From: Vannielia litorea
Lineage (GTDB): Bacteria > Pseudomonadota > Alphaproteobacteria > Rhodobacterales > Rhodobacteraceae
Direction of reading: 5' to 3'
Length of the DNA stretch: 64,000 nt
NCBI RefSeq assembly: GCF_019801175.1
Contig: NZ_JAHVJR010000001.1
Location: 2,944,580 to 3,008,579 of the forward strand
This document shows positions 1-64,000 of this stretch, piece after piece. A model generated the notes under the pieces. The model was not told the DNA's origin and ran no database searches. It saw only the letters and a program-made list of their open reading frames with translations. Position numbers and translations under genes: made by a program. Positions within the stretch are counted from its first letter, which is position 1. Each line of letters starts with the position of its first letter.

Positions 1-186
1 CGAAGTCACGACCTCGCCCGCCGCAGAGGGCTCCAGCCCGGCATAGAGCAGCGTCATCCCGGGGGCCGTTGCTACCCGGCTCAGCGCAAGAACCGCCGCA
101 AACATGGCCAGCGTAGTGACCAGAACGGTGATTCTCCGCCGCGCATCGAGGCCATTCCATGTGTCGAGTAGGTTCTGCACGCGCAT
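1..186 (-). CDS. fliF: Flagellar M-ring protein FliF, N-terminal fragment (gene runs off the window start)
   Basis: Reverse-complement of 1..186 translates MRVQNLLDTWNGLDARRRITVLVTTLAMFAAVLALSRVATAPGMTLLYAGLEPSAAGEVV, a typical FliF N-terminus with a TM helix. Divergent from fliL. Confidence 0.55.
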   Translation of the reverse strand, partial: MRVQNLLDTWNGLDARRRITVLVTTLAMFAAVLALSRVATAPGMTLLYAGLEPSAAGEVVTS

Positions 187-267
187 TCTCCGCCGTCATC
201 CGGGCTTCTGCCCTGTGCTCCCTAAATCGCGCATTGGCCTTAACAATCGGTTAGCCACATTCGGTCT

Positions 268-810
268 ATGAACGGATCAACGGATTTGTTCAGGAGACCC
301 GACGCCATGGCCGAGGACGAGGACGCCGCCGCAACGGAGGGCGGTGACGACACCCCAAAGAAAAAGTCGAAGCTGCCGCTGATTCTCGGCGTCCTGCTCA
401 TGCTGGGCGGCGGCGGCGGGGCGTTCTTTGCCACCTTCTCCGGCATGCTGGGCGGGGGGGAGCCTGCGGAGGAAGGGCATGAAGAGGTCGCCGAGGCCGA
501 GCCACTCGAGCCGGTGGCCTTCGTGCCGCTCGATCCGATCATCATCGCGGTCCGCTCGCGAGGTCGCGCCGCCCACCTCCGGTTTCGCGCCGAGCTGGAG
601 GTGGAGCCGGATCGGCAGGAGGAGGTGACCTTGCTGATGCCGCGCATCCTCGACGTGCTCAACACCTACCTTCGCGCCGTGGAAATCGGTGAAATCGAGC
701 GCCCAAGCGCGCTCATGAGTCTGCGTGCGCAGATGTTGCGGCGCATTCAGATCGTCACCGGGGAGGGCCGGGTAAAGGACCTTCTCGTGACCGAATTCGT
801 GGTGAACTAG
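268..810 (+). CDS. fliL: Flagellar basal-body-associated protein FliL family (copy 1)
   Basis: One TM helix then FliL-like core (FVPLDPIIIAV... LLVTEFVVN C-terminus). Sits in a flagellar locus divergent from fliF. True start may be the internal Met at ~307. Confidence 0.6.
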   Translation: MNGSTDLFRRPDAMAEDEDAAATEGGDDTPKKKSKLPLILGVLLMLGGGGGAFFATFSGMLGGGEPAEEGHEEVAEAEPLEPVAFVPLDPIIIAVRSRGRAAHLRFRAELEVEPDRQEEVTLLMPRILDVLNTYLRAVEIGEIERPSALMSLRAQMLRRIQIVTGEGRVKDLLVTEFVVN

Positions 811-819
811 GAGGGTTCG

Positions 820-1188
820 ATGCTCAATCTCATTGCAGATATTCTCATGGTCGCCGGGGCTGTCGGCGCCGGGGTCTATTGCCTGATCCTGTCGCGCAGG
901 CTCTCCCGTTTCACTGATCTTGAGGGCGGCATGGGCGGCGCCGTCGCCGTGCTTTCGGTGCAGGTCGACGACCTGAAAAAGGCGCTGGAAGAAGCACGCA
1001 AGGCCTCCAACGGCAGCGTCTCCCGCCTGACCGACATGACAAAACGCGCCGAGGAGTCGGCCGCCCGGCTGGAGATTCTCCTCGCCTCCATGCACGACCT
1101 GCCGGAGAGCGAGCCGAAGCCCGGTGCCAAGCCCACGGTGACCCGCCGTCGCCGGGCCGCGCGCCCCGAGGAACAGGAGGCCGCCTGA
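820..1188 (+). CDS. Small membrane / coiled-coil protein of the flagellar locus (unknown function)
   Basis: N-terminal hydrophobic helix followed by a charged coiled-coil region. Stop overlaps the next gene's start (ATGA at 1188). Confidence 0.35.
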   Translation: MLNLIADILMVAGAVGAGVYCLILSRRLSRFTDLEGGMGGAVAVLSVQVDDLKKALEEARKASNGSVSRLTDMTKRAEESAARLEILLASMHDLPESEPKPGAKPTVTRRRRAARPEEQEAA

Positions 1189-1802
1189 TGGCACGGCGCA
1201 AGAAATCGCGCTCAGGGCTACGCCGCAGGCTGGGCCGCGGGCTGCTGACCGTTCTGGCAGGCCTCCTTCTGAGTTCCGCCGCGCTGCGGCTGACCGGCGG
1301 CAGCGGCACCGCTTTCGCCCGCGAGGTCGCCAGCCGCATGGGCAGCGATGCGGGCGGTGAGGCCATACCCGTCGTCGCCGGATGCGAGCCCGAGCCTGAA
1401 ATCGCCGCGCTTCTCGCCGCGCTCACCGACCGTGAGGCGGCCGTCTCTGCACGTGAACTGGCGGTGTCTGACGAGATCGTCGCGCTGGAACGCGCCCGGG
1501 CAGAGGTCGCCCGCGAGATGGCCGCGCTGAAGGCCGCGGAAGCCCAGCTCGAAGAGACCCTCGCGCTCGCGGATGGCGCGGCCGAGAACGATCTCGCCAA
1601 GCTGACGCGCATGTATGAGGTGATGAAGCCCAAAGAGGCCGCCGCGCTCTTTGCCGAGATGGACCCGGTCTTTGCCGCCGGGTTTCTCGGCCGCATGCAG
1701 CCGGAACGGGCCGCTGCGGTGCTCGCGGGGATGGAGCCCAAGGCGGCCTATACCCTCTCCCTCATCCTCGCCGGCCGGAACGGCGCGGTTCCAACCGAGT
1801 AA
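1188..1802 (+). CDS. MotE/MgtE-N-like flagellar accessory protein (putative)
   Basis: Basic N-terminus, TM segment, coiled coil, then an MgtE_N-like C-terminus (KPKEAAALFAEMDPVFAAGFLGRMQPERAAAVLAGMEPKAAY). Lies immediately upstream of motA. Confidence 0.4.
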   Translation: MARRKKSRSGLRRRLGRGLLTVLAGLLLSSAALRLTGGSGTAFAREVASRMGSDAGGEAIPVVAGCEPEPEIAALLAALTDREAAVSARELAVSDEIVALERARAEVAREMAALKAAEAQLEETLALADGAAENDLAKLTRMYEVMKPKEAAALFAEMDPVFAAGFLGRMQPERAAAVLAGMEPKAAYTLSLILAGRNGAVPTE

Positions 1803-1889
1803 AGGCCCGGGCCTCAGAGAATCTTAACCGCCGGATGCGACAACGGACGCGGGCCAAAGCCCGCGAGGCAGAGCAAGAGCGAGCAGAAC

Positions 1890-2759
1890 ATGATCGGTAT
1901 TGTCGGTATCATCATCATCTTCGTGATGGTCTTCGGCGGCTATCTCGCCGCTGGCGGCAAGATGGGAATCATCCTCAAGTCCCTGCCCTTCGAGATGACG
2001 ATGATCGGCGGCGCCGCCGTGGGTGCCTTCGTGCTCGCCAACGACATGGCCGCGATCAAGCACACCCTGAAAGACATCAAGAAGGTGTTCAAAGGCCCGC
2101 ATTGGGGCCACCACGACTATAAAGAACTGCTCTGCCTGCTCTTCGAGCTGGTCCGTCTCGCCCGGCAAAACCCGGTCGGCCTCGAGGAGCATATCGAGAA
2201 CCCGGCCGAAAGCTCGATCATCTCACGCTACCCCAAGATCCTTGCCGACAGTGAAGCGATCGAGTTGATCTGCGACACGCTCCGCTCCGCCTCGATGAAC
2301 TACGATGACCCGAACCAGGTCGAGGAGGTGCTCGAAAAGCGCATGTCCGCCAACATGCACCACAACATGCACTCCTCCCACGCGATGCAGTCGATGGCCG
2401 ACGGCCTGCCGGCACTGGGGATCGTGGCCGCCGTGCTCGGCGTGATCAAAACCATGGGCTCCATCGACCAGCCGCCGGAGATTCTCGGCAAGCTGATCGG
2501 CGGCGCGCTCGTGGGCACCTTTCTGGGCGTGTTTCTCGCCTACGGCATCGTCGGGCCCTTTGCCTCCAAGATGAAGGCCGTGATCGAGGAAGATGCGCAT
2601 TTCTACCAGCTCATCCGCGAGGTGCTGGTGGCCAACCTGCACCAGCACGCCACCAACATCTGCATCGAGGTCGGGCGGCAAAATACTCCCGGTCACAGCC
2701 GCCCCAGCTTCTCGGAGTTGGAAGAAGCGCTGAAGAACCTCAAGTCGGAGGCCGCATGA
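1890..2759 (+). CDS. motA: Flagellar motor stator protein MotA
   Basis: 289 aa, four TM segments, conserved MotA/TolQ/ExbB signature (GIVAAVLGVIKTMGSIDQPPEILGKLIGGALVGTFLGVFLAYGIVGPFA). Confidence 0.85.
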   Translation: MIGIVGIIIIFVMVFGGYLAAGGKMGIILKSLPFEMTMIGGAAVGAFVLANDMAAIKHTLKDIKKVFKGPHWGHHDYKELLCLLFELVRLARQNPVGLEEHIENPAESSIISRYPKILADSEAIELICDTLRSASMNYDDPNQVEEVLEKRMSANMHHNMHSSHAMQSMADGLPALGIVAAVLGVIKTMGSIDQPPEILGKLIGGALVGTFLGVFLAYGIVGPFASKMKAVIEEDAHFYQLIREVLVANLHQHATNICIEVGRQNTPGHSRPSFSELEEALKNLKSEAA

Positions 2760-5164
2760 CCCTTCGGTTGTGGCTCCATGCGGTCGCGCTGGTCGCGGCC
2801 TTCGTCGCCGCGCCGCTGCGGGCCGAGACCGTGCGCCTTCTCTCCGGGGAGCATAACGGTTTCACACGCATCGCCCTCGTGCTCGCGCGCGAGAGCGCAT
2901 GGCGCGTGGGCCGGATCGAGGGCGGCTTCGGACTCGAGCTGGCCCGCCGCGACATTGCTGTCGATCTGACCGAGGCTTTCGACCTGATCCCCCGCACGCG
3001 CATCGGCACGCTGAAGTTCGATGCAGCCGAAGGCTTGCTCAGCATCGGTGTCCGCTGCAACTGCCACGCCGACGCCTTCCAGATCCGCTCCAACATCCTT
3101 GTCGTCGACATCCGCGATGGTCCCGCTCCCGAGGGCAACGCCTTCAATGCGCCACTCAACCCGCCCGACCCTGCACCCGAAAAAGCACCTGAGCCCGTTC
3201 ACCCGCCCACGGCAGAAGTAGCCGACGGTGTCCTGCCACCGCTGCACGCGGGCGCGCTGCGCAAACGCTATGATCGCCCCGTTGTTTTGCCTAACAGGCA
3301 GTCAGCCCCCCCCGAAAGCCCGCCCGAAAGCGTTCCCGCGCGAGAGGAGCCGCCGGTGACCGATGCCTTCGCCGAGGCCCGCGAGCGGCGCCGGATCGCC
3401 GAGATCGAGGCAGAACTGCTCAAGCAACTGGCCCGCGCGGGCTCACAGGGCATGGTCAAACCCAACCCGGCCTACGCCGGGCTCGAGGGGCAGGTCGCAC
3501 AACCTGATGCCGTCATGCCCCCCAGCAATCACCCCGGCGCGAACGTCGACGCAATCACAGGCGTCGACCGCGCCGCGCCAGATGCCCCGCTCCCGCCGGA
3601 AGACACGCGCGCCGCCTGCATCGCGCCGGAGCACTTCGCATTCCTCATTTCCGAACCCTCGGAAGAGCCGCATCAGATGATCGCCACCGCCCGCATGGCA
3701 CTGCTCAAGGAGTTCGACACACCCGATACCTATGCTGCCGAAGCGCTTTCCCGCGTCTACCTCTATCTCGGCTTCGGTGCCGAGGCCCGGCAGGTGATCG
3801 ATGACTTTCTGCCAAAGGCCGAGGTCGCCCCGCTCTACCGCGCTCTCGCCGCCGGGCTTGATGACACGCCAGACCTCGCCGGTCAGGCCTTGAGCGGCCA
3901 GGTCGGCTGCCCCGGTCCTGCATCATTCTGGGCGATGATGGTTGGCCCTGTGCCTGCAGCGCTGAACGAGCGCACCCAGCGCGATGTGGCCGCCACCGCC
4001 TCCGACCTGCCGCTGCACTTGCGCCGCCTCCTCGTCCCGCGCCTCGCGCAGCACCTGCTCGCCCGCGGTCACGATCAACTGGCCGCTGCCCTGCGCGATT
4101 CTCTCGCCCGCGTCGACGGCGCACACGGCGCCAGCTACCAGATGCTTCAGGCCGCGCTGGCCGAAGAAGGCGATATCGCGTCCGGCGGTGATGGCGCCCC
4201 CTCGCCTGCAAGCAGCACCGCCGCTGAAGCCATTCTCGAAAAGGTGGCAGAGAGCAACAAGGTCGAGGCCGCGCAGGCGCTCGTCGAGTTGATCCGCCTC
4301 GCCAACGCGCAAGGTCGCCCGCTGCCGCCCGACAAGATAGACCTCGCCGAAGCCCTGATCTTCGAGCATCGAGATACCGACGTCGCCCGGGTTCTGCTAA
4401 TCGGCCTCGCACCGGCCTACGCCCGCGATGGGGCTTTCAGCAAAGCCTTCGACCGGCTCGACGCTGCTGCCGCTCTCCCCACTGAGGCGGTGCCGGACCC
4501 GCTCGATCGAGCCCGCTCCACCACCGCGCTCCTGCTCGCGCAGAACGCGGCAGACGAAATATTCCTTCGTACCTTATTCCACCCCGCCCATGCCGGGCTC
4601 GGCGCCACCGTCTCTCCTGAGGCAAGCTTCGCCATCGCCGAACGGCTGCTCGCCCTCGGCTTCCCCGAGCAGGCCCTCGCCCAGTCCGAGAGCCTGCCTC
4701 GCGAAGATGCCTACCGCCTCATGCGGGTTCGCGCCCTCGCCGCGCTTGGCCGCTATGAACGGGCGCTGGCCTCCCTTGCCGGCCTGCGAGGCGCTGAGAG
4801 TGACGCGTTGCGCGGGGAACTTCTCGCTCGGCTGGGTGAGCACGAGCGCGCCCATACCATGAGCCGCGTCGCGGGTGATGAAGAGGCGGCCCGCCGCGCC
4901 GCCTGGGCCAGCGGCAGTGCCGAGGCGATCCGCGAATCGGGGAGCGAGACAGAGGCCGGCTTCACCGAGGCCACCCGCCCTGAGACCGCCCCCACCGCCC
5001 CCGGACGCCCCAGCCTCTCCGGCGCCGAAGAGCTGCTCGAACAGATCCGACAGCGCCGCAGCGCGATCGAGACCCTGCTCGAAGAAAAATCCACCGCTAC
5101 CGGGGCTGCGACTCGTTCCACTACCCCCGCGGGAGAAGGGGCCGAAAATCCGCCAGGGGCCTGA
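2756..5164 (+). CDS. Large secreted Pro/Ala-rich protein with C-terminal TPR-like region, flagellar-locus-associated, function unknown
   Basis: 802 aa with a signal peptide (MTLRLWLHAVALVAAFVAAPLRA). Conserved N-domain, Pro-rich linkers, Ala/Leu-rich TPR-like C-terminus. Start overlaps the motA stop (translational coupling). Confidence 0.5.
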   Translation: MTLRLWLHAVALVAAFVAAPLRAETVRLLSGEHNGFTRIALVLARESAWRVGRIEGGFGLELARRDIAVDLTEAFDLIPRTRIGTLKFDAAEGLLSIGVRCNCHADAFQIRSNILVVDIRDGPAPEGNAFNAPLNPPDPAPEKAPEPVHPPTAEVADGVLPPLHAGALRKRYDRPVVLPNRQSAPPESPPESVPAREEPPVTDAFAEARERRRIAEIEAELLKQLARAGSQGMVKPNPAYAGLEGQVAQPDAVMPPSNHPGANVDAITGVDRAAPDAPLPPEDTRAACIAPEHFAFLISEPSEEPHQMIATARMALLKEFDTPDTYAAEALSRVYLYLGFGAEARQVIDDFLPKAEVAPLYRALAAGLDDTPDLAGQALSGQVGCPGPASFWAMMVGPVPAALNERTQRDVAATASDLPLHLRRLLVPRLAQHLLARGHDQLAAALRDSLARVDGAHGASYQMLQAALAEEGDIASGGDGAPSPASSTAAEAILEKVAESNKVEAAQALVELIRLANAQGRPLPPDKIDLAEALIFEHRDTDVARVLLIGLAPAYARDGAFSKAFDRLDAAAALPTEAVPDPLDRARSTTALLLAQNAADEIFLRTLFHPAHAGLGATVSPEASFAIAERLLALGFPEQALAQSESLPREDAYRLMRVRALAALGRYERALASLAGLRGAESDALRGELLARLGEHERAHTMSRVAGDEEAARRAAWASGSAEAIRESGSETEAGFTEATRPETAPTAPGRPSLSGAEELLEQIRQRRSAIETLLEEKSTATGAATRSTTPAGEGAENPPGA

Positions 5165-5225
5165 CGGCGGAAACCTTATGGTAACCAGCTTGCCCTAGGC
5201 TGACCGCATGTTGGATTAGCCAGAA

Positions 5226-6035
5226 TTGCGATCTCAGATGCCCGACTGCTCCTCGCCAGAAGGCGGCCCCAGCGTTGCTCCGCGCGGGCTGTCCACCGCC
5301 CCCCGCACGCCGCCCCTCGGTACGCCCCGCGCGCGCCGGATCTTCATCATCCTCGCCGCTCTCGCGCTGGCCGTGCTGTCGCTGCCCGCGCTAGCCCAAC
5401 CCACCCGGCCAGAGCTTTGCGAGGCCGCCGCCAGCGAGGCCTCCGCCAAGACCGGCGTGCCGCTCTCTGTCCTTCGGGCGATCATGCTCACCGTCAGCGG
5501 CCGCAAGAGCGAGGAGGGTCTCGTGCCTTGGCCCTGGACCATCGGCGCAGGCGGGCAGCGCGTCTGGTTTGAAACCGCCGACGACGCCCGCGCCTACGCC
5601 TACCAGCAGGTCAAGGCCAGCGAACCCGCGCTTGGGCTCGGCTGTTTTCAGATCGACTATGCAAAGTACGGCCCGGAGTTCGCCTCACTCGAAGATATGC
5701 TGACTCCCCGCATCAACGCCGAGTTTGCAGCGTCTCTCTTGCTCGGTCTGCACGCCAAACACGGCGGCTGGGTCTATGCCGCTGCCGCACTCCAAGGTCT
5801 CGCTCCTGAAGAGTCCGAGACCTGGCTGGCCAGCTTCAACCGCAACCGCAGTTCGCTCCATGCGGAGGCCTACGATACGGCGCTCACCACTGTCGGCCCG
5901 CAAGGAAACCAGCCCCGGCTCAACACCTACCCGCTCGTGCAAGACACCGGCGCGGCGCAGGTCATGGGATCGCTGGTGCCCACCGCCCCGGCAACCCCGG
6001 GGGCCAGCCTCTTCGCCCCGGCAGAAGGGTTCTGA
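5226..6035 (+). CDS. Lytic transglycosylase (SLT-domain)-like protein, probably the flagellar rod-insertion muramidase
   Basis: Signal/TM segment (RRIFIILAALALAVLSLPALA) plus an SLT-like core (GLGCFQIDYAKYG...AEFAASLLLGLHAKHGGWVYAAAALQ). Immediately precedes flhA. Start codon uncertain. Confidence 0.45.
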   Translation: MRSQMPDCSSPEGGPSVAPRGLSTAPRTPPLGTPRARRIFIILAALALAVLSLPALAQPTRPELCEAAASEASAKTGVPLSVLRAIMLTVSGRKSEEGLVPWPWTIGAGGQRVWFETADDARAYAYQQVKASEPALGLGCFQIDYAKYGPEFASLEDMLTPRINAEFAASLLLGLHAKHGGWVYAAAALQGLAPEESETWLASFNRNRSSLHAEAYDTALTTVGPQGNQPRLNTYPLVQDTGAAQVMGSLVPTAPATPGASLFAPAEGF

Positions 6036-6038
6036 GCC

Positions 6039-8123
6039 ATGGCGCTCGGCAAGGCCGATCTCTTCAAGCCCACAATTCTGCTGGCGCTCGCATTGATGGG
6101 CGTCATCACCATGATGATCCTGCCCATGCCCTCATGGGTGCTCGACATCGGCCTTGCCGGCAGCTTCGCGCTCGCCATCCTGATCTTCACCGTCACCCTC
6201 TTCATCGAGCGCCCGCTGGACTTTTCGTCCTTCCCGACGATCCTGCTGGCCTCGCTCATGCTGCGCTTGTCGCTCAACGTCAGCTCGACCAAGCTGATCA
6301 TCGGCGAGGGTCACACCGGCACCCGGGCAGCGGGCAGCGTGATCGAGGGTTTCGCCATGTTCGTCATGGGCGGCTCGGTGTTTCTGGGCCTCGTGGTCTT
6401 TGGCGTGCTGATGATCGTGAACTTCATGGTCATCACCAAGGGCGCCGCCCGCATGGCCGAGGTCGGCGCGCGGTTCGCGCTCGACGGCATGCCCGGCAAG
6501 CAGCTCGCCATCGATTCCGACATGTCCGCAGGCGCGATCGACCATGCCGAGGCCAAGGCGCGGCGCGAGCTGGAGCAGGCCGAAACTACCTTTTTCGGCT
6601 CGCTCGACGGTGCCTCGAAATTCGTGAAGGGCGATGCCGTGGCCGGGTTGCTGATCACCCTGCTGAACCTCGTGATGGGGCTCATCATGGGGGCCGCAGT
6701 TCATGGCCTCCCGCTGGCCGAAGCATTCCAGACCTATGCGATCCTCACCGTGGGTGACGGGCTCGTCACCCAGATCCCGGCGGTCATCATCTCCATCGCC
6801 TCCGCCCTGCTGCTGGCCCGGGGCGGCGAGAAGGGGGCGACCGACCTTGCCCTCGTGGGCCAGCTTGGCAAGCACCCGGCGGCGATTGCCACGGTCGCCG
6901 TGCTCATGGCGCTCTTCGGCCTCGTCCCCGGCCTTCCGATGCTGCCCTTCTTCGCGGGCGCGGTGACCCTCGGGATCTTCGCGTGGCGACGGCAAAGTGT
7001 GCTGCGGGCCGAGGCCATCGCCGCCGCGCAGCCCGCGCCGGAAGCCGCCAAACCGGCCCGAAAATCCATCGGCGACATGCTCGACCTCGACGATATCCAC
7101 GTCGAGTTCGCGCCCGATCTGGTGGCCATGGTGCTCGACCCGGCCACCGGCCTCGACGCCCGGATCGAGAACATGCGCGCCCATGTGGCCGGGGCTTACG
7201 GGCTAATCCTTCCCGAGATCCGGCTGACGGATAACGCCGCGCTCAAGCCGCAGACCTACGCCATTCGCATCCACGGCGTGACCCAGGCCACCAATACGCT
7301 CCACCCCGACCGGGTGCTCGCGCTGGCCGGTGACACGCCCGAACTGCTGCCCCCCGGCGAAGATTGCAACGAGCCGGTCTATGGCGCCCCGGCCCGCTGG
7401 ATCTCCGAAAATGCGCGGGAAGAGGCGGCGCTTCAGGGCTCCACCGTGGTCACCTCCGCCGAGGTGCTCGCCACCCACCTGCTGGAGGTCCTCAAGCGCA
7501 ACTTCGCCCGGCTGCTCACCCTAAAGGCACTGCGGCGGTTGCTGGAGGAGCTATCCAACCTCTCAGATCCGGTCCGCGCCGAGGCCAACCGCCGCCTGAT
7601 CGACGAGTTGGTGCCCGACAAGGTGCCAACCGAACTACTACTCGCCGTCATGCGGCTGCTGCTCGATGAGCAAGTCTCTGTCCGCAACCTGCCCCTTATT
7701 CTCGAGGCGATCTCGGAGGCGCGCGGCACTTATTCCGCCCCGGAGGCGATTTGCGAGCACGTCCGCCAGCGCCTCGGCTTCCAGCTGGTCTCCGAGCTGC
7801 GTCGGGAGGATGGCACCCTGCCGTTGCTGCAACTCGCCCCCGAATGGGAGGAAAAATTCCTTGCCCACCAAGTCGATGGCGGCAACGGCACCGAGGATAT
7901 CGCCCTGCCGCCAGAGGCGTTCTCCAAGCTCGCAACCGGCGTCTCCGAAAAGCTATCCCACGCGGCCGAAAGCGGGGTCTCGCCCGCGCTGGTCACCACC
8001 TCCCGCCGTCGCCGCTTCCTGAAAACCGTGCTGACGGCCAAGGGCATCGGCACGCCGGTGCTCTCCTTCGAGGAAATCGGGATGGATGCGCGCCCGGCCC
8101 TGATGGGCGTCATCGCCGCATGA
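6039..8123 (+). CDS. flhA: Flagellar biosynthesis (type III export gate) protein FlhA
   Basis: 694 aa, multi-TM N-domain plus cytoplasmic domain. Unambiguous FlhA motifs (FVKGDAVAGLLITLLNLVMG...). Confidence 0.9.
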   Translation: MALGKADLFKPTILLALALMGVITMMILPMPSWVLDIGLAGSFALAILIFTVTLFIERPLDFSSFPTILLASLMLRLSLNVSSTKLIIGEGHTGTRAAGSVIEGFAMFVMGGSVFLGLVVFGVLMIVNFMVITKGAARMAEVGARFALDGMPGKQLAIDSDMSAGAIDHAEAKARRELEQAETTFFGSLDGASKFVKGDAVAGLLITLLNLVMGLIMGAAVHGLPLAEAFQTYAILTVGDGLVTQIPAVIISIASALLLARGGEKGATDLALVGQLGKHPAAIATVAVLMALFGLVPGLPMLPFFAGAVTLGIFAWRRQSVLRAEAIAAAQPAPEAAKPARKSIGDMLDLDDIHVEFAPDLVAMVLDPATGLDARIENMRAHVAGAYGLILPEIRLTDNAALKPQTYAIRIHGVTQATNTLHPDRVLALAGDTPELLPPGEDCNEPVYGAPARWISENAREEAALQGSTVVTSAEVLATHLLEVLKRNFARLLTLKALRRLLEELSNLSDPVRAEANRRLIDELVPDKVPTELLLAVMRLLLDEQVSVRNLPLILEAISEARGTYSAPEAICEHVRQRLGFQLVSELRREDGTLPLLQLAPEWEEKFLAHQVDGGNGTEDIALPPEAFSKLATGVSEKLSHAAESGVSPALVTTSRRRRFLKTVLTAKGIGTPVLSFEEIGMDARPALMGVIAA

Positions 8124-8147
8124 GCCGTCCCGCATGAGCCGCCGCAC

Positions 8148-8921
8148 ATGATCGAGGCCCTTGCCCAGCTTCTCGGCTTCTCCCAAGCCGCCATTGTGAC
8201 CGGCTTCACCGTCTTCCTCCGGGTCGGCGCGGCGATGATGATGATCCCGGCCTTCGGCGAGGCCGGGGTGCCCGCCCGCATCCGCCTCGCCGCAGCGCTG
8301 GCCTTCACTGCCATCGTCGCGCCCATGGTCGAGGTACCGCAATCCGCGTCGCTCACCGACATCGCCCTCTCGCTTACCCTCGTCAGCGAAACCGCCATCG
8401 GACTGATCTTCGGCTTCGGGCTGCGGCTCTTTGTCTATGCGCTCCAGGTTGCGGGCTCTATGGCGGCGCAATCCACCTCTCTCGCCCAGATTTTCGGCGC
8501 CTCCAAGGATGTGGATCCGCAGCCGGCCATCGGCCACCTGCTGGTGGTCTCGGGCCTCGCGCTCGCCGCCATGTCGGGCCTGCATGTGCAGATAGCGATG
8601 GGCTTCGTCCAGAGCTTTGAAGTGCTGCCAGTGGGCGCGGTCATCGGTGCGGGCGAGGCGATGGACTGGGGCGTGGAGCGCATCGGCGCGTCCTTCGGCA
8701 TGGCCTTCTCGCTCGCCTCCCCCTTCATCATCGCCGCGCTGATCTACAACATCGCCCTCGGGGTGATTAACCGCGCCATGCCCCAGCTCATGGTGGCCTT
8801 CGTCGGCGCGCCCGCCATCACCGCAGGCGGGCTCATCCTGCTGTTCTTCTCCGCGCCCTACCTGCTCTCCCTCTGGCTGGACACGCTGCAGCGCTACCTC
8901 GCCGTCCCGCTCGGAGGGTAA
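8148..8921 (+). CDS. fliR: Flagellar export apparatus protein FliR
   Basis: 257 aa polytopic membrane protein with FliR-type sequence. Follows flhA. Confidence 0.85.
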   Translation: MIEALAQLLGFSQAAIVTGFTVFLRVGAAMMMIPAFGEAGVPARIRLAAALAFTAIVAPMVEVPQSASLTDIALSLTLVSETAIGLIFGFGLRLFVYALQVAGSMAAQSTSLAQIFGASKDVDPQPAIGHLLVVSGLALAAMSGLHVQIAMGFVQSFEVLPVGAVIGAGEAMDWGVERIGASFGMAFSLASPFIIAALIYNIALGVINRAMPQLMVAFVGAPAITAGGLILLFFSAPYLLSLWLDTLQRYLAVPLGG

Positions 8922-8924
8922 CGC

Positions 8925-10028
8925 ATGGCCGGGCAGAGCGACGAAGGCGAAAAGCAACACGAGCCGACCCAGAAGCGGCTGGAGGACGCCCGCAAGAAGG
9001 GCGAAGTTCCGCGCTCGACCGATATCACCACCGCCACTGCCTATGGCGGGCTCCTGCTGGCCATGCTCACCGCCGGGGCCTCCAGCGTGGGCGCGCTCGG
9101 CACCACCGGCAGCCAGCTCCTCGCCCAGGCCGACCGTCTCGCCCCGCTGATGACCGGGCCGGGCTATGCCACCCTCTCCGGCGGGCTGCTGGCACAGGTC
9201 GCCACAGCCATCGCCCCGTGGTTCGCCATCCCCGCGCTCGTCTGTTTGCTCTCGCTCATTGCCCAGCGCGCGGTGACCTTCGCGCCCGAGAAGATCCAGT
9301 TCAAGCTCAGCCGCATCTCGCCGCTCTCCAACGCCAAGAACAAGTTCGGCCGCGGCGGGCTCTTCGAGTTCTTCAAGAGCTTCCTCAAGCTCACCATCAT
9401 CTCGGTCGTGCTCTTCGCCTACCTCGACCGCCGCCTGCCCGACATGCTCTCGGCCACCGCGCTGGAGCCGGGGCAGGTCGGGGCGCTGCTGGGGCGGCTC
9501 TGCCTCGATTTCCTGCTCATCGTCACGGCCATCATGGCCGCCATCGCCACGGTGGATTTCATGTGGCAGCGGGCCGAGCACATGCGCAAAAACCGGATGA
9601 GCCACCAAGAGCTGAAGGACGAACACAAGGAGAGCGAGGGCGATCCTTACATCCGCCAGCAGCGCCGCCAGAAGGCCATCGAAATCGCCTCGGCGCAGAT
9701 GATGGGCGAGGTGCCCAAGGCCGATGTCATCGTGGTGAACCCGCAACACTATGCAGTCGCCCTGAAGTGGAGCCGCGAGTCTGTGGGGGCGCCGGTCTGC
9801 GTGGCCAAGGGGGTGGATGAGGTCGCCGCGCGGATACGCGAAAAGGCGCAGGAGGCAGGCGTACCGATCCACCGCGATCCGCCCACCGCGCGGGCGCTCT
9901 TCGGCACCGTCCAGATCGGGGAGGAGATCCGCCCCGAGCATTATGCCCCGGTCGCAGCCGCCATCCGCTTCTCCGAGGCGATGCGCCGCAAGGCGCGGGC
10001 CAGCTATGCCCGCAGGCGCAGCCCATGA
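8925..10028 (+). CDS. flhB: Flagellar export apparatus protein FlhB
   Basis: N-terminal MAGQSDEGEKQHEPTQKRLEDARKKGEVPRS, four TM helices, and the NPQHYAVAL (NPTH-type) autocleavage site. Confidence 0.9.
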   Translation: MAGQSDEGEKQHEPTQKRLEDARKKGEVPRSTDITTATAYGGLLLAMLTAGASSVGALGTTGSQLLAQADRLAPLMTGPGYATLSGGLLAQVATAIAPWFAIPALVCLLSLIAQRAVTFAPEKIQFKLSRISPLSNAKNKFGRGGLFEFFKSFLKLTIISVVLFAYLDRRLPDMLSATALEPGQVGALLGRLCLDFLLIVTAIMAAIATVDFMWQRAEHMRKNRMSHQELKDEHKESEGDPYIRQQRRQKAIEIASAQMMGEVPKADVIVVNPQHYAVALKWSRESVGAPVCVAKGVDEVAARIREKAQEAGVPIHRDPPTARALFGTVQIGEEIRPEHYAPVAAAIRFSEAMRRKARASYARRRSP

Positions 10029-10378
10029 GTGTGAAGCGAAAGCAGATGCAGCGGCTCTCCGGGCTGATGGAGGCGCGGTTCATGGCCGGTCAGGGCACGC
10101 TCAAGCAACGCCTCGCCGAAGAGGCCCGCCTCGCCGCGGCCATCGACGAGATCGACAACGCCCGCCGTCAGGCGATGGCCGATGCCTCCGACCCGGTCCA
10201 CTTCAGCCCGTCCCACGCGCGGGCCACCAACGTGTGGCTGCGCTGGACCGATGCGCGCAAGGCGGTGCTCAACCGCGACCTCGCCCGCGCCCGCGCCGCC
10301 TCGGCCAAGGCCCGCAAGGCATTGGCCCGGTCCTTCGGACAGATGCAGGCCAGCCGGGAACTGATCCGCAAGCTATGA
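10025..10378 (+). CDS. Hypothetical coiled-coil protein downstream of flhB (FliJ-like?)
   Basis: 117 aa, entirely alpha-helical and charged. Start overlaps the flhB stop. No recognizable motif. Confidence 0.35.
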   Translation: MSVKRKQMQRLSGLMEARFMAGQGTLKQRLAEEARLAAAIDEIDNARRQAMADASDPVHFSPSHARATNVWLRWTDARKAVLNRDLARARAASAKARKALARSFGQMQASRELIRKL

Positions 10379-10831
10379 GAGCCGCTTTTCCATGAAGAGC
10401 GAGGAGGCCGCATCGGGGTAGTCGCCGAACGGCCCACGCTCCGTAAACCCCGCCGCCCGATACACCCTATGCGCCGCCTCCAGCAGGTTGCCAGTCTCCA
10501 GCCGCAGCCAGCCCAGCCCGCGCGCGCGCGCCTCCGCCTCGATCGCCGCAAGCACCTTCCCGGCCACCCCGCGCCCCCGCGCCGCCTCGTCGGTGAACAT
10601 CGATTTCACCTCGCCGTAGCCCGCCTTAACCGCCAGCGCTCCGGTGCCCACCACCCGGCCCACGTCCTGCGCGACAAAAAACACGATGTCCGGACCGGCA
10701 AGCGCGTCGATGTCGAGAAAGAAGTTATCCTCCGGCGGAAACAGCCGTTCCATCAGTGCGTGGCTCTGCTTCAGCAGAGCGGTCGCCTCCGGGTGCCGAG
10801 GGTCTCCGACCGTCACCTCGATTTCGCGCAT
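10373..10831 (-). CDS. GNAT family N-acetyltransferase
   Basis: 152 aa with an acetyl-CoA binding motif (VGRVVGTGAL...RGRGVAGKVL). Confidence 0.8.
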   Translation of the reverse strand: MREIEVTVGDPRHPEATALLKQSHALMERLFPPEDNFFLDIDALAGPDIVFFVAQDVGRVVGTGALAVKAGYGEVKSMFTDEAARGRGVAGKVLAAIEAEARARGLGWLRLETGNLLEAAHRVYRAAGFTERGPFGDYPDAASSLFMEKRLS

Positions 10832-10973
10832 ATCAGCCTCCGTTTCGGCGTTCCCCCGCCGTCACCCGCTCCATATCTTGTGGATAAGACCAACATCCAG
10901 CCCAGATGCTGATTGACAGACGCAGCACACCCCCCAAACATGGGTCAGCCCCGGGGAATCGCCCCCACGGGGC

Positions 10974-13900
10974 ATGGGGACAACAACCGGGGCAGCAGGC
11001 AGCGTGCGTTTCACACGGCTCAGACTCAATGGCTTCAAGAGCTTCGTCGACCCGACCGATCTGGTCATCGCCGATGGCCTGACCGGCGTTGTCGGCCCGA
11101 ACGGCTGCGGCAAGTCCAACCTGCTGGAAGCCCTGCGCTGGGTCATGGGCGAGAACCGCCCAACCGCCATGCGCGGCGGCGGCATGGAAGATGTCATCTT
11201 CGCCGGTGCCGCCTCGCGCCCGGCCCGCAACTTCGCCGAAGTCTCGATCCATATCGACAACGCCGAGCGCCTCGCGCCCGCCGGGTTCAACGATGCCGAT
11301 GTGCTCGAGGTCGTCCGCCGCATCACCCGCGATGCCGGCTCGGCCTACAAGGCCAACACCAAGGATGTGCGGGCGCGCGACATCCAGATGCTCTTCGCCG
11401 ATGCCTCCACCGGCTCGCACAGCCCGGCGCTGGTGCGGCAGGGGCAAATCTCGGAGCTGATCAACGCCAAGCCCAAGAACCGGCGGCGGATTCTCGAAGA
11501 GGCGGCAGGCATTTCCGGCCTCTACCAGCGCCGCCACGAGGCCGAGCTCAAGCTGAACGGCGCCGAGCAAAACCTCGCCCGCGTCGATGACGTGATCGAG
11601 CAACTCGCCGCCCAGCTTTCACAGCTCGCCCGGCAGGCCCGGCAGGCCGCCCGCTATCGCGAGATCGGCACCGAGTTGCGGCAGGTCGAAGGCCTGCTGC
11701 TCTACCGCCGCTGGAAAGAGGCCGATGAGGCTGTGGCCGCCGCAGGCCACGCCCACCGCGAAACCGTTGCCGCCGCCTCCGCCGCCGAACGCGCCGTGCT
11801 GGCCGCCGAAAAGCGCCGCAGCGAGACCGATGCCGCCCTGCCCGCACTCCGCGAAGAAGAGGCGATTGCCGCCGCCGTGCTGCAACGGCTCTCGGTCGAG
11901 CGCGGCGGGTTGCGTGAGGAAGCCACGCGCGCCGAGGCCGCCATCGACACACTGAAGAACCGGCTGGTCCAGCTTGCCCGTGACATGGAGCGCGAAGACG
12001 GGCTGAACCGTGATGCCGGTGAGACCGTCCAGCGCCTCGGCTGGGAGGAGACCGAGCTGCAAAAGGCCGGTGAGGGCCACGAGGACAAGCTGGAGCAGGC
12101 CACCGAGGCCGCCCGCAAAGCTGCCTCCGTGCTCTCCGAGATCGAGGAGCAACTGGCTGAAAAGACAGAGGATGTTGCCCGCCTCGCCGCCCGCCACCAA
12201 TCTGCCCAGCGGATGCAGGCCGATGCCCGCAGCGCCGCCGACCGAGGCGAGGCCGAGGCCGCCAAGGCCCGGGCGCAGGCCGAGGAGGCGCGGGGCCGCA
12301 AGTCCGGCGCCGAGGAGGCGATGCGCGCGGCCCAGATGGCCAGCGAGATCGCCAGCGCCAAGGCCGAAGAGGCCGAGGCCGCGCTCGAGGCTGCCGATGC
12401 TGCCCGCGCCGATATCGCCGGGCGCGAGGCCGAAGCCCGCGCAGCCGCCTCCGCCGCCGAGGGCGAAACCAAGACCCTTTCCGCCGAGATGCACGCGCTG
12501 GCCCGGCTGGTCGACCGCGAGGGCACCGAGGGCGCGCAGGTGCTCGACATGCTCTCGGTCGACAAGGGCTACGAAAAGGCTCTCGGCGCCGCGCTGGCCG
12601 ACGATCTTCGCGCCCCCGCCGTCGAGGCCGACGCGCCCTCCGGCTGGGCCGCCCTGCCCGCCTATCCTGCGCCGCAGGGCCTGCCCGGCGGGCTGCATCC
12701 GCTGGCCGATTACATGCATGTGCCCGAGGTGCTCCAGCGCCGCATGGCCGAGGTCGGGCTGGTGAGCTCCCCCGAGGAGGGCGCCGCGCGGCAGGCCGAG
12801 CTGAAGCCCGGCCAGCGGCTGGTGAGCCGTGAGGGCGACCTCTGGCGTTGGGATGGCTTCCGCGCCGGGGCCGAAGATGCGCCCTCCGCCGCCGCCCTCC
12901 GGTTGGAGCAGCTGAACCGGCTGGAAGAGCTGAAGATCGACCTCAACGAGGCCGAGGCCCGCGCCGAGGGCGCACGCTCCGCCCACCGCAGCCTGTCCGA
13001 CGAGTTGGCCCGCGTGACCGAGGCCGACCGCGCCGCCCGTCAGGCCCGCCGAGAGGCCGACACCGCGCTCGCCGATGCCTCCCGCGCCCTGAACCGCGCC
13101 GAGAGCGATGCCGCCATGGCCGCCACCCGCGCCGAAGCCGCCGAGATGGCGGTGAAGCGCCATGAGGATGAGGCCGCCGATGCACGCGGCCGTCTGGCCG
13201 AGGCCGAGGCTGCGCTGTCTCAGCTCGGCGATCTGGAGGAGGCGCGCGGCAACGTCGAGGCTGCCAAGAGCCTCGTCGAGAACGCCCGGCAGGACATGCT
13301 CTCCCGCCGCGCCGTGCAGGATGAGATCCGCCGCATGGGCGAGGCCCGCGTGCGGCGCGTGCAGGAGATCGCCCGCGAAGTCGCCAGCTGGACCGAGCGC
13401 CTCACCAACGCAGAGACCCGCTCCACTGAGCTGAAGGAGCGCCACGCCGCTACCGAGGCCGAGCTGGAACAGGCCGAGGCCGCGCCGGAAGAGATCGAGG
13501 CCCGCGAGGCAAAGCTTCTGGAGGCGCTTGAGGGGGCCGAAGACCGCCGCAAAGCCGCCGCTGACGCACTGGCGACCGGCGAGAGCGCATGGCGCGAGGC
13601 TCAGGCTCAGGAGCGCGAGGCCACCAAGATCGCAGGCGATTTGCGCGAAGGGCGCGCCGCCGCACAGGCCCGCATGGAGGCCGCGCAGGAAGCCCGGAAG
13701 CTCGCCGAGGAGCGTATCCACGAAGAGCTGGAATGCGCCCCCGCAAAACTGCTCGAAACCCTGGACACCGACCCCGAGAAGATGCCCGGTGTCGATGCGC
13801 TCGAAAATGACCTCTCCCGCCTGCGCCGCCAGCGCGACGCTTTGGGCGCGGTGAACCTCCGCGCCGAGGAAGACGCCAAAGAGGTCCAGACCGAGCATGA

Positions 13901-14462
13901 CGAGTTGGTGAAAGAAAAGGCCGATCTCGAAGAGGCGATCCGCGCTCTGCGCAACGGCATCGCCGGCCTCAACAAGGAGGGCCGCGAGCGCCTTCTGACC
14001 GCCTTCGAACAGGTGAACTCAAACTTCACCCTCCTGTTCAAGCACCTCTTCGGTGGCGGTGAGGCCTCGCTCGAACTGGTCGAGTCAGATGACCCGCTGG
14101 AAGCCGGCCTCGAGATCATGTGCATGCCGCCGGGCAAGAAACTCAGCACGCTCAGCCTGCTGTCAGGCGGCGAGCAGACCCTGACCGCGCTCGCGCTCAT
14201 CTTCGCCGTCTTCCTCGCCAACCCCGCCCCGATCTGCGTGCTCGACGAGGTGGATGCCCCGCTTGACGATGCCAACGTCACCCGGTTCTGCGACCTGCTG
14301 GACGAGATGACGCGGCGGACAGATACCCGCTTCCTCATCATCACCCACCACGCGGTGACGATGAGCCGGATGGATCGCCTCTTCGGCGTCACCATGCAGG
14401 AACAGGGCGTGAGCCAACTGGTCTCGGTCGACCTCAAGAAGGCCGAAGCGCTCGTGGCCTGA
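10974..14462 (+). CDS. smc: Chromosome segregation protein SMC
   Basis: 1162 aa. Walker A (GPNGCGKSNLLEAL), long coiled coils, hinge, C-terminal signature/Walker B (LSGGEQTLTALALIFAVF...VLDEVDAPLDDAN). Confidence 0.9.
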   Translation: MGTTTGAAGSVRFTRLRLNGFKSFVDPTDLVIADGLTGVVGPNGCGKSNLLEALRWVMGENRPTAMRGGGMEDVIFAGAASRPARNFAEVSIHIDNAERLAPAGFNDADVLEVVRRITRDAGSAYKANTKDVRARDIQMLFADASTGSHSPALVRQGQISELINAKPKNRRRILEEAAGISGLYQRRHEAELKLNGAEQNLARVDDVIEQLAAQLSQLARQARQAARYREIGTELRQVEGLLLYRRWKEADEAVAAAGHAHRETVAAASAAERAVLAAEKRRSETDAALPALREEEAIAAAVLQRLSVERGGLREEATRAEAAIDTLKNRLVQLARDMEREDGLNRDAGETVQRLGWEETELQKAGEGHEDKLEQATEAARKAASVLSEIEEQLAEKTEDVARLAARHQSAQRMQADARSAADRGEAEAAKARAQAEEARGRKSGAEEAMRAAQMASEIASAKAEEAEAALEAADAARADIAGREAEARAAASAAEGETKTLSAEMHALARLVDREGTEGAQVLDMLSVDKGYEKALGAALADDLRAPAVEADAPSGWAALPAYPAPQGLPGGLHPLADYMHVPEVLQRRMAEVGLVSSPEEGAARQAELKPGQRLVSREGDLWRWDGFRAGAEDAPSAAALRLEQLNRLEELKIDLNEAEARAEGARSAHRSLSDELARVTEADRAARQARREADTALADASRALNRAESDAAMAATRAEAAEMAVKRHEDEAADARGRLAEAEAALSQLGDLEEARGNVEAAKSLVENARQDMLSRRAVQDEIRRMGEARVRRVQEIAREVASWTERLTNAETRSTELKERHAATEAELEQAEAAPEEIEAREAKLLEALEGAEDRRKAAADALATGESAWREAQAQEREATKIAGDLREGRAAAQARMEAAQEARKLAEERIHEELECAPAKLLETLDTDPEKMPGVDALENDLSRLRRQRDALGAVNLRAEEDAKEVQTEHDELVKEKADLEEAIRALRNGIAGLNKEGRERLLTAFEQVNSNFTLLFKHLFGGGEASLELVESDDPLEAGLEIMCMPPGKKLSTLSLLSGGEQTLTALALIFAVFLANPAPICVLDEVDAPLDDANVTRFCDLLDEMTRRTDTRFLIITHHAVTMSRMDRLFGVTMQEQGVSQLVSVDLKKAEALVA

Positions 14463-14504
14463 GTGGCGAATGGCGGGACGTATCCCGCCACCACGCCTGA
14501 AGCC

Positions 14505-16019
14505 TCACCCCTTGATACTCTCCGCCGAGGCCATCCCTTCGGCCATCGACTTGCCACCGATCTTGTCGCGTACGGCCTTCTCGATGCGCTCGCCAATGTC
14601 ACCGTCAATGTTGCGCCAGTACTCGAACGCCCGCACCAACACCTTCTCGCTGACCCCGGCGCTCAGGTGCCCGGCGACGTTATTCACCAGGCGCTCACGG
14701 CCATCGTCGTCCATCACCTCGCGCACCAGCGTTCCGGCCTGGCTCCAGTCGTCGTCATCCTCGCGCAGCGTATAGGCCTCGCGCACCATCTCGCCGTCGC
14801 TGTGCCAGAGCCCGGCTTCGTGCTCGTGAGGCTGTGCCTCGGGCCCGCCGTAGGTGTTGGGCGCATAGACCGGGTCGCTCACCGGCACCGTCCGCCCCGC
14901 ACCATCCTTCGAGTAGCTATGCACCGGCGATTGCGCCTTGTTCACCGGAATTTCCTTGTAATTCACCCCAAGCCGCGCGCGGTGGGCATCGGCGTAGGAA
15001 AATCCCCGTGCCAGCAGCATCTTGTCGGGCGAAAGGCCCACGCCCGGCACCATGTTGTTCGGCTCGAAAGCCGCCTGCTCGATCTGGGTATGAAAATCGG
15101 TCGGGTTCCGATCGAGCACCATCCTGCCGACCTCGATCAGCGGGTAATCGGCATGCGGCCAGACCTTGGTGAGGTCGAACGGGTTGATCCGGTAGGTCTT
15201 TGCATCGTCCCACGGCATCACCTGCCACTTCAGTGTCCAGCTCGGGTGGTTGCCCTCGCGGATCTGGTTGAACAGGTCGGCCCGGTGATAGTCGCCATCC
15301 GTGCCCGCCAGCCTGTCGGCCTCTTCCTGCGTGAGGTGCGCGTTGCCGTCGCCTTGGTCGGTATGAAAGTGGAATTTCACCCAAAACCGCTCGCCCTCAG
15401 CGTTCACCAGTGAGTAGGTGTGCGAGGAATAGCCATTCATCTCCCGCCACGTCCGCGGAATGCCCCGGTCGCCCATCAGGTAAGCCACCTGGTGCGCGCT
15501 CTCGGGCGACAGCGTCCAGAAATCCCACTGCATGTCATGGTCGCGCAACCCGTTGTCCGCGCGGCGTTTCTGGCTGCGGATGAAGTGCTGAAACTTCATC
15601 GGATCCCGGATGAAGAAGATGGGCGTGTTGTTGCCCACCATGTCGAAGTTGCCTTCCTCGGTGTAGAACTTCACCGCAAAGCCGCGCGGGTCGCGCCACG
15701 TGTCAGGGCTGCCCTGCTCGCCCGCCACGGTGGAAAACCGGGCGAGGATGTCGGTCTTCGCGCCCGGCTGAAACACCTTCGCCTTGGTGTATTTCGAAAC
15801 ATCCGCCGTCACTTCGAAATGCCCGAAGGCACCCGAGCCCTTTGCATGCGGTTGCCGCTCCGGGATGCGCTCGCGGTTGAAGTTGGCCATCTGCTCCAGC
15901 AGGTAATGGTCATTCAGCACGATCGGGCCGTCGCGGCCTACGGTCAGCGAATGCTCATCGCTCTGGACCGGAATGCCGGCATCGGTGGTGGTGTGCGGGG
16001 TGGAAGGTTTCTTGGCCAT
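14505..16019 (-). CDS. Monofunctional heme catalase
   Basis: Catalase signatures ([23 protein letters not shown]; distal His; proximal Tyr region). Start taken at [10 protein letters not shown], the internal Met of the 521-aa ORF. Confidence 0.9.
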
Positions 16020-16123
16020 GTCGGGCTGCCTTTCGTTCAGGTGGCGTTGCCAACAGAACGATCCAGCCAATCAGAGGTTCCGGCCCACGCCGGACTGGCC
16101 GTGGCGCAGGCGGCCTCGGCCGC

Positions 16124-16576
16124 TCAGACCATCTCTTTCGCCAGTTCGCCAATCTTCTTGGCGACGGACTCCAGCGTTTCCGAATAGGCCCGCACCCGCT
16201 CACGAATTTCCGGCTCGCACTCGGGCACGCCATCGAGCGTGGCATAAAGCTCTTCGCTGCGGCGATGGAACTTGAGGCTCAGGTCCTCCACCATCGTCTC
16301 ATAGGATTTTTCGGCGAGCTGGAAGTAATCCTGCCGATCGCCCGGCTTCGTCACCCGGCGGATCATCCGGCGGTCGATCAGCGCGCGGGTCGCCGTGCTG
16401 ATGCTGCCCCGGCTCACCTGAAGCTCTGTCGCAAGGTCGCAGAACGCAACCGGAGACCCTTCCCAAACCAGCGCGCCCATCACCCGCCCTGCGGTGCGCG
16501 GCAGGCCGTCGGATTGCATCAGCAGCCCGATCTTCTCGATGAACTCGTCACGGATTTCTTCGATGGATTTGGTCAT
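16124..16576 (-). CDS. GbsR/MarR-like winged-helix transcriptional regulator
   Basis: LPRTAGRVMGALVWEGSPVAFCDLATELQVSRGSISTATRALIDRRMIRRV HTH region. Lies immediately upstream of the catalase on the same strand. Confidence 0.6.
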   Translation of the reverse strand: MTKSIEEIRDEFIEKIGLLMQSDGLPRTAGRVMGALVWEGSPVAFCDLATELQVSRGSISTATRALIDRRMIRRVTKPGDRQDYFQLAEKSYETMVEDLSLKFHRRSEELYATLDGVPECEPEIRERVRAYSETLESVAKKIGELAKEMV

Positions 16577-16729
16577 TCGGTCGCCTCTTCGGAGCTTCAA
16601 TTCATATGCGTCTTGGTCACTGTTCTTCTGTCGTTCTCGTAAGTTCAGATAGTACTAAACGCACTTAAAGTCTAGTGGTTCCCCCGTCCTGTGCGCCTGC
16701 GGAGGCCACCCGGGGCCATCCGACAAATT

Positions 16730-16748
16730 TTGAATCAAGCAAATTCAA
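16730..16748. promoter_or_regulatory. Inverted repeat TTGAAT-N7-ATTCAA in an AT-rich promoter region (candidate operator)
   Basis: Seen directly at 16730-16748. Sits in the only AT-rich stretch (~16600-16890) between the regulator gene and the divergent small secreted protein gene. ACTAAAC also occurs twice nearby. Confidence 0.35.
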
Positions 16749-16887
16749 TGCATTAGCATGTTCAATCCGATTATTTTGTTCTGTTTGTTTGATTCATACT
16801 AAACAGACCATACATCGGGCTCATCACGATGCAAGACATCGCGCCAACAGCCCACCAACGGGCACCACACGAAAGAGAGACAAGACA

Positions 16888-17229
16888 ATGAAAACCCCCA
16901 TCCTCGCAGCCGCCATTCTCGCCGTCGCCGCTCCCGCCTTCGCAAGCGATGCCAGCCTCGCCCGCTCCCTCGGCGTTCAGCCCGGTGCCTACACCCAAGA
17001 GCAGCTGGCCACGCTGAAAGCCCACGAGGGCGACTCCGCCGGTGAATCCCGCGTCTACTTCGGTGGCGATGCCGCCAACGGCGTGGTCAATGACGTGGCC
17101 GCCGCCAAGTTCCGCGAGCTGAACGCCGAGCAGAACAACGGCGTGTCCGCCACCTCGCAGGCGGTTGCCGCCCGCGGCATCATCAACCCGGTTGCCGAAG
17201 CCAAGTTCCAGGAACTGCGCGCCGAGTAA
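16888..17229 (+). CDS. Small secreted protein with internal repeat (AAKFRELNAEQNNGVS / AEAKFQELRAE)
   Basis: Signal peptide MKTPILAAAILAVAAPAFA. Shine-Dalgarno-like GAGAGACAAGACA upstream. Two copies of an AKF(R/Q)EL motif. Confidence 0.45.
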   Translation: MKTPILAAAILAVAAPAFASDASLARSLGVQPGAYTQEQLATLKAHEGDSAGESRVYFGGDAANGVVNDVAAAKFRELNAEQNNGVSATSQAVAARGIINPVAEAKFQELRAE

Positions 17230-17289
17230 TCCGCGCCCATCAGCGCAGCAAAAAGGGGGCCGTCATGGCCCCCTTTCTATGTCTATCAC

Positions 17290-18621
17290 CTATGCTTTCC
17301 CCGGCCCCAGCACCGACCGCAGCCGCCGGAATGCTTCCTCCGGGCCAGCGCTCGCCTCCGCCAGAAACCCGTCCAATTGCCCGTAAACCCGGATCGCCGC
17401 ATCGATCTCCGGATCCGAGCCCGAGGTATAGAGCCCCGACTGAATCATCAGCTCCGCCCGGTCATAAGCCCCCAGCCGTCGCCGTGCCTTGGCGATCAAC
17501 GCATTCTCCTGGGGGCTGGCCGCCTCGGGGAGTGACCGCGAGGTGGAGCGCAGCAGGTCCACCGCCGGAAAGCGCCCGCGTTCCGCGATCTCCCGCGCCA
17601 GCACCACGTGGCCGTCGAGCACGCCGCGCAGGATGTCGGCCACCGGCTCCTCCATGTCTGATCCGGCGACCAGCACAGAGAAAATCGCGGTGATGTCGCC
17701 CACTCCCTCCACCCCCGGCCCGGCCCGCTCGGCCAGCGCCATGATCATATGGGCGGTCGAGGGCGGATAGCCCCGCAAGCTCGCAGGCTCCCCCGCCGCC
17801 AGCGCTACCTCCCGGTGCGCCTCGGCAAAGCGCGTTACCGAGTCGGCCAGAAAAAGCACATGGTGCCCCTCGTCCCGCAGGTGCTCCGCCACCGCCATCG
17901 CCGTCCAGAGGCACCGGCGCCGGGCAATGGCCGACTGGTCCGATGTCGCCGCCACGATCACCGAGCGCGCCATCCCCTCCGGCCCCAGCACATCTTCTAT
18001 GAAGTGCCGCAGCTCCCGCCCCCGCTCACCTACCAGGGCAATCACCGCCCGGTCGGCCTGAAGCCCCCGGCCCAGTGCGCCCAGCAGTGAGGATTTGCCC
18101 ACGCCCGACCCGGCGAAAAGGCCGAGGCGCTGGCCCCGGACGATCGGCAGCAGCGTGTCGAACACCGCCAGCCCGGTGCCCAGCCGGTCGCCCAGCCGCT
18201 TGCGCTGTGTCGCAGGCGGCGCATGGGGCCGCAGTGGGCGCAGGTCCGGCCCCCGCGCTAGCGCCCGCCTGTCGAGTGGCTGGCCATAGGGGTCGATCAC
18301 CCGCCCCTGCCACGACAGATCAGGGAACAGCCCGTCGCCACCCTGAAGCGTCACCTTGTCGCCCAGCCGGATGCCATCGGCCGGCCCGTCCGGCAGCGCC
18401 ATCGCGCGCTCCCGGTCGATATGCACGATCTCGCCCCGCAGCCGCCCGCCCTGCGTGCCGAGCCAGACCTGATCGCCTAGCGCGGCGATCTCCGACAGGC
18501 CGGTGAGTTCCACCGCGCCGCGCCCTACCGCACTGATCCGCCCGACCGAGGCCGAGGGCCGGAGCGCCGCAATTTCGGCGGTGAGTTGGGCAATAGAGGT
18601 CTCGGCCATGGGATTCTCCAC
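17290..18621 (-). CDS. fliI: Flagellum-specific ATP synthase FliI
   Basis: 443 aa, Walker A (GLFAGSGVGKSSLLGALGRG), F1/T3SS ATPase family. Confidence 0.9.
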   Translation of the reverse strand: MENPMAETSIAQLTAEIAALRPSASVGRISAVGRGAVELTGLSEIAALGDQVWLGTQGGRLRGEIVHIDRERAMALPDGPADGIRLGDKVTLQGGDGLFPDLSWQGRVIDPYGQPLDRRALARGPDLRPLRPHAPPATQRKRLGDRLGTGLAVFDTLLPIVRGQRLGLFAGSGVGKSSLLGALGRGLQADRAVIALVGERGRELRHFIEDVLGPEGMARSVIVAATSDQSAIARRRCLWTAMAVAEHLRDEGHHVLFLADSVTRFAEAHREVALAAGEPASLRGYPPSTAHMIMALAERAGPGVEGVGDITAIFSVLVAGSDMEEPVADILRGVLDGHVVLAREIAERGRFPAVDLLRSTSRSLPEAASPQENALIAKARRRLGAYDRAELMIQSGLYTSGSDPEIDAAIRVYGQLDGFLAEASAGPEEAFRRLRSVLGPGKA

Positions 18622-18706
18622 ATTCCGCGCCGCGAGCCGGGCGCCTGAAACTGTTTCTAAAGGAATCAGGGTTAAGCCCAGGTTGAAGCCCGTGGGAGAA
18701 ACCCCG

Positions 18707-19093
18707 ATGTTCGATCAGCTCGAGATCCTTTCAATGGCGCGTGGCCTTGCCACGCACTCCGCCGCCCGCCAGTCCGTGGTGGCGCAAAACCTCGCCCAGG
18801 CCGATACCGCCGGCTACAAGGCGCGCGACCTCGCCAGTTTTGGCGAGAGTTACCGTGCCTCGTCTGGGCTGGCCCTGCGCAGCACCCGCGCGGGCCATAT
18901 CGCCGACAGCACGCCACCGCCCGCCCTGCGCCCCCATGTGGAGCGCGGCATCGATGGCGACCCCAACGGCAACACCGTTTCGATCGAGAGCCAGATGGTG
19001 AAATCGGCCGAGATCCGCACCCAGCACGAGATGGCGCTTTCGGTCTACCGCACCACGCTCGGCATCCTCCGCACCACGCTCGGCCGCAGGTAA
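18707..19093 (+). CDS. flgB: Flagellar basal-body rod protein FlgB
   Basis: MFDQLEILSMARGLATHSAARQSVVAQNLAQADTAGYKARDL N-terminal rod motif. Start taken at the internal Met of the longer ORF. Confidence 0.85.
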   Translation: MFDQLEILSMARGLATHSAARQSVVAQNLAQADTAGYKARDLASFGESYRASSGLALRSTRAGHIADSTPPPALRPHVERGIDGDPNGNTVSIESQMVKSAEIRTQHEMALSVYRTTLGILRTTLGRR

Positions 19094-19102
19094 GGGGGCA
19101 AC

Positions 19103-19495
19103 ATGAGCGATCTTCTGTCCAGTTTCTCCGTCTCCGCCAGCGGCATGGCCGCGCAAAGCTCGCGCCTGCGCCACGTGTCGGAGAACATCGCCAACGCCGA
19201 TACCCCCGGCTACCACCGCAAGCTGACCCCGTTCCGCGAGGTGATGCAGGGCGGCCGGATGACCGGCGAGGTCGAGGCCGCGCCGGTCCGGCTCGATGAC
19301 ACCGAGCTTCCCGAGGTCTTCGACCCCTCGCACCCGATGGCCGATGAGGCGGGCTTCTACCGCGGCTCCAACGTCGACCTCGTGATCGAGATCGCCGATG
19401 CCCGCGAGGCCCAGCGCAGCTACGAGGCCAACCTCAAAATGTTTGATCAGGCCCGGCAGATGACCCGGAGCCTTTTGGAAATACTGCGAAAATAG
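19103..19495 (+). CDS. flgC: Flagellar basal-body rod protein FlgC
   Basis: MSDLLSSFSVSASGMAAQSSRLRHVSENIANADTPGYHRK, a canonical FlgC N-terminus. Confidence 0.9.
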   Translation: MSDLLSSFSVSASGMAAQSSRLRHVSENIANADTPGYHRKLTPFREVMQGGRMTGEVEAAPVRLDDTELPEVFDPSHPMADEAGFYRGSNVDLVIEIADAREAQRSYEANLKMFDQARQMTRSLLEILRK

Positions 19496-19515
19496 CAGGT
19501 TAAAGGAGATCCAGA

Positions 19516-19806
19516 ATGGATATCAAACTGTCCCAGGTGGCTCGGCTCTACGAAGGAGCCAAGCCGGCCACCGCTCCGAAAGAGAGCACTCAGTCGGGCG
19601 GCGAAGGCTTCGCCCGCGTGGCCCAGGACTTCGCCTCCATGCTCTCGAACGCGGAGCAGGTGGCGCAGGACGCGATGGTCGGCAAAGCCGATCCTCACGC
19701 CCTCGTTCAGGCATTGGCCGAAGCCGAGCTGGCGGTCGAAACCGCCGTCACGGTGCGCGACAAGGTCGTGGAGGCCTATCAGGAAATCCTGCGGATGCCT
19801 GTGTGA
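19516..19806 (+). CDS. fliE: Flagellar hook-basal body protein FliE
   Basis: 96 aa, FliE-like C-terminus (LAVETAVTVRDKVVEAYQEILRMPV). Confidence 0.8.
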   Translation: MDIKLSQVARLYEGAKPATAPKESTQSGGEGFARVAQDFASMLSNAEQVAQDAMVGKADPHALVQALAEAELAVETAVTVRDKVVEAYQEILRMPV

Positions 19807-19809
19807 TCA

Positions 19810-20076
19810 ATGGAGGCGGCGGGCTTTTACGACACGCTCCGCGAGGGGCTCTGGGTCGGCGTCATCATCGCGCTGCCCATCCTCATCGTGGCACTCGTCG
19901 CGGGCGTGGCCATCGGCCTCGTCCAGGCGCTCACCTCGGTGCAGGAGATGACCCTCACCTTCGTGCCCAAGCTCGCCGCCATCCTCGCCGTCTTCTGGCT
20001 GACCATGGGGTTCATGACCGAAAGCCTCGTCAGCTTCTTCCAATCCACCCTCGTGCCGCTAATCGCCGGAGGATGA
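19810..20076 (+). CDS. fliQ: Flagellar export apparatus protein FliQ
   Basis: 88 aa, two TM helices, FliQ family pattern. Confidence 0.85.
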   Translation: MEAAGFYDTLREGLWVGVIIALPILIVALVAGVAIGLVQALTSVQEMTLTFVPKLAAILAVFWLTMGFMTESLVSFFQSTLVPLIAGG

Positions 20077-20080
20077 CCCC

Positions 20081-20794
20081 ATGAGCACCGGATACGTGAC
20101 CCTCTCCCGCCAGACCGGGCTGATGAACGAGATGCGCGCGGTCGCGAACAACCTCGCCAACCTCTCCACCACCGGCTTCCGCCGCGAGGGGGTGATCTTT
20201 TCCGAATGGGTCCGCGCCGCCGATGGCCCCTCGGGCTCGGTCTCCATGGGCACCGCCCGCGTGCGCAACACCGACCTGTCTCAAGGCGTCCTCTCCCAGA
20301 CCGGCGGCACCTTCGATTTTGCCATCGAGGGCGAGGGTTTCTTCCAGATCGAAACGCCCGAGGGCCTGCGCCTCACCCGTTCTGGCAGCTACACCCCCGG
20401 CCCGGCAGGCGAGTTGATGAACGGCGATGGCCATTTCCTGCTCGATGCCGGCGGCGCGCCCGTTTTCGCTCCGCCTGGCGTGCGCTCCATCAGCCTCTCG
20501 CCCGATGGCACCCTCTCCGCCGATGGCACCCCACTCACCCAGATCGGCGTGGTTGTGCCGGAGGATTACACCGCCATGACCCGCCAGGGCGGCACCCTCT
20601 TCAACCCCGGCGGCGCCGTGCTGCCCGCCGAGAACGCCCGCGTGCTGCAAGGCTTCGTTGAAGAGAGCAACGTTGATCCGATCCTCGAGATCGCCCGGAT
20701 GATCGAGGTCCAGCGCACCTATGAGCTGGGCCAGAAATTTCTGGAGAAGGAGTCCGAGCGCAAGGATTCCGTCATCCAGACCCTGACACGCTAA
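20081..20794 (+). CDS. flgF: Flagellar basal-body rod protein FlgF
   Basis: 237 aa with rod-family N-terminal (ANNLANLSTTGFRRE) and C-terminal (ESNVDPILEIARMIEVQRTYE) motifs. Confidence 0.85.
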   Translation: MSTGYVTLSRQTGLMNEMRAVANNLANLSTTGFRREGVIFSEWVRAADGPSGSVSMGTARVRNTDLSQGVLSQTGGTFDFAIEGEGFFQIETPEGLRLTRSGSYTPGPAGELMNGDGHFLLDAGGAPVFAPPGVRSISLSPDGTLSADGTPLTQIGVVVPEDYTAMTRQGGTLFNPGGAVLPAENARVLQGFVEESNVDPILEIARMIEVQRTYELGQKFLEKESERKDSVIQTLTR

Positions 20795-20806
20795 GGAGGC
20801 AAGCCC

Positions 20807-21592
20807 ATGCAGGCCCTGAAAATCGCCGCCACCGGCATGAGCGCGCAGCAGATGCGCGTCGATGTCATCTCCAACAATCTCGCGAATATGAGCACCACCG
20901 GCTACAACGCCCGCCGCGCCGATTTCGCCGATCTGCACTACCGCCAGCTCGCCCGGCCCGGCGCGATCAACGCAAATGATGGCACCATCCTGCCGACCGG
21001 CGTGCAGATCGGCCTCGGCGTGCGGCCCTCCGCAGTCAGCATGAACGTCCAGCAGGGCTCGCTCGGCGCCACCGGGGGTGATCTCGACGTGGCGATAGAG
21101 GGAAACGGCTACTTCGAGGTCACTCTGCCCTCCGGCCTCTCCGCCTACACCCGAGACGGCGCCCTGAAGCGCTCGGCCGATGGCCTCATCGTCACCGCCG
21201 ACGGCTACGGCGTGGTGCCCGACATCACAATCCCCGAGGATGCCCGCGCCATCTCCATCAACGCCGACGGCGAGATCTACGCCTATTTCAACGACCAGGT
21301 CGCGCCCCAGCTTCTCGGCCAGTTCACCCTCGCCGACTTCTCCAACGTGAAGGGGCTCGAAGCGATGGGCTCCAACCTCTTCCTCGAGACCGAGGCCTCC
21401 GGCCCGCCGCTGGTGGCCACCCCCGGCGAACAGGGGCTCGGGACCGTCCGGCAAGGCTATTTGGAGGATAGCTCCGTCGATGCGGTGAAGGAGATCACCG
21501 ATCTGATCACCGCCCAGCGCGGCTACGAGCTGAACGCCAAGGTCATCACCGCCGCCGACCAGATGCTCGGCGCCACCACCCAGATCCGCTAA
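20807..21592 (+). CDS. flgG: Flagellar distal rod protein FlgG
   Basis: 261 aa; MQALKIAATGMSAQQMRVDVISNNLANMSTTGY...YLEDSSVDAVKEITDLITAQRGYELNAKVI. Confidence 0.9.
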   Translation: MQALKIAATGMSAQQMRVDVISNNLANMSTTGYNARRADFADLHYRQLARPGAINANDGTILPTGVQIGLGVRPSAVSMNVQQGSLGATGGDLDVAIEGNGYFEVTLPSGLSAYTRDGALKRSADGLIVTADGYGVVPDITIPEDARAISINADGEIYAYFNDQVAPQLLGQFTLADFSNVKGLEAMGSNLFLETEASGPPLVATPGEQGLGTVRQGYLEDSSVDAVKEITDLITAQRGYELNAKVITAADQMLGATTQIR

Positions 21593-22044
21593 TGATGCTT
21601 CGCCTCCTCGCCCTTCTGTCGCTTCTAGCCAGCCCGCTCCGGGCCGAGATGCTGGTGGCCGCCCGGATGATCCCGGCGGGCACCCTGCTGGAGCCCCGCG
21701 ATGTGCTCCTGCGCGAGGGCACGGCGGCCGGCGCGGTGGTGGCCGTCGATGAGGCCGTCGGGCTCGAATCCCGCGTCGTCCTCTACCCCGGTCGCCCGAT
21801 CCGCGCCGCCGAGCTGGGTCCGCCCGCACTGGTCGAGCGCAACCAGATCGTCACCCTCGTCTACCGCCGCTCCGGCCTGCTCATCGCCACCGAGGCGCGG
21901 GCGCTGGGGCGCGGCGGCCTGGGCGACATGCTGAGAGTCATGAACCTCGCATCCCGCAGCACCGTCACCGGACAGGTCGACGAGGCGGGGCGCGTCATCG
22001 TGGGCCCAAGCGCCCGAATGCTGCACGACCTGGAGGACTTCTGA
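21592..22044 (+). CDS. flgA: Flagellar P-ring assembly chaperone FlgA (short form)
   Basis: Signal peptide plus SAF-like domain. Sits between flgG and flgH. Start overlaps the flgG stop. Confidence 0.65.
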   Translation: MMLRLLALLSLLASPLRAEMLVAARMIPAGTLLEPRDVLLREGTAAGAVVAVDEAVGLESRVVLYPGRPIRAAELGPPALVERNQIVTLVYRRSGLLIATEARALGRGGLGDMLRVMNLASRSTVTGQVDEAGRVIVGPSARMLHDLEDF

Positions 22045-22775
22045 TGACCCGCACCGCCCTTATCCTGCTCACCGCGCTACTCGCGCTCACCGGCTGCTCG
22101 CGTCTGCAAAACGTGGGCAAGGCCCCCGACTTCGAGCCGACCGAAAAGAGCTATGAGTATCGCGCCATGGCCTCCGTGCCCCTGCCCGACGTGCTCGACG
22201 ACAAGCGCGGCGCCGAGCAGGCCTCGCTCTGGAGCCGCAACCGCAAGTCCCTGCTGGGTGACAGGCGGGCCGTGCGGCGCGGCGATATCCTCACCGTGGT
22301 GATCGAGATCGACGACAGCGCCTCCATCTCTAACGCCACCGGCCGCTCCCGCAACGGCTCCGAGAGCATGGGCGTCCCCTCGCTCTTCGGCATCCCCCAG
22401 CGGATCGACGAGCGCTTGCCCGAAGGCGCCAGCACCGCCGATGCGGTTTCAACGAACTCCTCCTCCACCTTCTCAGGCAACGGGTCTGTGAGCCGGAACG
22501 AGCAGCTGGAACTGCGCATCGCGGCGACCATCGTGGAGGAAATGTCCAACGGCATCCTGCGCATTCAGGGCAGCCAGGAGGTGCGGGTGAACTTCGAGCT
22601 GCGCGAGCTTCTGGTCACCGGCTACGTCCGCCCAGAGGATATCACCCGCCAGAACGAGATCACCTATGACAAGATCGCAGGTGCCCGCATTTCCTACGGC
22701 GGTCGTGGCCAGATCACCGATGTGCAGCAGCCGCGCTACGGCCAGCAGGTGGCCGACATCGTCCTGCCCTTCTGA
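22044..22775 (+). CDS. flgH: Flagellar L-ring lipoprotein FlgH
   Basis: Lipobox LLALTGCS with the FlgH family core. Confidence 0.85.
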   Translation: MTRTALILLTALLALTGCSRLQNVGKAPDFEPTEKSYEYRAMASVPLPDVLDDKRGAEQASLWSRNRKSLLGDRRAVRRGDILTVVIEIDDSASISNATGRSRNGSESMGVPSLFGIPQRIDERLPEGASTADAVSTNSSSTFSGNGSVSRNEQLELRIAATIVEEMSNGILRIQGSQEVRVNFELRELLVTGYVRPEDITRQNEITYDKIAGARISYGGRGQITDVQQPRYGQQVADIVLPF

Positions 22776-22801
22776 TCCGCGCCCACACCGGAGACAGCCC
22801 C

Positions 22802-23317
22802 ATGAAGTCTATCCTCCTCATCCTCATCCTCGCCGCCATCGGCATCGGCGCGGGCGCAGGCGCGGGCATGATGCTCCGCCCGCCGCCCGAGGAGGTGGTG
22901 ATGAACCCCTGCGGCGAGGAGGGCGAGATGGTCGAGAGCCACCCGGTCGCCGCGCCGGAGCCAAAGGACACCACCGGCGAGGAGGCCGACCCGAACAAGG
23001 AATACGTGAAGCTGAACAACCAGTTCATCGTGCCTATCGTCGAGGAGGGGCGCGTGGCCTCGATGGTGGTGCTCAGCCTCAGCCTCGAAGTCGAGCTCGG
23101 CCAGCGCGAAACCGTCTATGCCCGAGAACCCAAGCTGCGCGACAGCTTCCTGCAGGTGCTCTTCGACCACGCCAACTCTGGCGGGTTCTCTGGCAACTTC
23201 ACCACCGGCACCAAGATGCGCCACCTCTCCGAAGCGCTTGAGGAGATTGGCCGCAAGGTGCTCGGCGCCACGCTGACGGATGTGCTCATCATCGACATCG
23301 TCCGGCAAGACAACTGA
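22802..23317 (+). CDS. fliL: Flagellar protein FliL family (copy 2)
   Basis: TM helix plus FliL core (YVKLNNQFIVPIVEEGRVASMVVLSLSLEVELG...ATLTDVLIIDIVRQDN). Confidence 0.7.
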   Translation: MKSILLILILAAIGIGAGAGAGMMLRPPPEEVVMNPCGEEGEMVESHPVAAPEPKDTTGEEADPNKEYVKLNNQFIVPIVEEGRVASMVVLSLSLEVELGQRETVYAREPKLRDSFLQVLFDHANSGGFSGNFTTGTKMRHLSEALEEIGRKVLGATLTDVLIIDIVRQDN

Positions 23318-23348
23318 CCGCCGGAAGCTGGCGCAGGGCCCGCGCGGC

Positions 23349-25061
23349 TCAGCGCCGCTCGCCCACCTCGCGGGTTTCGCTCAGGGTCATCCCGGCAGAG
23401 AGCGCCTCAGGGTCCACCACCAGCTCCAGCACCGCGAGCCGCCCGCTGGCCTGCGCCCGAACGAAGGCCCCGGCAAAGTCTTCCGTCCGCTCCACCCGCT
23501 CGCCAAACCCGCCATAGGCCTGCACCAGCGCCACGAAATCCGGGTTGGCCAGGTCGGTGCCCGAGACGCGCCCGGGGAAGGTCTTTTCCTGATGCATCCG
23601 GATCGTGCCATAGCGCCCGTTGTTGACCACCAGAACGATCGGCGCGGCGCCATGTTGCATCGCGGTCGAGAGCTCGTTGCAGGTCATCTGAAAACAGCCA
23701 TCTCCCGCCAGTGCCACCACCACCCGCTCGGGATGGCGCAGCTTGGCGGCAATGGCGGCGGGCAGGCCATAGCCCATCGAGCCGGAAGTCGGCGCAAGCT
23801 GGGTGCCGTAACGCTTGAACTGGTAGTAGCGATGCAACCAGGCGGCATAGTTGCCGGCGCCATTGGTCAGCACCGCATCGTCGGGCAGGTTCTCCGAAAG
23901 CCAGTGAATCACCTGCTCCAGCTTCAGTGCGCCGGGGGTCTCCTTCGGCCGGATCCACTTTTCATAGGCAGCGCGGTAATCGGCCGTCCACTGCCGCTTG
24001 TCGCCGCGCGGGCGCACGGAGCGGGCGAGCTTGGCCAGCACCACCGGCGCCTCCGCGACGAAGGGCAGCTGCACCGGGTAGACCTTGCCGATCTCGTCCG
24101 GATCGGGGTGAACGTGGATGATCCGCTTGTGCGGCGCGGCCACGTCGAGCAGCTTGTAGCCGCCCATCGTCACATCGCCCAGCCGGGTGCCCAGCGCCAC
24201 GATCAAATCGGCCTGTCGCACGGCATCGGCAAGGCCCGGGCTCATGCCCACGCCGAGATCGCCGATGTAATTGGGGTGCCGGTTGTCCATGTAATCCTGC
24301 CGCCGGAACGGCACCGCGACGGGCAGATCCATCGCCTCGGCAAAGCGGGCGAGGTTGGCGGAGGCCTCGGCACTCCAGCCCGGCCCGCCCGCGATCAGTA
24401 GCGGCCGGTGCGACCGCTCGATCTGGTGGATCACCAGCTCGGCAAAATTCGAGCCTTCCGGCGAGGTGAAAAAGGAGTCATCCGGGCGGTCGGCCACGTT
24501 GACCTTGTCGTGCAGCATGTCCTCGGGGAGCGAAAGCACCACCGGCCCCGGACGGCCCGACATCGACAGGCGGAAGGCGCGGTCGATGTATTCCGGCAGG
24601 CGCGCGGCGTCATCCACCTCCGCCGTCCACTTGGCGACGGGGGCCAGAAAGGCCTTCATGTCGACTTCCTGAAAGGCGTCGCGGTCGCGCTGCTCGCGCG
24701 GCACCTGCCCGACGAACACCACCATTGGCGTGCTGTCGTGCTTGGCCACATGCAGCCCGGCAGAGGCATTGGCCGCTCCCGGCCCGCGGGTCACGAAGAG
24801 CACGCCGGGCTCGCCGGTCATCTTGCCCTCGGCCTCGGCCATCATCGCCGCGCCACCTTCCTGGCGGCAGACGATGTTCTTGATGCCGGAGTCCACGAGC
24901 CCGTCGAGCACCGGCAAAAAGCTCTCTCCCGGCACCGAGAACACGCGTTCGATGCCACGGATGGCGAGTTGGTCGACAAGCACCTGCCCGCCATGCCGAA
25001 GCTCAGCGGCCCGCGGCGCGGCGGAAGGTTTGGGCGTTTTTAGTGGCACGACGGTCTTCAT
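23349..25061 (-). CDS. Thiamine-pyrophosphate-dependent enzyme, acetolactate synthase large-subunit family
   Basis: TPP N-domain (VFSVPGESFLPVLDGL), central domain, and the TPP-binding GDG...NN motif (ALAGDGCFQMTCNELSTAMQHGAAPIVLVVNNGRYGTI). Confidence 0.8.
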   Translation of the reverse strand: MKTVVPLKTPKPSAAPRAAELRHGGQVLVDQLAIRGIERVFSVPGESFLPVLDGLVDSGIKNIVCRQEGGAAMMAEAEGKMTGEPGVLFVTRGPGAANASAGLHVAKHDSTPMVVFVGQVPREQRDRDAFQEVDMKAFLAPVAKWTAEVDDAARLPEYIDRAFRLSMSGRPGPVVLSLPEDMLHDKVNVADRPDDSFFTSPEGSNFAELVIHQIERSHRPLLIAGGPGWSAEASANLARFAEAMDLPVAVPFRRQDYMDNRHPNYIGDLGVGMSPGLADAVRQADLIVALGTRLGDVTMGGYKLLDVAAPHKRIIHVHPDPDEIGKVYPVQLPFVAEAPVVLAKLARSVRPRGDKRQWTADYRAAYEKWIRPKETPGALKLEQVIHWLSENLPDDAVLTNGAGNYAAWLHRYYQFKRYGTQLAPTSGSMGYGLPAAIAAKLRHPERVVVALAGDGCFQMTCNELSTAMQHGAAPIVLVVNNGRYGTIRMHQEKTFPGRVSGTDLANPDFVALVQAYGGFGERVERTEDFAGAFVRAQASGRLAVLELVVDPEALSAGMTLSETREVGERR

Positions 25062-25145
25062 CTGGCGGCCCCGGGGATTCGTCTCAGCCTGTGCCATTCG
25101 CGCGGCCCCGGCAAGCCTCCGGCCCGACTATTTTCTGCTGTGGGG

Positions 25146-25547
25146 TCAGTGAGTCAGCGCGCCGTCGGTTCCGGTCGCCGCCGGGGTGAATCCGCCACCG
25201 TGGTACTCAACCATCGCGGCGAGGTCGTCGACCGGGGTGCCCGTGCGCAGGAAGGCGCAGGCATTGGATGCGATCGAAAAGATCGACCCGTCCGAGAAGA
25301 AGCTGGTGTCGGTGACGAAGATCACCTTGGTCTCGGGCCTGCGGTAGGCGGCAAAATCGGCCACCGCCAGCGCGCTGCCCTCGGCCAGCACGAGGTTCAG
25401 CACGATCACCTTGGCCTCGCCGTGGCGCAGCACATCCACCGCATCGCCCTGGCCGCCAACGAGCGTCACCTGGCAGCCTTGCCGCTCCAGATGCCGAGCC
25501 CAGAATCCTCCGAGCTCCTCGTCGCTTTCCACGATCAAGACTTTCAC
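25146..25547 (-). CDS. Stand-alone receiver-domain protein with Asn at the expected phospho-acceptor position (atypical response regulator)
   Basis: CheY-like fold (MKVLIVESDEE...KVIVLNLVLAEGS...KVIFVTD). By alignment to CheY D57 (FVISDWNMP) this protein has N (VIVLNLVL). Confidence 0.6.
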   Translation of the reverse strand: MKVLIVESDEELGGFWARHLERQGCQVTLVGGQGDAVDVLRHGEAKVIVLNLVLAEGSALAVADFAAYRRPETKVIFVTDTSFFSDGSIFSIASNACAFLRTGTPVDDLAAMVEYHGGGFTPAATGTDGALTH

Positions 25548-25620
25548 ACCACGCCTCGCTGACCGGAAGGTTCCGGACGCAACGCCCCCTCAGCCCACTA
25601 TGGGCCAGAATACCTAAACG

Positions 25621-25748
25621 CACGTTAACACATTGGACATAATGGTTAACGCGATTCCCCGGCTCCGGAGGGACAAATCTAAAATCAGCCTCAAATCAGC
25701 GCCTTGTCGCCCATCACCGGTGAACGGCCTGTTAACCACTTAACGTTT
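25621..25748. promoter_or_regulatory. Divergent promoter region carrying four (G)TTAAC hexamers
   Basis: Seen directly: cGTTAACa, gGTTAACgc, tGTTAACc, cTTAACgtt. The hexamer is rare in this high-GC sequence. TTAAC is the CtrA half-site, but the spacing here is not the canonical N7. Confidence 0.3.
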
Positions 25749-25818
25749 TCGTAGGCCCCGTTGCGTCCTCCCGCGCGTCCGCTACCCTCTCGCCGCACTG
25801 CCAGCCCCGGAGATCGCC

Positions 25819-26988
25819 ATGCGCACCGCCCTTCTCGCCGCCAGCCTGCTCGCCGCCGCCCCGCTTCAGGCGCAAGAGGCGCCCTGCGGCGGTGACTTCA
25901 CCGCCTTCAAGGCCGCTATCGCCGCCGAGGCCCCCTCCCACGGCGTCAGCGCCGACACCGCCAGCCGCTTCCTGTCCGGTGTCCGGCAAGACCAATCCGT
26001 GCTCAAGGCCGACCGCGCCCAAGGCGTCTTCCAGATGCCCTTCGTCGACTTCTCCCGCCGCCTCATCAGCCAGAGCCGGATCGACCGGGGCCGGGCCAAT
26101 GCGCGCGAGTACGATGCCATCTTCACCGAGATCGAACAGCGCTACGGCGTCTCCCGCGGCGTCCTCCTCGCCTTCTGGGCCTTCGAAACCGACTACGGCG
26201 CGGTGCAGGGCGATTTCAACACGGTGAACGCCCTCGTTACCCTCGCCCACGACTGCCGCCGCCCCGGCCTCTTCCGGCCGCAGGTCTTTGCCGCGATGAA
26301 GCTCTATGAGTCCGGCGATCTCGACCCCGCCCGCACCACCGGCGCATGGGCGGGCGAGATCGGCATGGTCCAGATGCTCCCCGAAGACATCATCGAGAAT
26401 GGCGTCGATGGCGACGGCGACGGCCACGTGAGCCTCAAGACATCGGCCCCCGACGCGCTGATGTCCGGCGGCAAGATGCTGCAATCGCTCGGCTGGCGCG
26501 CCGGCGAGCCGTGGCTCCAAGAGGTCACGATCCCCGACACGCTCGACTGGTCGCAGACCGGGCTGGAAACCGAGAAGCCCGCTTCCGAATGGGCCGCCCT
26601 CGGCGTGCAGCCCCGCGAGGGCAGCTTTGCCGATCTGCCCGCTTCGCTCCTGCTCCCGCAGGGCCGCAAGGGCCCGGCCTTCCTCGCCTACCCCAACTAC
26701 CGCGTCTACTTCGAGTGGAACCAGAGCTTCGTCTACGTCACCACCGCCGCCTATTTCGCCACCCGGCTGGAGGGCGCCCCTGTGTTCAACGCAGGCGCCC
26801 CCGATCCGGGTCTCGCGGATGGGCAAATGAAGGCCCTGCAACAGAAACTTCAGGCGCAGGGCCATGACGTGGGCGAGGTCGACGGCATCTTGGGCGCAAA
26901 AACCCGCGCCGCCGTGCGCGCCGAACAGGCCCGCCTCGGCCTGCCCGCCGATGGCTGGCCCACCGCGGAACTGCTGAACAGTTTATGA
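25819..26988 (+). CDS. Lytic murein transglycosylase (MltB family) with C-terminal peptidoglycan-binding domain
   Basis: Signal peptide. MltB-like core (LLAFWAFETDYG...EIGMVQMLPED...DGDGDGHV). C-terminal PG_binding_1-like domain (LQQKLQAQGHDVGEVDGILGAKTRAAVRAEQARLGL). Confidence 0.8.
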   Translation: MRTALLAASLLAAAPLQAQEAPCGGDFTAFKAAIAAEAPSHGVSADTASRFLSGVRQDQSVLKADRAQGVFQMPFVDFSRRLISQSRIDRGRANAREYDAIFTEIEQRYGVSRGVLLAFWAFETDYGAVQGDFNTVNALVTLAHDCRRPGLFRPQVFAAMKLYESGDLDPARTTGAWAGEIGMVQMLPEDIIENGVDGDGDGHVSLKTSAPDALMSGGKMLQSLGWRAGEPWLQEVTIPDTLDWSQTGLETEKPASEWAALGVQPREGSFADLPASLLLPQGRKGPAFLAYPNYRVYFEWNQSFVYVTTAAYFATRLEGAPVFNAGAPDPGLADGQMKALQQKLQAQGHDVGEVDGILGAKTRAAVRAEQARLGLPADGWPTAELLNSL

Positions 26989-27077
26989 GAATGCAACTGC
27001 GTCGCAGTTACATCTAATTGAAATCGTTGACTTTTCTATCGAGCGCCTTTACCTGACCCGCACAGGAAAGGCCCGCC

Positions 27078-27626
27078 ATGACCCCGTTTGCCATCGCCAC
27101 CCTCGCGCTTGCGCTCTCGATCGACGCCTTCGTGGCGGCGCTTGGCCGTGGCGCGCAGGTCGCCCGGCCCGGCTTTGCCGCCGCGCTCTCCACCGGCGCC
27201 GTCTTCGGTGCGGTCGAGGCGCTGACCCCATTGCTCGGTTGGGCCGCTGGGCTAGCCGCCGCGCAGTTCGTCGAGGCCATCGACCACTGGATCGCCTTTC
27301 TCCTCCTCGCGCTCGTCGGCGGGCGCATGGTGCTGCACGCGCTCGCCAAGTCCCGGCCCGCGCCCACCGCGGGCGGCCTCGTTCTCACCGCCATCGGCTC
27401 TTCCATCGACGCCTTCGCCGTGGGCATCTCGCTCGCCGTGCTCGGCGCGCCCATTGTCACGGTCGCCATCACCATCGGCGCCGCCACCCTCGTCATGGCC
27501 ACCCTCGGCACCCTCGCCGGGGCCTCCCTTGGCCGCCGCTTCGGCACCCTCGCCGAGGTCGCGGGCGGCCTTGCGCTCATCGCCCTCGGCACCGGTATCC
27601 TGCTCGATCACACGCTCCTGGCCTGA
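27078..27626 (+). CDS. mntP: Manganese efflux pump MntP (DUF204)
   Basis: 182 aa, six TM, duplicated SIDAF(A/V) motif (LALSIDAFVAALG / GSSIDAFAVGISLA). Confidence 0.8.
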   Translation: MTPFAIATLALALSIDAFVAALGRGAQVARPGFAAALSTGAVFGAVEALTPLLGWAAGLAAAQFVEAIDHWIAFLLLALVGGRMVLHALAKSRPAPTAGGLVLTAIGSSIDAFAVGISLAVLGAPIVTVAITIGAATLVMATLGTLAGASLGRRFGTLAEVAGGLALIALGTGILLDHTLLA

Positions 27627-27719
27627 CGGCCGCCTGATCGGCCCCCAAATGGCGCCCGACCCGCTTGCCGCGCCGCGCCCGCGCCTTTAGAACGCGCAGG
27701 TCAACAAGGAGTCCGCGCG

Positions 27720-28949
27720 ATGACCGAACAGCTCAACAGCTTCATGACCGGCCCCGATGAAAAGGGCCGCTTCGGCGATTTCGGCGGGCGTTTCGTGTCG
27801 GAAACGCTGATGCCGCTGATCCTCGAACTCGAGGAACGCTACGAGCACGCCAAGACCGACCCGGAGTTCTGGGCCGAGATGGACTTCCTGTGGAAGCATT
27901 ACGTCGGCCGCCCCAGCCCGCTCTACTTTGCCGAGCGGCTGACCGAGCGCCTCGGTGGCGCCAAGGTTTACTTCAAGCGCGACGAGCTGAACCACACCGG
28001 CGCCCATAAAATCAACAACGTGCTGGGCCAGATCATCCTCGCCCGCCGCATGGGCAAGAACCGCATCATCGCCGAGACCGGCGCAGGCCAGCACGGCGTG
28101 GCCACCGCCACCGTCTGCGCCAAGTTCGGCCTCAAATGCGTGGTCTACATGGGCGCCCATGACGTGGAGCGCCAAGCCCCCAACGTCTTCCGCATGCGCC
28201 TTCTGGGCGCCGAGGTGGTGCCGGTGACCTCCGGGCGTGGCACCCTGAAAGACGCGATGAACGACGCGCTGCGCGACTGGGTGACCAACGTGCGCGATAC
28301 CTTCTATTGCATCGGCACCGTCGCCGGCCCGCACCCCTACCCCGCGATGGTCCGCGATTTTCAGGCCATCATCGGCAAGGAAACCCGCGAGCAGATGATG
28401 GAGGCCGAGGGCCGCCTGCCCGACAGCCTCGTGGCCGCCATTGGCGGCGGCTCCAACGCGATGGGCCTGTTCTTCCCCTTCCTCGATGACAAGGAAGTCG
28501 AGATCATTGGCGTCGAGGCCGGCGGCAAGGGCGTGAACGAGAAGATGGAGCATTGCGCCTCCCTCTCCGGCGGCCGCCCCGGCGTGCTCCACGGCAACCG
28601 CACCTATCTGCTGCAGGATGAAGACGGCCAGATCCTCGAAGGCTCCTCCATCTCGGCGGGCCTCGACTATCCCGGCATCGGGCCGGAGCACTCCTGGCTG
28701 CACGAGACGGGCCGCGCCAAATACGTGTCGATCACCGACGCCGAGGCGCTCGAGGCCTTCCAGCTCTGCTGCGAGACCGAAGGGATCATCCCCGCGCTCG
28801 AGCCCTGCCACGCGCTCGGCCACGTCATCAAATACGCGCCCACCCTGCCCGCCGATCACATCCTCTGCATGAACATGTGCGGCCGCGGCGATAAAGATAT
28901 CTTCACCGTCGCCAAGGCCCTCGGCGTCGACATGAGCGCGATGGGCTGA
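27720..28949 (+). CDS. trpB: Tryptophan synthase beta chain
   Basis: 409 aa. PLP-lysine motif ([11 protein letters not shown]) and the GGGSNA loop. Near-identical architecture to known TrpB. Confidence 0.95.
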
Positions 28950-29035
28950 GGCCTAAACCTCGGTTTAGGCCCCTCTGCCGGGGGTTTAGGCCGGTCACCC
29001 GGGGGTTTAAGGCCGCACGCCTAAACCCCCGGCCA
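28950..29035. repeat. Cluster of REP-like palindromes (GGCCTAAACC / GGTTTAGGCC family); first copy is a perfect 10-bp stem hairpin right after the trpB stop
   Basis: Seen directly: GGCCTAAACCtcGGTTTAGGCC (28950-28971), GGGGTTTAGGCC (28981-28992), GGGGGTTTAAGGCcgcacGCCTAAACCCCC (29001-29030). No T-tract follows. Confidence 0.5.
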
Positions 29036-29119
29036 ATCGACCGCCCGCCCCCAACCACGCTTTCCTTTTGGCCAAGGTCCGGCACCCCGCCGGCCCACAA
29101 CGCCCGAAAGGAAAAGCCG

Positions 29120-29596
<477 letters not shown>

Positions 29597-29678
29597 TCAC
29601 CCGCGCAATCTCATGCCGAAAGGCCCAAACCCGTCCGGCCCGGTTTTCCGGGTCGGGCGCTTCGCTTAAGCTCTGACC

Positions 29679-30068
29679 ATGACTCGCATCCTCGCGCTCC
29701 TCTGCCTCGTCACCGCCCTCGCCCTGCCCGAGCCCGCGCCGGCCCAGTCGGTGCGCGACCGCGTGGTCTCTCAGCTTGAGGCGCAGGGCTTCGGCAACTT
29801 CCGGATCTCCCGCACCCTGCTGGGCCGGGTGCGGATCGTCGCCATCGGCCGCGGGATGCAGCGCGAGATCGTCTTCAACCCGGCCACCGGCGAGATCCTG
29901 CGCGATCTCTCCCGCCCGATCCGCAAGGGCGTGCAGGGCAGCAACGGCCACGCCTCGGGCGCGAGCAATGATCGCAACGGTGGCGGCGGCGGAGATGACG
30001 ACGACGATGATGACGACGACGACGACGGGGACGATGACCACGATGGGGGCGACGACGATGACGATTGA
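29679..30068 (+). CDS. Secreted PepSY-like domain protein with Gly5-poly-Asp tail (paralogue of the preceding gene)
   Basis: Signal peptide MTRILALLCLVTALALPEPAPAQS. PepSY-like core (RVRIVAIGRGMQREIVFNPATGEILRD). Tail NGGGGGDDDDDDDDDDDGDDDHDGGDDDDD. Confidence 0.6.
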   Translation: MTRILALLCLVTALALPEPAPAQSVRDRVVSQLEAQGFGNFRISRTLLGRVRIVAIGRGMQREIVFNPATGEILRDLSRPIRKGVQGSNGHASGASNDRNGGGGGDDDDDDDDDDDGDDDHDGGDDDDD

Positions 30069-30113
30069 TCCGTCCGGCGCCCTGCCCGCGCCGCCCCGCG
30101 CGGCGGGCCTCCC

Positions 30114-30686
30114 GTGATGCAGGCCAACACCGCCCTCCTCCTCGTCATCCTCGTCGTGCAAACCCTCTGCGCGCTGTTCTTCGTCGGCGAGATCCTGTCC
30201 TCGGTCATCGGCTTCGCCCCCCTCAGCTGGCAGGTGCATGAGTTCATCGAGATCGGCGCCGCGCTGGGGCTCCTTCTCGGCATCCTGCTGGGCGGCATCG
30301 CCCTGCGCCGCACCATGTCGCGCAACGCCGCGCTGGGGCACCAGTTGCACGCCGCCTCCAGCGCCTTCATGGACCTGCTCGAAGAGCGCATCGCCGCCTG
30401 GGGCCTCACCCCGGCCGAGCGCGATGTGGCCATCTTCGCGGTGAAGGGCCTGACCATCCCCGAAATCGCCAGCCTGCGCCAAACCTCCGAGGGCACGGTG
30501 AAGGCCCAAACGGCAGCGATCTATCGTAAAGCCGGCGTCAACGGCCGTCCCCAGCTTCTCTCCCTCTTCATCGAAGAACTGATGGAGAGCGGCATGAACG
30601 AGCGCCTCGCCGCCAGCACCCTCGCCGCCACTCCACCCCCGGCCCGTCCCCAGCCCGCCGAAGCCGCCGAGGCCACCCCGCGATAG
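30114..30686 (+). CDS. Membrane-anchored LuxR/GerE-family transcriptional regulator
   Basis: Two N-terminal TM helices, then a LuxR-type HTH (LTPAERDVAIFAVKGLTIPEIASLRQTSEGTVKAQTAAIYRKAGVNGRPQL). Confidence 0.7.
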   Translation: MMQANTALLLVILVVQTLCALFFVGEILSSVIGFAPLSWQVHEFIEIGAALGLLLGILLGGIALRRTMSRNAALGHQLHAASSAFMDLLEERIAAWGLTPAERDVAIFAVKGLTIPEIASLRQTSEGTVKAQTAAIYRKAGVNGRPQLLSLFIEELMESGMNERLAASTLAATPPPARPQPAEAAEATPR

Positions 30687-30888
30687 CCCTGCCAGCACCT
30701 CCGCGTGGCAATTCTGCAACTTCACGGCCCATGACAGCATATTTCATGCGGCAGAATCGCGCATCCCGCCTATACGGCCCCTCCCGCTCGTAGCGGTCGG
30801 AGTTCAGCGGCTCGGGGTTTGATCCCCCGTCCGGTGCGGTGAGGCCCTGCCTCTGCCGTATGCCGAACCCGGCGCAGCCCTGCGGGAT

Positions 30889-30962
30889 GCGCGTGTAGCT
30901 CAGCGGAAGAGCGCCGGAATTTAATCCGGAGGCCGGAGGTTCAACTCCTTCCACGTGCGCCA
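30889..30962 (+). tRNA. tRNA-like gene with canonical acceptor, D and T arms and encoded CCA, but a 6-nt anticodon loop (ATTTAA); probable degenerate tRNA (Lys-TTT-like?)
   Basis: Hand-folded. Acceptor GCGCGTG/CACGTGC (one G-U pair), D-stem GCTC/GAGC, anticodon stem CCGGA/TCCGG with only 6 loop nt, T-arm GGAGG-TTCAACT-CCTTC, discriminator G, CCA. Total 74 nt. Confidence 0.45.
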
Positions 30963-31035
30963 TGGATGTAGCTCATTCGGGTAGAGCACCAGACTTCTAA
31001 TCTGGGTGTAGCGGGTTCGAATCCCGCCATCACCG
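30962..31035 (+). tRNA. tRNA-Arg(TCT)-like gene; perfect D, anticodon (CTTCTAA loop) and T arms but a mismatched acceptor stem and no encoded CCA
   Basis: D-stem GCTC/GAGC; anticodon stem CCAGA/TCTGG with loop CTTCTAA; T-arm GCGGG-TTCGAAT-CCCGC. The 3' acceptor CATCACC pairs with only 4 of 7 of the 5' ATGGATG. Its 5' end abuts or overlaps the CCA of the previous tRNA. Confidence 0.5.
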
Positions 31036-31433
31036 GCCCTTAAAAGGCCACCAGTTTCAGGAACTGGCCACCGCTTTGAACGGTGCATCTGAAGATACGG
31101 AGTTCGGGGTCGCCCTGTCGGGTGGCTCCGCGCCAATCCCGCGCCCTCGGGCAAGGGGGCGGCAAGGCGCTTCCCGACCCTGGCCACGGGCCGGCGGCGG
31201 GTGATGGCACGGGCCGGTGCAGGCCGGGCGGCGGGAGCACTCCCAATGCCCCACCCGCACCACGCCACGCCCTCTCCCCGGCCCGCCCGCTCGCAGCCAC
31301 GGCAGGGGCGGCCTCGGGCTCCACCCTTTCCGCGCCACCCGGCGCCTCACACCTGCCGTCCATCCCGGGCGCAACCCACCAAACCCAAAAGGAGATCGCG
31401 CGTGCGATAGCGAAGCGAAGAAGGAACGAGACA

Positions 31434-32567
31434 ATGACCATGATAGATTTTCTGACCGGGACCATCCCCGTCACCGTCACCGAAACCGAGCGTGTGCTCG
31501 TGCTGCGGCACGGGCGGTTCGCCTCCATGCTGACCGCTGGGCACTACCGCCTGCGGCGCAAGGGCACCACGCTGCACCGGTATGACATCGAGGCAAACCC
31601 TGCCTTCGTCTCGTCCTACAGCGACGCCTTGAAGCGCGCACGCCCCGATCTGCACGACGCCCACCTCACCGAGATCCGGGCCGAGGAGGCCGAGGTGGTG
31701 CTGATCTCGCTCTATGGCTGGCCCTGGCGCCTGCTCCACCCCGGCCACCGGGTCACCGTCTGGAAAGACGCGGGCCTCTGGACGGTCGAGCGCCACGCCG
31801 TGACCGGCCCCCTGCTGCCCAAGGCACTGGGGGACCGGCTCGAGGCCGCCGGGATCACGCGGGTCTACACCCCCGTGACCGTGCCCGATGGCCACACCGG
31901 CCTGCTCTTCACCGAGGGCGCGCTGGTGGGTGATCTGGCTCCCGGTCTGCACCGTGTCTGGTCGATCGGCGCCAAGTCGACCGTCACCACGGTCGATCTC
32001 CGCTGGCGGGCCCATGAGGTCACCGGCCATGAGATCCTCACGCGGGATCGGGTGACTCTGCGGGTCAACCTCTCGGCCACCTACCGGGTGGTCGATGCGC
32101 GGGCCGCGGTGACGGTGGTCAAGGACTACGCCGAAGCGCTCCACCGGGCGCTGGCCCTCGCTTTCCGGAAGACCCTCGGGGCGCTGACTCTCGACGAGCT
32201 TCTGGCCGACAAGGTCGCGGTCGACGAGACGGCGGCGGGCGAGGTCCGGGCGGCCATGGCCGAGCTCGGGCTCGAGGTGGCGGAAATCGCCCTGAAGGAC
32301 GTGATCCTTCCCGGCGAGATGCGCGAAATCCTCAACCGCGTCGTGGCGGCGGAGAAAGAGGCCGAGGCCAACGTCATCCGTCGGCGCGAAGAGACCAACG
32401 CGGTCCGGGCGCTGCACAACACGGCCAAGGTCATGGCGGACAACCCCGTCATGCTGCGGCTGAAAGAGCTGGAGGCGCTGGAAACCGTGGCCTCCAAGGT
32501 CGAGCGGCTCACCGTCCACAACGGGACGGCCGGGCTTCTGTCCGACCTCGTGAAGCTCCGCGACTGA
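31434..32567 (+). CDS. SPFH/Band-7 (stomatin/HflC-like) domain protein with N-terminal extension
   Basis: C-terminal half carries the SPFH signature (LRVNLSATYRVVDARAAVTVVKDY...ALTLDELLADKVAVDETA...LGLEVAEIALKDVILPGEMREILNRVVAAEKEAEANVIRRREETNAVRAL). Good Shine-Dalgarno (AAGGAACGAG). Start taken at the internal Met of the longer ORF. Confidence 0.8.
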   Translation: MTMIDFLTGTIPVTVTETERVLVLRHGRFASMLTAGHYRLRRKGTTLHRYDIEANPAFVSSYSDALKRARPDLHDAHLTEIRAEEAEVVLISLYGWPWRLLHPGHRVTVWKDAGLWTVERHAVTGPLLPKALGDRLEAAGITRVYTPVTVPDGHTGLLFTEGALVGDLAPGLHRVWSIGAKSTVTTVDLRWRAHEVTGHEILTRDRVTLRVNLSATYRVVDARAAVTVVKDYAEALHRALALAFRKTLGALTLDELLADKVAVDETAAGEVRAAMAELGLEVAEIALKDVILPGEMREILNRVVAAEKEAEANVIRRREETNAVRALHNTAKVMADNPVMLRLKELEALETVASKVERLTVHNGTAGLLSDLVKLRD

Positions 32568-32726
32568 ACCAACAGGCCGTCCGGCACCCCCGCCGGGCGG
32601 CCTACACCTACAATTCGCCTAAAATTCTCGCCCCGCCCTGGTCATTTTCTTGCTGAAAATATTCCCGGGGGGTCTGGGGGGCTGGCCCCCCAGTCAGCAC
32701 CGGCAAAGTGCGCAACGCCGCAAGGC

Positions 32727-33710
32727 TCACACCTCCTGCGCCGCCTCCCGCGCCACCGCCTCCAAGTCCATCCCCGGCTCGCCCACGGCCACCCATGCGG
32801 CACCCGGCGCCAGCCAGCGCACCATCTCCACACCGTCAAAGCTGCGCGGGGTAAACTCTTCGCTCCCCGGACCCTCCCGGCCCAGCACGCAAAGCGCCAT
32901 CACCTGGCCCTCAGCATCGGTATAGAGCAGCTGCGCCACCGGCTTGCCGCCTGCCACCAGCAGGCGTGCGCCCTGGAAGGTAAAGCCAGAGGCGGCAAGA
33001 TCCGGCACGCTGAACGGCACACCCGTCTCCTTGCCGAGCCATGTCTCGATGTGGTCCTTGTCACTCGCCGGCACCTCCACGAGGTGCGCCACCTGCCGGG
33101 CATAGACCCGGTGGTAATCGGCAATCTCGTCCATCCAGCCGCGCGTGGCATGGCCATCGGCCAGTTCCGTGCCTGGCACCAGCGCCCGCGTCATCAGCGC
33201 CCCGGCCCCCGCGCCCACCAAAAGCAGCGCCAGCGCCGCGGCGATGGATGAGGAAAAGAACGGTTGGCGGTTCTCATTGGCCGCGGCATAGGCCGGCGGC
33301 GGCATCTCTTCGCGCGGCGCATTGCCCCCGGCTGGAATGCCCCCAACCGAAGGCGCGCCGCCGCCCAGCGCTGCTTGCCCCGGCACGCCCGGCTCGGCCT
33401 CGGCCACATCCGGTGCAGGGGCCGCGCCCTCGCCGGCCGGCGTCGCAGCGGCCACCGTGGGCCGGGCCTCTTCCAGCCGGGTGCCCGGCGTGGTGGTGGC
33501 CGATATCGTCGCCAGCAGCTCGGGCGGCAACGGTGCGTCGAGCAGGCTGTCAAAGGCCACGCCCACCTCGGCATCCAGCGCGCCCGCCGCCTCGATCTCT
33601 GCAGCAAGGCTCGGGTCTTCGGCGGCTTCGGCCTCGAAGGCAGCGGCCTCGGCGGCGCTCATCGCCCCGTCGAGATAGGCAGAGATGCGGTCCATCCGAT
33701 CGGCCATCAT
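32727..33710 (-). CDS. Anti-sigma factor (zf-HC2/RskA-like N-domain, Pro/Ala-rich linker, single TM, periplasmic C-domain)
   Basis: N-terminus MDRISAYLDGAMSAAEAAAFEAEAAEDPSLAAEIEA is typical anti-sigma. Start overlaps the sigma gene's stop by 4 nt. Confidence 0.7.
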   Translation of the reverse strand: MMADRMDRISAYLDGAMSAAEAAAFEAEAAEDPSLAAEIEAAGALDAEVGVAFDSLLDAPLPPELLATISATTTPGTRLEEARPTVAAATPAGEGAAPAPDVAEAEPGVPGQAALGGGAPSVGGIPAGGNAPREEMPPPAYAAANENRQPFFSSSIAAALALLLVGAGAGALMTRALVPGTELADGHATRGWMDEIADYHRVYARQVAHLVEVPASDKDHIETWLGKETGVPFSVPDLAASGFTFQGARLLVAGGKPVAQLLYTDAEGQVMALCVLGREGPGSEEFTPRSFDGVEMVRWLAPGAAWVAVGEPGMDLEAVAREAAQEV

Positions 33711-34210
33711 GCCGCCTCCCCTGCCAGAGCCGCCCGCAAGCGCACACGCGCCGCCGACATGCGTGACATCACCGTGCCCGGCGGAATATCGAGGATCGAC
33801 GCCGCCTCGGCATAGCTGTGGCCCTCCACCGAGACGAGCAGCAGCACCGATGAGAGCCCCTCGGGCAGCGCCATGATCTGCGCCATCACCTGCCCCGCGC
33901 GAGTGGCCTCCTCACCGCCCGCATGGCTCACCAGTTCGGCGGCCTCCTCAGCTGGCACCGTGCCCTCGCCCGTTCGCACCTGCCGCTTGCGCATCTCCGA
34001 TGTCCAGAGATTGCGCGCCATCGTGTAAAGCCACGGCAGCAGCGGCTGCTCGGGGTTCCACTTGGCGGCATTGGTTATGGCACGTTCGCAGGTCATCTGA
34101 ACAAGGTCATCGCCCTCGGATGGGTGGCGGGTCAGGCTGAGCGCAAAGCGCCGCAGCCGCGGAAGGCTGGCCAGAAGCTCGGCCTGAAAATCTGTCGCGT
34201 CGGGCTGCAA
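33707..34210 (-). CDS. ECF (sigma-70 family) RNA polymerase sigma factor
   Basis: Region 2 (LPRLRRFALSLTRHPSEGDDLVQMTCERAI) and region 4 HTH (LPEGLSSVLLLVSVEGHSYAEAASILDIPPGTVMSRMSAARVRLR). Confidence 0.85.
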   Translation of the reverse strand: MQPDATDFQAELLASLPRLRRFALSLTRHPSEGDDLVQMTCERAITNAAKWNPEQPLLPWLYTMARNLWTSEMRKRQVRTGEGTVPAEEAAELVSHAGGEEATRAGQVMAQIMALPEGLSSVLLLVSVEGHSYAEAASILDIPPGTVMSRMSAARVRLRAALAGEAA

Positions 34211-34369
34211 GCTGCGGCCTCCTCGGAGCGGTGCGAACCCCCTGGTCCGCGTGGCCCGATAGAAACCAAAGGCCGGTCGCGATGCAACCGCCCGTGCGAA
34301 AATGCGCCCGGACGGTTGGCTTTTTGGGGCAGGCAGGGATGGCGCCTGCCCCTCGGGTGTGCAGCGGGA

Positions 34370-34906
34370 TCAATAATCCACCGCAACCCCGCCAATCGCC
34401 TGCATCAGGCTGGCATAAGCCCATGTGTCCTGCCCGCCGCGCAGGGCGATCTCTTCAAGCTGCTCGGTCGCGCCCGCAAGGTCGCCCTCGGCGGCAAGGC
34501 CCTGGCCCATGTAGGAGCGGGCAAGGATGTAATCGGGGTCCACGTTCAGCGCGGCCTGGTAAAAGCCCATCGCAGCGCCGGTGTCGCCCATCTTGCGGTG
34601 GGTGAAGCCCTTGTAGTTCAGGATGCGCGGGTCGTTCTGGTCTTCGGCGGCGGCCAGCACCATCAGGGCGCGGTCGTATTTGCCATTGTAGGCCAGCTCG
34701 CGGGCGGCTTCGTAGCGGTCGTCGTCGGTCACGGCTTCGGACTTGGCGTCGAGGCACTTGGCGGTCTTCTCGTCAAACACCTGCCCTTTCTCGCACTTCG
34801 TGGTCGTCGAGGTGCTGGTCGGCGGTGTGGTGCTGTCGGAGCCTGCGGCAAAGGCCGGGGCGGCCATGGCGAGGAGAACGGCGGTCATCGGAAGAATGCG
34901 GGTCAT
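34370..34906 (-). CDS. Secreted tetratricopeptide-repeat protein
   Basis: Signal peptide MTRILPMTAVLLAMAAPAFA. TPR-like repeats (AYNGKYDRALMVLAAAEDQND...GAAMGFYQAALNVDPDYILARSYMGQGLAAEGDLAGA). Confidence 0.7.
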   Translation of the reverse strand: MTRILPMTAVLLAMAAPAFAAGSDSTTPPTSTSTTTKCEKGQVFDEKTAKCLDAKSEAVTDDDRYEAARELAYNGKYDRALMVLAAAEDQNDPRILNYKGFTHRKMGDTGAAMGFYQAALNVDPDYILARSYMGQGLAAEGDLAGATEQLEEIALRGGQDTWAYASLMQAIGGVAVDY

Positions 34907-35060
34907 CTGTCGGTCCTTTGGGTCAATGGTCTGGTTCGGTTTATCTCGGTGACGGCCCTCATCGGCTGTCATGAGAGTTACGCAGCAGCACCCCGGTTTA
35001 TTCATTGCCGACTGAGATTATTTCGCGAAAATCTCGTAACCCATTGACCACGCGGCAAAA

Positions 35061-35441
35061 CTATTTCGCCGCCACGGCCTGCAAAACCTTCAGCGGCACG
35101 ATCTCCAGCGCCTTCTGATGGGTCGCCTCCAGCACCACCTCGGGCGGGCAGCCCTCGTCATGGGCCTGCATGAACCGGCTGGCACAGAGGCACCAGCGGT
35201 CGCCGGGCTTCAACCCGTCAAACCCGTATTGCGGCATCGGCGTGCTCAGGTCGTTGCCCACGTATTTGCTGTAGGCGAGGAACTCCGCCGTCATCACCGC
35301 GCACACCGTATGGCTCCCCGCATCGGCGAGGCAGGAGTTGCAATGCCCGTCGCGGAAGAACCCCGTCACCGGATCGTTGGAGCAGGGCTCCAGATCGCCG
35401 CCCAGCACGTTGAGCGAGGGGTATTTCTCCAGTGCGGTCAT
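35061..35441 (-). CDS. DUF2237 family protein
   Basis: 126 aa. Conserved Cys pattern and a PEVVLEATH motif typical of DUF2237. Confidence 0.65.
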   Translation of the reverse strand: MTALEKYPSLNVLGGDLEPCSNDPVTGFFRDGHCNSCLADAGSHTVCAVMTAEFLAYSKYVGNDLSTPMPQYGFDGLKPGDRWCLCASRFMQAHDEGCPPEVVLEATHQKALEIVPLKVLQAVAAK

Positions 35442-36643
35442 CAGCGGGCCTCCACGTTGGTTATGGCGATGCGGCGGAACCAGTCGATCATCCCGTCCTG
35501 CACCGCACCTTGCCCAAAGCCGTGGTCCGCCGCGCTCACCGCGACGACCACCTGCGCCGGGCGGTTGATGTAGATGTATTGCCCATAGATCCCCACGGCC
35601 AGAAATTCACCTTCTCCCGTCTTCGGCACCCACCAGTGATAGCCGTAGCGCAACGCGCCCGGCGCGGTGTTGGCCCTTGGCAGAGTGCTCTCGCGCACCC
35701 AGTCATAGGGCACGATCCGCCGCTCCCCGAGCCGCCCGTCCTGCAAATACATCTGCCCGAAGAGCGCATAGTCCCGCAGGCTCATGTTCAGCCCGCCCAG
35801 CACAAACCCCTGCCCCCGCGCATCGGTCAGCAGCGTCGGGCGGCTCTCCAGCCCCATCGGCGCCAGCAGCCGCTCGCCGAGCAACGTCGCCATGTCCTGC
35901 CCGGTCGCGCCGCGCAGCACCATGCCCAGCACATGGGTGTCCATCGACACGTAGCGCCAGACCTCTCCCGGCGGCCCGGCCCGGCGGTCGAGCCCCTCGG
36001 TGAACCCGTCGAGCGAGCCGCCCAGCGCAAGGATACGGCCCATCCGGTTGATGTCGGACCAGTAGTCGAAATAGTCCTCGTTGAAGGCCACGCCCGACTG
36101 CATCAGCAGCACATCGCCAACGCTCGCCCCGTCATAGGCGCTGCCTTCAAGCGCCGGAGCATATTGCGTCACCGGGTCGTCGAGGCTTTCGATCTCGCCC
36201 GCATCCAGCACGATCCCGAGCAGCGCTGAGACAAAGCTCTTCGACACCGACCACGAGATCCGCAGGTCATCGCGCCCGGTGCCCTCGCGGTACACCTCCT
36301 GCGTCACCTGCCCGTCGGAGAGCACCACCAGCCCGGTGATCCGCCGCTCCGCCATCCATGCCTCCGACCCTTCGGGCAGCGGCACCGGCGGGGCCTCCAG
36401 CACCGGCTGCACCGCATCGCCCGGCCCAACCGGCAGCGCGACCCAGTGAAAGAGCTCGCCCATGTGGGTGAAGTTCCAGACGATCCGCTCCGGATCGAAG
36501 AGCTTCTGCACCGCCCAGAGCCGCGCCACCTCCTCGCGCTTCACCCAAGCCGCCGCCCCCGCCAAGACGAGCAGCAGGAGCAATCCGAGACCTATGGCTT
36601 TCAACGCGGCACGCATGGTCCGATCCGACCACGAGAGCCGCAC
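35441..36643 (-). CDS. Serine hydrolase, beta-lactamase-related family (class C/esterase-like)
   Basis: N-terminal TM/signal. SxxK nucleophile motif (SWSVSKSF) plus Tyr and KTG-like downstream boxes. Confidence 0.8.
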   Translation of the reverse strand: MRLSWSDRTMRAALKAIGLGLLLLLVLAGAAAWVKREEVARLWAVQKLFDPERIVWNFTHMGELFHWVALPVGPGDAVQPVLEAPPVPLPEGSEAWMAERRITGLVVLSDGQVTQEVYREGTGRDDLRISWSVSKSFVSALLGIVLDAGEIESLDDPVTQYAPALEGSAYDGASVGDVLLMQSGVAFNEDYFDYWSDINRMGRILALGGSLDGFTEGLDRRAGPPGEVWRYVSMDTHVLGMVLRGATGQDMATLLGERLLAPMGLESRPTLLTDARGQGFVLGGLNMSLRDYALFGQMYLQDGRLGERRIVPYDWVRESTLPRANTAPGALRYGYHWWVPKTGEGEFLAVGIYGQYIYINRPAQVVVAVSAADHGFGQGAVQDGMIDWFRRIAITNVEAR

Positions 36644-36815
36644 CGGCGCAAGCAGCCCCGGCTTGACTCATCGGCCCTCCCTCTGCCCGAATGGCTTTGG
36701 TGCTCCCGCGCCAGCCCGGAAGCGACCGAAACCAAGGGAGGAGCATGGCAAAACCGCACCGCGCTGACCCAAGGGCGCTTGCCCGCCCGCTTCAGGCCAA
36801 GCCCAAGGCAAAGGC

Positions 36816-39371
36816 ATGATCACCTCGGTCGTCCTCAGCCTGACCATGCTCCTGCTGTCCGCCGGGGCGCTCTATGCCATCTACTCCTCCCAAAGCCTCG
36901 CCCGCCGCCCACCGCTCCGCGATGCCGCCATCGGCACCGCCCTCGGCATCACCGTCGCCCTGCTGATCGAAACACACGGGCTGACCGAGCTTGTCGCGCC
37001 CCTCGTGGCCAAATCCGGCCCACTGGTGCTGGCCGGCTATCTCGGCGGCCCCATCGGCACGGCGGCGGCAGCGGTGTTTGCCCTCGGCGCCCGGGTCTGG
37101 ATGGGCGGGCCGGTGATGGCCGAGGGCCTGCTGCTCATCGCCGGCCTGCTGCTCACCGGCCTCGCCATCCGCGCCCTCGCGCCCCCGCGCGACTGGCCCC
37201 GCGTGCCGCTCCGCCACCTCGCCCTGCTGCTCATCGGGTTCGCCTTCGTGCAATCCATCGTGCCGATGCTTCCCCGCGTCAGCGCCGCGATCGGCGCGCT
37301 TGGCAGCCCTGTCGTCATCCTGCCAGGCATCCTGCTGGGCGGAGCCATCTCGATCGTCCTCACCTGGGCCTTGAACGAGATCGCCCGCCGCACCGCCCAC
37401 GGCCTCACCGAGAAAGACGAGCTGCTCGCCCGCATGGGCATCATCCTGCCCCACGCCGGTGTGGGCACCTTCCGCTACTACGGCGAGAGCAACACCTACC
37501 ACGTCGACGAGGGCTTCATGCGGCTCTACGGCCTGTCGCGCCCTCCCGGCCCGATCGATTACGCCACCTTCGACGCCCTCGTTCACCCCGACGACCGCGC
37601 CCGGATGGCCCGCGCGAAGGACGAGGCCGAGGCCGGCAGCACCGCCCGCGACCAGATCGACATTCGCGCCATCCGGTCCGATGGCACCCCGCTCGAGATC
37701 CGCCTCAACTGGGTGGTGTTCCGCGAGGCCCCTGACGGGCCGGTCGAGATGGTCGGCGTCCACCGCGACCTCACCGATATCCGGCGGGCGCAGCAGGCGC
37801 TCGACAAGGCCGAGCAGCGCTCCTCCACCATCGCCGCCAACCTGCCGGGCGTGGTGGTGCAACTGCTGATCGACAAAGATGGCAGCCGCCGCCTCACCTA
37901 CATCGGCCCCAAGTGCCTCGAGGTCTGGGGCTACCCTGCGGAGGAGGTCATGGCCGACAATTCGCTCATCCGCAGCGGCCAGCCGCCCGAGGATGTCGAG
38001 CGTTTCGTGGCCGACATGCGCGCGGCCCTGGTCCGCGGTGCGCCCATCCGCAGCCGCATCCCGGTCACCGACCGCATCGGCACCACCCGCTGGATGGAGT
38101 TCTATGGCTCCGGCACGCCCCTGCCCGAGGGCGGCCATCAGGTCGATGGCATCTTCATCGATGTCTCCGCCGAGGTCGCCGCACGCGCCGAGGCCGACCA
38201 CAATCTCGAACTGGCCCACAGCGCCCAGCGCAACGAGGCCATCGGCAAGCTCACCGGTGGCGTGGCGCATGATTTCAACAACATCCTCGCGGTGATCCTC
38301 GGCAACCTCGAGCTCCTGCGCGAAGACATAAGCTCGGCTGACAGGCTCTCGCTGATCGATGCCGCCATCGAGGCCAGCCAGCGCGGCGCGCAGCTCACCC
38401 GCGCCATGCTCGCCTTCGCCCGCAAGTCCCGGCTCGATCCCGAGGTGGTCGACCTCAACGACATCGCCCGCCAGTCCGACAACTGGATGCGCCGCGCCCT
38501 GCCCACCTCCGTCTCGGTCGAAACCTCGCTGCTGGGCGGCCTCTGGCCGGTGCTGGCCGACCCGGCCACGCTGGAGAGCGCCCTGCTCAACCTCATCGTC
38601 AATGCCCGCGATGCAATGCGGGGCAAGGGCAGCCTCACCATTGAAACCGCCAATGTGCGCATCGACCAAAGCTACATCGACGCCCGCAATGAAGAGATCG
38701 CGCCGGGCCGCTACGTCATGCTCGCCGTCTCCGACACCGGCACCGGCATCGCGCCCGAAGACCTGCCGCATATCTTCGAGCCGTTTTATTCCACCAAGCC
38801 CCCCGCTTCCGGCTCCGGGCTGGGGTTGTCGATGGTCATGGGCTTCGTCCGCCAGTCCGGCGGCACCGTGCAGGTCTATTCCGAGCCGGGCACCGGCACG
38901 ACCTTCAAGCTTTACTTTCCCGCCGCCGATGGCGCCCCGATGCAGCCCGCCGCGCCCGCGCCCGTGGCCGATGAAACCCCGCCCACCGGCAAGCGCCTGC
39001 TGCTGGCCGAGGATGAGAGCGGCGTGAACGACGTGCTCCTCTCCATCCTCACCCGCGCCGGCTACGAGGTGACCGCCACCGCCACCGGCGATGCCGCCCT
39101 CGCCGCCTTTCTGGAGGAGCCGGAAGCCTTTGATGTGGTGCTGACCGATATCGTCATGCCCGGCGCGCTTCAGGGCACCGGGCTGGCCCGCGCCCTGCGC
39201 GCCCGCCGTCCCGATCTGCCCATCGTGTTCCTCTCGGGCTACGCCTCCGAGGCCACGGTGCATGGCAACGGGCTCCACGCCGACGACATCCGCCTTATGA
39301 AGCCCGTGCCCCGCGACGAGCTGCTCGCCGCGGTCGAGAGGGCAATGGCCCAAGGGGCCACGCCCGGCTAG
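36816..39371 (+). CDS. Hybrid sensor histidine kinase/response regulator (membrane N-domain, PAS domains, HisKA, HATPase, C-terminal receiver)
   Basis: H-box AHDFNNILAVILGNLELL. N, G1 and G2 boxes (NLIVNARDAM...DTGTGI...GSGLGLSMV). Receiver with D (VVLTDIVMPG). Confidence 0.85.
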   Translation: MITSVVLSLTMLLLSAGALYAIYSSQSLARRPPLRDAAIGTALGITVALLIETHGLTELVAPLVAKSGPLVLAGYLGGPIGTAAAAVFALGARVWMGGPVMAEGLLLIAGLLLTGLAIRALAPPRDWPRVPLRHLALLLIGFAFVQSIVPMLPRVSAAIGALGSPVVILPGILLGGAISIVLTWALNEIARRTAHGLTEKDELLARMGIILPHAGVGTFRYYGESNTYHVDEGFMRLYGLSRPPGPIDYATFDALVHPDDRARMARAKDEAEAGSTARDQIDIRAIRSDGTPLEIRLNWVVFREAPDGPVEMVGVHRDLTDIRRAQQALDKAEQRSSTIAANLPGVVVQLLIDKDGSRRLTYIGPKCLEVWGYPAEEVMADNSLIRSGQPPEDVERFVADMRAALVRGAPIRSRIPVTDRIGTTRWMEFYGSGTPLPEGGHQVDGIFIDVSAEVAARAEADHNLELAHSAQRNEAIGKLTGGVAHDFNNILAVILGNLELLREDISSADRLSLIDAAIEASQRGAQLTRAMLAFARKSRLDPEVVDLNDIARQSDNWMRRALPTSVSVETSLLGGLWPVLADPATLESALLNLIVNARDAMRGKGSLTIETANVRIDQSYIDARNEEIAPGRYVMLAVSDTGTGIAPEDLPHIFEPFYSTKPPASGSGLGLSMVMGFVRQSGGTVQVYSEPGTGTTFKLYFPAADGAPMQPAAPAPVADETPPTGKRLLLAEDESGVNDVLLSILTRAGYEVTATATGDAALAAFLEEPEAFDVVLTDIVMPGALQGTGLARALRARRPDLPIVFLSGYASEATVHGNGLHADDIRLMKPVPRDELLAAVERAMAQGATPG

Positions 39372-40289
39372 TCAGCCCTTCTTGGCTTCCTCTTCCATGT
39401 CCATCCCGTTCATACGGGCCACGTGGTCGGTGACGAAGGGCACAAAGTCGCCGCCCTTCCCGATCGCCTCGACATGGTTGAAGTAATGCCGCACCGCGCT
39501 GGCCACCACGTTGACCACGCCCGCATCGGCGGCCATCGAGTTCACGTAGCGCAGATCCTTGTTGGCGTTTTGGATGGTGAACTTGTGCACCTCCGCCTCC
39601 CGGCCCACGCAGCCGCGAGTGAACGTGTCGAAAAACCCGTTGCCCAGCCGCGAGCCGCCGATCACCGTCTGAAACTGCTTCGGCGTGATCCCCACCTTCG
39701 CACCCAGCACCGCCGCCTCGGCATAAAGGCTGGCATAGCCCATCGAGACGAAGTTCATCAGCAGCTTCATCTTGTGGCCGTTGCCGGTCGGGCCCATGTG
39801 GTTGATCGTGCCCGCCCAGCATTCGATCACCGGCAGCACCTTGGCGAAGCTCTCGTCATCCGCGCCCACCATCGCGTCCAGCGTGCCTTCCTCGGCCTCC
39901 TTCGGCGTGCGGCCCAGCGGCGCATCCACGAGGCGGCCGCCCTTGGCCTCCAGTTCAGCGGCCAGCTTCATGGTGCTCACCGGATCGGCGGTGGAACATT
40001 CCACCACGATCAGGCCGGGTTTCGCCCCGGCCAAAATCCCGTCCGACCCATGAAACACCGCCTCCACCTGCGGCGAATTGCCGAGGCAGATGTGGATGAT
40101 CTCGCATTGCTCTGCCATCTCCTTGGGCGAGGCCGCTTCCGTCGCCCCCATGCCCACGAGGCTCTCGATCGGCGTCCGGTTGCGGTTGCCCTTCACCACC
40201 AGCGGATAGCCGCCTTTCAGGATGTTCTTCGCCATCCCGTGGCCCATGAATCCCACGCCGATGAACCCGACGGTCGGTTTGTCTGCCAT
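39372..40289 (-). CDS. 3-hydroxyisobutyrate dehydrogenase-family NAD-dependent beta-hydroxyacid dehydrogenase (tartronate semialdehyde reductase / L-threonate dehydrogenase-like)
   Basis: GFIGVGFMGHGMA Rossmann motif and the 6PGDH-like NAD-binding family pattern. Confidence 0.8.
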   Translation of the reverse strand: MADKPTVGFIGVGFMGHGMAKNILKGGYPLVVKGNRNRTPIESLVGMGATEAASPKEMAEQCEIIHICLGNSPQVEAVFHGSDGILAGAKPGLIVVECSTADPVSTMKLAAELEAKGGRLVDAPLGRTPKEAEEGTLDAMVGADDESFAKVLPVIECWAGTINHMGPTGNGHKMKLLMNFVSMGYASLYAEAAVLGAKVGITPKQFQTVIGGSRLGNGFFDTFTRGCVGREAEVHKFTIQNANKDLRYVNSMAADAGVVNVVASAVRHYFNHVEAIGKGGDFVPFVTDHVARMNGMDMEEEAKKG

Positions 40290-40308
40290 GTTGTCCTCCC
40301 GGAAAATC

Positions 40309-41061
40309 TCAAAGGCTGGCGGTAATGCCGCCATCCACGAAAAGCGTATGCCCGTTCACGAAGCTCGCCGCATCGCTGGCAAGGAACACGCAGGCCCCCA
40401 CCAGCTCTTCCACCTTGCCCCAGCGCCCGGCAGGCGTGCGCTTTTCGAGCCAGGCGCTGAACTCGGGGTCAGAGACCAGCGCCGCGTTCAGCGGCGTGTC
40501 AAAGTAGCCGGGCGCAATCGCATTGCAGTTCAGCCCGTGCTTGGCCCAATCGGTCGCCATCCCCTTCGTGAGATTCGCAATCGCCCCCTTGCTGGCCGTG
40601 TAGGGCGCAATGCCGGGCCTTGCGAGCAGGGTCTGCACAGAGGCGATATTGATGATCTTGCCGCTGCCGCGCGCAATCATCCCCCGCGCCACCGCCTGCC
40701 CCACGTAAAAGGCACTGTTCACATTGGTCCGCATCAGCCGGTCAAAGGCCTCCGGCTCGAACTCCTCAAGCGGCCCCCGGTGCTGCATCCCGGCGTTGTT
40801 CACCAAGATATCGAGCGGCTTGCCATAGCCCTCCACCGCCTCACGCACCGCGCCCGCATCGGTCACGTCAAACGCCAGCGTCTCCACATCCGCGCCGGTC
40901 GCCCGCAGCGCCTCTGCCGCCTCGCCGAGCCGTTCGGTGTTGCGCGCATTCAGCACCACCGAGGCCCCGGCCTCCGCCAGCCCTTTGGCCAGCGCAGCGC
41001 CAATCCCCATAGACGAGCCGGTCACCAGCGCCCGCCGGCCGCTCAGATCGAAAATCTTCAT
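40309..41061 (-). CDS. SDR family oxidoreductase (gluconate 5-dehydrogenase / 5-keto-D-gluconate reductase-like)
   Basis: TGSSMGIG cofactor motif, NNAG, catalytic YTASK. Confidence 0.85.
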   Translation of the reverse strand: MKIFDLSGRRALVTGSSMGIGAALAKGLAEAGASVVLNARNTERLGEAAEALRATGADVETLAFDVTDAGAVREAVEGYGKPLDILVNNAGMQHRGPLEEFEPEAFDRLMRTNVNSAFYVGQAVARGMIARGSGKIINIASVQTLLARPGIAPYTASKGAIANLTKGMATDWAKHGLNCNAIAPGYFDTPLNAALVSDPEFSAWLEKRTPAGRWGKVEELVGACVFLASDAASFVNGHTLFVDGGITASL

Positions 41062-41175
41062 AAGTCCTCCCACGCGCCAGCCCCCCTCATTGACAATCGG
41101 GGGCCGAGCCTTCATGCAAATGGTATACCATTTGGGGCGGCATGCAACCGCCCCGCCCAGGGAGGAGCCACGCCC

Positions 41176-42204
41176 ATGAAGGCGCTATTTGCCCACGGGG
41201 CGCATGACCTGCGCCTTGAGGAGTCCCAGCCCGTTGCCCCCGGCCCGGGCGAGGTTGCGCTGCGGATGGTGCGCGGCGGCATCTGCGGCTCCGACCTGCA
41301 TTACTACCACAACGGCGGCTTCGGCACCGTCAAGCTGCGCGAGCCAATGATCCTCGGACATGAGGTGGCAGGCGAGATCACAGCGCTTGGTGAGGGCGTC
41401 CAGAACCTCGCGGTCGGCGACCTCGTCGCCGTCTCCCCCTCCCGCCCCTGCGGGGCTTGCGCCGAGTGCCTGCGCGGCCTGCCCAACCAGTGCCTGAACA
41501 TGCGCTTCTACGGCTCCGCCATGCCCTTCCCGCACATCCAAGGCGCCTTCCGCGAAGAGCTGACTGCCCTCGCCTCCCAATGCGTCCCCGCCGCCGGACT
41601 CACCGCCGCACAGGCCGCTATGGCCGAGCCGCTCGCGGTCTGCCTCCACGCCACCCGCCAGGCCGGAGACCTCCTCGGCAAACGCGTGCTCATCACCGGT
41701 TGCGGCCCCATCGGCCAGCTCTGCATCCTCGCCGCCCGCCGCGCAGGGGCCGCCGAGATCGTGGCCACCGACATCGCCACGCCCGCGCTCGAAGCCGCCA
41801 AAACCTCCGGCGCCGACCGCACCCTGAACACCGCCGAAAACCCCGAGGCCCTCGCCCCCTACACGGCGGGCAAAGGCACCTTCGATGCCGCCATCGAATG
41901 CTCCGGCGCGCCCCAAGCCCTCGCCGCCTGCATTGCCGCTCTCCGGCCCCGCGGCACGCTGGTGCAACTCGGCCTCTCCGGCGACATGCCCGTGCCGATG
42001 ATGCAGGTCACCGCCAAGGAACTCTCCCTCAAGGGCTCCTTCCGCTTCCACGAAGAATTCGCCATCGCGGTCCAGCTCATGCAGAAGGGCCTGATAAACG
42101 TGGCCCCGCTCATCACCCACAGCTTCCCGCTCGCCAGCTTCGCCGAGGCCTTCACCATGGCCTCCGACAAATCCCGCGCCATGAAGGTCCAACTGGAGTT
42201 CTGA
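41176..42204 (+). CDS. Zinc-dependent medium-chain dehydrogenase (L-idonate 5-dehydrogenase / sorbitol dehydrogenase-like)
   Basis: GHEVAGEI zinc motif, structural-Zn Cys cluster (PCGACAECLRG), GCGPIGQL Rossmann motif. Start set at MKALFAHG. Confidence 0.85.
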   Translation: MKALFAHGAHDLRLEESQPVAPGPGEVALRMVRGGICGSDLHYYHNGGFGTVKLREPMILGHEVAGEITALGEGVQNLAVGDLVAVSPSRPCGACAECLRGLPNQCLNMRFYGSAMPFPHIQGAFREELTALASQCVPAAGLTAAQAAMAEPLAVCLHATRQAGDLLGKRVLITGCGPIGQLCILAARRAGAAEIVATDIATPALEAAKTSGADRTLNTAENPEALAPYTAGKGTFDAAIECSGAPQALAACIAALRPRGTLVQLGLSGDMPVPMMQVTAKELSLKGSFRFHEEFAIAVQLMQKGLINVAPLITHSFPLASFAEAFTMASDKSRAMKVQLEF

Positions 42205-42800
42205 TGCTCACCTTCGCCGCCGCCGTCTTCTTCCTCATCATCACCCCCGGCCCGGGCGTGCTGACAACGGCTGGCGTTGGCTCGGGCTTCGGCTTCCGCC
42301 CCGGCCTGCGCTATGTGGTCGGCCTCTTCATCGGCACCAACCTCGTGGCGCTCGGGGTCATCTCAGGCGTCGCCGCCGTGGTGCTCTCGGTCCCGGCCAT
42401 CCGCATCGTGCTGGCCGTCGCCTCCGTGGCCTACCTCTGCTGGCTCGCCGCCAAGATCGCCTTCGCAGGCAGCAAGATCGCCTTCTCTCCCGCCGCCACC
42501 GCCCCCGGCATCCTCGGCGGCGTGATGCTTCAGGCGATCAACCCCAAGGCCTATGCCGTCAACACCACCCTCTTCGCGGGCTTCCCCTTCGCCCCCGACA
42601 ACCTCGTGTTCGAGACCATCGCCAAACTGGTGATCGTCAACGCCATCTGGATTCCCATCCACCTCGGCTGGCTCTGGGCCGGGGCCACGCTCCACCGCCT
42701 CAACCTCTCCGAGGCCGCCCACCGCCGGATCAACATCGCCATGGCCGCCTCGCTGCTGGCCGTTGTCGCCCTCGCCCTCTACGCAAGTTTCCTCAAATGA
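42204..42800 (+). CDS. LysE/RhtB family amino-acid/metabolite exporter
   Basis: 198 aa, six TM, LysE-type N-terminus (MLTFAAAVFFLIITPGPGVL). Start overlaps the preceding stop (TGATG). Confidence 0.8.
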   Translation: MLTFAAAVFFLIITPGPGVLTTAGVGSGFGFRPGLRYVVGLFIGTNLVALGVISGVAAVVLSVPAIRIVLAVASVAYLCWLAAKIAFAGSKIAFSPAATAPGILGGVMLQAINPKAYAVNTTLFAGFPFAPDNLVFETIAKLVIVNAIWIPIHLGWLWAGATLHRLNLSEAAHRRINIAMAASLLAVVALALYASFLK

Positions 42801-44194
42801 CCATCCCCGCTGCCATCACCCGCCTCGATTTCCTCGGCGACCGCATCGTCACCTCCGGCGCCGTGCGCGACCAGCACGGCCAGAATGAGACCTACTACCC
42901 CGACACCCCGCCCGATGCCGTGGCCTTCCCCGAAACGACCGAGGAAGTCAGCCAGATTCTCCGCATCTGCCACGAGGAGTCCTGCCCCGTCGTCCCCTAC
43001 GGCGCCGCCTCCTCGCTCGAAGGCCAGCACCTCTGCACCTCCGGTGGCATCTCCCTCGACATGAACCGCATGGCGAGCGTTCTCGAAGTCCGCCCCGAAG
43101 ATCTCAACTGCACCGTCCAGCCCGGAATCACCCGCCTGCGCCTCAACGAAGAGCTCCGCGCCACCGGCCTGATGTTCCCGGTCGACCCCGGCGCCGACGC
43201 CTCCATCGGCGGCATGGCCGCCACCCGCGCCTCCGGCACCACCGCCGTGCGCTACGGCACCATGCGCGAGAATATCCTCGCACTCGAGGCGGTGATGGCC
43301 GATGGCACTGTGATCCGCACGGGCACCCAGGCCCGCAAATCCTCCACCGGGTATGATCTCACCCACCTGCTCATCGGCTCCGAGGGCACGCTCGGCATCA
43401 TCACCGAGCTGACCCTCCGCCTTCAGGGCATCCCCGAGGCCACCTCCGCCGCCACCTGCCGCTTCGCCTCAGTCGAAGACGCGGTGAACTGCGTCATCAC
43501 CACCATCCAGTCCGGCCTGCCGATGGCCCGGATCGAGCTGCTCGACGAGATGATGGTCAAAGGCTTCAACGCCTACTCCGGCGCGGGCCTCCCCGAAGAG
43601 CCGCACCTTTTCCTCGAATTCCACGGCACCCCCGCCTCCGTGGCCGAACAGGCCGAGACCTTCGGCATGATCGCCGAAGATTTCGGCGCTTCCGGCTGGC
43701 AGGTCGCCGAAAAGGCCGAGGATCGCACCGCCCTCTGGGCCATGCGCCACAAGGCCCACTACGCCTCCGCCGCGCTCGGCAAGGGCAAGCACCTCTGGCC
43801 CACGGACGTGTGCGTGCCGATCTCCCGGCTCGCCGAGGCCGTGCTTCAGGCCCAGAAGGATGCGGTCGCCCTCGGCCTCACCTCCACCATCGTCGGCCAT
43901 GTCGGCGACGGAAACTTCCACGCGGGCGTCAGCGTTGACCCGACAGACCCCGAGGAAATGCAGCGCGCCGAGGCCTTCACCGGTGCGCTCGCCAAAACCG
44001 CCCTCCGCCTCGGCGGCACCGTCTCGGGTGAGCATGGCATCGGCCTCGGCAAGCAGCGCTACATGGAGGCCGAGCACGGCCCCGCGCTCACCTACATGCG
44101 CGCGATCAAGCAGGCCTTCGATCCGCGCAACATCCTGAACCCCGGCAAGCTCCTGCCGCCAACCAACGAGGTGCCCCATGCTGCCGCAGAATAG
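42797..44194 (+). CDS. FAD-linked oxidase (GlcD / D-lactate dehydrogenase family)
   Basis: FAD-binding PCMH domain (VVPYGAASSLEGQ) and the C-terminal FAD-oxidase domain. Confidence 0.85.
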   Translation: MTIPAAITRLDFLGDRIVTSGAVRDQHGQNETYYPDTPPDAVAFPETTEEVSQILRICHEESCPVVPYGAASSLEGQHLCTSGGISLDMNRMASVLEVRPEDLNCTVQPGITRLRLNEELRATGLMFPVDPGADASIGGMAATRASGTTAVRYGTMRENILALEAVMADGTVIRTGTQARKSSTGYDLTHLLIGSEGTLGIITELTLRLQGIPEATSAATCRFASVEDAVNCVITTIQSGLPMARIELLDEMMVKGFNAYSGAGLPEEPHLFLEFHGTPASVAEQAETFGMIAEDFGASGWQVAEKAEDRTALWAMRHKAHYASAALGKGKHLWPTDVCVPISRLAEAVLQAQKDAVALGLTSTIVGHVGDGNFHAGVSVDPTDPEEMQRAEAFTGALAKTALRLGGTVSGEHGIGLGKQRYMEAEHGPALTYMRAIKQAFDPRNILNPGKLLPPTNEVPHAAAE

Positions 44195-45323
44195 TGACCA
44201 AGCCGTCCTGACAACCCGCGTCTGGAAGCCCGGCACCGGCCCCTGTGTCGTGCGGCTTGAGGCAAACCGGGTGATCGACATCACTTCCAAGGCCATCCCC
44301 ACCATGCAGGCCCTGCTGGAGCAGCCCGACCCGGCTGCCACCGCCCGTTCCGCGCCCGGCAACTTCCTCTGCACCTTTGAAGAGCTGGCCGAAGCCTCCA
44401 CCGAGGCCGCCGGCCCCGATGCCCTCCGCCTCCTCGCCCCCGCCGACCTTCAGGCGATCAAGGCCAGCGGCGTCACCTTCGCCGAGAGCATGGTCGAGCG
44501 TGTCATCGAGGAGCGCGCCGCAGGCGATGCCGACCGCGCCGAAGAGATCCGCGCTCGGGTGAAATCCCACATCGGAGATAGCCTCTCCGGCATCGAGCCG
44601 GGCAGCGACAAGGCCATGGCCGTCAAGGAGGTGCTGCAAAAGGAGGGCCTCTGGTCGCAATACCTCGAAGTCGGCATCGGCCCCGACGCCGAGGTCTTCA
44701 CCAAGTGCCAGCCCATGGCCGCCGTGGGCCACGGCGCTTCCGTGGGCCTGCACCCCATGTCGAGCTGGAACAACCCCGAACCCGAGGTCGTGCTGGCCGT
44801 CAGTTCCAAAGGCAAAATCGTCGGCGCCACCCTCGGCAACGATGTAAACCTGCGCGACGTGGAGGGCCGCTCCGCCCTCCTCCTCGGCAAGGCGAAAGAC
44901 AACAACGCCTCCGCCGCCCTCGGTCCCTTCCTCCGCCTCTTCGACGACAAGTTCACCCTCGATGACGTGCGCAAGACTCACCTCACCATGAGCGTGACCG
45001 GCACCGATGGCTTCACCCTCGAAGGCTCCTCCTCGATGGAGAAAATCTCCCGCGACCCGGCCTCGATCGTCAGCCAAACCATCGGCCGCCACCACCAATA
45101 CCCCGACGGCTTCTTCCTCTACCTCGGCACCATGTTCGCCCCGGTCAAAGACCGCGACGCCCCGGGCCAGGGCTTCACCCACCACCCGGGCGATACCGTC
45201 TCCATCTCCACCCCGCTGCTCGGCACCCTCACCAACACCGTCCGCCTCTCCACCGAGGCGCCGGAGTGGACCTTCGGCACCTCCGCGCTCATGCGCAACC
45301 TTGCCCAGCGAGGCCTGCTATGA
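44178..45323 (+). CDS. Fumarylacetoacetate hydrolase (FAH) family protein
   Basis: FAH fold signatures (KIVGATLGNDVNLRD..., HHPGDTVSISTPLLGTL). Confidence 0.8.
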   Translation: MLPQNSDQAVLTTRVWKPGTGPCVVRLEANRVIDITSKAIPTMQALLEQPDPAATARSAPGNFLCTFEELAEASTEAAGPDALRLLAPADLQAIKASGVTFAESMVERVIEERAAGDADRAEEIRARVKSHIGDSLSGIEPGSDKAMAVKEVLQKEGLWSQYLEVGIGPDAEVFTKCQPMAAVGHGASVGLHPMSSWNNPEPEVVLAVSSKGKIVGATLGNDVNLRDVEGRSALLLGKAKDNNASAALGPFLRLFDDKFTLDDVRKTHLTMSVTGTDGFTLEGSSSMEKISRDPASIVSQTIGRHHQYPDGFFLYLGTMFAPVKDRDAPGQGFTHHPGDTVSISTPLLGTLTNTVRLSTEAPEWTFGTSALMRNLAQRGLL

Positions 45324-46162
45324 CCCTCTATGACGATACCCAGTGCAACCTCGGCGAAGGCCCGCTCTGGCACCCCGAGCGGCAAGAGTTCTTCTGGTTC
45401 GACATCAACAAGCACCACATGCACGCCCAGCGCGCGGGCCAGACCTTCACATGGGAGTTCGAGCACTTCGTCTCCGCCGGAGGCTGGGTCGATCGTGACA
45501 CGCTGCTGATCGCCTCAGACGCCGCGCTCTTCACTTTCAACCTCACCACAGGGGCGCGTGAAGAGATCACCTCGCTCGAGGCCGACAACCCCGCCACCCG
45601 CTCCAACGATGGCCGCGCCGACCCTCAGGGCGGCTTCTGGATCGGCACGATGGGCTGCAAGAAGGAAACCGGCGCAGGCGCCTACTACCGCTACTACCGC
45701 GGCGAGCTGCGCCAGCTCTGGGATAACTGGAGCATCCCCAACTGCACCTGCTTCACCCCAGATGGCACCACCGCCTACATCGCCGACACGCCGCAAAACC
45801 AGATCTGGCGGGTGGCGCTCGATGAGCACGGCTGGCCCAAGGGCGACCCCGAACCTTGGCTGACCCTCCCCAAGGAGAGCCACCGCCCCGATGGCGCCGT
45901 CTGCGACACCCAAGGTAACCTCTGGATCGCCCAATATGGCCACTCCAAAGTCACCGTCCACGCGCCCGATGGCACCGAGCTGCGCGCCCTCCCCGTCCCC
46001 GGCAAGAACACCACCTGCCCGGCCTTCGGCGGCGAGGCGCTCGACCAGCTCTATGTGACGACAGCCATTCAGGAAGACCCAAACCCAGCCCCCGAAGACG
46101 GCTGCACCTACCTGCTCGATCCGCAGGCGACCGGGCAGGCCGAACATCTGGTGATCCTATGA
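45320..46162 (+). CDS. SMP-30/gluconolactonase/LRE-family lactonase
   Basis: MTLYDDTQCNLGEGPLWHPERQEFFWFDI... with RSNDGRADPQGGFW and the NG..FSPDG six-blade propeller pattern. Confidence 0.8.
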   Translation: MTLYDDTQCNLGEGPLWHPERQEFFWFDINKHHMHAQRAGQTFTWEFEHFVSAGGWVDRDTLLIASDAALFTFNLTTGAREEITSLEADNPATRSNDGRADPQGGFWIGTMGCKKETGAGAYYRYYRGELRQLWDNWSIPNCTCFTPDGTTAYIADTPQNQIWRVALDEHGWPKGDPEPWLTLPKESHRPDGAVCDTQGNLWIAQYGHSKVTVHAPDGTELRALPVPGKNTTCPAFGGEALDQLYVTTAIQEDPNPAPEDGCTYLLDPQATGQAEHLVIL

Positions 46163-47061
46163 GCCGTTTCCTCTGCATCGGTGAATGCATGGTCGAATTG
46201 GCCCAAACCGGGCCTGACACCTACCGCCGCGGCTTCGCAGGCGACACCTTCAACACCGCATGGTACGCCCGCCGCTGCCTCCCCGAGAGCTGGGATGTCA
46301 GCTACGCCACCGCGGTCGGCACAGATGCCACCTCAGCCGAGATGACCGCCTTCATGCAGGCCGAGGGTGTCAGCCCCGTCACCCGCGAAATCCCGGATCG
46401 CACGGTGGGCCTCTACATGATCGCCACCAACGACGGCGAGCGCAGCTTCTCCTACTGGCGCAGCCACTCCGCCGCCCGCCTGCTGGGCGAAGATACCGAC
46501 TGGCTCGCCAGCACCTTCGCCACCGCCGAGATGATCCACTTCTCCGGCATCACCCTCGCCATCCTCGCCCCCGACCAGCGCAGCCGCCTGTGCAATGCCC
46601 TGCGCTCCTCCCGCGCCACCGTCAGCTTCGACACCAACCTGCGCCCGCGCCTCTGGGAGAACGAGAACGCCATGAAGCGCGGCCTCACCCAAGGCGCCTC
46701 CGCCGCCTCAATCGTGCTGCCCAGCTTCGATGAGGAAACCGCCCTCTTCGGCGACCCCACGCCAGAGCACACCATCGCCCGCTACCGCGAGGCCGGGGCC
46801 TCCATCATCGCGGTGAAAAACGGCGCCGAGGCGCTCACGCTGGCCACGCCCGAGGGCATCACCGAGATCGCCTGCGAGCCGGTCGACAAGGTGGTGGACA
46901 GCACCGCCGCAGGCGACAGCTTCGCCGCCCGCTTCCTCGCCGGTCTCGCCCAGCAGGAGCCGCCCGCCGAGGCCGCCCGCGCCGCCATGGGTCTCGCCGC
47001 CAAAGTCATCCGCGCGCCCGGCGCGCTCGTGCCAGATATCTTCTCAGGAGACAGCAAATGA
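46159..47061 (+). CDS. kdgK: PfkB-family sugar-acid kinase (2-dehydro-3-deoxygluconokinase-like)
   Basis: N-terminal GECMVEL, C-terminal TAAGDSFAARFLAG anion-hole motif. Confidence 0.75.
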   Translation: MSRFLCIGECMVELAQTGPDTYRRGFAGDTFNTAWYARRCLPESWDVSYATAVGTDATSAEMTAFMQAEGVSPVTREIPDRTVGLYMIATNDGERSFSYWRSHSAARLLGEDTDWLASTFATAEMIHFSGITLAILAPDQRSRLCNALRSSRATVSFDTNLRPRLWENENAMKRGLTQGASAASIVLPSFDEETALFGDPTPEHTIARYREAGASIIAVKNGAEALTLATPEGITEIACEPVDKVVDSTAAGDSFAARFLAGLAQQEPPAEAARAAMGLAAKVIRAPGALVPDIFSGDSK

Positions 47062-48017
47062 ACATCCTCATCATCGGCGGCGCAGGTGTCGTCGGGCAAA
47101 AGCTCGCCACCTCCCTCGCCGCCAAGGGCACCCTGCGCGGCAAGCCGATCAGCCGCCTCATCCTCGCCGATGTGGTCGCCCCCGCCGCCGTCGAGGCGCC
47201 CTTCGCCGTCGAAACCACAAAGTGTGACATCACCGACCCGGCCTCGATGGAAGCGATCATCACCGCCGAGACCGATGTGATCTACTTGCTGGCCGCCATC
47301 GTCTCCGGTCAGGCCGAGGCCGAGTTCGAGCTGGGCTGGAACATCAACATGCACGGCACCATCAACGTGCTGGAGCGCGCCCGCACCCTCGGCACCTGCC
47401 CGGTAGTCGTGTTCTCGTCGTCGATGGCCGTCTACGGCGGCGACACGCCCGACCCGATCACCGATTTCTCCTCGCTGAACCCGCAAACCTCCTACGGTGC
47501 GCAAAAGGCCATCGGCGAGATGATGGTCACCGACTACTCCCGCAAGGGCTACATCGATGGCCGCGCCTTCCGCCTGCCCACCATCTCGGTGCGCCCCGGC
47601 AAGCCCAACGCGGCGGCCTCCGGCTTCATGTCGTCGATCTTCCGCGAGCCGCTCAACGGCCAGCCCGCCAACTGCCCCGTCGATGACAGCTTCCCGCACT
47701 ACTACCTCAGCCCGCGCAAATGCGTGGAGAACCTCGTGATCGGCGCCGAGATCCCGGCGGAGGATTTCGGCCCCAACCGCGCCGTGCAACTGCCCGGCCG
47801 CATGTGGACAATCCGCCAATGCATCGACGCGATGACCGCCGTCGCGGGCCCCGAGCCCGCAAAGCTCATCACCTGGAACGACGATCCGGTGATCCAGAAC
47901 ATCGTGAAAGGCTGGCGCTTCGATCTGCGGCCTGAAAAGGCCCGGCGCCTCGGCATGTCGGCGGACGAGACCTTCGAAGACAACATCCGCTACTACATCG
48001 AAGACGATCGCCCCTGA
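47058..48017 (+). CDS. NAD-dependent epimerase/dehydratase-family dehydrogenase (acid-sugar dehydrogenase, DenD-like?)
   Basis: IIGGAGVVGQKL Rossmann motif and a YGAQK catalytic YxxxK. Confidence 0.75.
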   Translation: MNILIIGGAGVVGQKLATSLAAKGTLRGKPISRLILADVVAPAAVEAPFAVETTKCDITDPASMEAIITAETDVIYLLAAIVSGQAEAEFELGWNINMHGTINVLERARTLGTCPVVVFSSSMAVYGGDTPDPITDFSSLNPQTSYGAQKAIGEMMVTDYSRKGYIDGRAFRLPTISVRPGKPNAAASGFMSSIFREPLNGQPANCPVDDSFPHYYLSPRKCVENLVIGAEIPAEDFGPNRAVQLPGRMWTIRQCIDAMTAVAGPEPAKLITWNDDPVIQNIVKGWRFDLRPEKARRLGMSADETFEDNIRYYIEDDRP

Positions 48018-48105
48018 TACGGGCCACGCTTCGGCCCTCAAAGCCTCATCGCAGCCCATGCTGCGGTGAGGCTGCTCCAGCCCGCCAGACCCGGCCCAAG
48101 CCTCC

Positions 48106-48900
48106 ATGCGCACGCTGCTCACCGTCCTCCTGCTGACCCTCGCCGCCGCCTCGACGCAGGCCGCACCCCGCACCCTCTGCACCCTCGTGATCGACGCGGC
48201 CACAGGCGCCGCGCTGCACGAGGCGGGCGATTGCGACACGCGCACCACCCCCGCCTCCACCTTCAAACTCGCCCTCGCCATCATCGGTTTCGAGGAGGGG
48301 TTTCTTACCGGCCCTCACGCTCCTGTCCTGCCCTTCCGCCCCGGTGACCCGGACTGGGGCGGCGCCAACTGGACGCGCGAAACAGGCCCAACCGATTGGC
48401 TCCGCTACTCCGTCGTCTGGTATTCGCAGCGCATCACCCACGCGCTCGGGGAGGCCACCCTCACCCGCCATGCCCGCGCCTTTGGCTATGGCAACGCCGA
48501 CTTCTCCGGTGATCCCGGCTTCGGCAACGGGCTCGACCGCGCCTGGATCGCCTCATCGCTGCAAATCTCCCCGCGCGAGCAAACCGACTTCCTGCGCGGT
48601 CTGGTCACCGCCACCCTGCCCGTCTCGCCCGAGGCCATGGCGCAGACCCGCGCCATCACGCAGCGCTTCGAGGCGGGCGGCTGGGTGATCCACGGCAAGA
48701 CCGGCGGCGCCTACCCGCGCCGTGCCGACCGGAGCTTCGATTATGCTGCGGGCTGGGGCTGGTTCGTCGGCTGGGCCGAGCAAGAGGGGCGCACCCTCGT
48801 CTTCGCCCGGCTCACACAGGCCCGCGAGCGCACATCGCGCTCCCCCGGCCTTCTGACGCGCGATAGCCTGCTGGCCGACTGGCCCAAGCTTGCGCCCTAG
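48106..48900 (+). CDS. Class D (OXA-family) beta-lactamase
   Basis: Signal peptide. All class D boxes present: STFK (PASTFKLAL), YGN (FGYGNADF), SxV region, KTG (HGKTGG), WxxG (GWFVGW). Confidence 0.85.
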   Translation: MRTLLTVLLLTLAAASTQAAPRTLCTLVIDAATGAALHEAGDCDTRTTPASTFKLALAIIGFEEGFLTGPHAPVLPFRPGDPDWGGANWTRETGPTDWLRYSVVWYSQRITHALGEATLTRHARAFGYGNADFSGDPGFGNGLDRAWIASSLQISPREQTDFLRGLVTATLPVSPEAMAQTRAITQRFEAGGWVIHGKTGGAYPRRADRSFDYAAGWGWFVGWAEQEGRTLVFARLTQARERTSRSPGLLTRDSLLADWPKLAP

Positions 48901-48944
48901 CGGCGCCTCGCCCGCCGGCCGGAACCGGGCGAGAGACCGCCCGA

Positions 48945-49070
48945 TCCGTTAACACGTCGCCGTCATGCACATCTGCATATGCATAGGATGTGCATGGGAT
49001 GTGCATCAGTTGTGCATCAACAAAATATAGCGTTAACGCCCATCCGGCCCCGCCGCACAGGCATTAACGC
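48945..49070. repeat. AT-rich convergent intergenic island with six TGCAT/ATGTGCAT direct repeats and three (G)TTAACGC motifs
   Basis: Seen directly: gtcATGCACatcTGCATATGCATaggATGTGCATgggATGTGCATcagttGTGCATcaa, flanked by cGTTAACacg, cGTTAACGCc and cATTAACGCa. Confidence 0.5.
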
Positions 49071-49076
49071 AAAGCC

Positions 49077-50015
49077 TCAGTTGACCGGCGTCAGCAGGTC
49101 GTTTCCGGCCAGAAAGGCGCTGATGTTGTCGCGCTGAAGCTTCGCCATCGCCGCCCGCGTCTCCACCGTGCCCGAGCCCTGGTGCGGCTGGATCACCACG
49201 TTGTCGAACTCGTAGAACCGCGCGTCGATCTTCGGCTCGTTCACGAACACATCCAGCCCCGCGCCATAGATCCCGCCGCTCTTCAGCGCGGCGATCAGAG
49301 CCTCTTCGTCCACCGTCGAGCCGCGCGAGATGTTCACCAGGATGCCGCGCGGGCCCAGCGCCTCAAGCACCTCTTTCGAAACGATATTTTCGGTCGCTTT
49401 GCCACCCACCGTGGCCACGATCAGGTAATCGACAGCGGCGGCCAGCGCCTCGGGGCTGTCATGATAGGTCCAGCCCGGCGTCTCCTTCTCGGAGCGGCTC
49501 CAGTAGTGCAGATCCATCTTGAACGGCACCAGCCGCTCGGCAATCTCGCGCCCGATCCGGCCAAGGCCAAGGATGCCCGCGCGGCCCCCGCTGACCTTGC
49601 GGTTCAGCCGATATTCACCCTTTTCGGCCCATGATCCGGAGCGCGCCCACTGGCTCGCATGTTCCATCTCCCGGCCGCACATCAGCAGCATCGCCACGGC
49701 AAGGTCAGCCACGTCATCGTTGAGCACGTCAGGGGTGTTGGTCACGCGAATATCGCGCTCCGAGGCGGCCGCCACGTTAATGGAGTCGTAACCAACCCCG
49801 AAGTTGGCGATGACCCCAAGGTTCGGCAGCAGGTCCATCGCCTCGGCGCCAAACGGCTTGTGCCCCTTGAAGCCCGCAGCGGTGATGCCCGCCCGCGTGG
49901 CTTCGTCGAGGCTGCCGATCTCGGTGGTTTCGGCCAGAAAAACCGGGTCGAACGTCTCTTTCAGCTTGGCCAGATCGGCCTCGCTGTAGTTCCCGATTGC
50001 GATCACCTTGCTCAT
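49077..50015 (-). CDS. D-isomer-specific 2-hydroxyacid dehydrogenase (glyoxylate/hydroxypyruvate reductase family)
   Basis: GLGRIGREIAERL NAD motif and the catalytic Arg/Glu/His triad region (ISRGSTVDE...HQGSGT). Confidence 0.85.
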   Translation of the reverse strand: MSKVIAIGNYSEADLAKLKETFDPVFLAETTEIGSLDEATRAGITAAGFKGHKPFGAEAMDLLPNLGVIANFGVGYDSINVAAASERDIRVTNTPDVLNDDVADLAVAMLLMCGREMEHASQWARSGSWAEKGEYRLNRKVSGGRAGILGLGRIGREIAERLVPFKMDLHYWSRSEKETPGWTYHDSPEALAAAVDYLIVATVGGKATENIVSKEVLEALGPRGILVNISRGSTVDEEALIAALKSGGIYGAGLDVFVNEPKIDARFYEFDNVVIQPHQGSGTVETRAAMAKLQRDNISAFLAGNDLLTPVN

Positions 50016-50089
50016 GGCCTGTTCCTCCCCGGCGGCGCGTCAAATGGTATACCATTCCCTCCCACCGCACCGCCGGGGAGTCAAGCCGC

Positions 50090-50932
50090 TCAGCCTTCGC
50101 AGATCTCCTGCACCGACTTTTTCACCGCCTCCAGCGAGAAGACCTGATCCAGCCAGTCTTCCTTGAAGATCACGCTCTTGGCCTTGTCGATCGCCATCAG
50201 GGCGCCATCGCTGAACTTGCCCTCCGGGAAGATGCCAAAGGCAATCGCCAGCTCGATCTTCAGATGCCCCAGCACGAAGTCATGCGCCGCCGCCTCCGGC
50301 ACCCCCATGCTCACCGCCCGGTCGGTCGCATCGCGCAACGCAAGGCTCATCGTGGCCGCCACCGTCTCGCTCAGCGCAGGCTCCAGCACGGCGATGTTTT
50401 CCAGCGTGCAGCGATGGCTCCGGGCCACCGGCGCATAGATGATCTTCGCGATCTCCTCGCAGAGCGCATAATGCTCCTCCGGCCCCTGAATCAGCGCGCA
50501 AACGATCCCCTGCGGCGCCGCGATCCCGCCGAAGTAATCCGCCTGCGCCTCCTTGGTCTCCTGCACCTCGAGGATATGCGGGTGGCAGGGATGGGTGCAA
50601 AAGTAGGTGATGTCATCGCGCTCCGGCATCTCCCCTGCATAGGGCGCCGCGGCGTCCAGCACGATCACCGCCGCGCCGGGCTTCAGCTTGTCCACGAAGC
50701 CATGGGTGATCTTGCCGATCAGCCGGTCCGGCACCGCCATCAGCACCACATCGGCGTCTGAAATCGCGTTGTCGCCGTCGGTCACGGCCTCCACGCCCAC
50801 CTCGTCCAGCAGCCGTTTGCGGCCCACTTCTGACACTTCCACATGGTCAATCTCGAACCGCGTGGGCTTGAGGTTCTGCGCCAGCCGAACGCCCATCTTT
50901 CCCCCCGCACCGAGCAAAGCAACCTTGGTCAT
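50090..50932 (-). CDS. NAD(P)-binding dehydrogenase-like protein (Rossmann N-domain plus 6PGDH-C-like domain), function unknown; candidate oxidoreductase partner of the DUF1537 kinase/RLP
   Basis: MTKVALLGAGGKMG N-terminus. First gene upstream of the kinase, with a 2-nt gap. Longer ORF to 50977 is possible. Confidence 0.55.
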   Translation of the reverse strand: MTKVALLGAGGKMGVRLAQNLKPTRFEIDHVEVSEVGRKRLLDEVGVEAVTDGDNAISDADVVLMAVPDRLIGKITHGFVDKLKPGAAVIVLDAAAPYAGEMPERDDITYFCTHPCHPHILEVQETKEAQADYFGGIAAPQGIVCALIQGPEEHYALCEEIAKIIYAPVARSHRCTLENIAVLEPALSETVAATMSLALRDATDRAVSMGVPEAAAHDFVLGHLKIELAIAFGIFPEGKFSDGALMAIDKAKSVIFKEDWLDQVFSLEAVKKSVQEICEG

Positions 50933-50933
50933 C

Positions 50934-52247
50934 TCATTCTCCTCCTGCGGCACCACCGCCGCGTTTGATCCATCCAAAATAATCGTCCGATCCCATCTGC
51001 CCGCCCTTCAGCGCCAGCTCGAGCCCGGCCAAATTCTCATCCTCCGAATGCGCCCTGAGCAGCGCCGCACCGGGGATCGTCGGGGCCAGTGCGGTAAAGG
51101 CATAAAGCCCCAGCTCGCGGCTCGCGTGGCCACTGGTATCCCCGCCCGAGATCACCGCCCGCTTCAGCCCCGTCTGCCGCAGCAGCCGCGCCAGCACCTT
51201 GCCCAGCGCCGCGCCGATCCGCGCATTCGCCTCTTCCATCCCGCCTGCCGGCACCGCCGCCCGCAGCCGCGCCACAGCAGGGTCATCCGGCCCCTTCGCG
51301 GTGTAGATCAGCGGGTCCCGCCCGGCTTCCAGAGCCTTGAGCGCCGTCTCATAGGCCCCCGTAGCCTCGCCCTTCACGGCGGCCACCGCATCCAGCTCGA
51401 TCCCCTCGAACCCATGCGCCTCAGCCCATGCAATCTGCGCCGCCGTCACCGGCGAAACCGAGCCGGAGACAGCCAGCATCCGCTCCACCGGCCCGGCGCT
51501 CTCGCCCCGGTCCTCCGCAGGCAGCCATCCCTGCGCGCGCCAATGCTCCACCAGCGCGTATTCCACGCCTTGCGAACCGACGGCAAACACCGGCGACTGG
51601 TCCCACATCCGCTGCCCGACCCGGCCCATATGCGCATCCGTCATCGCATCGAATGACCAGACCTCCGCCTCCGGCGAACCGTCCAAGTCCTCCAGCGACA
51701 CCAGCCCAAAGCTCTTGCCCGTCTGCTTCGCCAGATGCCGCGCCACATCGCTCTCATCCATCGGCGTCACCGGATGCCGTGCCATCACCGGGTGCCGGTC
51801 GAGCCGGAACACCCCGCCGGGGCCGGACGCAAACAAATGCCCGAAAGCCTGATAACGCCGCATCTTCGGCGCGGCGAGCAGACAGGGGATGAACGGCCCT
51901 TTCACCACCTCCGCCCCAAGGTCGATTGCCTTGCCGATCGAGCCGATCTCGGGCGATGAGTCCAAGGTCGAGCAAGTTTTGTAATGCACCACCCGCGCAC
52001 CCGTTCCGGCCAGAAAGCGGAACACCCCCGGCAACTCCCGCTCCATCCAGCCGGGCGAATGCGAGCGCGCCGTGGTCGCTACCCCAACCGCCCGCACGCC
52101 GGGAAACCGCGCCAGCTGCGCCTCCGTTGGCACATCCAAGAACAGCACCGCAGGCACCCCCGCGAACTCCAGCACCTCCATGCTGGCCGCCGAGCCGGTG
52201 AAGTCATCCCCCACCCAGCCGATCAGGGTGCCGCCCGGCAGGCTCAC
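50934..52247 (-). CDS. Four-carbon acid-sugar kinase family protein (DUF1537 + DUF4392; OtnK/OiaK-like), paralogue 1
   Basis: GDDFTGSAAS N-motif and ISGGDTSGHASRELG C-motif, homologous to 55643..56881. Start set at GTG overlapping the RLP stop (GTGA). The 126-aa Gly/Arg-rich upstream extension of the raw ORF is rejected. Confidence 0.75.
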   Translation of the reverse strand: MSLPGGTLIGWVGDDFTGSAASMEVLEFAGVPAVLFLDVPTEAQLARFPGVRAVGVATTARSHSPGWMERELPGVFRFLAGTGARVVHYKTCSTLDSSPEIGSIGKAIDLGAEVVKGPFIPCLLAAPKMRRYQAFGHLFASGPGGVFRLDRHPVMARHPVTPMDESDVARHLAKQTGKSFGLVSLEDLDGSPEAEVWSFDAMTDAHMGRVGQRMWDQSPVFAVGSQGVEYALVEHWRAQGWLPAEDRGESAGPVERMLAVSGSVSPVTAAQIAWAEAHGFEGIELDAVAAVKGEATGAYETALKALEAGRDPLIYTAKGPDDPAVARLRAAVPAGGMEEANARIGAALGKVLARLLRQTGLKRAVISGGDTSGHASRELGLYAFTALAPTIPGAALLRAHSEDENLAGLELALKGGQMGSDDYFGWIKRGGGAAGGE

Positions 52248-53488
52248 CCGAAGGCCTCCAGCGCGCCCTTGAGCGCGGGTCGTGTCGCAGCATAGTCCTC
52301 CGCCGCCACACCCGCCTGCGCCGCCTCCCAAGCCTCCCGCAATGAGGCCACGCCTGCCGCCGGCCCATCCGGGTGCGCCATGATCCCGCCGCCCGCCGCG
52401 TGGATGCAATCTGCGTGGCCGACGCGGGCATAGGTCTCCGCCGCCTGCACCGCCGTCTGGCCCGAGGAGAACACCGGCATCGCCACGCAGGGCTTGTCCT
52501 CCCACATTGGCGTGCCGACCGAGAGCGCCGAGGCCACCACGCTGTCGTCCGCCTCCGAGAACTTGTTGCGCAGCCCGTTCACGTGCATGTGGTCCGCCCC
52601 GGCCAGCCGCCAGAGCTTGCTCCACGCAGTGTAGTCCCAGCCCAGCATGTCGGCCCGGCTCAGGTAGCCCCAGCCGCAGCGGTGCGCATGGATCGGCAGC
52701 TCCGAATGGCGCGAGAAGGCGAGGAAACCCGCAAAGCCCACCGAGTTCAGCGAAACCATCGCACAGGTCGCCCCAAGCTCCAGCAGCAGGTCATGCCGCC
52801 ACCGCATCTCGTCCACCTCGCCCGTCAGGTTGAAGGCAAACATCACCTTCTTGCCGGTCTTCTCGGCATGGTCGTTCAGCACGCGCATCACCGCCCGCGC
52901 CCGCGCGTCGAACGGGCAGTTCGGCCCGTCGCTCTGCAACTCGTCATCCTTGATGAAGTCGATGCCCGCCGCGGCCAGATCACCGGCCAGCGAAGCCGTC
53001 TCCTCCGGCCCAAAGCCCACAGAGGGCTTTACGATGGTGCCGATCAACGGCCCTCTCTCCACGCCGCTCAAACGCCGCGTCCCCTCGATCCCAAACTTCG
53101 GCCCCGGATGGGCCGCGCCAAACTCCCGCGGCAGCCGGATATCGCGCAGCCGCAGCCCCGAGAATTGCCGCAACTCAAAGAGGTTGCCTGCCACCGTCGC
53201 CACGAGGTTGGGGATCGACGCCCCGATATTCCCCATCGGCCAACTCAACGTCACCTTCGCCCGCGTATACCGCTCCCCCGTGGCCCCACCGCCCAGCGAC
53301 GGCTCGGCCACCTCGCCCACGACCTCCAGCGCCTCCACCCGCGCCGCCGAGCGCTCGCGCAGCTCCGGCGTCTCCCCCGGCACAGAAACAAAGGTGCCGG
53401 AACTCTGCTCCCCCGCCATCGCCTCCGCCGCCTTGGCCGGGTCCACCGGGGTTTCGATCAGGTAGTCCGCTTCGATGCGTTCACTCAT
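52244..53488 (-). CDS. RuBisCO-like protein (form IV RuBisCO large-subunit homologue)
   Basis: 414 aa with a RuBisCO large-chain TIM-barrel signature (GLRLRDIRLP, GTIVKPSVGF, IDFIKDDE with the carbamylated-Lys region KDDE, HAHR, GGG). Adjacent to a DUF1537 kinase. Confidence 0.8.
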   Translation of the reverse strand: MSERIEADYLIETPVDPAKAAEAMAGEQSSGTFVSVPGETPELRERSAARVEALEVVGEVAEPSLGGGATGERYTRAKVTLSWPMGNIGASIPNLVATVAGNLFELRQFSGLRLRDIRLPREFGAAHPGPKFGIEGTRRLSGVERGPLIGTIVKPSVGFGPEETASLAGDLAAAGIDFIKDDELQSDGPNCPFDARARAVMRVLNDHAEKTGKKVMFAFNLTGEVDEMRWRHDLLLELGATCAMVSLNSVGFAGFLAFSRHSELPIHAHRCGWGYLSRADMLGWDYTAWSKLWRLAGADHMHVNGLRNKFSEADDSVVASALSVGTPMWEDKPCVAMPVFSSGQTAVQAAETYARVGHADCIHAAGGGIMAHPDGPAAGVASLREAWEAAQAGVAAEDYAATRPALKGALEAFG

Positions 53489-54198
53489 TGGAAGTGATCC
53501 TGGTGATAGAGTTCATTGGCGCGCTCGAGGTGGTCTCGCATGGCCTTCGCCGCCGCGCCCTCATCCCCTGCTGCAATCGCATCGAGTATCGCGCGGTGCT
53601 CGGTGAGCGTCAGTTGCTCCAACCCGCGCTTGCGCACCGCCTCTGCGTGAAAGTCGCGCAACCAATCGAACACGCCGGCAGCGAGGGTCTCGAAAATGGG
53701 GTTAGCCGAAATGGCCGCGATGCGACGGTGGAACTTTCCGTCGATCTCAAGAAACTTCTCCGGCTCTTCCGCCGAAAGCTCCTGCGCCGCCAGCAGCGCC
53801 TCCAGCGAGGCGATGTCCACCTCTGTCCGGCGGCGTGCGGCGATCCGGGCCATCTCGGCCTCCAGCGCCGCGCGGGCCTCCTTCAGGTGGTCCATCGAGG
53901 AGGTATGCGCGAGCAGGTGCCGCACCCCGGTGCCCAGTTGCCCGATCAGCCCATCGAGCGACGGCTCCGCCACCCTCGGGCGCCCGCCATGCCGGATTTC
54001 GATCACGCCGCGATGCTGGAGCGCCTGCATCGCCTCGCGGATCGCCGGCCGCCCAATCTCATATCGCGCCATCAGCTCCCGCTCGGAAGGCAAGGCATCG
54101 CCCGGGCCAAGGCCGTCCTCGCGGATCAACCGCAGCAGACGATCCTGCACCTCATCGGCCAGCTTCCGGGGTTTTATTTGATCTGGTAAGCTCATCAT
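53485..54198 (-). CDS. GntR/FadR-family transcriptional regulator
   Basis: N-terminal GntR HTH (LPSERELMARYEIGRPAIREAMQAL) plus FadR-type C-domain. Start overlaps the RLP start region by 4 nt. Confidence 0.8.
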   Translation of the reverse strand: MMSLPDQIKPRKLADEVQDRLLRLIREDGLGPGDALPSERELMARYEIGRPAIREAMQALQHRGVIEIRHGGRPRVAEPSLDGLIGQLGTGVRHLLAHTSSMDHLKEARAALEAEMARIAARRRTEVDIASLEALLAAQELSAEEPEKFLEIDGKFHRRIAAISANPIFETLAAGVFDWLRDFHAEAVRKRGLEQLTLTEHRAILDAIAAGDEGAAAKAMRDHLERANELYHQDHFQ

Positions 54199-54246
54199 AC
54201 CAGTTGCTAGCGCAAGCGTCCGCACCGATCAAGAGCCTTGCTTGGC

Positions 54247-55014
54247 TCAGATGCCTTGCGCCGCCTTCAGCCAGCCCAGCGTCGGCTCCGTCGGCCCGCC
54301 GGGCTTGTATTCCGCCCCCAGCGGGGACTCCCAGCCAAGCGCCTTCAAGTGCCTGTAGATATGCGTGAAATTCACCTCGCCATGATCCGGCGCACCCCGG
54401 TCCGGCACCGCCGCGATCTGGATATGCCCGATCTTCGGCAAGAGCCGCTCCAACCGGTGGCTGAGGTCCCCTTCCATCAACTGCACATGGTAGCAGTCGA
54501 ACATGATCTTCAGGTTCTCCGCCCCCACCTCGGCCAGAATCGCCTCCGCCTGCGCGGTGGTCGAAAGGAAGTATCCCGGCGCGTCATAGTGGTTGATCGG
54601 CTCGATCAGAATGGTCTTTCCCATTCCCGCCGCCTTGCCGCAAGCATAGCCCAGCGCCTCGACAAAGGTGTCATGGTCGCCTCCGAAGCCCGCCATCACA
54701 TGCACCTTCCCGGTGCCGCTCGCCTCGGCATAGGCCAGCGCCTCGTCGATGGCATCCCGCGCCTCCGCCTCACGCCCCGGCACCGCCGAAAAGCCCATCT
54801 CGCGCTTCGCCGCATCGCCCCGCGAGGCATTGAGGCCCAGCATCTCCAGCCCGGTCTCGGCCAGCGCATCGGCCACCTCGCCCGCAGGCACCGCATAGGG
54901 CCAATGGCACTCCACCGCGTCGAACCCCGCCGCCTTGGCGGCCCGGATCGCTTGCGGAAGCGGCAACTCGCTCCAGAGGAACCCGAGGTTGGCCGAAAAT
55001 CTCATGCGTCCCAC
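54247..55014 (-). CDS. otnI: Hydroxypyruvate isomerase family protein (2-oxo-tetronate isomerase OtnI-like)
   Basis: TIM-barrel xylose-isomerase-like. MRFSANLGFLW... and conserved Glu/His metal ligands (ILIEPINHYD, FDCYH). Confidence 0.8.
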   Translation of the reverse strand: MGRMRFSANLGFLWSELPLPQAIRAAKAAGFDAVECHWPYAVPAGEVADALAETGLEMLGLNASRGDAAKREMGFSAVPGREAEARDAIDEALAYAEASGTGKVHVMAGFGGDHDTFVEALGYACGKAAGMGKTILIEPINHYDAPGYFLSTTAQAEAILAEVGAENLKIMFDCYHVQLMEGDLSHRLERLLPKIGHIQIAAVPDRGAPDHGEVNFTHIYRHLKALGWESPLGAEYKPGGPTEPTLGWLKAAQGI

Positions 55015-55646
55015 TCCAGATCGAACTTGCTGACCAGCGCCTGAACCTGCCCGTCGTCGAGGCCCCGCGCGCCCATGCCCCGCGTCATCAGCGCCAGCTT
55101 GGCCGTGGCTTCCAACTCCTCGATGGCGTTGCAGGCCGCCTCCACGTCCTTGCCCGCCACCACCGGCCCGTGGTTGGCCAGCATCACCGCCGATCGTTTA
55201 CCCGCCAGCCCGCGCACCGCCTCGCCCATCGCCGGATCGCCTGGCAGGAAAAAGGGCAGCAGCTTCACCCGGCCCAACTGCATCACCCCATAGGGGGTGA
55301 GCGGCGGCAAAAAGTCGTCCTCGTCGGCCTCCAGCATCGAGAGCGCAACCGAGTGGCACGAATGCAGGTGCACCACCGCCCCCGCCGTGCCGCGCGTGTC
55401 GTAAAACGCCGTGTGCAGCGCCATTTCCTTGGTTGGCTTGTCGCCGCCCACGTGCTGCCCCGCGCTGTCGAACCGCGCCAGCCGCCCCGGGTCGAGCCGG
55501 CCAAAGCTGGTGCCGGTGGGCGAGACCAGCAGGCCGCCATCCTCGGTGCGGGCCGAGATATTGCCGGTCGAGCCGTGGGTCAGCCCCCGGTCGAAAAGCG
55601 ATTTTGCCAGCATGCAAAGCTGTTCGCGCAGGGCCGTCTCGCTCAT
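55002..55646 (-). CDS. otnC: Class II aldolase/adducin-family decarboxylase (3-oxo-tetronate 4-phosphate decarboxylase OtnC-like)
   Basis: LTHGSTGNISAR plus His metal ligands (AVVHLHSCHS). Start set at MSETALREQL (codon 157 of the raw ORF). Confidence 0.8.
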   Translation of the reverse strand: MSETALREQLCMLAKSLFDRGLTHGSTGNISARTEDGGLLVSPTGTSFGRLDPGRLARFDSAGQHVGGDKPTKEMALHTAFYDTRGTAGAVVHLHSCHSVALSMLEADEDDFLPPLTPYGVMQLGRVKLLPFFLPGDPAMGEAVRGLAGKRSAVMLANHGPVVAGKDVEAACNAIEELEATAKLALMTRGMGARGLDDGQVQALVSKFDLEWDA

Positions 55647-56881
55647 GCCAGCATCCCCAGCGCATCGGAAAAGAAGCTCTCGGCCCCGAAGTTGCCCGAC
55701 TTCAGCGCCAGCGCAATCTCCTCGCCACCGGAGACGCAGCCGCACCATGGCACGCCCGGCGCAATCTCGCGGCCCACGTCGAGCCGGGTCACGCCCAGCG
55801 CCTGCGTGACCGCGCCCGAGGTCTCGCCGCCCGCCACCACGATCCGCCGCGCGCCCTGGTCGCGCGCCTGCACCGCCAGCGCGGCCAGCGCCTCTTCGAC
55901 CACTTCGCCAGCGCGGGCTGTCCCCAATTCGCTCTGCGCCCGGCGCACCGCCTGCGGCTCCGCCGTAGCATAGACGATCGGCGCCTTGCCCATGTCCTGC
56001 TTGGCCAGCCAGTTGGAGGCCGCGCCGTGGCCCTCGGCGGCCAGCACCAGCGGGTCGAGCTTGAAGGCCGGGCCAGCATAGGCCGCCACCTGCGCGCGCG
56101 TCATCGCCGAGCAACTGCCCGAGAGCACCACCGCGCCCGGCCCCACCTGTGGCACCGTGGCTTCACGGGCGCTGTCATCGAGCAGGCCCGCCTCGCGATA
56201 GAGCGCCGGCAAGGGCATCGCCAGCGCCGAACCGCCGGTCATCAGCGCCATGTCGCGGCCCGCGCGGGCTATGATCTCGAGGTCGGCGTCCGCCACCGCA
56301 TCCACGACCACATGCGCCGGGGCCTTGGCCAGCGCCTCGGCCAGCGCCTCCGCGCCCCGCGCCACGGTGAGCCTGTCCACCAGCCCCACCTCGCGCGTAA
56401 CCTGCGGGCCAAGCAGCCGCATCAGGTTGCTGTCGCGCATCGGGGTCAGCGGGTGGTCCTTCATCGGGCTCTCCGCCAAGGGCTGCTGCCCGACAAAGAG
56501 GTTGCCCATGAACACCGAGCGCCCGTTCTCGGGGAAGGCCGGGCAATAGACCGTGCGCTCCGCCCCCAGCGCCGCCATCAACGCCTCCGACACCGGGCCG
56601 ATGTTGCCCTCTGCGGTCGAGTCGAAGGTGCTGCAATACTTCCAGAAAAACCGCTCCGCCCCGGTGCCCTTCAGCCAGTCGAGCGCGGTCAGCGCCTCCG
56701 ACACGGCCTCGCTCACCGGCGCAGTGCGGATCTTCAGGGCGACCACCTCAAAGGGCGCATCGCTCTCGCCGTCCTCCGGCACCCCGATGCGCAGCGAAAC
56801 CTTCGCCCCGCTCCGCGCCAGCAGGCCCGCCAGATCGGTGGCACCCGTGAAATCGTCGGCAATCGCCCCGAAAATGGCCAT
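55643..56881 (-). CDS. otnK: Four-carbon acid-sugar kinase (DUF1537/DUF4392; 3-oxo-tetronate kinase OtnK-like), paralogue 2
   Basis: MAIFGAIADDFTGATDLAGLL N-motif, VVAGGETSGAVTQALG C-motif. Start overlaps the otnC stop. Confidence 0.85.
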   Translation of the reverse strand: MAIFGAIADDFTGATDLAGLLARSGAKVSLRIGVPEDGESDAPFEVVALKIRTAPVSEAVSEALTALDWLKGTGAERFFWKYCSTFDSTAEGNIGPVSEALMAALGAERTVYCPAFPENGRSVFMGNLFVGQQPLAESPMKDHPLTPMRDSNLMRLLGPQVTREVGLVDRLTVARGAEALAEALAKAPAHVVVDAVADADLEIIARAGRDMALMTGGSALAMPLPALYREAGLLDDSAREATVPQVGPGAVVLSGSCSAMTRAQVAAYAGPAFKLDPLVLAAEGHGAASNWLAKQDMGKAPIVYATAEPQAVRRAQSELGTARAGEVVEEALAALAVQARDQGARRIVVAGGETSGAVTQALGVTRLDVGREIAPGVPWCGCVSGGEEIALALKSGNFGAESFFSDALGMLA

Positions 56882-56882
56882 G

Positions 56883-57680
56883 CTATTCCTCGTGAATTCC
56901 GTCAGCCGTGAAGGCCCCGCCCTGGTAAACCACCTGCGGCGCATCGATGGCAGGCATCTCCTCCATCTGCTCCACCACGGCGCGGTAATCTTCCGCCCGG
57001 TCCTGCGGTTCCCAGCCGAGGAAGCCGACCTCGCGGTTGTCCCACCAGCCGGTCGCGTTGTTGGAGGCGCCGTAGACGATCGGGCAGCCGATCTTCGGCG
57101 CGCGGAACACGCACTCGATCAGCCGCACGAAATCATCGTAGCTCATCCAGCTCGCCAGCATCCGCCGGTTCTTCGGCTCAGGGAAGCAGGAGCCGATCCG
57201 CACGCTCGCGGTCTCGATGCCGAATTTGTTGTAATACATCGACGCCATCGCCTCGCCGAAGACCTTGCTCACACCATAGAGCCCGTCCGGCTGGGTCAGC
57301 GCATTGGCATCGAGCCGCGTCGTCTGCTTGTGAAAGCCCACCGCGTGGTTGGAACTGGCAAAGATCACCCGGTTGCAGCCGGTGTTACGACAGGCCTCGT
57401 ATAGGTTGAACACCCCGTCGATATTGGCGTTGCGGATGACCGACCACGTATCTTCAATCGACCGGCCGCCCAGATGCACGATCCCGTCGCAGCCGCGCAC
57501 GAGGTCTTCAACCGCCGCCTTGTCGCCCAAGTCGCAAACCACGACCTCCTCGTTCTCCCCGGCAGGCGGCATCTCGACCACGTCAGAGAGCCTCAGGGTC
57601 TTCGCCATATGTTTCAGGCGGTCGCGGCACATCGAGCCAAGGCCGCCAGCGGCGCCGGTGATCAGCAGTCGGTTCATCAT
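56883..57680 (-). CDS. Short NAD-dependent epimerase/dehydratase-family dehydrogenase (uronate dehydrogenase-like / acid-sugar dehydrogenase)
   Basis: LLITGAAGGLG Rossmann motif and YGVSK catalytic motif. 265 aa, the size class of uronate dehydrogenases. Confidence 0.7.
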   Translation of the reverse strand: MMNRLLITGAAGGLGSMCRDRLKHMAKTLRLSDVVEMPPAGENEEVVVCDLGDKAAVEDLVRGCDGIVHLGGRSIEDTWSVIRNANIDGVFNLYEACRNTGCNRVIFASSNHAVGFHKQTTRLDANALTQPDGLYGVSKVFGEAMASMYYNKFGIETASVRIGSCFPEPKNRRMLASWMSYDDFVRLIECVFRAPKIGCPIVYGASNNATGWWDNREVGFLGWEPQDRAEDYRAVVEQMEEMPAIDAPQVVYQGGAFTADGIHEE

Positions 57681-57695
57681 AGTCTTCTCTCCCTG

Positions 57696-58478
57696 TCAGG
57701 ACTTATGCGCATGGGTTTTCAGGAAGGCCAGAGCAGCCTCCCGCATTTCCGCGGTTTCGGCATGGCCGGCTTCCGGTTGGAAGAAATGGGTGAGCCCCTC
57801 CGGCGGCAGCTTGGCCAGCGCGGCTTCACGGGCGGCTTGCGGCGTCAGCGCGTCCTGCCCGCCGTGGGCCACAAAGAGCGGGCGCGGCGCGATCCGCGCG
57901 GCCACATCGCCTTGGTCGCCCATGCGGAGCAGGCCGGGCGCGGTGTACCACGGCCCGTGACGCGCATGGGCGCCGGTTTCGATCATGGGCGCGATATCGG
58001 CCAGCATGATCAGGCTCACCGCCCCCGCGACCCTTGGCTCCAGCGCGGCGAGCCATGTGCCAAGCCCCGCACCCATCGAGGCACCCCAGGTGAAGATCCG
58101 TGCAGCATCCACGCGCGGGTCAGCGGCCAGATGCTCAAAGGCCCCGCGCTGGTCGGCCAGCATCCGGGCAAAGAGCGAGCGCCCGTGCCACGCCTCGGCC
58201 AGCGACAGCGCCTCTTCGCTGCCCTCGGCCTGCCGCGTGCCAAACCCCGGCATGTCGATGCAATACACCGCAAAGCCCGCCGCCACCAAAGCCGGGCCGG
58301 GCGGCCCGCTTGTCCACCATGCGCCTTCGGTCAGCTCCCGCTTGCCAAGGCCGTATTCGCCTCCGTGGGCATGGCAATAGAGCACCGCCGGAAACGGCCC
58401 CGACCCTTCCGGGCACAAGAGCACCCCGCCCGCCAACGGCTCCGCCGGCGCCCAGCCCACCAGCTCCTCCAAGCGCAT
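57696..58478 (-). CDS. Alpha/beta hydrolase (dienelactone hydrolase-like)
   Basis: GASMGAG nucleophile elbow, a downstream Asp, and a His near the C-terminus (EAGHAET). Confidence 0.7.
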   Translation of the reverse strand: MRLEELVGWAPAEPLAGGVLLCPEGSGPFPAVLYCHAHGGEYGLGKRELTEGAWWTSGPPGPALVAAGFAVYCIDMPGFGTRQAEGSEEALSLAEAWHGRSLFARMLADQRGAFEHLAADPRVDAARIFTWGASMGAGLGTWLAALEPRVAGAVSLIMLADIAPMIETGAHARHGPWYTAPGLLRMGDQGDVAARIAPRPLFVAHGGQDALTPQAAREAALAKLPPEGLTHFFQPEAGHAETAEMREAALAFLKTHAHKS

Positions 58479-59656
58479 CAGGTGTAGCCGTAGGAGCCGT
58501 CAGGCCGCACGGGCAACTTGCGCTCCCAATGAATGTAACGGTCGGTCGCGAGAAACTCCTCGTCGATCTCCACACCCCAGCCGGGCCGGTCGGGGCGCAG
58601 CTCCAGATGGCCGTCCACCGGCATGTAGGGGTCTTTCACATAGCCCGCCGCCTCATCGGTTTTCACCATGTCGCGGGTCAGAAAGGCCGAGGTGCCCGGC
58701 AGCCGGTATTCGAGGATTTTGAAGTTGGGCTGCGCGGCGCAGAAATGCACGTTCACCGCCGTCGCCAGCGGCCCCATCGGGTTGTGCGGCGCAACGTTCA
58801 CGTAATGCGCCTCGGCAATCGCCGCGATCTTGCGCATCTCCAGCAGCCCGCCCACGGCGCAGATATCGGGCTGGATGATGTCCGCCCCCTTCACCGCCAG
58901 CAGACGGTTGAACTCGAAGCGCGAATACAGGCTCTCCCCGGTCGCCAGCGGCACCTTCAGCTGCCGCTTCAGATCGCCCCAAGCCTCGATGTTCTCCATC
59001 CGCATCGGCTCTTCGTAAAAGAGCGGGCGGAAGGCAGCGAGCGCATTGCCCATTTCCACCGCCTGATAGGGCTCGAAGAGGCGGGCGTGGGCATCAAAGG
59101 CAAATTCCGCATCCGGGCAAAGCTCACGCAGCTCGGCCACCCATTCCTCGGTTTGGCCAACCACCCTGTGCCACGGCTCGGCATGAATATCGCAACGATA
59201 GGGCGAAAGCTTGAAGGCATTGAGACCCCACGCCTCCCGGTGCTCCGCCACATGGTCGGCCACCTCCGCCGCATCGGGCGCCGAGTAGACGCCCTGATAC
59301 ACCCGCACCCGGTCACGCACATGCCCGCCAAGCAGCTTGTAAACCGGAACGCCCAGCGCCTTCGCCGAAATGTCCCAAAGCGCATGGTCGATCCCGGCAA
59401 TAGCCGCTAGGCCAAGCGCGCCGGGCGGAAAGCGGCTCTGCTGGAGCAGCTTCAAGATCAGCCGCTCGATCCGCGTCGGGTCTTCGCCTTCGATCTGGAG
59501 GTAGAGGTAATCAAGCAGCGGCGGCAGCGCGCGGTCCGGCCCGTGGTTGTAGCACTCGCCCCAGCCGGTGATCCCCTCGTCGGTATCGACCGCCACAATC
59601 ACGCGCGGGCGGTTGCCGTCGCGCGACATGAAGCTTCTCAAGCCAGTGATCTTCAT
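58478..59656 (-). CDS. Enolase-superfamily MR/MLE-type enzyme (acid-sugar lactone cycloisomerase / dehydratase)
   Basis: MKITGL capping domain. Barrel metal ligands (FDAHARL..., YEEP, QPDI) and KxK motif (FKLSPYR). Confidence 0.85.
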   Translation of the reverse strand: MKITGLRSFMSRDGNRPRVIVAVDTDEGITGWGECYNHGPDRALPPLLDYLYLQIEGEDPTRIERLILKLLQQSRFPPGALGLAAIAGIDHALWDISAKALGVPVYKLLGGHVRDRVRVYQGVYSAPDAAEVADHVAEHREAWGLNAFKLSPYRCDIHAEPWHRVVGQTEEWVAELRELCPDAEFAFDAHARLFEPYQAVEMGNALAAFRPLFYEEPMRMENIEAWGDLKRQLKVPLATGESLYSRFEFNRLLAVKGADIIQPDICAVGGLLEMRKIAAIAEAHYVNVAPHNPMGPLATAVNVHFCAAQPNFKILEYRLPGTSAFLTRDMVKTDEAAGYVKDPYMPVDGHLELRPDRPGWGVEIDEEFLATDRYIHWERKLPVRPDGSYGYT

Positions 59657-60519
59657 CCCGCAAACCTCGCTTGCTCCACGCCCGTCACGCCAAGGCCGGT
59701 GACGGCAAAGAGGTTGCCATCCAGCGCATCCGGCGCGTCGGAACCGATTGAGGTGACATAGAGGATGTCGAGGTTGCGCCCACCGAACATCGGCTTGGTC
59801 GGGCGCTCCACCGGCATGTCGATGATCCGGTCTACCTTGCCCTGCGGCGTGATCCGCACCAACTGCGCGCCGCTGATCCCGGCCATCCAGTAGCAGCCAT
59901 CGGCATCCACCGTGCCGCCATCGGGTCGCCCCGCGACCTCGCGGGTGTCAAAGAAAACCTTCCGGTTCGAGGGCGTGCCGCTTTCGGTATCGTAGTCGCA
60001 AGCCCAGATGGTGCGCACCAGCGGGTTGCTATCGGAGTAGTAGAGCGTTGTGCCGTCGGGGCTGAAGGCAAGGCCGTTGGTGGTGTAGACCTTGTCGAAG
60101 AAGGGCGTTACCGACCCGTCCGTGCCGTAGCGGTAGAACTGCCCCAGCTGCTCCGGGTCGCCGCCGTCTTTCATCGTGCCGGCCCAGAACCGGCCCTGCA
60201 TATCGGTGCCGCCATCGTTGAAGCGGTTGCCGGGCCGGTCGGCCTCGGGGTCCGTGAGGAAGGTCTTTGTTAAGGTTTCCGGGTCATAAAGATAAAAGCC
60301 GGACTTCGCCGCCACGATCAGCCCGCCAGCCTCCCGCCGGGCAACGCACCCGACCGGCTCGCCAAAGTCGAATGCCTCGTCGCTGCCATCCTCCCCGGTG
60401 CGGTGAATCTTTCCGCCAGAGATATCGGCCCACCAAAGCGCCTGGTCGCCCACGTCCCAAACAGGCCCCTCTCCCAGCTGCGCCCGAGCGGGCACGGCCA
60501 CATCAACCGAAACTGTCAT
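59653..60519 (-). CDS. SMP-30/gluconolactonase/LRE-family lactonase
   Basis: LGEGPVWD, NRFNDGGTDMQGRFW and TNGLAFSPDG propeller motifs. Confidence 0.8.
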   Translation of the reverse strand: MTVSVDVAVPARAQLGEGPVWDVGDQALWWADISGGKIHRTGEDGSDEAFDFGEPVGCVARREAGGLIVAAKSGFYLYDPETLTKTFLTDPEADRPGNRFNDGGTDMQGRFWAGTMKDGGDPEQLGQFYRYGTDGSVTPFFDKVYTTNGLAFSPDGTTLYYSDSNPLVRTIWACDYDTESGTPSNRKVFFDTREVAGRPDGGTVDADGCYWMAGISGAQLVRITPQGKVDRIIDMPVERPTKPMFGGRNLDILYVTSIGSDAPDALDGNLFAVTGLGVTGVEQARFAG

Positions 60520-60522
60520 GGA

Positions 60523-61254
60523 TCACTCTCCCTTGAACACCCGCCGCTCGGACGCCTCGATATGCTCGGCCATCGCCGCCCGCGCCGCTGTGGCATCGCC
60601 CGCGGCTATCGCATCAAAGATCCGACGGTGCTCGTTTCCCATTGAGACCTTGCCCTCCCGGTATCCGGTGGAGCCAAGACTGCGCACAAACTTACCGATA
60701 AAAAACATCTGCGTTCGCAGCATGCGCAAAGTATCAAGTATGAACCTGTTGTCAGACAACTCCGCGATCCGCACGTGAAACCGCGCATCCATGTCGATGG
60801 TCGAGGTGCCTTCGCGCACGCTCGCCTCCATGTCTTCCAGCATGGCCTCCAGCGCCGCAACCTCCTCGGGCGTCACCTTCTGTGCCGCCAGACCGGCGCT
60901 CTCGACCTCCAGCATCTTCCGAAAACCGATGTAGGCCGCGATATCATCGATGCTCTGCAAAGGCGCGTATCCGGCACCCGGCTGGTCACCGCCCCCGCTG
61001 ATGAACGACCCGGCCCCCTGCCGCGACACGATCAGCCCATCTTCGCGCAACCGCGCAAGGGCCGCACGAATCACGGGGCGCGATACACCATGCTCTGCCG
61101 AAAGGTCCTTTTCCGCCGGCAGCTTGGCCCCCAGCGTGTAGTGCCCGCTGCGGATTTGCCCGAGCAGGCGCTCGTAGATCTGATTCTCCAGCCGCCGCGC
61201 GTGGGCCGCCTCCCCGCGCGAAGGCACATCTTTCGACACAGTATTCATTAACAC
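60523..61254 (-). CDS. GntR/FadR-family transcriptional regulator
   Basis: HTH (LPAEKDLSAEHGVSRPVIRAALARL) plus FCD C-domain. Heads the downstream acid-sugar operon. Confidence 0.8.
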   Translation of the reverse strand: MLMNTVSKDVPSRGEAAHARRLENQIYERLLGQIRSGHYTLGAKLPAEKDLSAEHGVSRPVIRAALARLREDGLIVSRQGAGSFISGGGDQPGAGYAPLQSIDDIAAYIGFRKMLEVESAGLAAQKVTPEEVAALEAMLEDMEASVREGTSTIDMDARFHVRIAELSDNRFILDTLRMLRTQMFFIGKFVRSLGSTGYREGKVSMGNEHRRIFDAIAAGDATAARAAMAEHIEASERRVFKGE

Positions 61255-61387
61255 GTTCTCCCGCCCGGAGATGTATCACGGGCCTCGAAATTACAACATG
61301 AGATAATTTGTTTGACAAGTTGTCATCGGAAATGCTGACCTTGTGCCGCTGAGACTCGGAAGAGCGAAAGCACAGGGAGGAAAATCC

Positions 61388-63310
61388 ATGACACGAAATT
61401 GGCGATTCTCGTCAGTGGCCGCGCTTGCCGTCGGCGTATTCTTGCATCCGTTCACCGCCCAGGCAGGCGAAGCGCCCGCTCTGGCCGAAGCCGTTGCCGC
61501 AGGCAACCTGCCACCCTTGGAAGAGCGGCTGCCAGCCCAGCCCGAGGTGGTCACGGGGCTGGAGAACATCGGCACCTACGGCGGCAAACTGCGCCGGATG
61601 CTTGGCGGCTCGAACGATCACAACTCCATTCTGCGCATCATCAGCCCGCAGGGCCTGACCCGCTGGAAAGCCGACTTTTCCGGCGTGGTGCCCAACGTGG
61701 CCGAGAGCTGGGAAACTAACGAAGACGGCTCCGAGTTCACCTTCAAGCTCCGCGAGGGCATGAAGTGGTCGGACGGCGAGCCCTTCACCGCCGATGATGT
61801 GGTGTTCTTCGTCAACGACTTGTTGAACAACAAGGAATTCTACCCCAACCCGCCTGCCCGCTTCGTGGTGGCCGGAGAGCCGATGCAGGCCGAGAAGGTG
61901 GATGACCACACCGTCACGCTGAAGTTCGCAGCGCCCTACGGCACCTTCCTGACCGAGCTGGCCACGCCGCTCGCACAGGAGCCGGTGCTCTGGGCCAAGC
62001 ACTACTGCCAGCAGTTCCACCCGGCCTACAACGACGACGTGCAGGCGATGGTGGATGAGACAGAGGCGGTCGAAGACTGGCCCGCGCTCTACCGCCTGAA
62101 GTGCGGCGAGGTCGAGGCCCCCAACCGCTGGTCCAACCCCGAGCGTCCCACGCTCGACCCTTGGGTGGTTACTGGCGAGGGCTATTCCGCCGGTTCCACG
62201 CAGGTGGTCATGGAGCGCAATCCCTACTTCTGGCAGGTCGACGAGGAGGGCAACCAGCTCCCCTATATCGACACGCTGGAGATGGGCGTCGCGCAAGACA
62301 ACGAGGCCCTCGTGCTGGAGGCCATTGCTGGCAACATCGACTTCCAGCGCCGGAAAATCTCGAACCCGGCCAACAAGCCGGTCTTTGCCGAGAACGCCGA
62401 AAAGGGCGGTTTCGAGATCCTCGACATGATCAACTCGAACTCCAACTCGATGGCGATCCACTTCAACCACACGCACAAGAACCCGCAGATGCGCGATTTC
62501 ATCCGCAACAAGGATGTGCGCGTGGCGCTGAGCCTCGGGATCGACCGCGAGGAGATCATCGACATCGTCTATCAGGGCCAGGGCGAGCCCTACCAGATCG
62601 GGCCGCGGCCGACCCATGTGCTCTACAACGAGCAACTGGGCAAGCAGCACACCGAGTATGATCCTGACAAGGCCAACGAACTGCTCGATGCTGCCGGCTA
62701 TGCCGAGATGGACGACGAAGGCTACCGCCTGTTCCCCGATGGCACCCGGATCGTGTTCAACGCGCAGTACACCGGCGTTGAGCAGCCCGATTGGGGCGAC
62801 AGCCTCGAGATCATCAAGGAGCAGTGGGAAGAGATCGGCATCGAGCTGAACTCGACCTCGGTCGAACGGTCGATCTACTACTCGCGCGGTGAAGCCAACG
62901 AGCATGACTTCATGGTCTGGGGCGCACCCGGCGGGCTGGACCCGACCCTCTCTCCGCGCGATGTGCTCGCCGTCCATCCGCAGGCCAGCTGGTTCGGCAT
63001 CCCCTGGACGCGCTGGTATCTTTCCGGCGGCTCGGAAGGTGAAGAGCCGACCGAGAGCATGAAGAAACGCCTCGCGCTCTACGACAGCTTCAAGCAGGAG
63101 GCCGATCAGGAGAAGGCGCTGGATATCTTCCGGCAGATTCACCAGGAGGCCGCCGACGAGATGGAAATCATCGGCATCTCCCTCGCTCCCAACCTCGTGG
63201 GCGTGGTGAACAAGAACCTGATGAACGCGCCGCGCAGCCTTCCCTCGTCGTGGATGTATCCTGACCCGGGCCCGACCCTGCCGCAAACCTGGTACTGGCC
63301 GGAAAGCTGA
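61388..63310 (+). CDS. ABC transporter substrate-binding protein, family 5 (oligopeptide/oligosaccharide type)
   Basis: Signal peptide MTRNWRFSSVAALAVGVFLHPFTAQA. SBP_bac_5 architecture, ~640 aa. Confidence 0.85.
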   Translation: MTRNWRFSSVAALAVGVFLHPFTAQAGEAPALAEAVAAGNLPPLEERLPAQPEVVTGLENIGTYGGKLRRMLGGSNDHNSILRIISPQGLTRWKADFSGVVPNVAESWETNEDGSEFTFKLREGMKWSDGEPFTADDVVFFVNDLLNNKEFYPNPPARFVVAGEPMQAEKVDDHTVTLKFAAPYGTFLTELATPLAQEPVLWAKHYCQQFHPAYNDDVQAMVDETEAVEDWPALYRLKCGEVEAPNRWSNPERPTLDPWVVTGEGYSAGSTQVVMERNPYFWQVDEEGNQLPYIDTLEMGVAQDNEALVLEAIAGNIDFQRRKISNPANKPVFAENAEKGGFEILDMINSNSNSMAIHFNHTHKNPQMRDFIRNKDVRVALSLGIDREEIIDIVYQGQGEPYQIGPRPTHVLYNEQLGKQHTEYDPDKANELLDAAGYAEMDDEGYRLFPDGTRIVFNAQYTGVEQPDWGDSLEIIKEQWEEIGIELNSTSVERSIYYSRGEANEHDFMVWGAPGGLDPTLSPRDVLAVHPQASWFGIPWTRWYLSGGSEGEEPTESMKKRLALYDSFKQEADQEKALDIFRQIHQEAADEMEIIGISLAPNLVGVVNKNLMNAPRSLPSSWMYPDPGPTLPQTWYWPES

Positions 63311-63381
63311 CCCTTCGGGCGGGCCTTCGGGCCCGCCCCCACCGCCCTTCGGCGCAACGACTACCCTGACAGGCAAACCCA

Positions 63382-63999
63382 ATGATCTGGCGTTACATCC
63401 TGAAACGCATCCTCTGGATGGTGCCGTTTCTCTTCGGTGTCTCCATCGTCGCCTTCCTGCTCATCCAGGCGCCGCCGGGAGACTACCTGACGACCTATAT
63501 CGCCAAGCTGGGCGAGAGCAACGAGGTGCTGGACCAGGCCTCAATTGAAAACCTCCGCGCCCGCTTCGGCCTCGACCAGCCACTCTACGTGCAGTATTTC
63601 AAGTGGGTGAGCCGCCTCCTGGTAGGCGACTTCGGGATGAGCTTCGAATGGCGGCAGCCGGTTTCCGATCTTGTCTGGGGCCGCATGGGCCTGACGCTTT
63701 GCCTCTCGATGGCGACCTTGCTCTTCACATGGGCCGTTGCCTTCCCCATCGGCGTCTATTCCGCCGTGCGCAAGTATTCCTTCGGCGACTACCTCGCCAC
63801 CACCATCGGCTTCATCGGCCTCGCCACCCCCAACTTTCTGCTCGCGCTGATCCTCATGTACATCGGCGTCGTCCACTTTGGCGCAGATGTCGGCGGCCTC
63901 TTCTCCAATGAGTACAAGAACGCCCCGTGGAGCTGGGCCAAGGTCTGGGACCTGATGAAACACCTCTGGCTACCGGTCGTCGTGCTGGGCACTTCGGCC
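63382..63999 (+). CDS. ABC transporter permease (DppB/OppB-like), 5' portion; runs off the window end
   Basis: MIWRYILKRILWMVPFLFGVSIVAFLLIQAPPGDYL, a typical OppB N-terminus. No stop before the window end. Confidence 0.8.
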   Translation, partial: MIWRYILKRILWMVPFLFGVSIVAFLLIQAPPGDYLTTYIAKLGESNEVLDQASIENLRARFGLDQPLYVQYFKWVSRLLVGDFGMSFEWRQPVSDLVWGRMGLTLCLSMATLLFTWAVAFPIGVYSAVRKYSFGDYLATTIGFIGLATPNFLLALILMYIGVVHFGADVGGLFSNEYKNAPWSWAKVWDLMKHLWLPVVVLGTSA

Positions 64000-64000
64000 A

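Follow-up and report, generated by a model that had tools for sequence, protein, structure and literature searches.

A probable junction of two known catabolic modules in a sugar-acid island of the Oceanicola/Vannielia lineage

Eight minus-strand genes at positions 54247–61254 of the DNA analysed here (64,000 nucleotides from Vannielia litorea, henceforth the window) set genes of uronate oxidation directly in front of a tetronate kinase, decarboxylase and isomerase. Does this array encode a new route, in which a C5 or C6 acid would be turned into a tetronate, or have pathways already known been placed side by side? We favor the second answer, with a probability of about 0.72: the eight genes would be two biochemically independent, known catabolic modules, one placed behind the other within a mosaic sugar-acid island.

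Organization of the locus

The eight open reading frames lie where the first-pass annotation had placed them, and all of its family assignments, the "Udh-like" dehydrogenase and the OtnK/OtnC/OtnI set included, were borne out by profile and structure-sequence matches. Packing is tight throughout, with overlaps or gaps of at most 15 nt: 3 nt between gntR1 and the lactonase gene, an ATGA overlap between the latter and the MR_MLE gene, a TGATG overlap between MR_MLE and the alpha/beta hydrolase, 15 nt between hydrolase and udh, 1 nt between udh and otnK, and ATGA overlaps at both otnK/otnC and otnC/otnI. The start of otnK lies most likely at 56881 (an ATG 1 nt past the end of udh) and not at 56944, where the longest ORF would begin; that of otnC was refined to 55646, and otnI starts at 55005 (giving the ATGA overlap) or at an alternative GTG at 55014. 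Because the udh-otnK gap is too small for a promoter or terminator, the single transcription unit proposed for the eight genes is plausible, and the arrangement is indeed not a textbook one, since ltnD is missing. The array does not end at 54247 as had been supposed; after a gap of 21 nt, five more genes follow on the same strand down to 49077. Nor is this a chance pattern of ORFs: no fewer than three other genomes (L002, L004 and L010) and a truncated MAG contig (L003) keep the whole gene order.

A uronate module with a regulator and an importer

The upstream module would comprise gntR1, the lactonase, the MR/MLE dehydratase, the alpha/beta hydrolase and udh, together with the divergent importer:

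63370–64000, plus strand: predicted start of an ABC permease, cut by the window end (high-GC3 ORF; synteny with L010)
61388–63310, plus strand: SBP of a family-5 (Opp/Dpp-type) ABC importer (SBP_bac_5-type NCBIfam matches), divergent from gntR1
61308–61318, no strand: candidate GntR1 operator, palindrome TTGT-N3-ACAA (TTGTCAAACAA), in the gntR1/SBP intergenic region
60523–61254, minus strand: GntR1, FadR-subfamily GntR regulator (GntR HTH PF00392 and FCD PF07729)
59653–60519, minus strand: SMP-30/SGL (gluconolactonase-family) lactonase (PF08450, E 7e-82, 275 bits)
58478–59656, minus strand: MR_MLE enolase-superfamily (MR subgroup) acid-sugar dehydratase, galactarate-dehydratase-III-like (PDB and profile matches)
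57696–58478, minus strand: alpha/beta serine hydrolase, esterase or lactonase (weak family matches only)
56883–57680, minus strand: predicted uronate dehydrogenase Udh (EC 1.1.1.203 type), a 265-aa Epimerase-family SDR (structure-sequence matches)

The importer had been described as lying downstream; its SBP gene is in fact divergent and upstream of the regulator gene. This SBP is conserved beside the uronate module, at the same position with 74–99% identity in L002–L007 and as PF00496 in L010, L011, L012, L015 and L017; in L010 two BPD_transp_1 permeases and a fused ATPase come after it. GntR1 likewise keeps its position in the Oceanicola/Vannielia clade and in L006, L011, L012 and L015. The candidate operator is an exact palindrome, of which 0.08 would be expected by chance, and the same 11-mer stands in the corresponding intergenic region of L002, L003, L004, L010, L006, L011 and L015, genomes that all have GntR1; it was not found in L005, L007, L013 or L017, which lack the regulator. 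No TTGT-N3-ACAA site was found near otnK. Conservation of the candidate site with GntR1 and its absence near otnK fit the two-module reading.

Udh aligns over its full length (residues 1–262) with two solved Udh structures, 3AY3 (335 bits) and 3RFT (326 bits), conserves the SSNH and YGxSK motifs and shares about 60% identity with bona fide uronate dehydrogenases; judged by sequence, it is a genuine uronate dehydrogenase. The MR/MLE enzyme (577 bits to PDB 4JN7, 140 bits to 4GGB/4HPN) is 64% identical to a Rhizobium protein named "galactarate dehydratase" by NCBI; it is closely related to a putative galactarate dehydratase, a homology that also suggests its substrate. Against the galactonate dehydratase model it scores 265, short of the cutoff of 311. 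The lactonase, which matches regucalcin with 147 bits and adjoins Udh-module genes in nine of nine lineages, is probably the aldaro-lactone hydrolase. With these assignments the module would cover the opening steps of oxidative hexuronate breakdown as they run in the lactonase variant of that pathway: Udh would form the aldaro-1,5-lactone by oxidation of D-galacturonate or D-glucuronate, and the SMP-30 lactonase would open this to the aldarate, which the GalrD-III-like enolase would dehydrate to 5-keto-4-deoxy-aldarate.

The serine hydrolase beside Udh is the one uncharacterised element of the locus. In the uronate module it always lies directly upstream of udh, and within its family the linkage to Udh is limited to one subgroup. 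Its invariant residues are Ser134 (in GxSMG), Asp209, His239 and an HGG motif; the predicted structure (pLDDT 96) finds its closest folds among generic esterases (TM 0.6–0.7), and the protein is 97% identical to its counterpart in Vannielia sp. SX4. It may take another lactone form or an ester.

The tetronate module and the surrounding island

55643–56881, minus strand: 3-oxo-tetronate kinase OtnK (DUF1537; NF043035, 517.9 against a cutoff of 350)
55002–55646, minus strand: 3-oxo-tetronate-4-phosphate decarboxylase OtnC (class II aldolase fold; NF043034, 285.3 against a cutoff of 250)
54247–55005, minus strand: 2-oxo-tetronate isomerase, OtnI-like (hydroxypyruvate-isomerase family, xylose-isomerase-like TIM barrel; NF043033, 266 bits)
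47058–48017, plus strand: D-erythronate dehydrogenase DenD, in a convergent operon (NF043036, 387.8 against a cutoff of 325)

By the curated NCBI models, OtnK and OtnC score above their cutoffs and the isomerase does not: OtnI is its top match, below the cutoff of 325, with hydroxypyruvate isomerase second at 234 bits. Identities to canonical operons are 66.5% (annotated otnK of Paracoccus seriniphilus) and 69% (Marivita) for OtnK, 78% for OtnC, and 63–65% for the isomerase against those in the ltnD-otnK-otnC-otnI operons of L001 and L006. The three enzymes would carry out the later reactions of the four-step tetronate pathway, from 2-oxo-tetronate through 3-oxo-tetronate and 3-oxo-tetronate 4-phosphate to DHAP and CO2. 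DenD, about 6 kb from the otn genes and on the other strand, has an orthologue of 74% identity at the same relative position in Marivita (L006) and is the likely supplier, in trans, of 2-oxo-tetronate to OtnI, OtnK and OtnC; other dehydrogenases may contribute too. A DenD-type erythronate route with extra lactone handling had also been suggested: a bona fide DenD is there (388 bits) as a conventional first step for the Otn enzymes, but it would act in trans, and the lactone-handling genes are not needed for it.

The continuation of the array past otnI reads:

53485–54225, minus strand: GntR2
52244–53488, minus strand: RuBisCO-like protein (OiaX model, 437 bits, below the cutoff of 700)
50934–52247, minus strand: second DUF1537 kinase (OiaK model, 452 bits, below the cutoff of 700)
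50090–50932, minus strand: ApnO-like PGDH_C protein
49077–50015, minus strand: 2-hydroxyacid dehydrogenase

This stretch (49077–54225) is a D-apionate-type module and is kept in L002, L004 and L010. The island also carries KdgK-like, IdnD/IdnO-like and lactonase genes, and a tartronate-semialdehyde-reductase-like gene lies at 39.4 kb of the window. No KdgD, aldehyde dehydrogenase, GarL-type aldolase or LtnD was found in the 64-kb window, and neither module is complete locally.

Distribution across Rhodobacterales lineages

The core of the uronate module (family-5 ABC importer, lactonase, MR/MLE enzyme, alpha/beta hydrolase and Udh) occurs in nine independent Rhodobacterales lineages, in which udh is followed by different genes. 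KdgD, the standard next step after the uronate core, comes directly after udh in four of the nine (L005, L007, L012 and L017); in the window's genome it would have to be encoded elsewhere or be absent. A DGOK kinase holds that position in two (L011 and L015), which a pure aldarate route leaves unexplained and which counts against the two-module reading, and in one (L013) the core is followed by unrelated genes, neither KdgD nor DGOK. The Marivita lineage (L006) has the core, then a gene on the opposite strand, then LtnD (417.9 bits against a cutoff of 350) and otnKCI as a separate canonical unit. The uronate half stands without otn genes in seven of the nine lineages, usually with KdgD next, and in Paracoccus seriniphilus and Marivita the otn half comes with an ltnD of its own. 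A direct udh-otnK junction, without ltnD, was seen only in the window and in L002, L003, L004 and L010, and in none of 80 metagenomic relatives; it is confined to one genus-level clade (Oceanicola/Vannielia). With the two halves separable and fused in one clade only, the comparison speaks against the hybrid or new C5/C6-acid-to-tetronate route of the first-pass annotation.

On the two-module reading, the Oceanicola/Vannielia lineage would have lost ltnD together with the spacer from udh, both still present in Marivita, so that otnKCI would most likely be transcribed by read-through from the GntR1-controlled promoter. Two further observations count against this reading, the tight junction maintained in the clade and the incompleteness of both modules within the window. 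The junction stays at 1–2 nt across clade members whose hydrolases diverge to 75% identity, which suggests that the fused state is stable and may be selected.

Relation to known systems

The four-step L-threonate/D-erythronate pathway proceeds by LtnD or DenD, then OtnI, OtnK (DUF1537) and OtnC (Zhang et al. 2016 PNAS, as given in the text of PMC12994016). The window shares with it the usual K-C-I order, the overlapping genes and 63–78% identity to canonical operons; it differs in having udh, not ltnD or denD, at the upstream position of the unit, in its remote DenD, and in an OtnI below the NCBI equivalog cutoff. The lactonase variant of the oxidative hexuronate pathway, as outlined in review (Bouvier et al. 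2018/2019, via PMC6353982), consists of Udh, a UxuL/UxuF lactonase, an aldarate dehydratase, KdgD and KGSADH. Here, too, Udh, a lactonase and an aldarate-type dehydratase belong to one operon that also has a GntR regulator and a transporter, and KdgD directly follows udh in the four sister lineages. The dehydratase, however, is enolase-superfamily and GalrD-III-like instead of GarD/GudD, the transporter is a family-5 ABC system instead of TRAP/TTT, a conserved serine hydrolase is added, and the window is without KdgD and KGSADH.

A Rhizobium sp. N731 plasmid carries a family-5 ABC transporter, the "galactarate dehydratase", a divergent GntR, a Udh-like SDR, an SMP-30 lactonase and a DHDPS-family enzyme. 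The building blocks are the same (SBP 50% identical, "galactarate dehydratase" 64%), but the gene order differs, the Udh-like protein is only 37% identical, Rhizobium has neither otn genes nor an alpha/beta hydrolase of the window's family, and its DHDPS outlet is absent here. A gene cluster of the Agrobacterium/Rhizobium galactarate dehydratase III (GalrD-III, A9CG74) was reportedly treated by Groninger-Poe and coworkers in 2014.

Mixed C4/C5/C6 sugar-acid clusters in marine Rhodobacterales, a few with ApnO-OiaK-OiaX nearby, are described in the text of Watanabe et al. 2026 (PMC12994016), and by that description our locus is a mosaic sugar-acid island of the same kind, the mixture of tetronate with C5/C6 sugar-acid genes matching the 39–64 kb region of the window. 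That text centers on Ltn3D, a classical SDR that bypasses OtnI, whereas no Ltn3D-type gene was found here, the sole nearby classical SDR being of the gluconate-5-dehydrogenase type. The text itself mentions neither a Udh/GalrD-III module nor a udh-otnK fusion, and the term "uronate dehydrogenase" has 0 occurrences in it. Comparison with related bacteria thus points to known modules that were brought together within a single marine lineage, and away from a new hybrid pathway.

Alternative explanations

The fusion of two independent modules could instead be an adaptive device for co-regulation, with one GntR1-controlled transcript, perhaps the whole 13-gene array, acting as a "sugar-acid funnel", although we consider this rather unlikely. 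Cell-wall debris of plants or algae would bring the substrates together (galacturonate and glucuronate, pectin-derived apiose, threonate/erythronate from the oxidation of ascorbate and sugars), and the D-apionate-type module only 21 nt beyond otnI, the DenD, KdgK-like, IdnD/IdnO-like and lactonase genes of the island and the maintenance of the fused state within the clade all agree with it, as does the funnel for C4/C5/C6 sugar-acid clusters proposed in the text of PMC12994016. Yet the array contains a second regulator, gntR2, which suggests that the genes downstream are controlled separately, and with the fusion in one lineage only, selection for co-regulation is not general and neutral deletion explains the fusion equally well.

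We find it very improbable that Udh, lactonase, hydrolase and MR/MLE enzyme turn a C5/C6 acid sugar or lactone into a 2-oxo- or 3-oxo-acid for isomerization by OtnI, phosphorylation by OtnK and decarboxylation by OtnC, with otnKCI in place of the KdgD outlet in this lineage. Such a replacement is conceivable because KdgD holds the position after udh in four sister lineages; the tight, conserved udh-otnK junction and a window with neither LtnD nor KdgD are in its favor, and the text of PMC12994016 reports that OtnK and OtnC accept 3-oxo C5/C6 aldonic acids in vitro. That promiscuous route, however, depends on oxidation of aldonates by the 3-dehydrogenase Ltn3D, and an SDR of the Ltn3D type was not found here. 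On chemical grounds, the Udh, lactonase and dehydratase intermediates would carry a carboxylate at either terminus and be 3-deoxy-2-keto at one of them, and thus would offer neither the terminal CH2OH (primary alcohol) that OtnK phosphorylates nor the 3-OH needed by OtnI. The closeness of Udh to bona fide uronate dehydrogenases also speaks against a hybrid, as does the separability of the modules in eight of nine lineages, Marivita keeping distinct units with otnKCI beside its own LtnD.

Least credible of all is that the isomerase and the nearby 2-hydroxyacid dehydrogenase serve the aldarate route, with C3 chemistry in place of tetronates as the link between the halves and the isomerase acting as a hydroxypyruvate isomerase on tartronate semialdehyde released from keto-deoxy-aldarate by a GarL-type aldolase: its sub-cutoff OtnI score with hydroxypyruvate isomerase in second place (266 vs 234 bits), the tartronate-semialdehyde-reductase-like gene and the Marivita order, where otnI precedes a 2-hydroxyacid dehydrogenase and an HpcH/GarL-like aldolase, would suit it, but no GarL/HpcH aldolase was found in the window, and the isomerase resembles those within canonical ltnD-otnK-otnC-otnI operons and overlaps otnC by ATGA in a set whose OtnK and OtnC exceed their curated cutoffs.

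Arrangement of the array

The eight minus-strand ORFs that the first-pass annotation placed at 54247–61254 are present in the window as described, and its eight family assignments were each upheld by Pfam and NCBIfam scans. We consider, with a probability of about 0.7, that two known modules lie fused end to end here within a sugar-acid island, an arrangement specific to this lineage and possibly giving co-expression.

Genes of the array, from gntR1 to otnI
Gene 1, minus strand: GntR/FCD regulator (gntR1); Pfam/NCBIfam scan
Gene 2, minus strand: SMP-30/SGL lactonase; PF08450, 275 bits
Gene 3, minus strand: MR_MLE enolase-superfamily enzyme; Pfam/NCBIfam scan
Gene 4, minus strand: alpha/beta hydrolase; family matches weak
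Gene 5, minus strand: Epimerase-family SDR (udh), 265 aa; Pfam/NCBIfam scan
Gene 6, minus strand: DUF1537 kinase (otnK); OtnK equivalog NF043035, 517.9 bits, cutoff 350
Gene 7, minus strand: class II aldolase (otnC); OtnC equivalog NF043034, 285.3 bits, cutoff 250
Gene 8, minus strand: xylose-isomerase-like TIM barrel (otnI); OtnI model best, 266 bits, cutoff 325

As read from the sequence, the junctions are, in order, 3 nt, an ATGA overlap, a TGATG overlap, 15 nt, 1 nt and two further ATGA overlaps. A pattern scan of 48.9–61.5 kb found no intergenic terminator-like sites (its four matches were all intragenic, and fewer than in shuffles). Given these tight junctions and the lack of intergenic terminator-like sites, co-transcription of the eight genes is plausible. 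No promoter-like sites were found in the same interval; for an alphaproteobacterium the scan for both kinds of site is uninformative. The proposed eight-gene unit held as to its members and not as to its extent, as the array runs on, on the same strand, for five more genes to 49077. The family-5 ABC importer, said to lie downstream, is instead divergent from and upstream of the GntR1 regulator (substrate-binding protein gene at 61388–63310, plus strand). In what follows, module A comprises gntR1 to udh together with this importer and module B comprises otnK-otnC-otnI.

The two modules

Over its full length the SDR matches solved uronate dehydrogenases (Udh), with 335 bits to 3AY3 (Chromohalobacter) and 326 to 3RFT (Agrobacterium), and it keeps the motifs SSNH and YGxSK in the alignment; judged from these alignments, it is a genuine NAD-dependent uronate dehydrogenase. 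It was rejected as DenD (its score on that model is just 34 bits) and as Ltn3D, which is a classical SDR and not related to Udh. A regucalcin-type member of the SMP-30 family, the lactonase is a candidate aldaro-lactone-processing enzyme. Against PDB 4JN7 the MR/MLE protein reaches 577 bits, against 4GGB/4HPN only 140. We take the former to be an EFI target entitled 'putative galactarate dehydratase' and the latter to be the proposed galactarolactone cycloisomerase; the names in the PDB table are merely 'ENOLASE' and 'Putative uncharacterized protein'. An assignment as the galactarolactone cycloisomerase Gci was discarded on the difference between these scores. The protein is also 64% identical to a Rhizobium plasmid protein named 'galactarate dehydratase' by NCBI; the family is presumably GalrD-III (Groninger-Poe et al. 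2014). It passed no curated HMM cutoff, and its role as an aldarate dehydratase is putative.

In module B, the kinase (which also carries PF07005 and PF17042) and the aldolase are identified as OtnK and OtnC. The isomerase is matched best by the OtnI model (NF043033), at a score under its cutoff, and by the hydroxypyruvate isomerase model at 234 bits; it is 63–65% identical to isomerases of canonical otn operons. OtnK, OtnC and OtnI of the window are 66%, 78% and 65% identical to their counterparts in the canonical ltnD-otnK-otnC-otnI operon of a Paracoccus seriniphilus plasmid. No LtnD was found in the 64 kb, where the sole beta-hydroxyacid dehydrogenase reaches 119 bits against a cutoff of 350. 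A bona fide DenD (47058–48017, plus strand, 388 bits against a cutoff of 325) lies outside the otn array in a convergent operon, a position also kept in Marivita, so that neither tetronate 2-dehydrogenase, LtnD or DenD, is encoded with otnKCI. A nearby classical SDR was considered as Ltn3D and rejected, being of the gluconate-5-dehydrogenase type.

Gene neighbourhoods in other genomes

We compared neighbourhoods anchored on the hydrolase in species-representative genomes, contigs encoding homologues and metagenomes, and mapped all window proteins onto the loci (numbered with the prefix L). The family-5 ABC importer, a GntR regulator in some cases, the lactonase, the MR/MLE enzyme, the hydrolase and Udh are conserved together across nine independent lineages of Rhodobacterales, reduced in Silicimonas to lactonase-hydrolase-Udh. 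What follows udh differs between lineages.

Genes found 3' of udh
Rhodobacter MAG L005 and Pseudoponticoccus L007: KdgD (NCBIfam, 398 and 406 bits)
Mameliella L012 and Primorskyibacter L017: KdgD (DHDPS Pfam)
Psychromarinibacter L011 and Pseudoruegeria L015: DGOK-family kinase
Silicimonas L013: unrelated genes
Marivita L006: an opposite-strand gene, a true LtnD (417.9 bits, cutoff 350), then otnK-otnC-otnI
Oceanicola/Vannielia clade (window, L002, L003, L004, L010): otnK directly

The first-pass annotation had read the eight genes as one hybrid or new route from a C5 or C6 acid sugar to a tetronate. The comparison argues against this, with the uronate unit occurring elsewhere without otn genes and the direct fusion confined to one clade. 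Within that clade the udh-otnK junction (stop, 1–2 nt, ATG) is kept even at 75% hydrolase identity; no further udh-otnK junction was found among 80 metagenomic hydrolase relatives. A Rhizobium plasmid carries an SBP5 transporter, galactarate dehydratase, GntR, a Udh-like gene, an SMP-30 lactonase and a DHDPS gene, without otn genes. The locus is a cautionary example that tight operon packing alone does not indicate a shared pathway, and shows how comparing neighbourhoods can distinguish a fusion peculiar to one lineage from a functional link that is conserved.

The genes for DGOK (2-keto-3-deoxy-galactonate kinase) lie directly 3' of udh (10947–12631 in L015, where the gene overlaps udh by 4 nt, and 10983–12680 in L011). 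They are not explained by a pure aldarate route, as a kinase would find no primary alcohol on aldarate derivatives. Most loci also encode a second MR/MLE enzyme beyond the ABC ATPase gene (L010 1–1264, L012 1–1230, L017 1–1785, L007 416–1618); its identity to the first is 32–35% in the two cases measured, L007 and the Rhizobium plasmid. An Abhydrolase_3/BD-FAE esterase is encoded in three of these loci as well, and the window ends before the equivalent region. With a second MR/MLE enzyme and an esterase near the importer, the substrate taken up may have to be de-esterified and dehydrated twice.

Could the modules form one pathway?

Module A matches the upper part of the oxidative hexuronate pathway (lactonase variant): Udh would yield an aldaro-1,5-lactone, the lactonase would open it and the dehydratase would produce a keto-deoxy-aldarate. 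Module B corresponds to the lower part of the four-step tetronate pathway as summarised by Watanabe et al. 2026 (PMC12994016), its upstream dehydrogenase being encoded outside the array. On chemical grounds, uronates, aldaro-lactones, aldarates and 5-keto-4-deoxy-aldarate lack both the terminal CH2OH needed in an OtnK substrate and the 3-OH at the keto end needed in an OtnI substrate, so a direct hand-over from module A to module B is unlikely. The reported promiscuity of OtnK/OtnC toward C5/C6 3-oxo-aldonates depends on Ltn3D (PMC12994016), and no Ltn3D was found in the window.

These results make a true hybrid pathway through all eight genes very improbable; if real, it would be a new outlet for uronate catabolism. 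In one form, itself a long shot, OtnI-OtnK-OtnC would have replaced KdgD as the outlet of the Udh route in Oceanicola/Vannielia, or the hydrolase would split an imported ester or conjugate into a uronate and a tetronate, either way giving one pathway with at least one undescribed reaction. A replacement would sit with the kept udh-otnK junction and with the outlet genes of the window: tblastn found no KdgD match anywhere in the 64 kb, no DHDPS or aldehyde dehydrogenase occurred among the scanned ORFs, and the window has no GarL-type aldolase. It would also face the substrate mismatch just described. A homologue search with the L005 KdgD listed only matches of at least 79% identity, with Vannielia and Oceanicola not among the matches listed, an outcome that does not speak for absence. 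Under the preferred reading, an end-to-end fusion, both modules are of already known kinds, and what is new is the gene arrangement and one uncharacterised, conserved hydrolase.

The alpha/beta hydrolase

Among solved structures and named proteins, this hydrolase has no close relative. Alignment of 32 homologues revealed an invariant triad of Ser134 (GxSMG), Asp209 and His239 together with an HGG motif, and a fold search with its predicted model (pLDDT 96) returned generic esterases only (CE7, CE15, YjfP and feruloyl esterases, TM 0.6–0.7). A metagenome scan with the hydrolase alignment retrieved 80 loci (L018–L097), three of them in a Udh context; the other 77 (41–56% identity) are paralogues with no Udh, lactonase or MR/MLE neighbours, and the Aquibium (L014) and Roseibacterium (L016) copies are likewise outside such a context. 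The Udh-linked hydrolases are one subgroup within a wider uncharacterised family. In the marine Rhodobacterales module the gene always lies between the lactonase or dehydratase and Udh. The conserved Ser-Asp-His enzyme is a candidate to fill a gap in hexuronate oxidation, such as the opening of aldaro-1,4-lactones; the UxuL and UxuF lactonases are reported to open 1,5-lactones and not 1,4-lactones (PMC6353982). Speculatively, the serine hydrolase might act on another lactone form or an ester.

Candidate GntR1 operators

The gntR1/SBP intergenic region contains a TTGT-N3-ACAA palindrome, TTGTCAAACAA (61308–61318; 0.08 chance matches expected). The identical 11-mer is found at the equivalent place in seven loci having GntR1 and is absent from four loci without it, a pattern that fits control of the divergent module A promoters by GntR1. 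With this candidate operator tied to GntR1 and no TTGT-N3-ACAA site near otnK, otnKCI in the window would seem to lack a separate regulatory region. A second TTGT-N3-ACAA site, TTGTCAGACAA (60749–60759), lies within the gntR1 coding region, with a site at the equivalent position in the Oceanicola/Vannielia clade, Marivita and Mameliella; it could be an auxiliary operator.

The surrounding sugar-acid island

A mosaic sugar-acid island takes up the window from about 39 kb onward, as far as the window end.

Features of the island and its flank
1–39371: unrelated to sugar acids
39372–42204: left island edge, dehydrogenase genes
42797–48017, plus strand: keto-deoxy-sugar-acid operon
48106–48900, plus strand: class D (OXA-type) beta-lactamase (NF000270, 306 bits, cutoff 280)
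49077–54225, minus strand: RuBisCO-like protein (RLP) block, starting 21 nt past otnI

The RLP block encodes a NanR-type GntR2, the RLP, a second DUF1537 kinase, a PGDH_C (ApnO-like) protein and a 2-hydroxyacid dehydrogenase. The RLP (437 on the OiaX model) and the kinase (452 on the OiaK model) are both well under the cutoffs of 700, PF16896 is the sole match of the ApnO-like protein, and among solved RLPs the closest is 3NWR, itself uncharacterised; the block may be a diverged D-apionate-type module, possibly for another substrate. Since in Marivita the 2-hydroxyacid dehydrogenase gene lies directly 3' of otnI, the RLP block looks inserted in the window, and ltnD with its spacer looks deleted. 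Mixed C4/C5/C6 sugar-acid clusters with ApnO-OiaK-OiaX nearby have been described in Paracoccus and Roseovarius and called a metabolic funnel, and the available part of that text makes no mention of a Udh module (PMC12994016). The present locus adds a Udh/GalrD-III module to these recently described islands.

The plus-strand operon encodes a GlcD-like FAD oxidase, a 381-aa FAH-family protein, a second SMP-30 lactonase, a KdgK-like kinase (238 bits, cutoff 400) and DenD, whose presence inside a keto-deoxy-sugar-acid operon is unusual; the lactonase-KdgK-DenD trio is conserved in Marivita too. The mid-island position of the beta-lactamase gene is taken by a Transpeptidase-domain (PF00905) gene in Oceanicola sp. 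502str15 (L010) and by an HpcH/GarL-like aldolase in Marivita. At the left edge are genes for a tartronate-semialdehyde-reductase-like beta-hydroxyacid dehydrogenase (not LtnD), a gluconate-5-dehydrogenase-like (IdnO-like) SDR with 301 bits to 5U9P, and an L-idonate-5-dehydrogenase-like (IdnD-like) zinc dehydrogenase with 357 bits against a cutoff of 469; these genes belong to idonate and ketogluconate metabolism. In the flank, Pfam identified MotA, a FliI-type ATPase, a catalase (14505–16070), a TPP-dependent enzyme and a lytic transglycosylase, and translations only point to flagellar/motility genes (a 694-aa FlhA-like and rod-protein-like ORFs), an SMC-like protein of 1162 aa, an apparent TrpB and a large sensor kinase.
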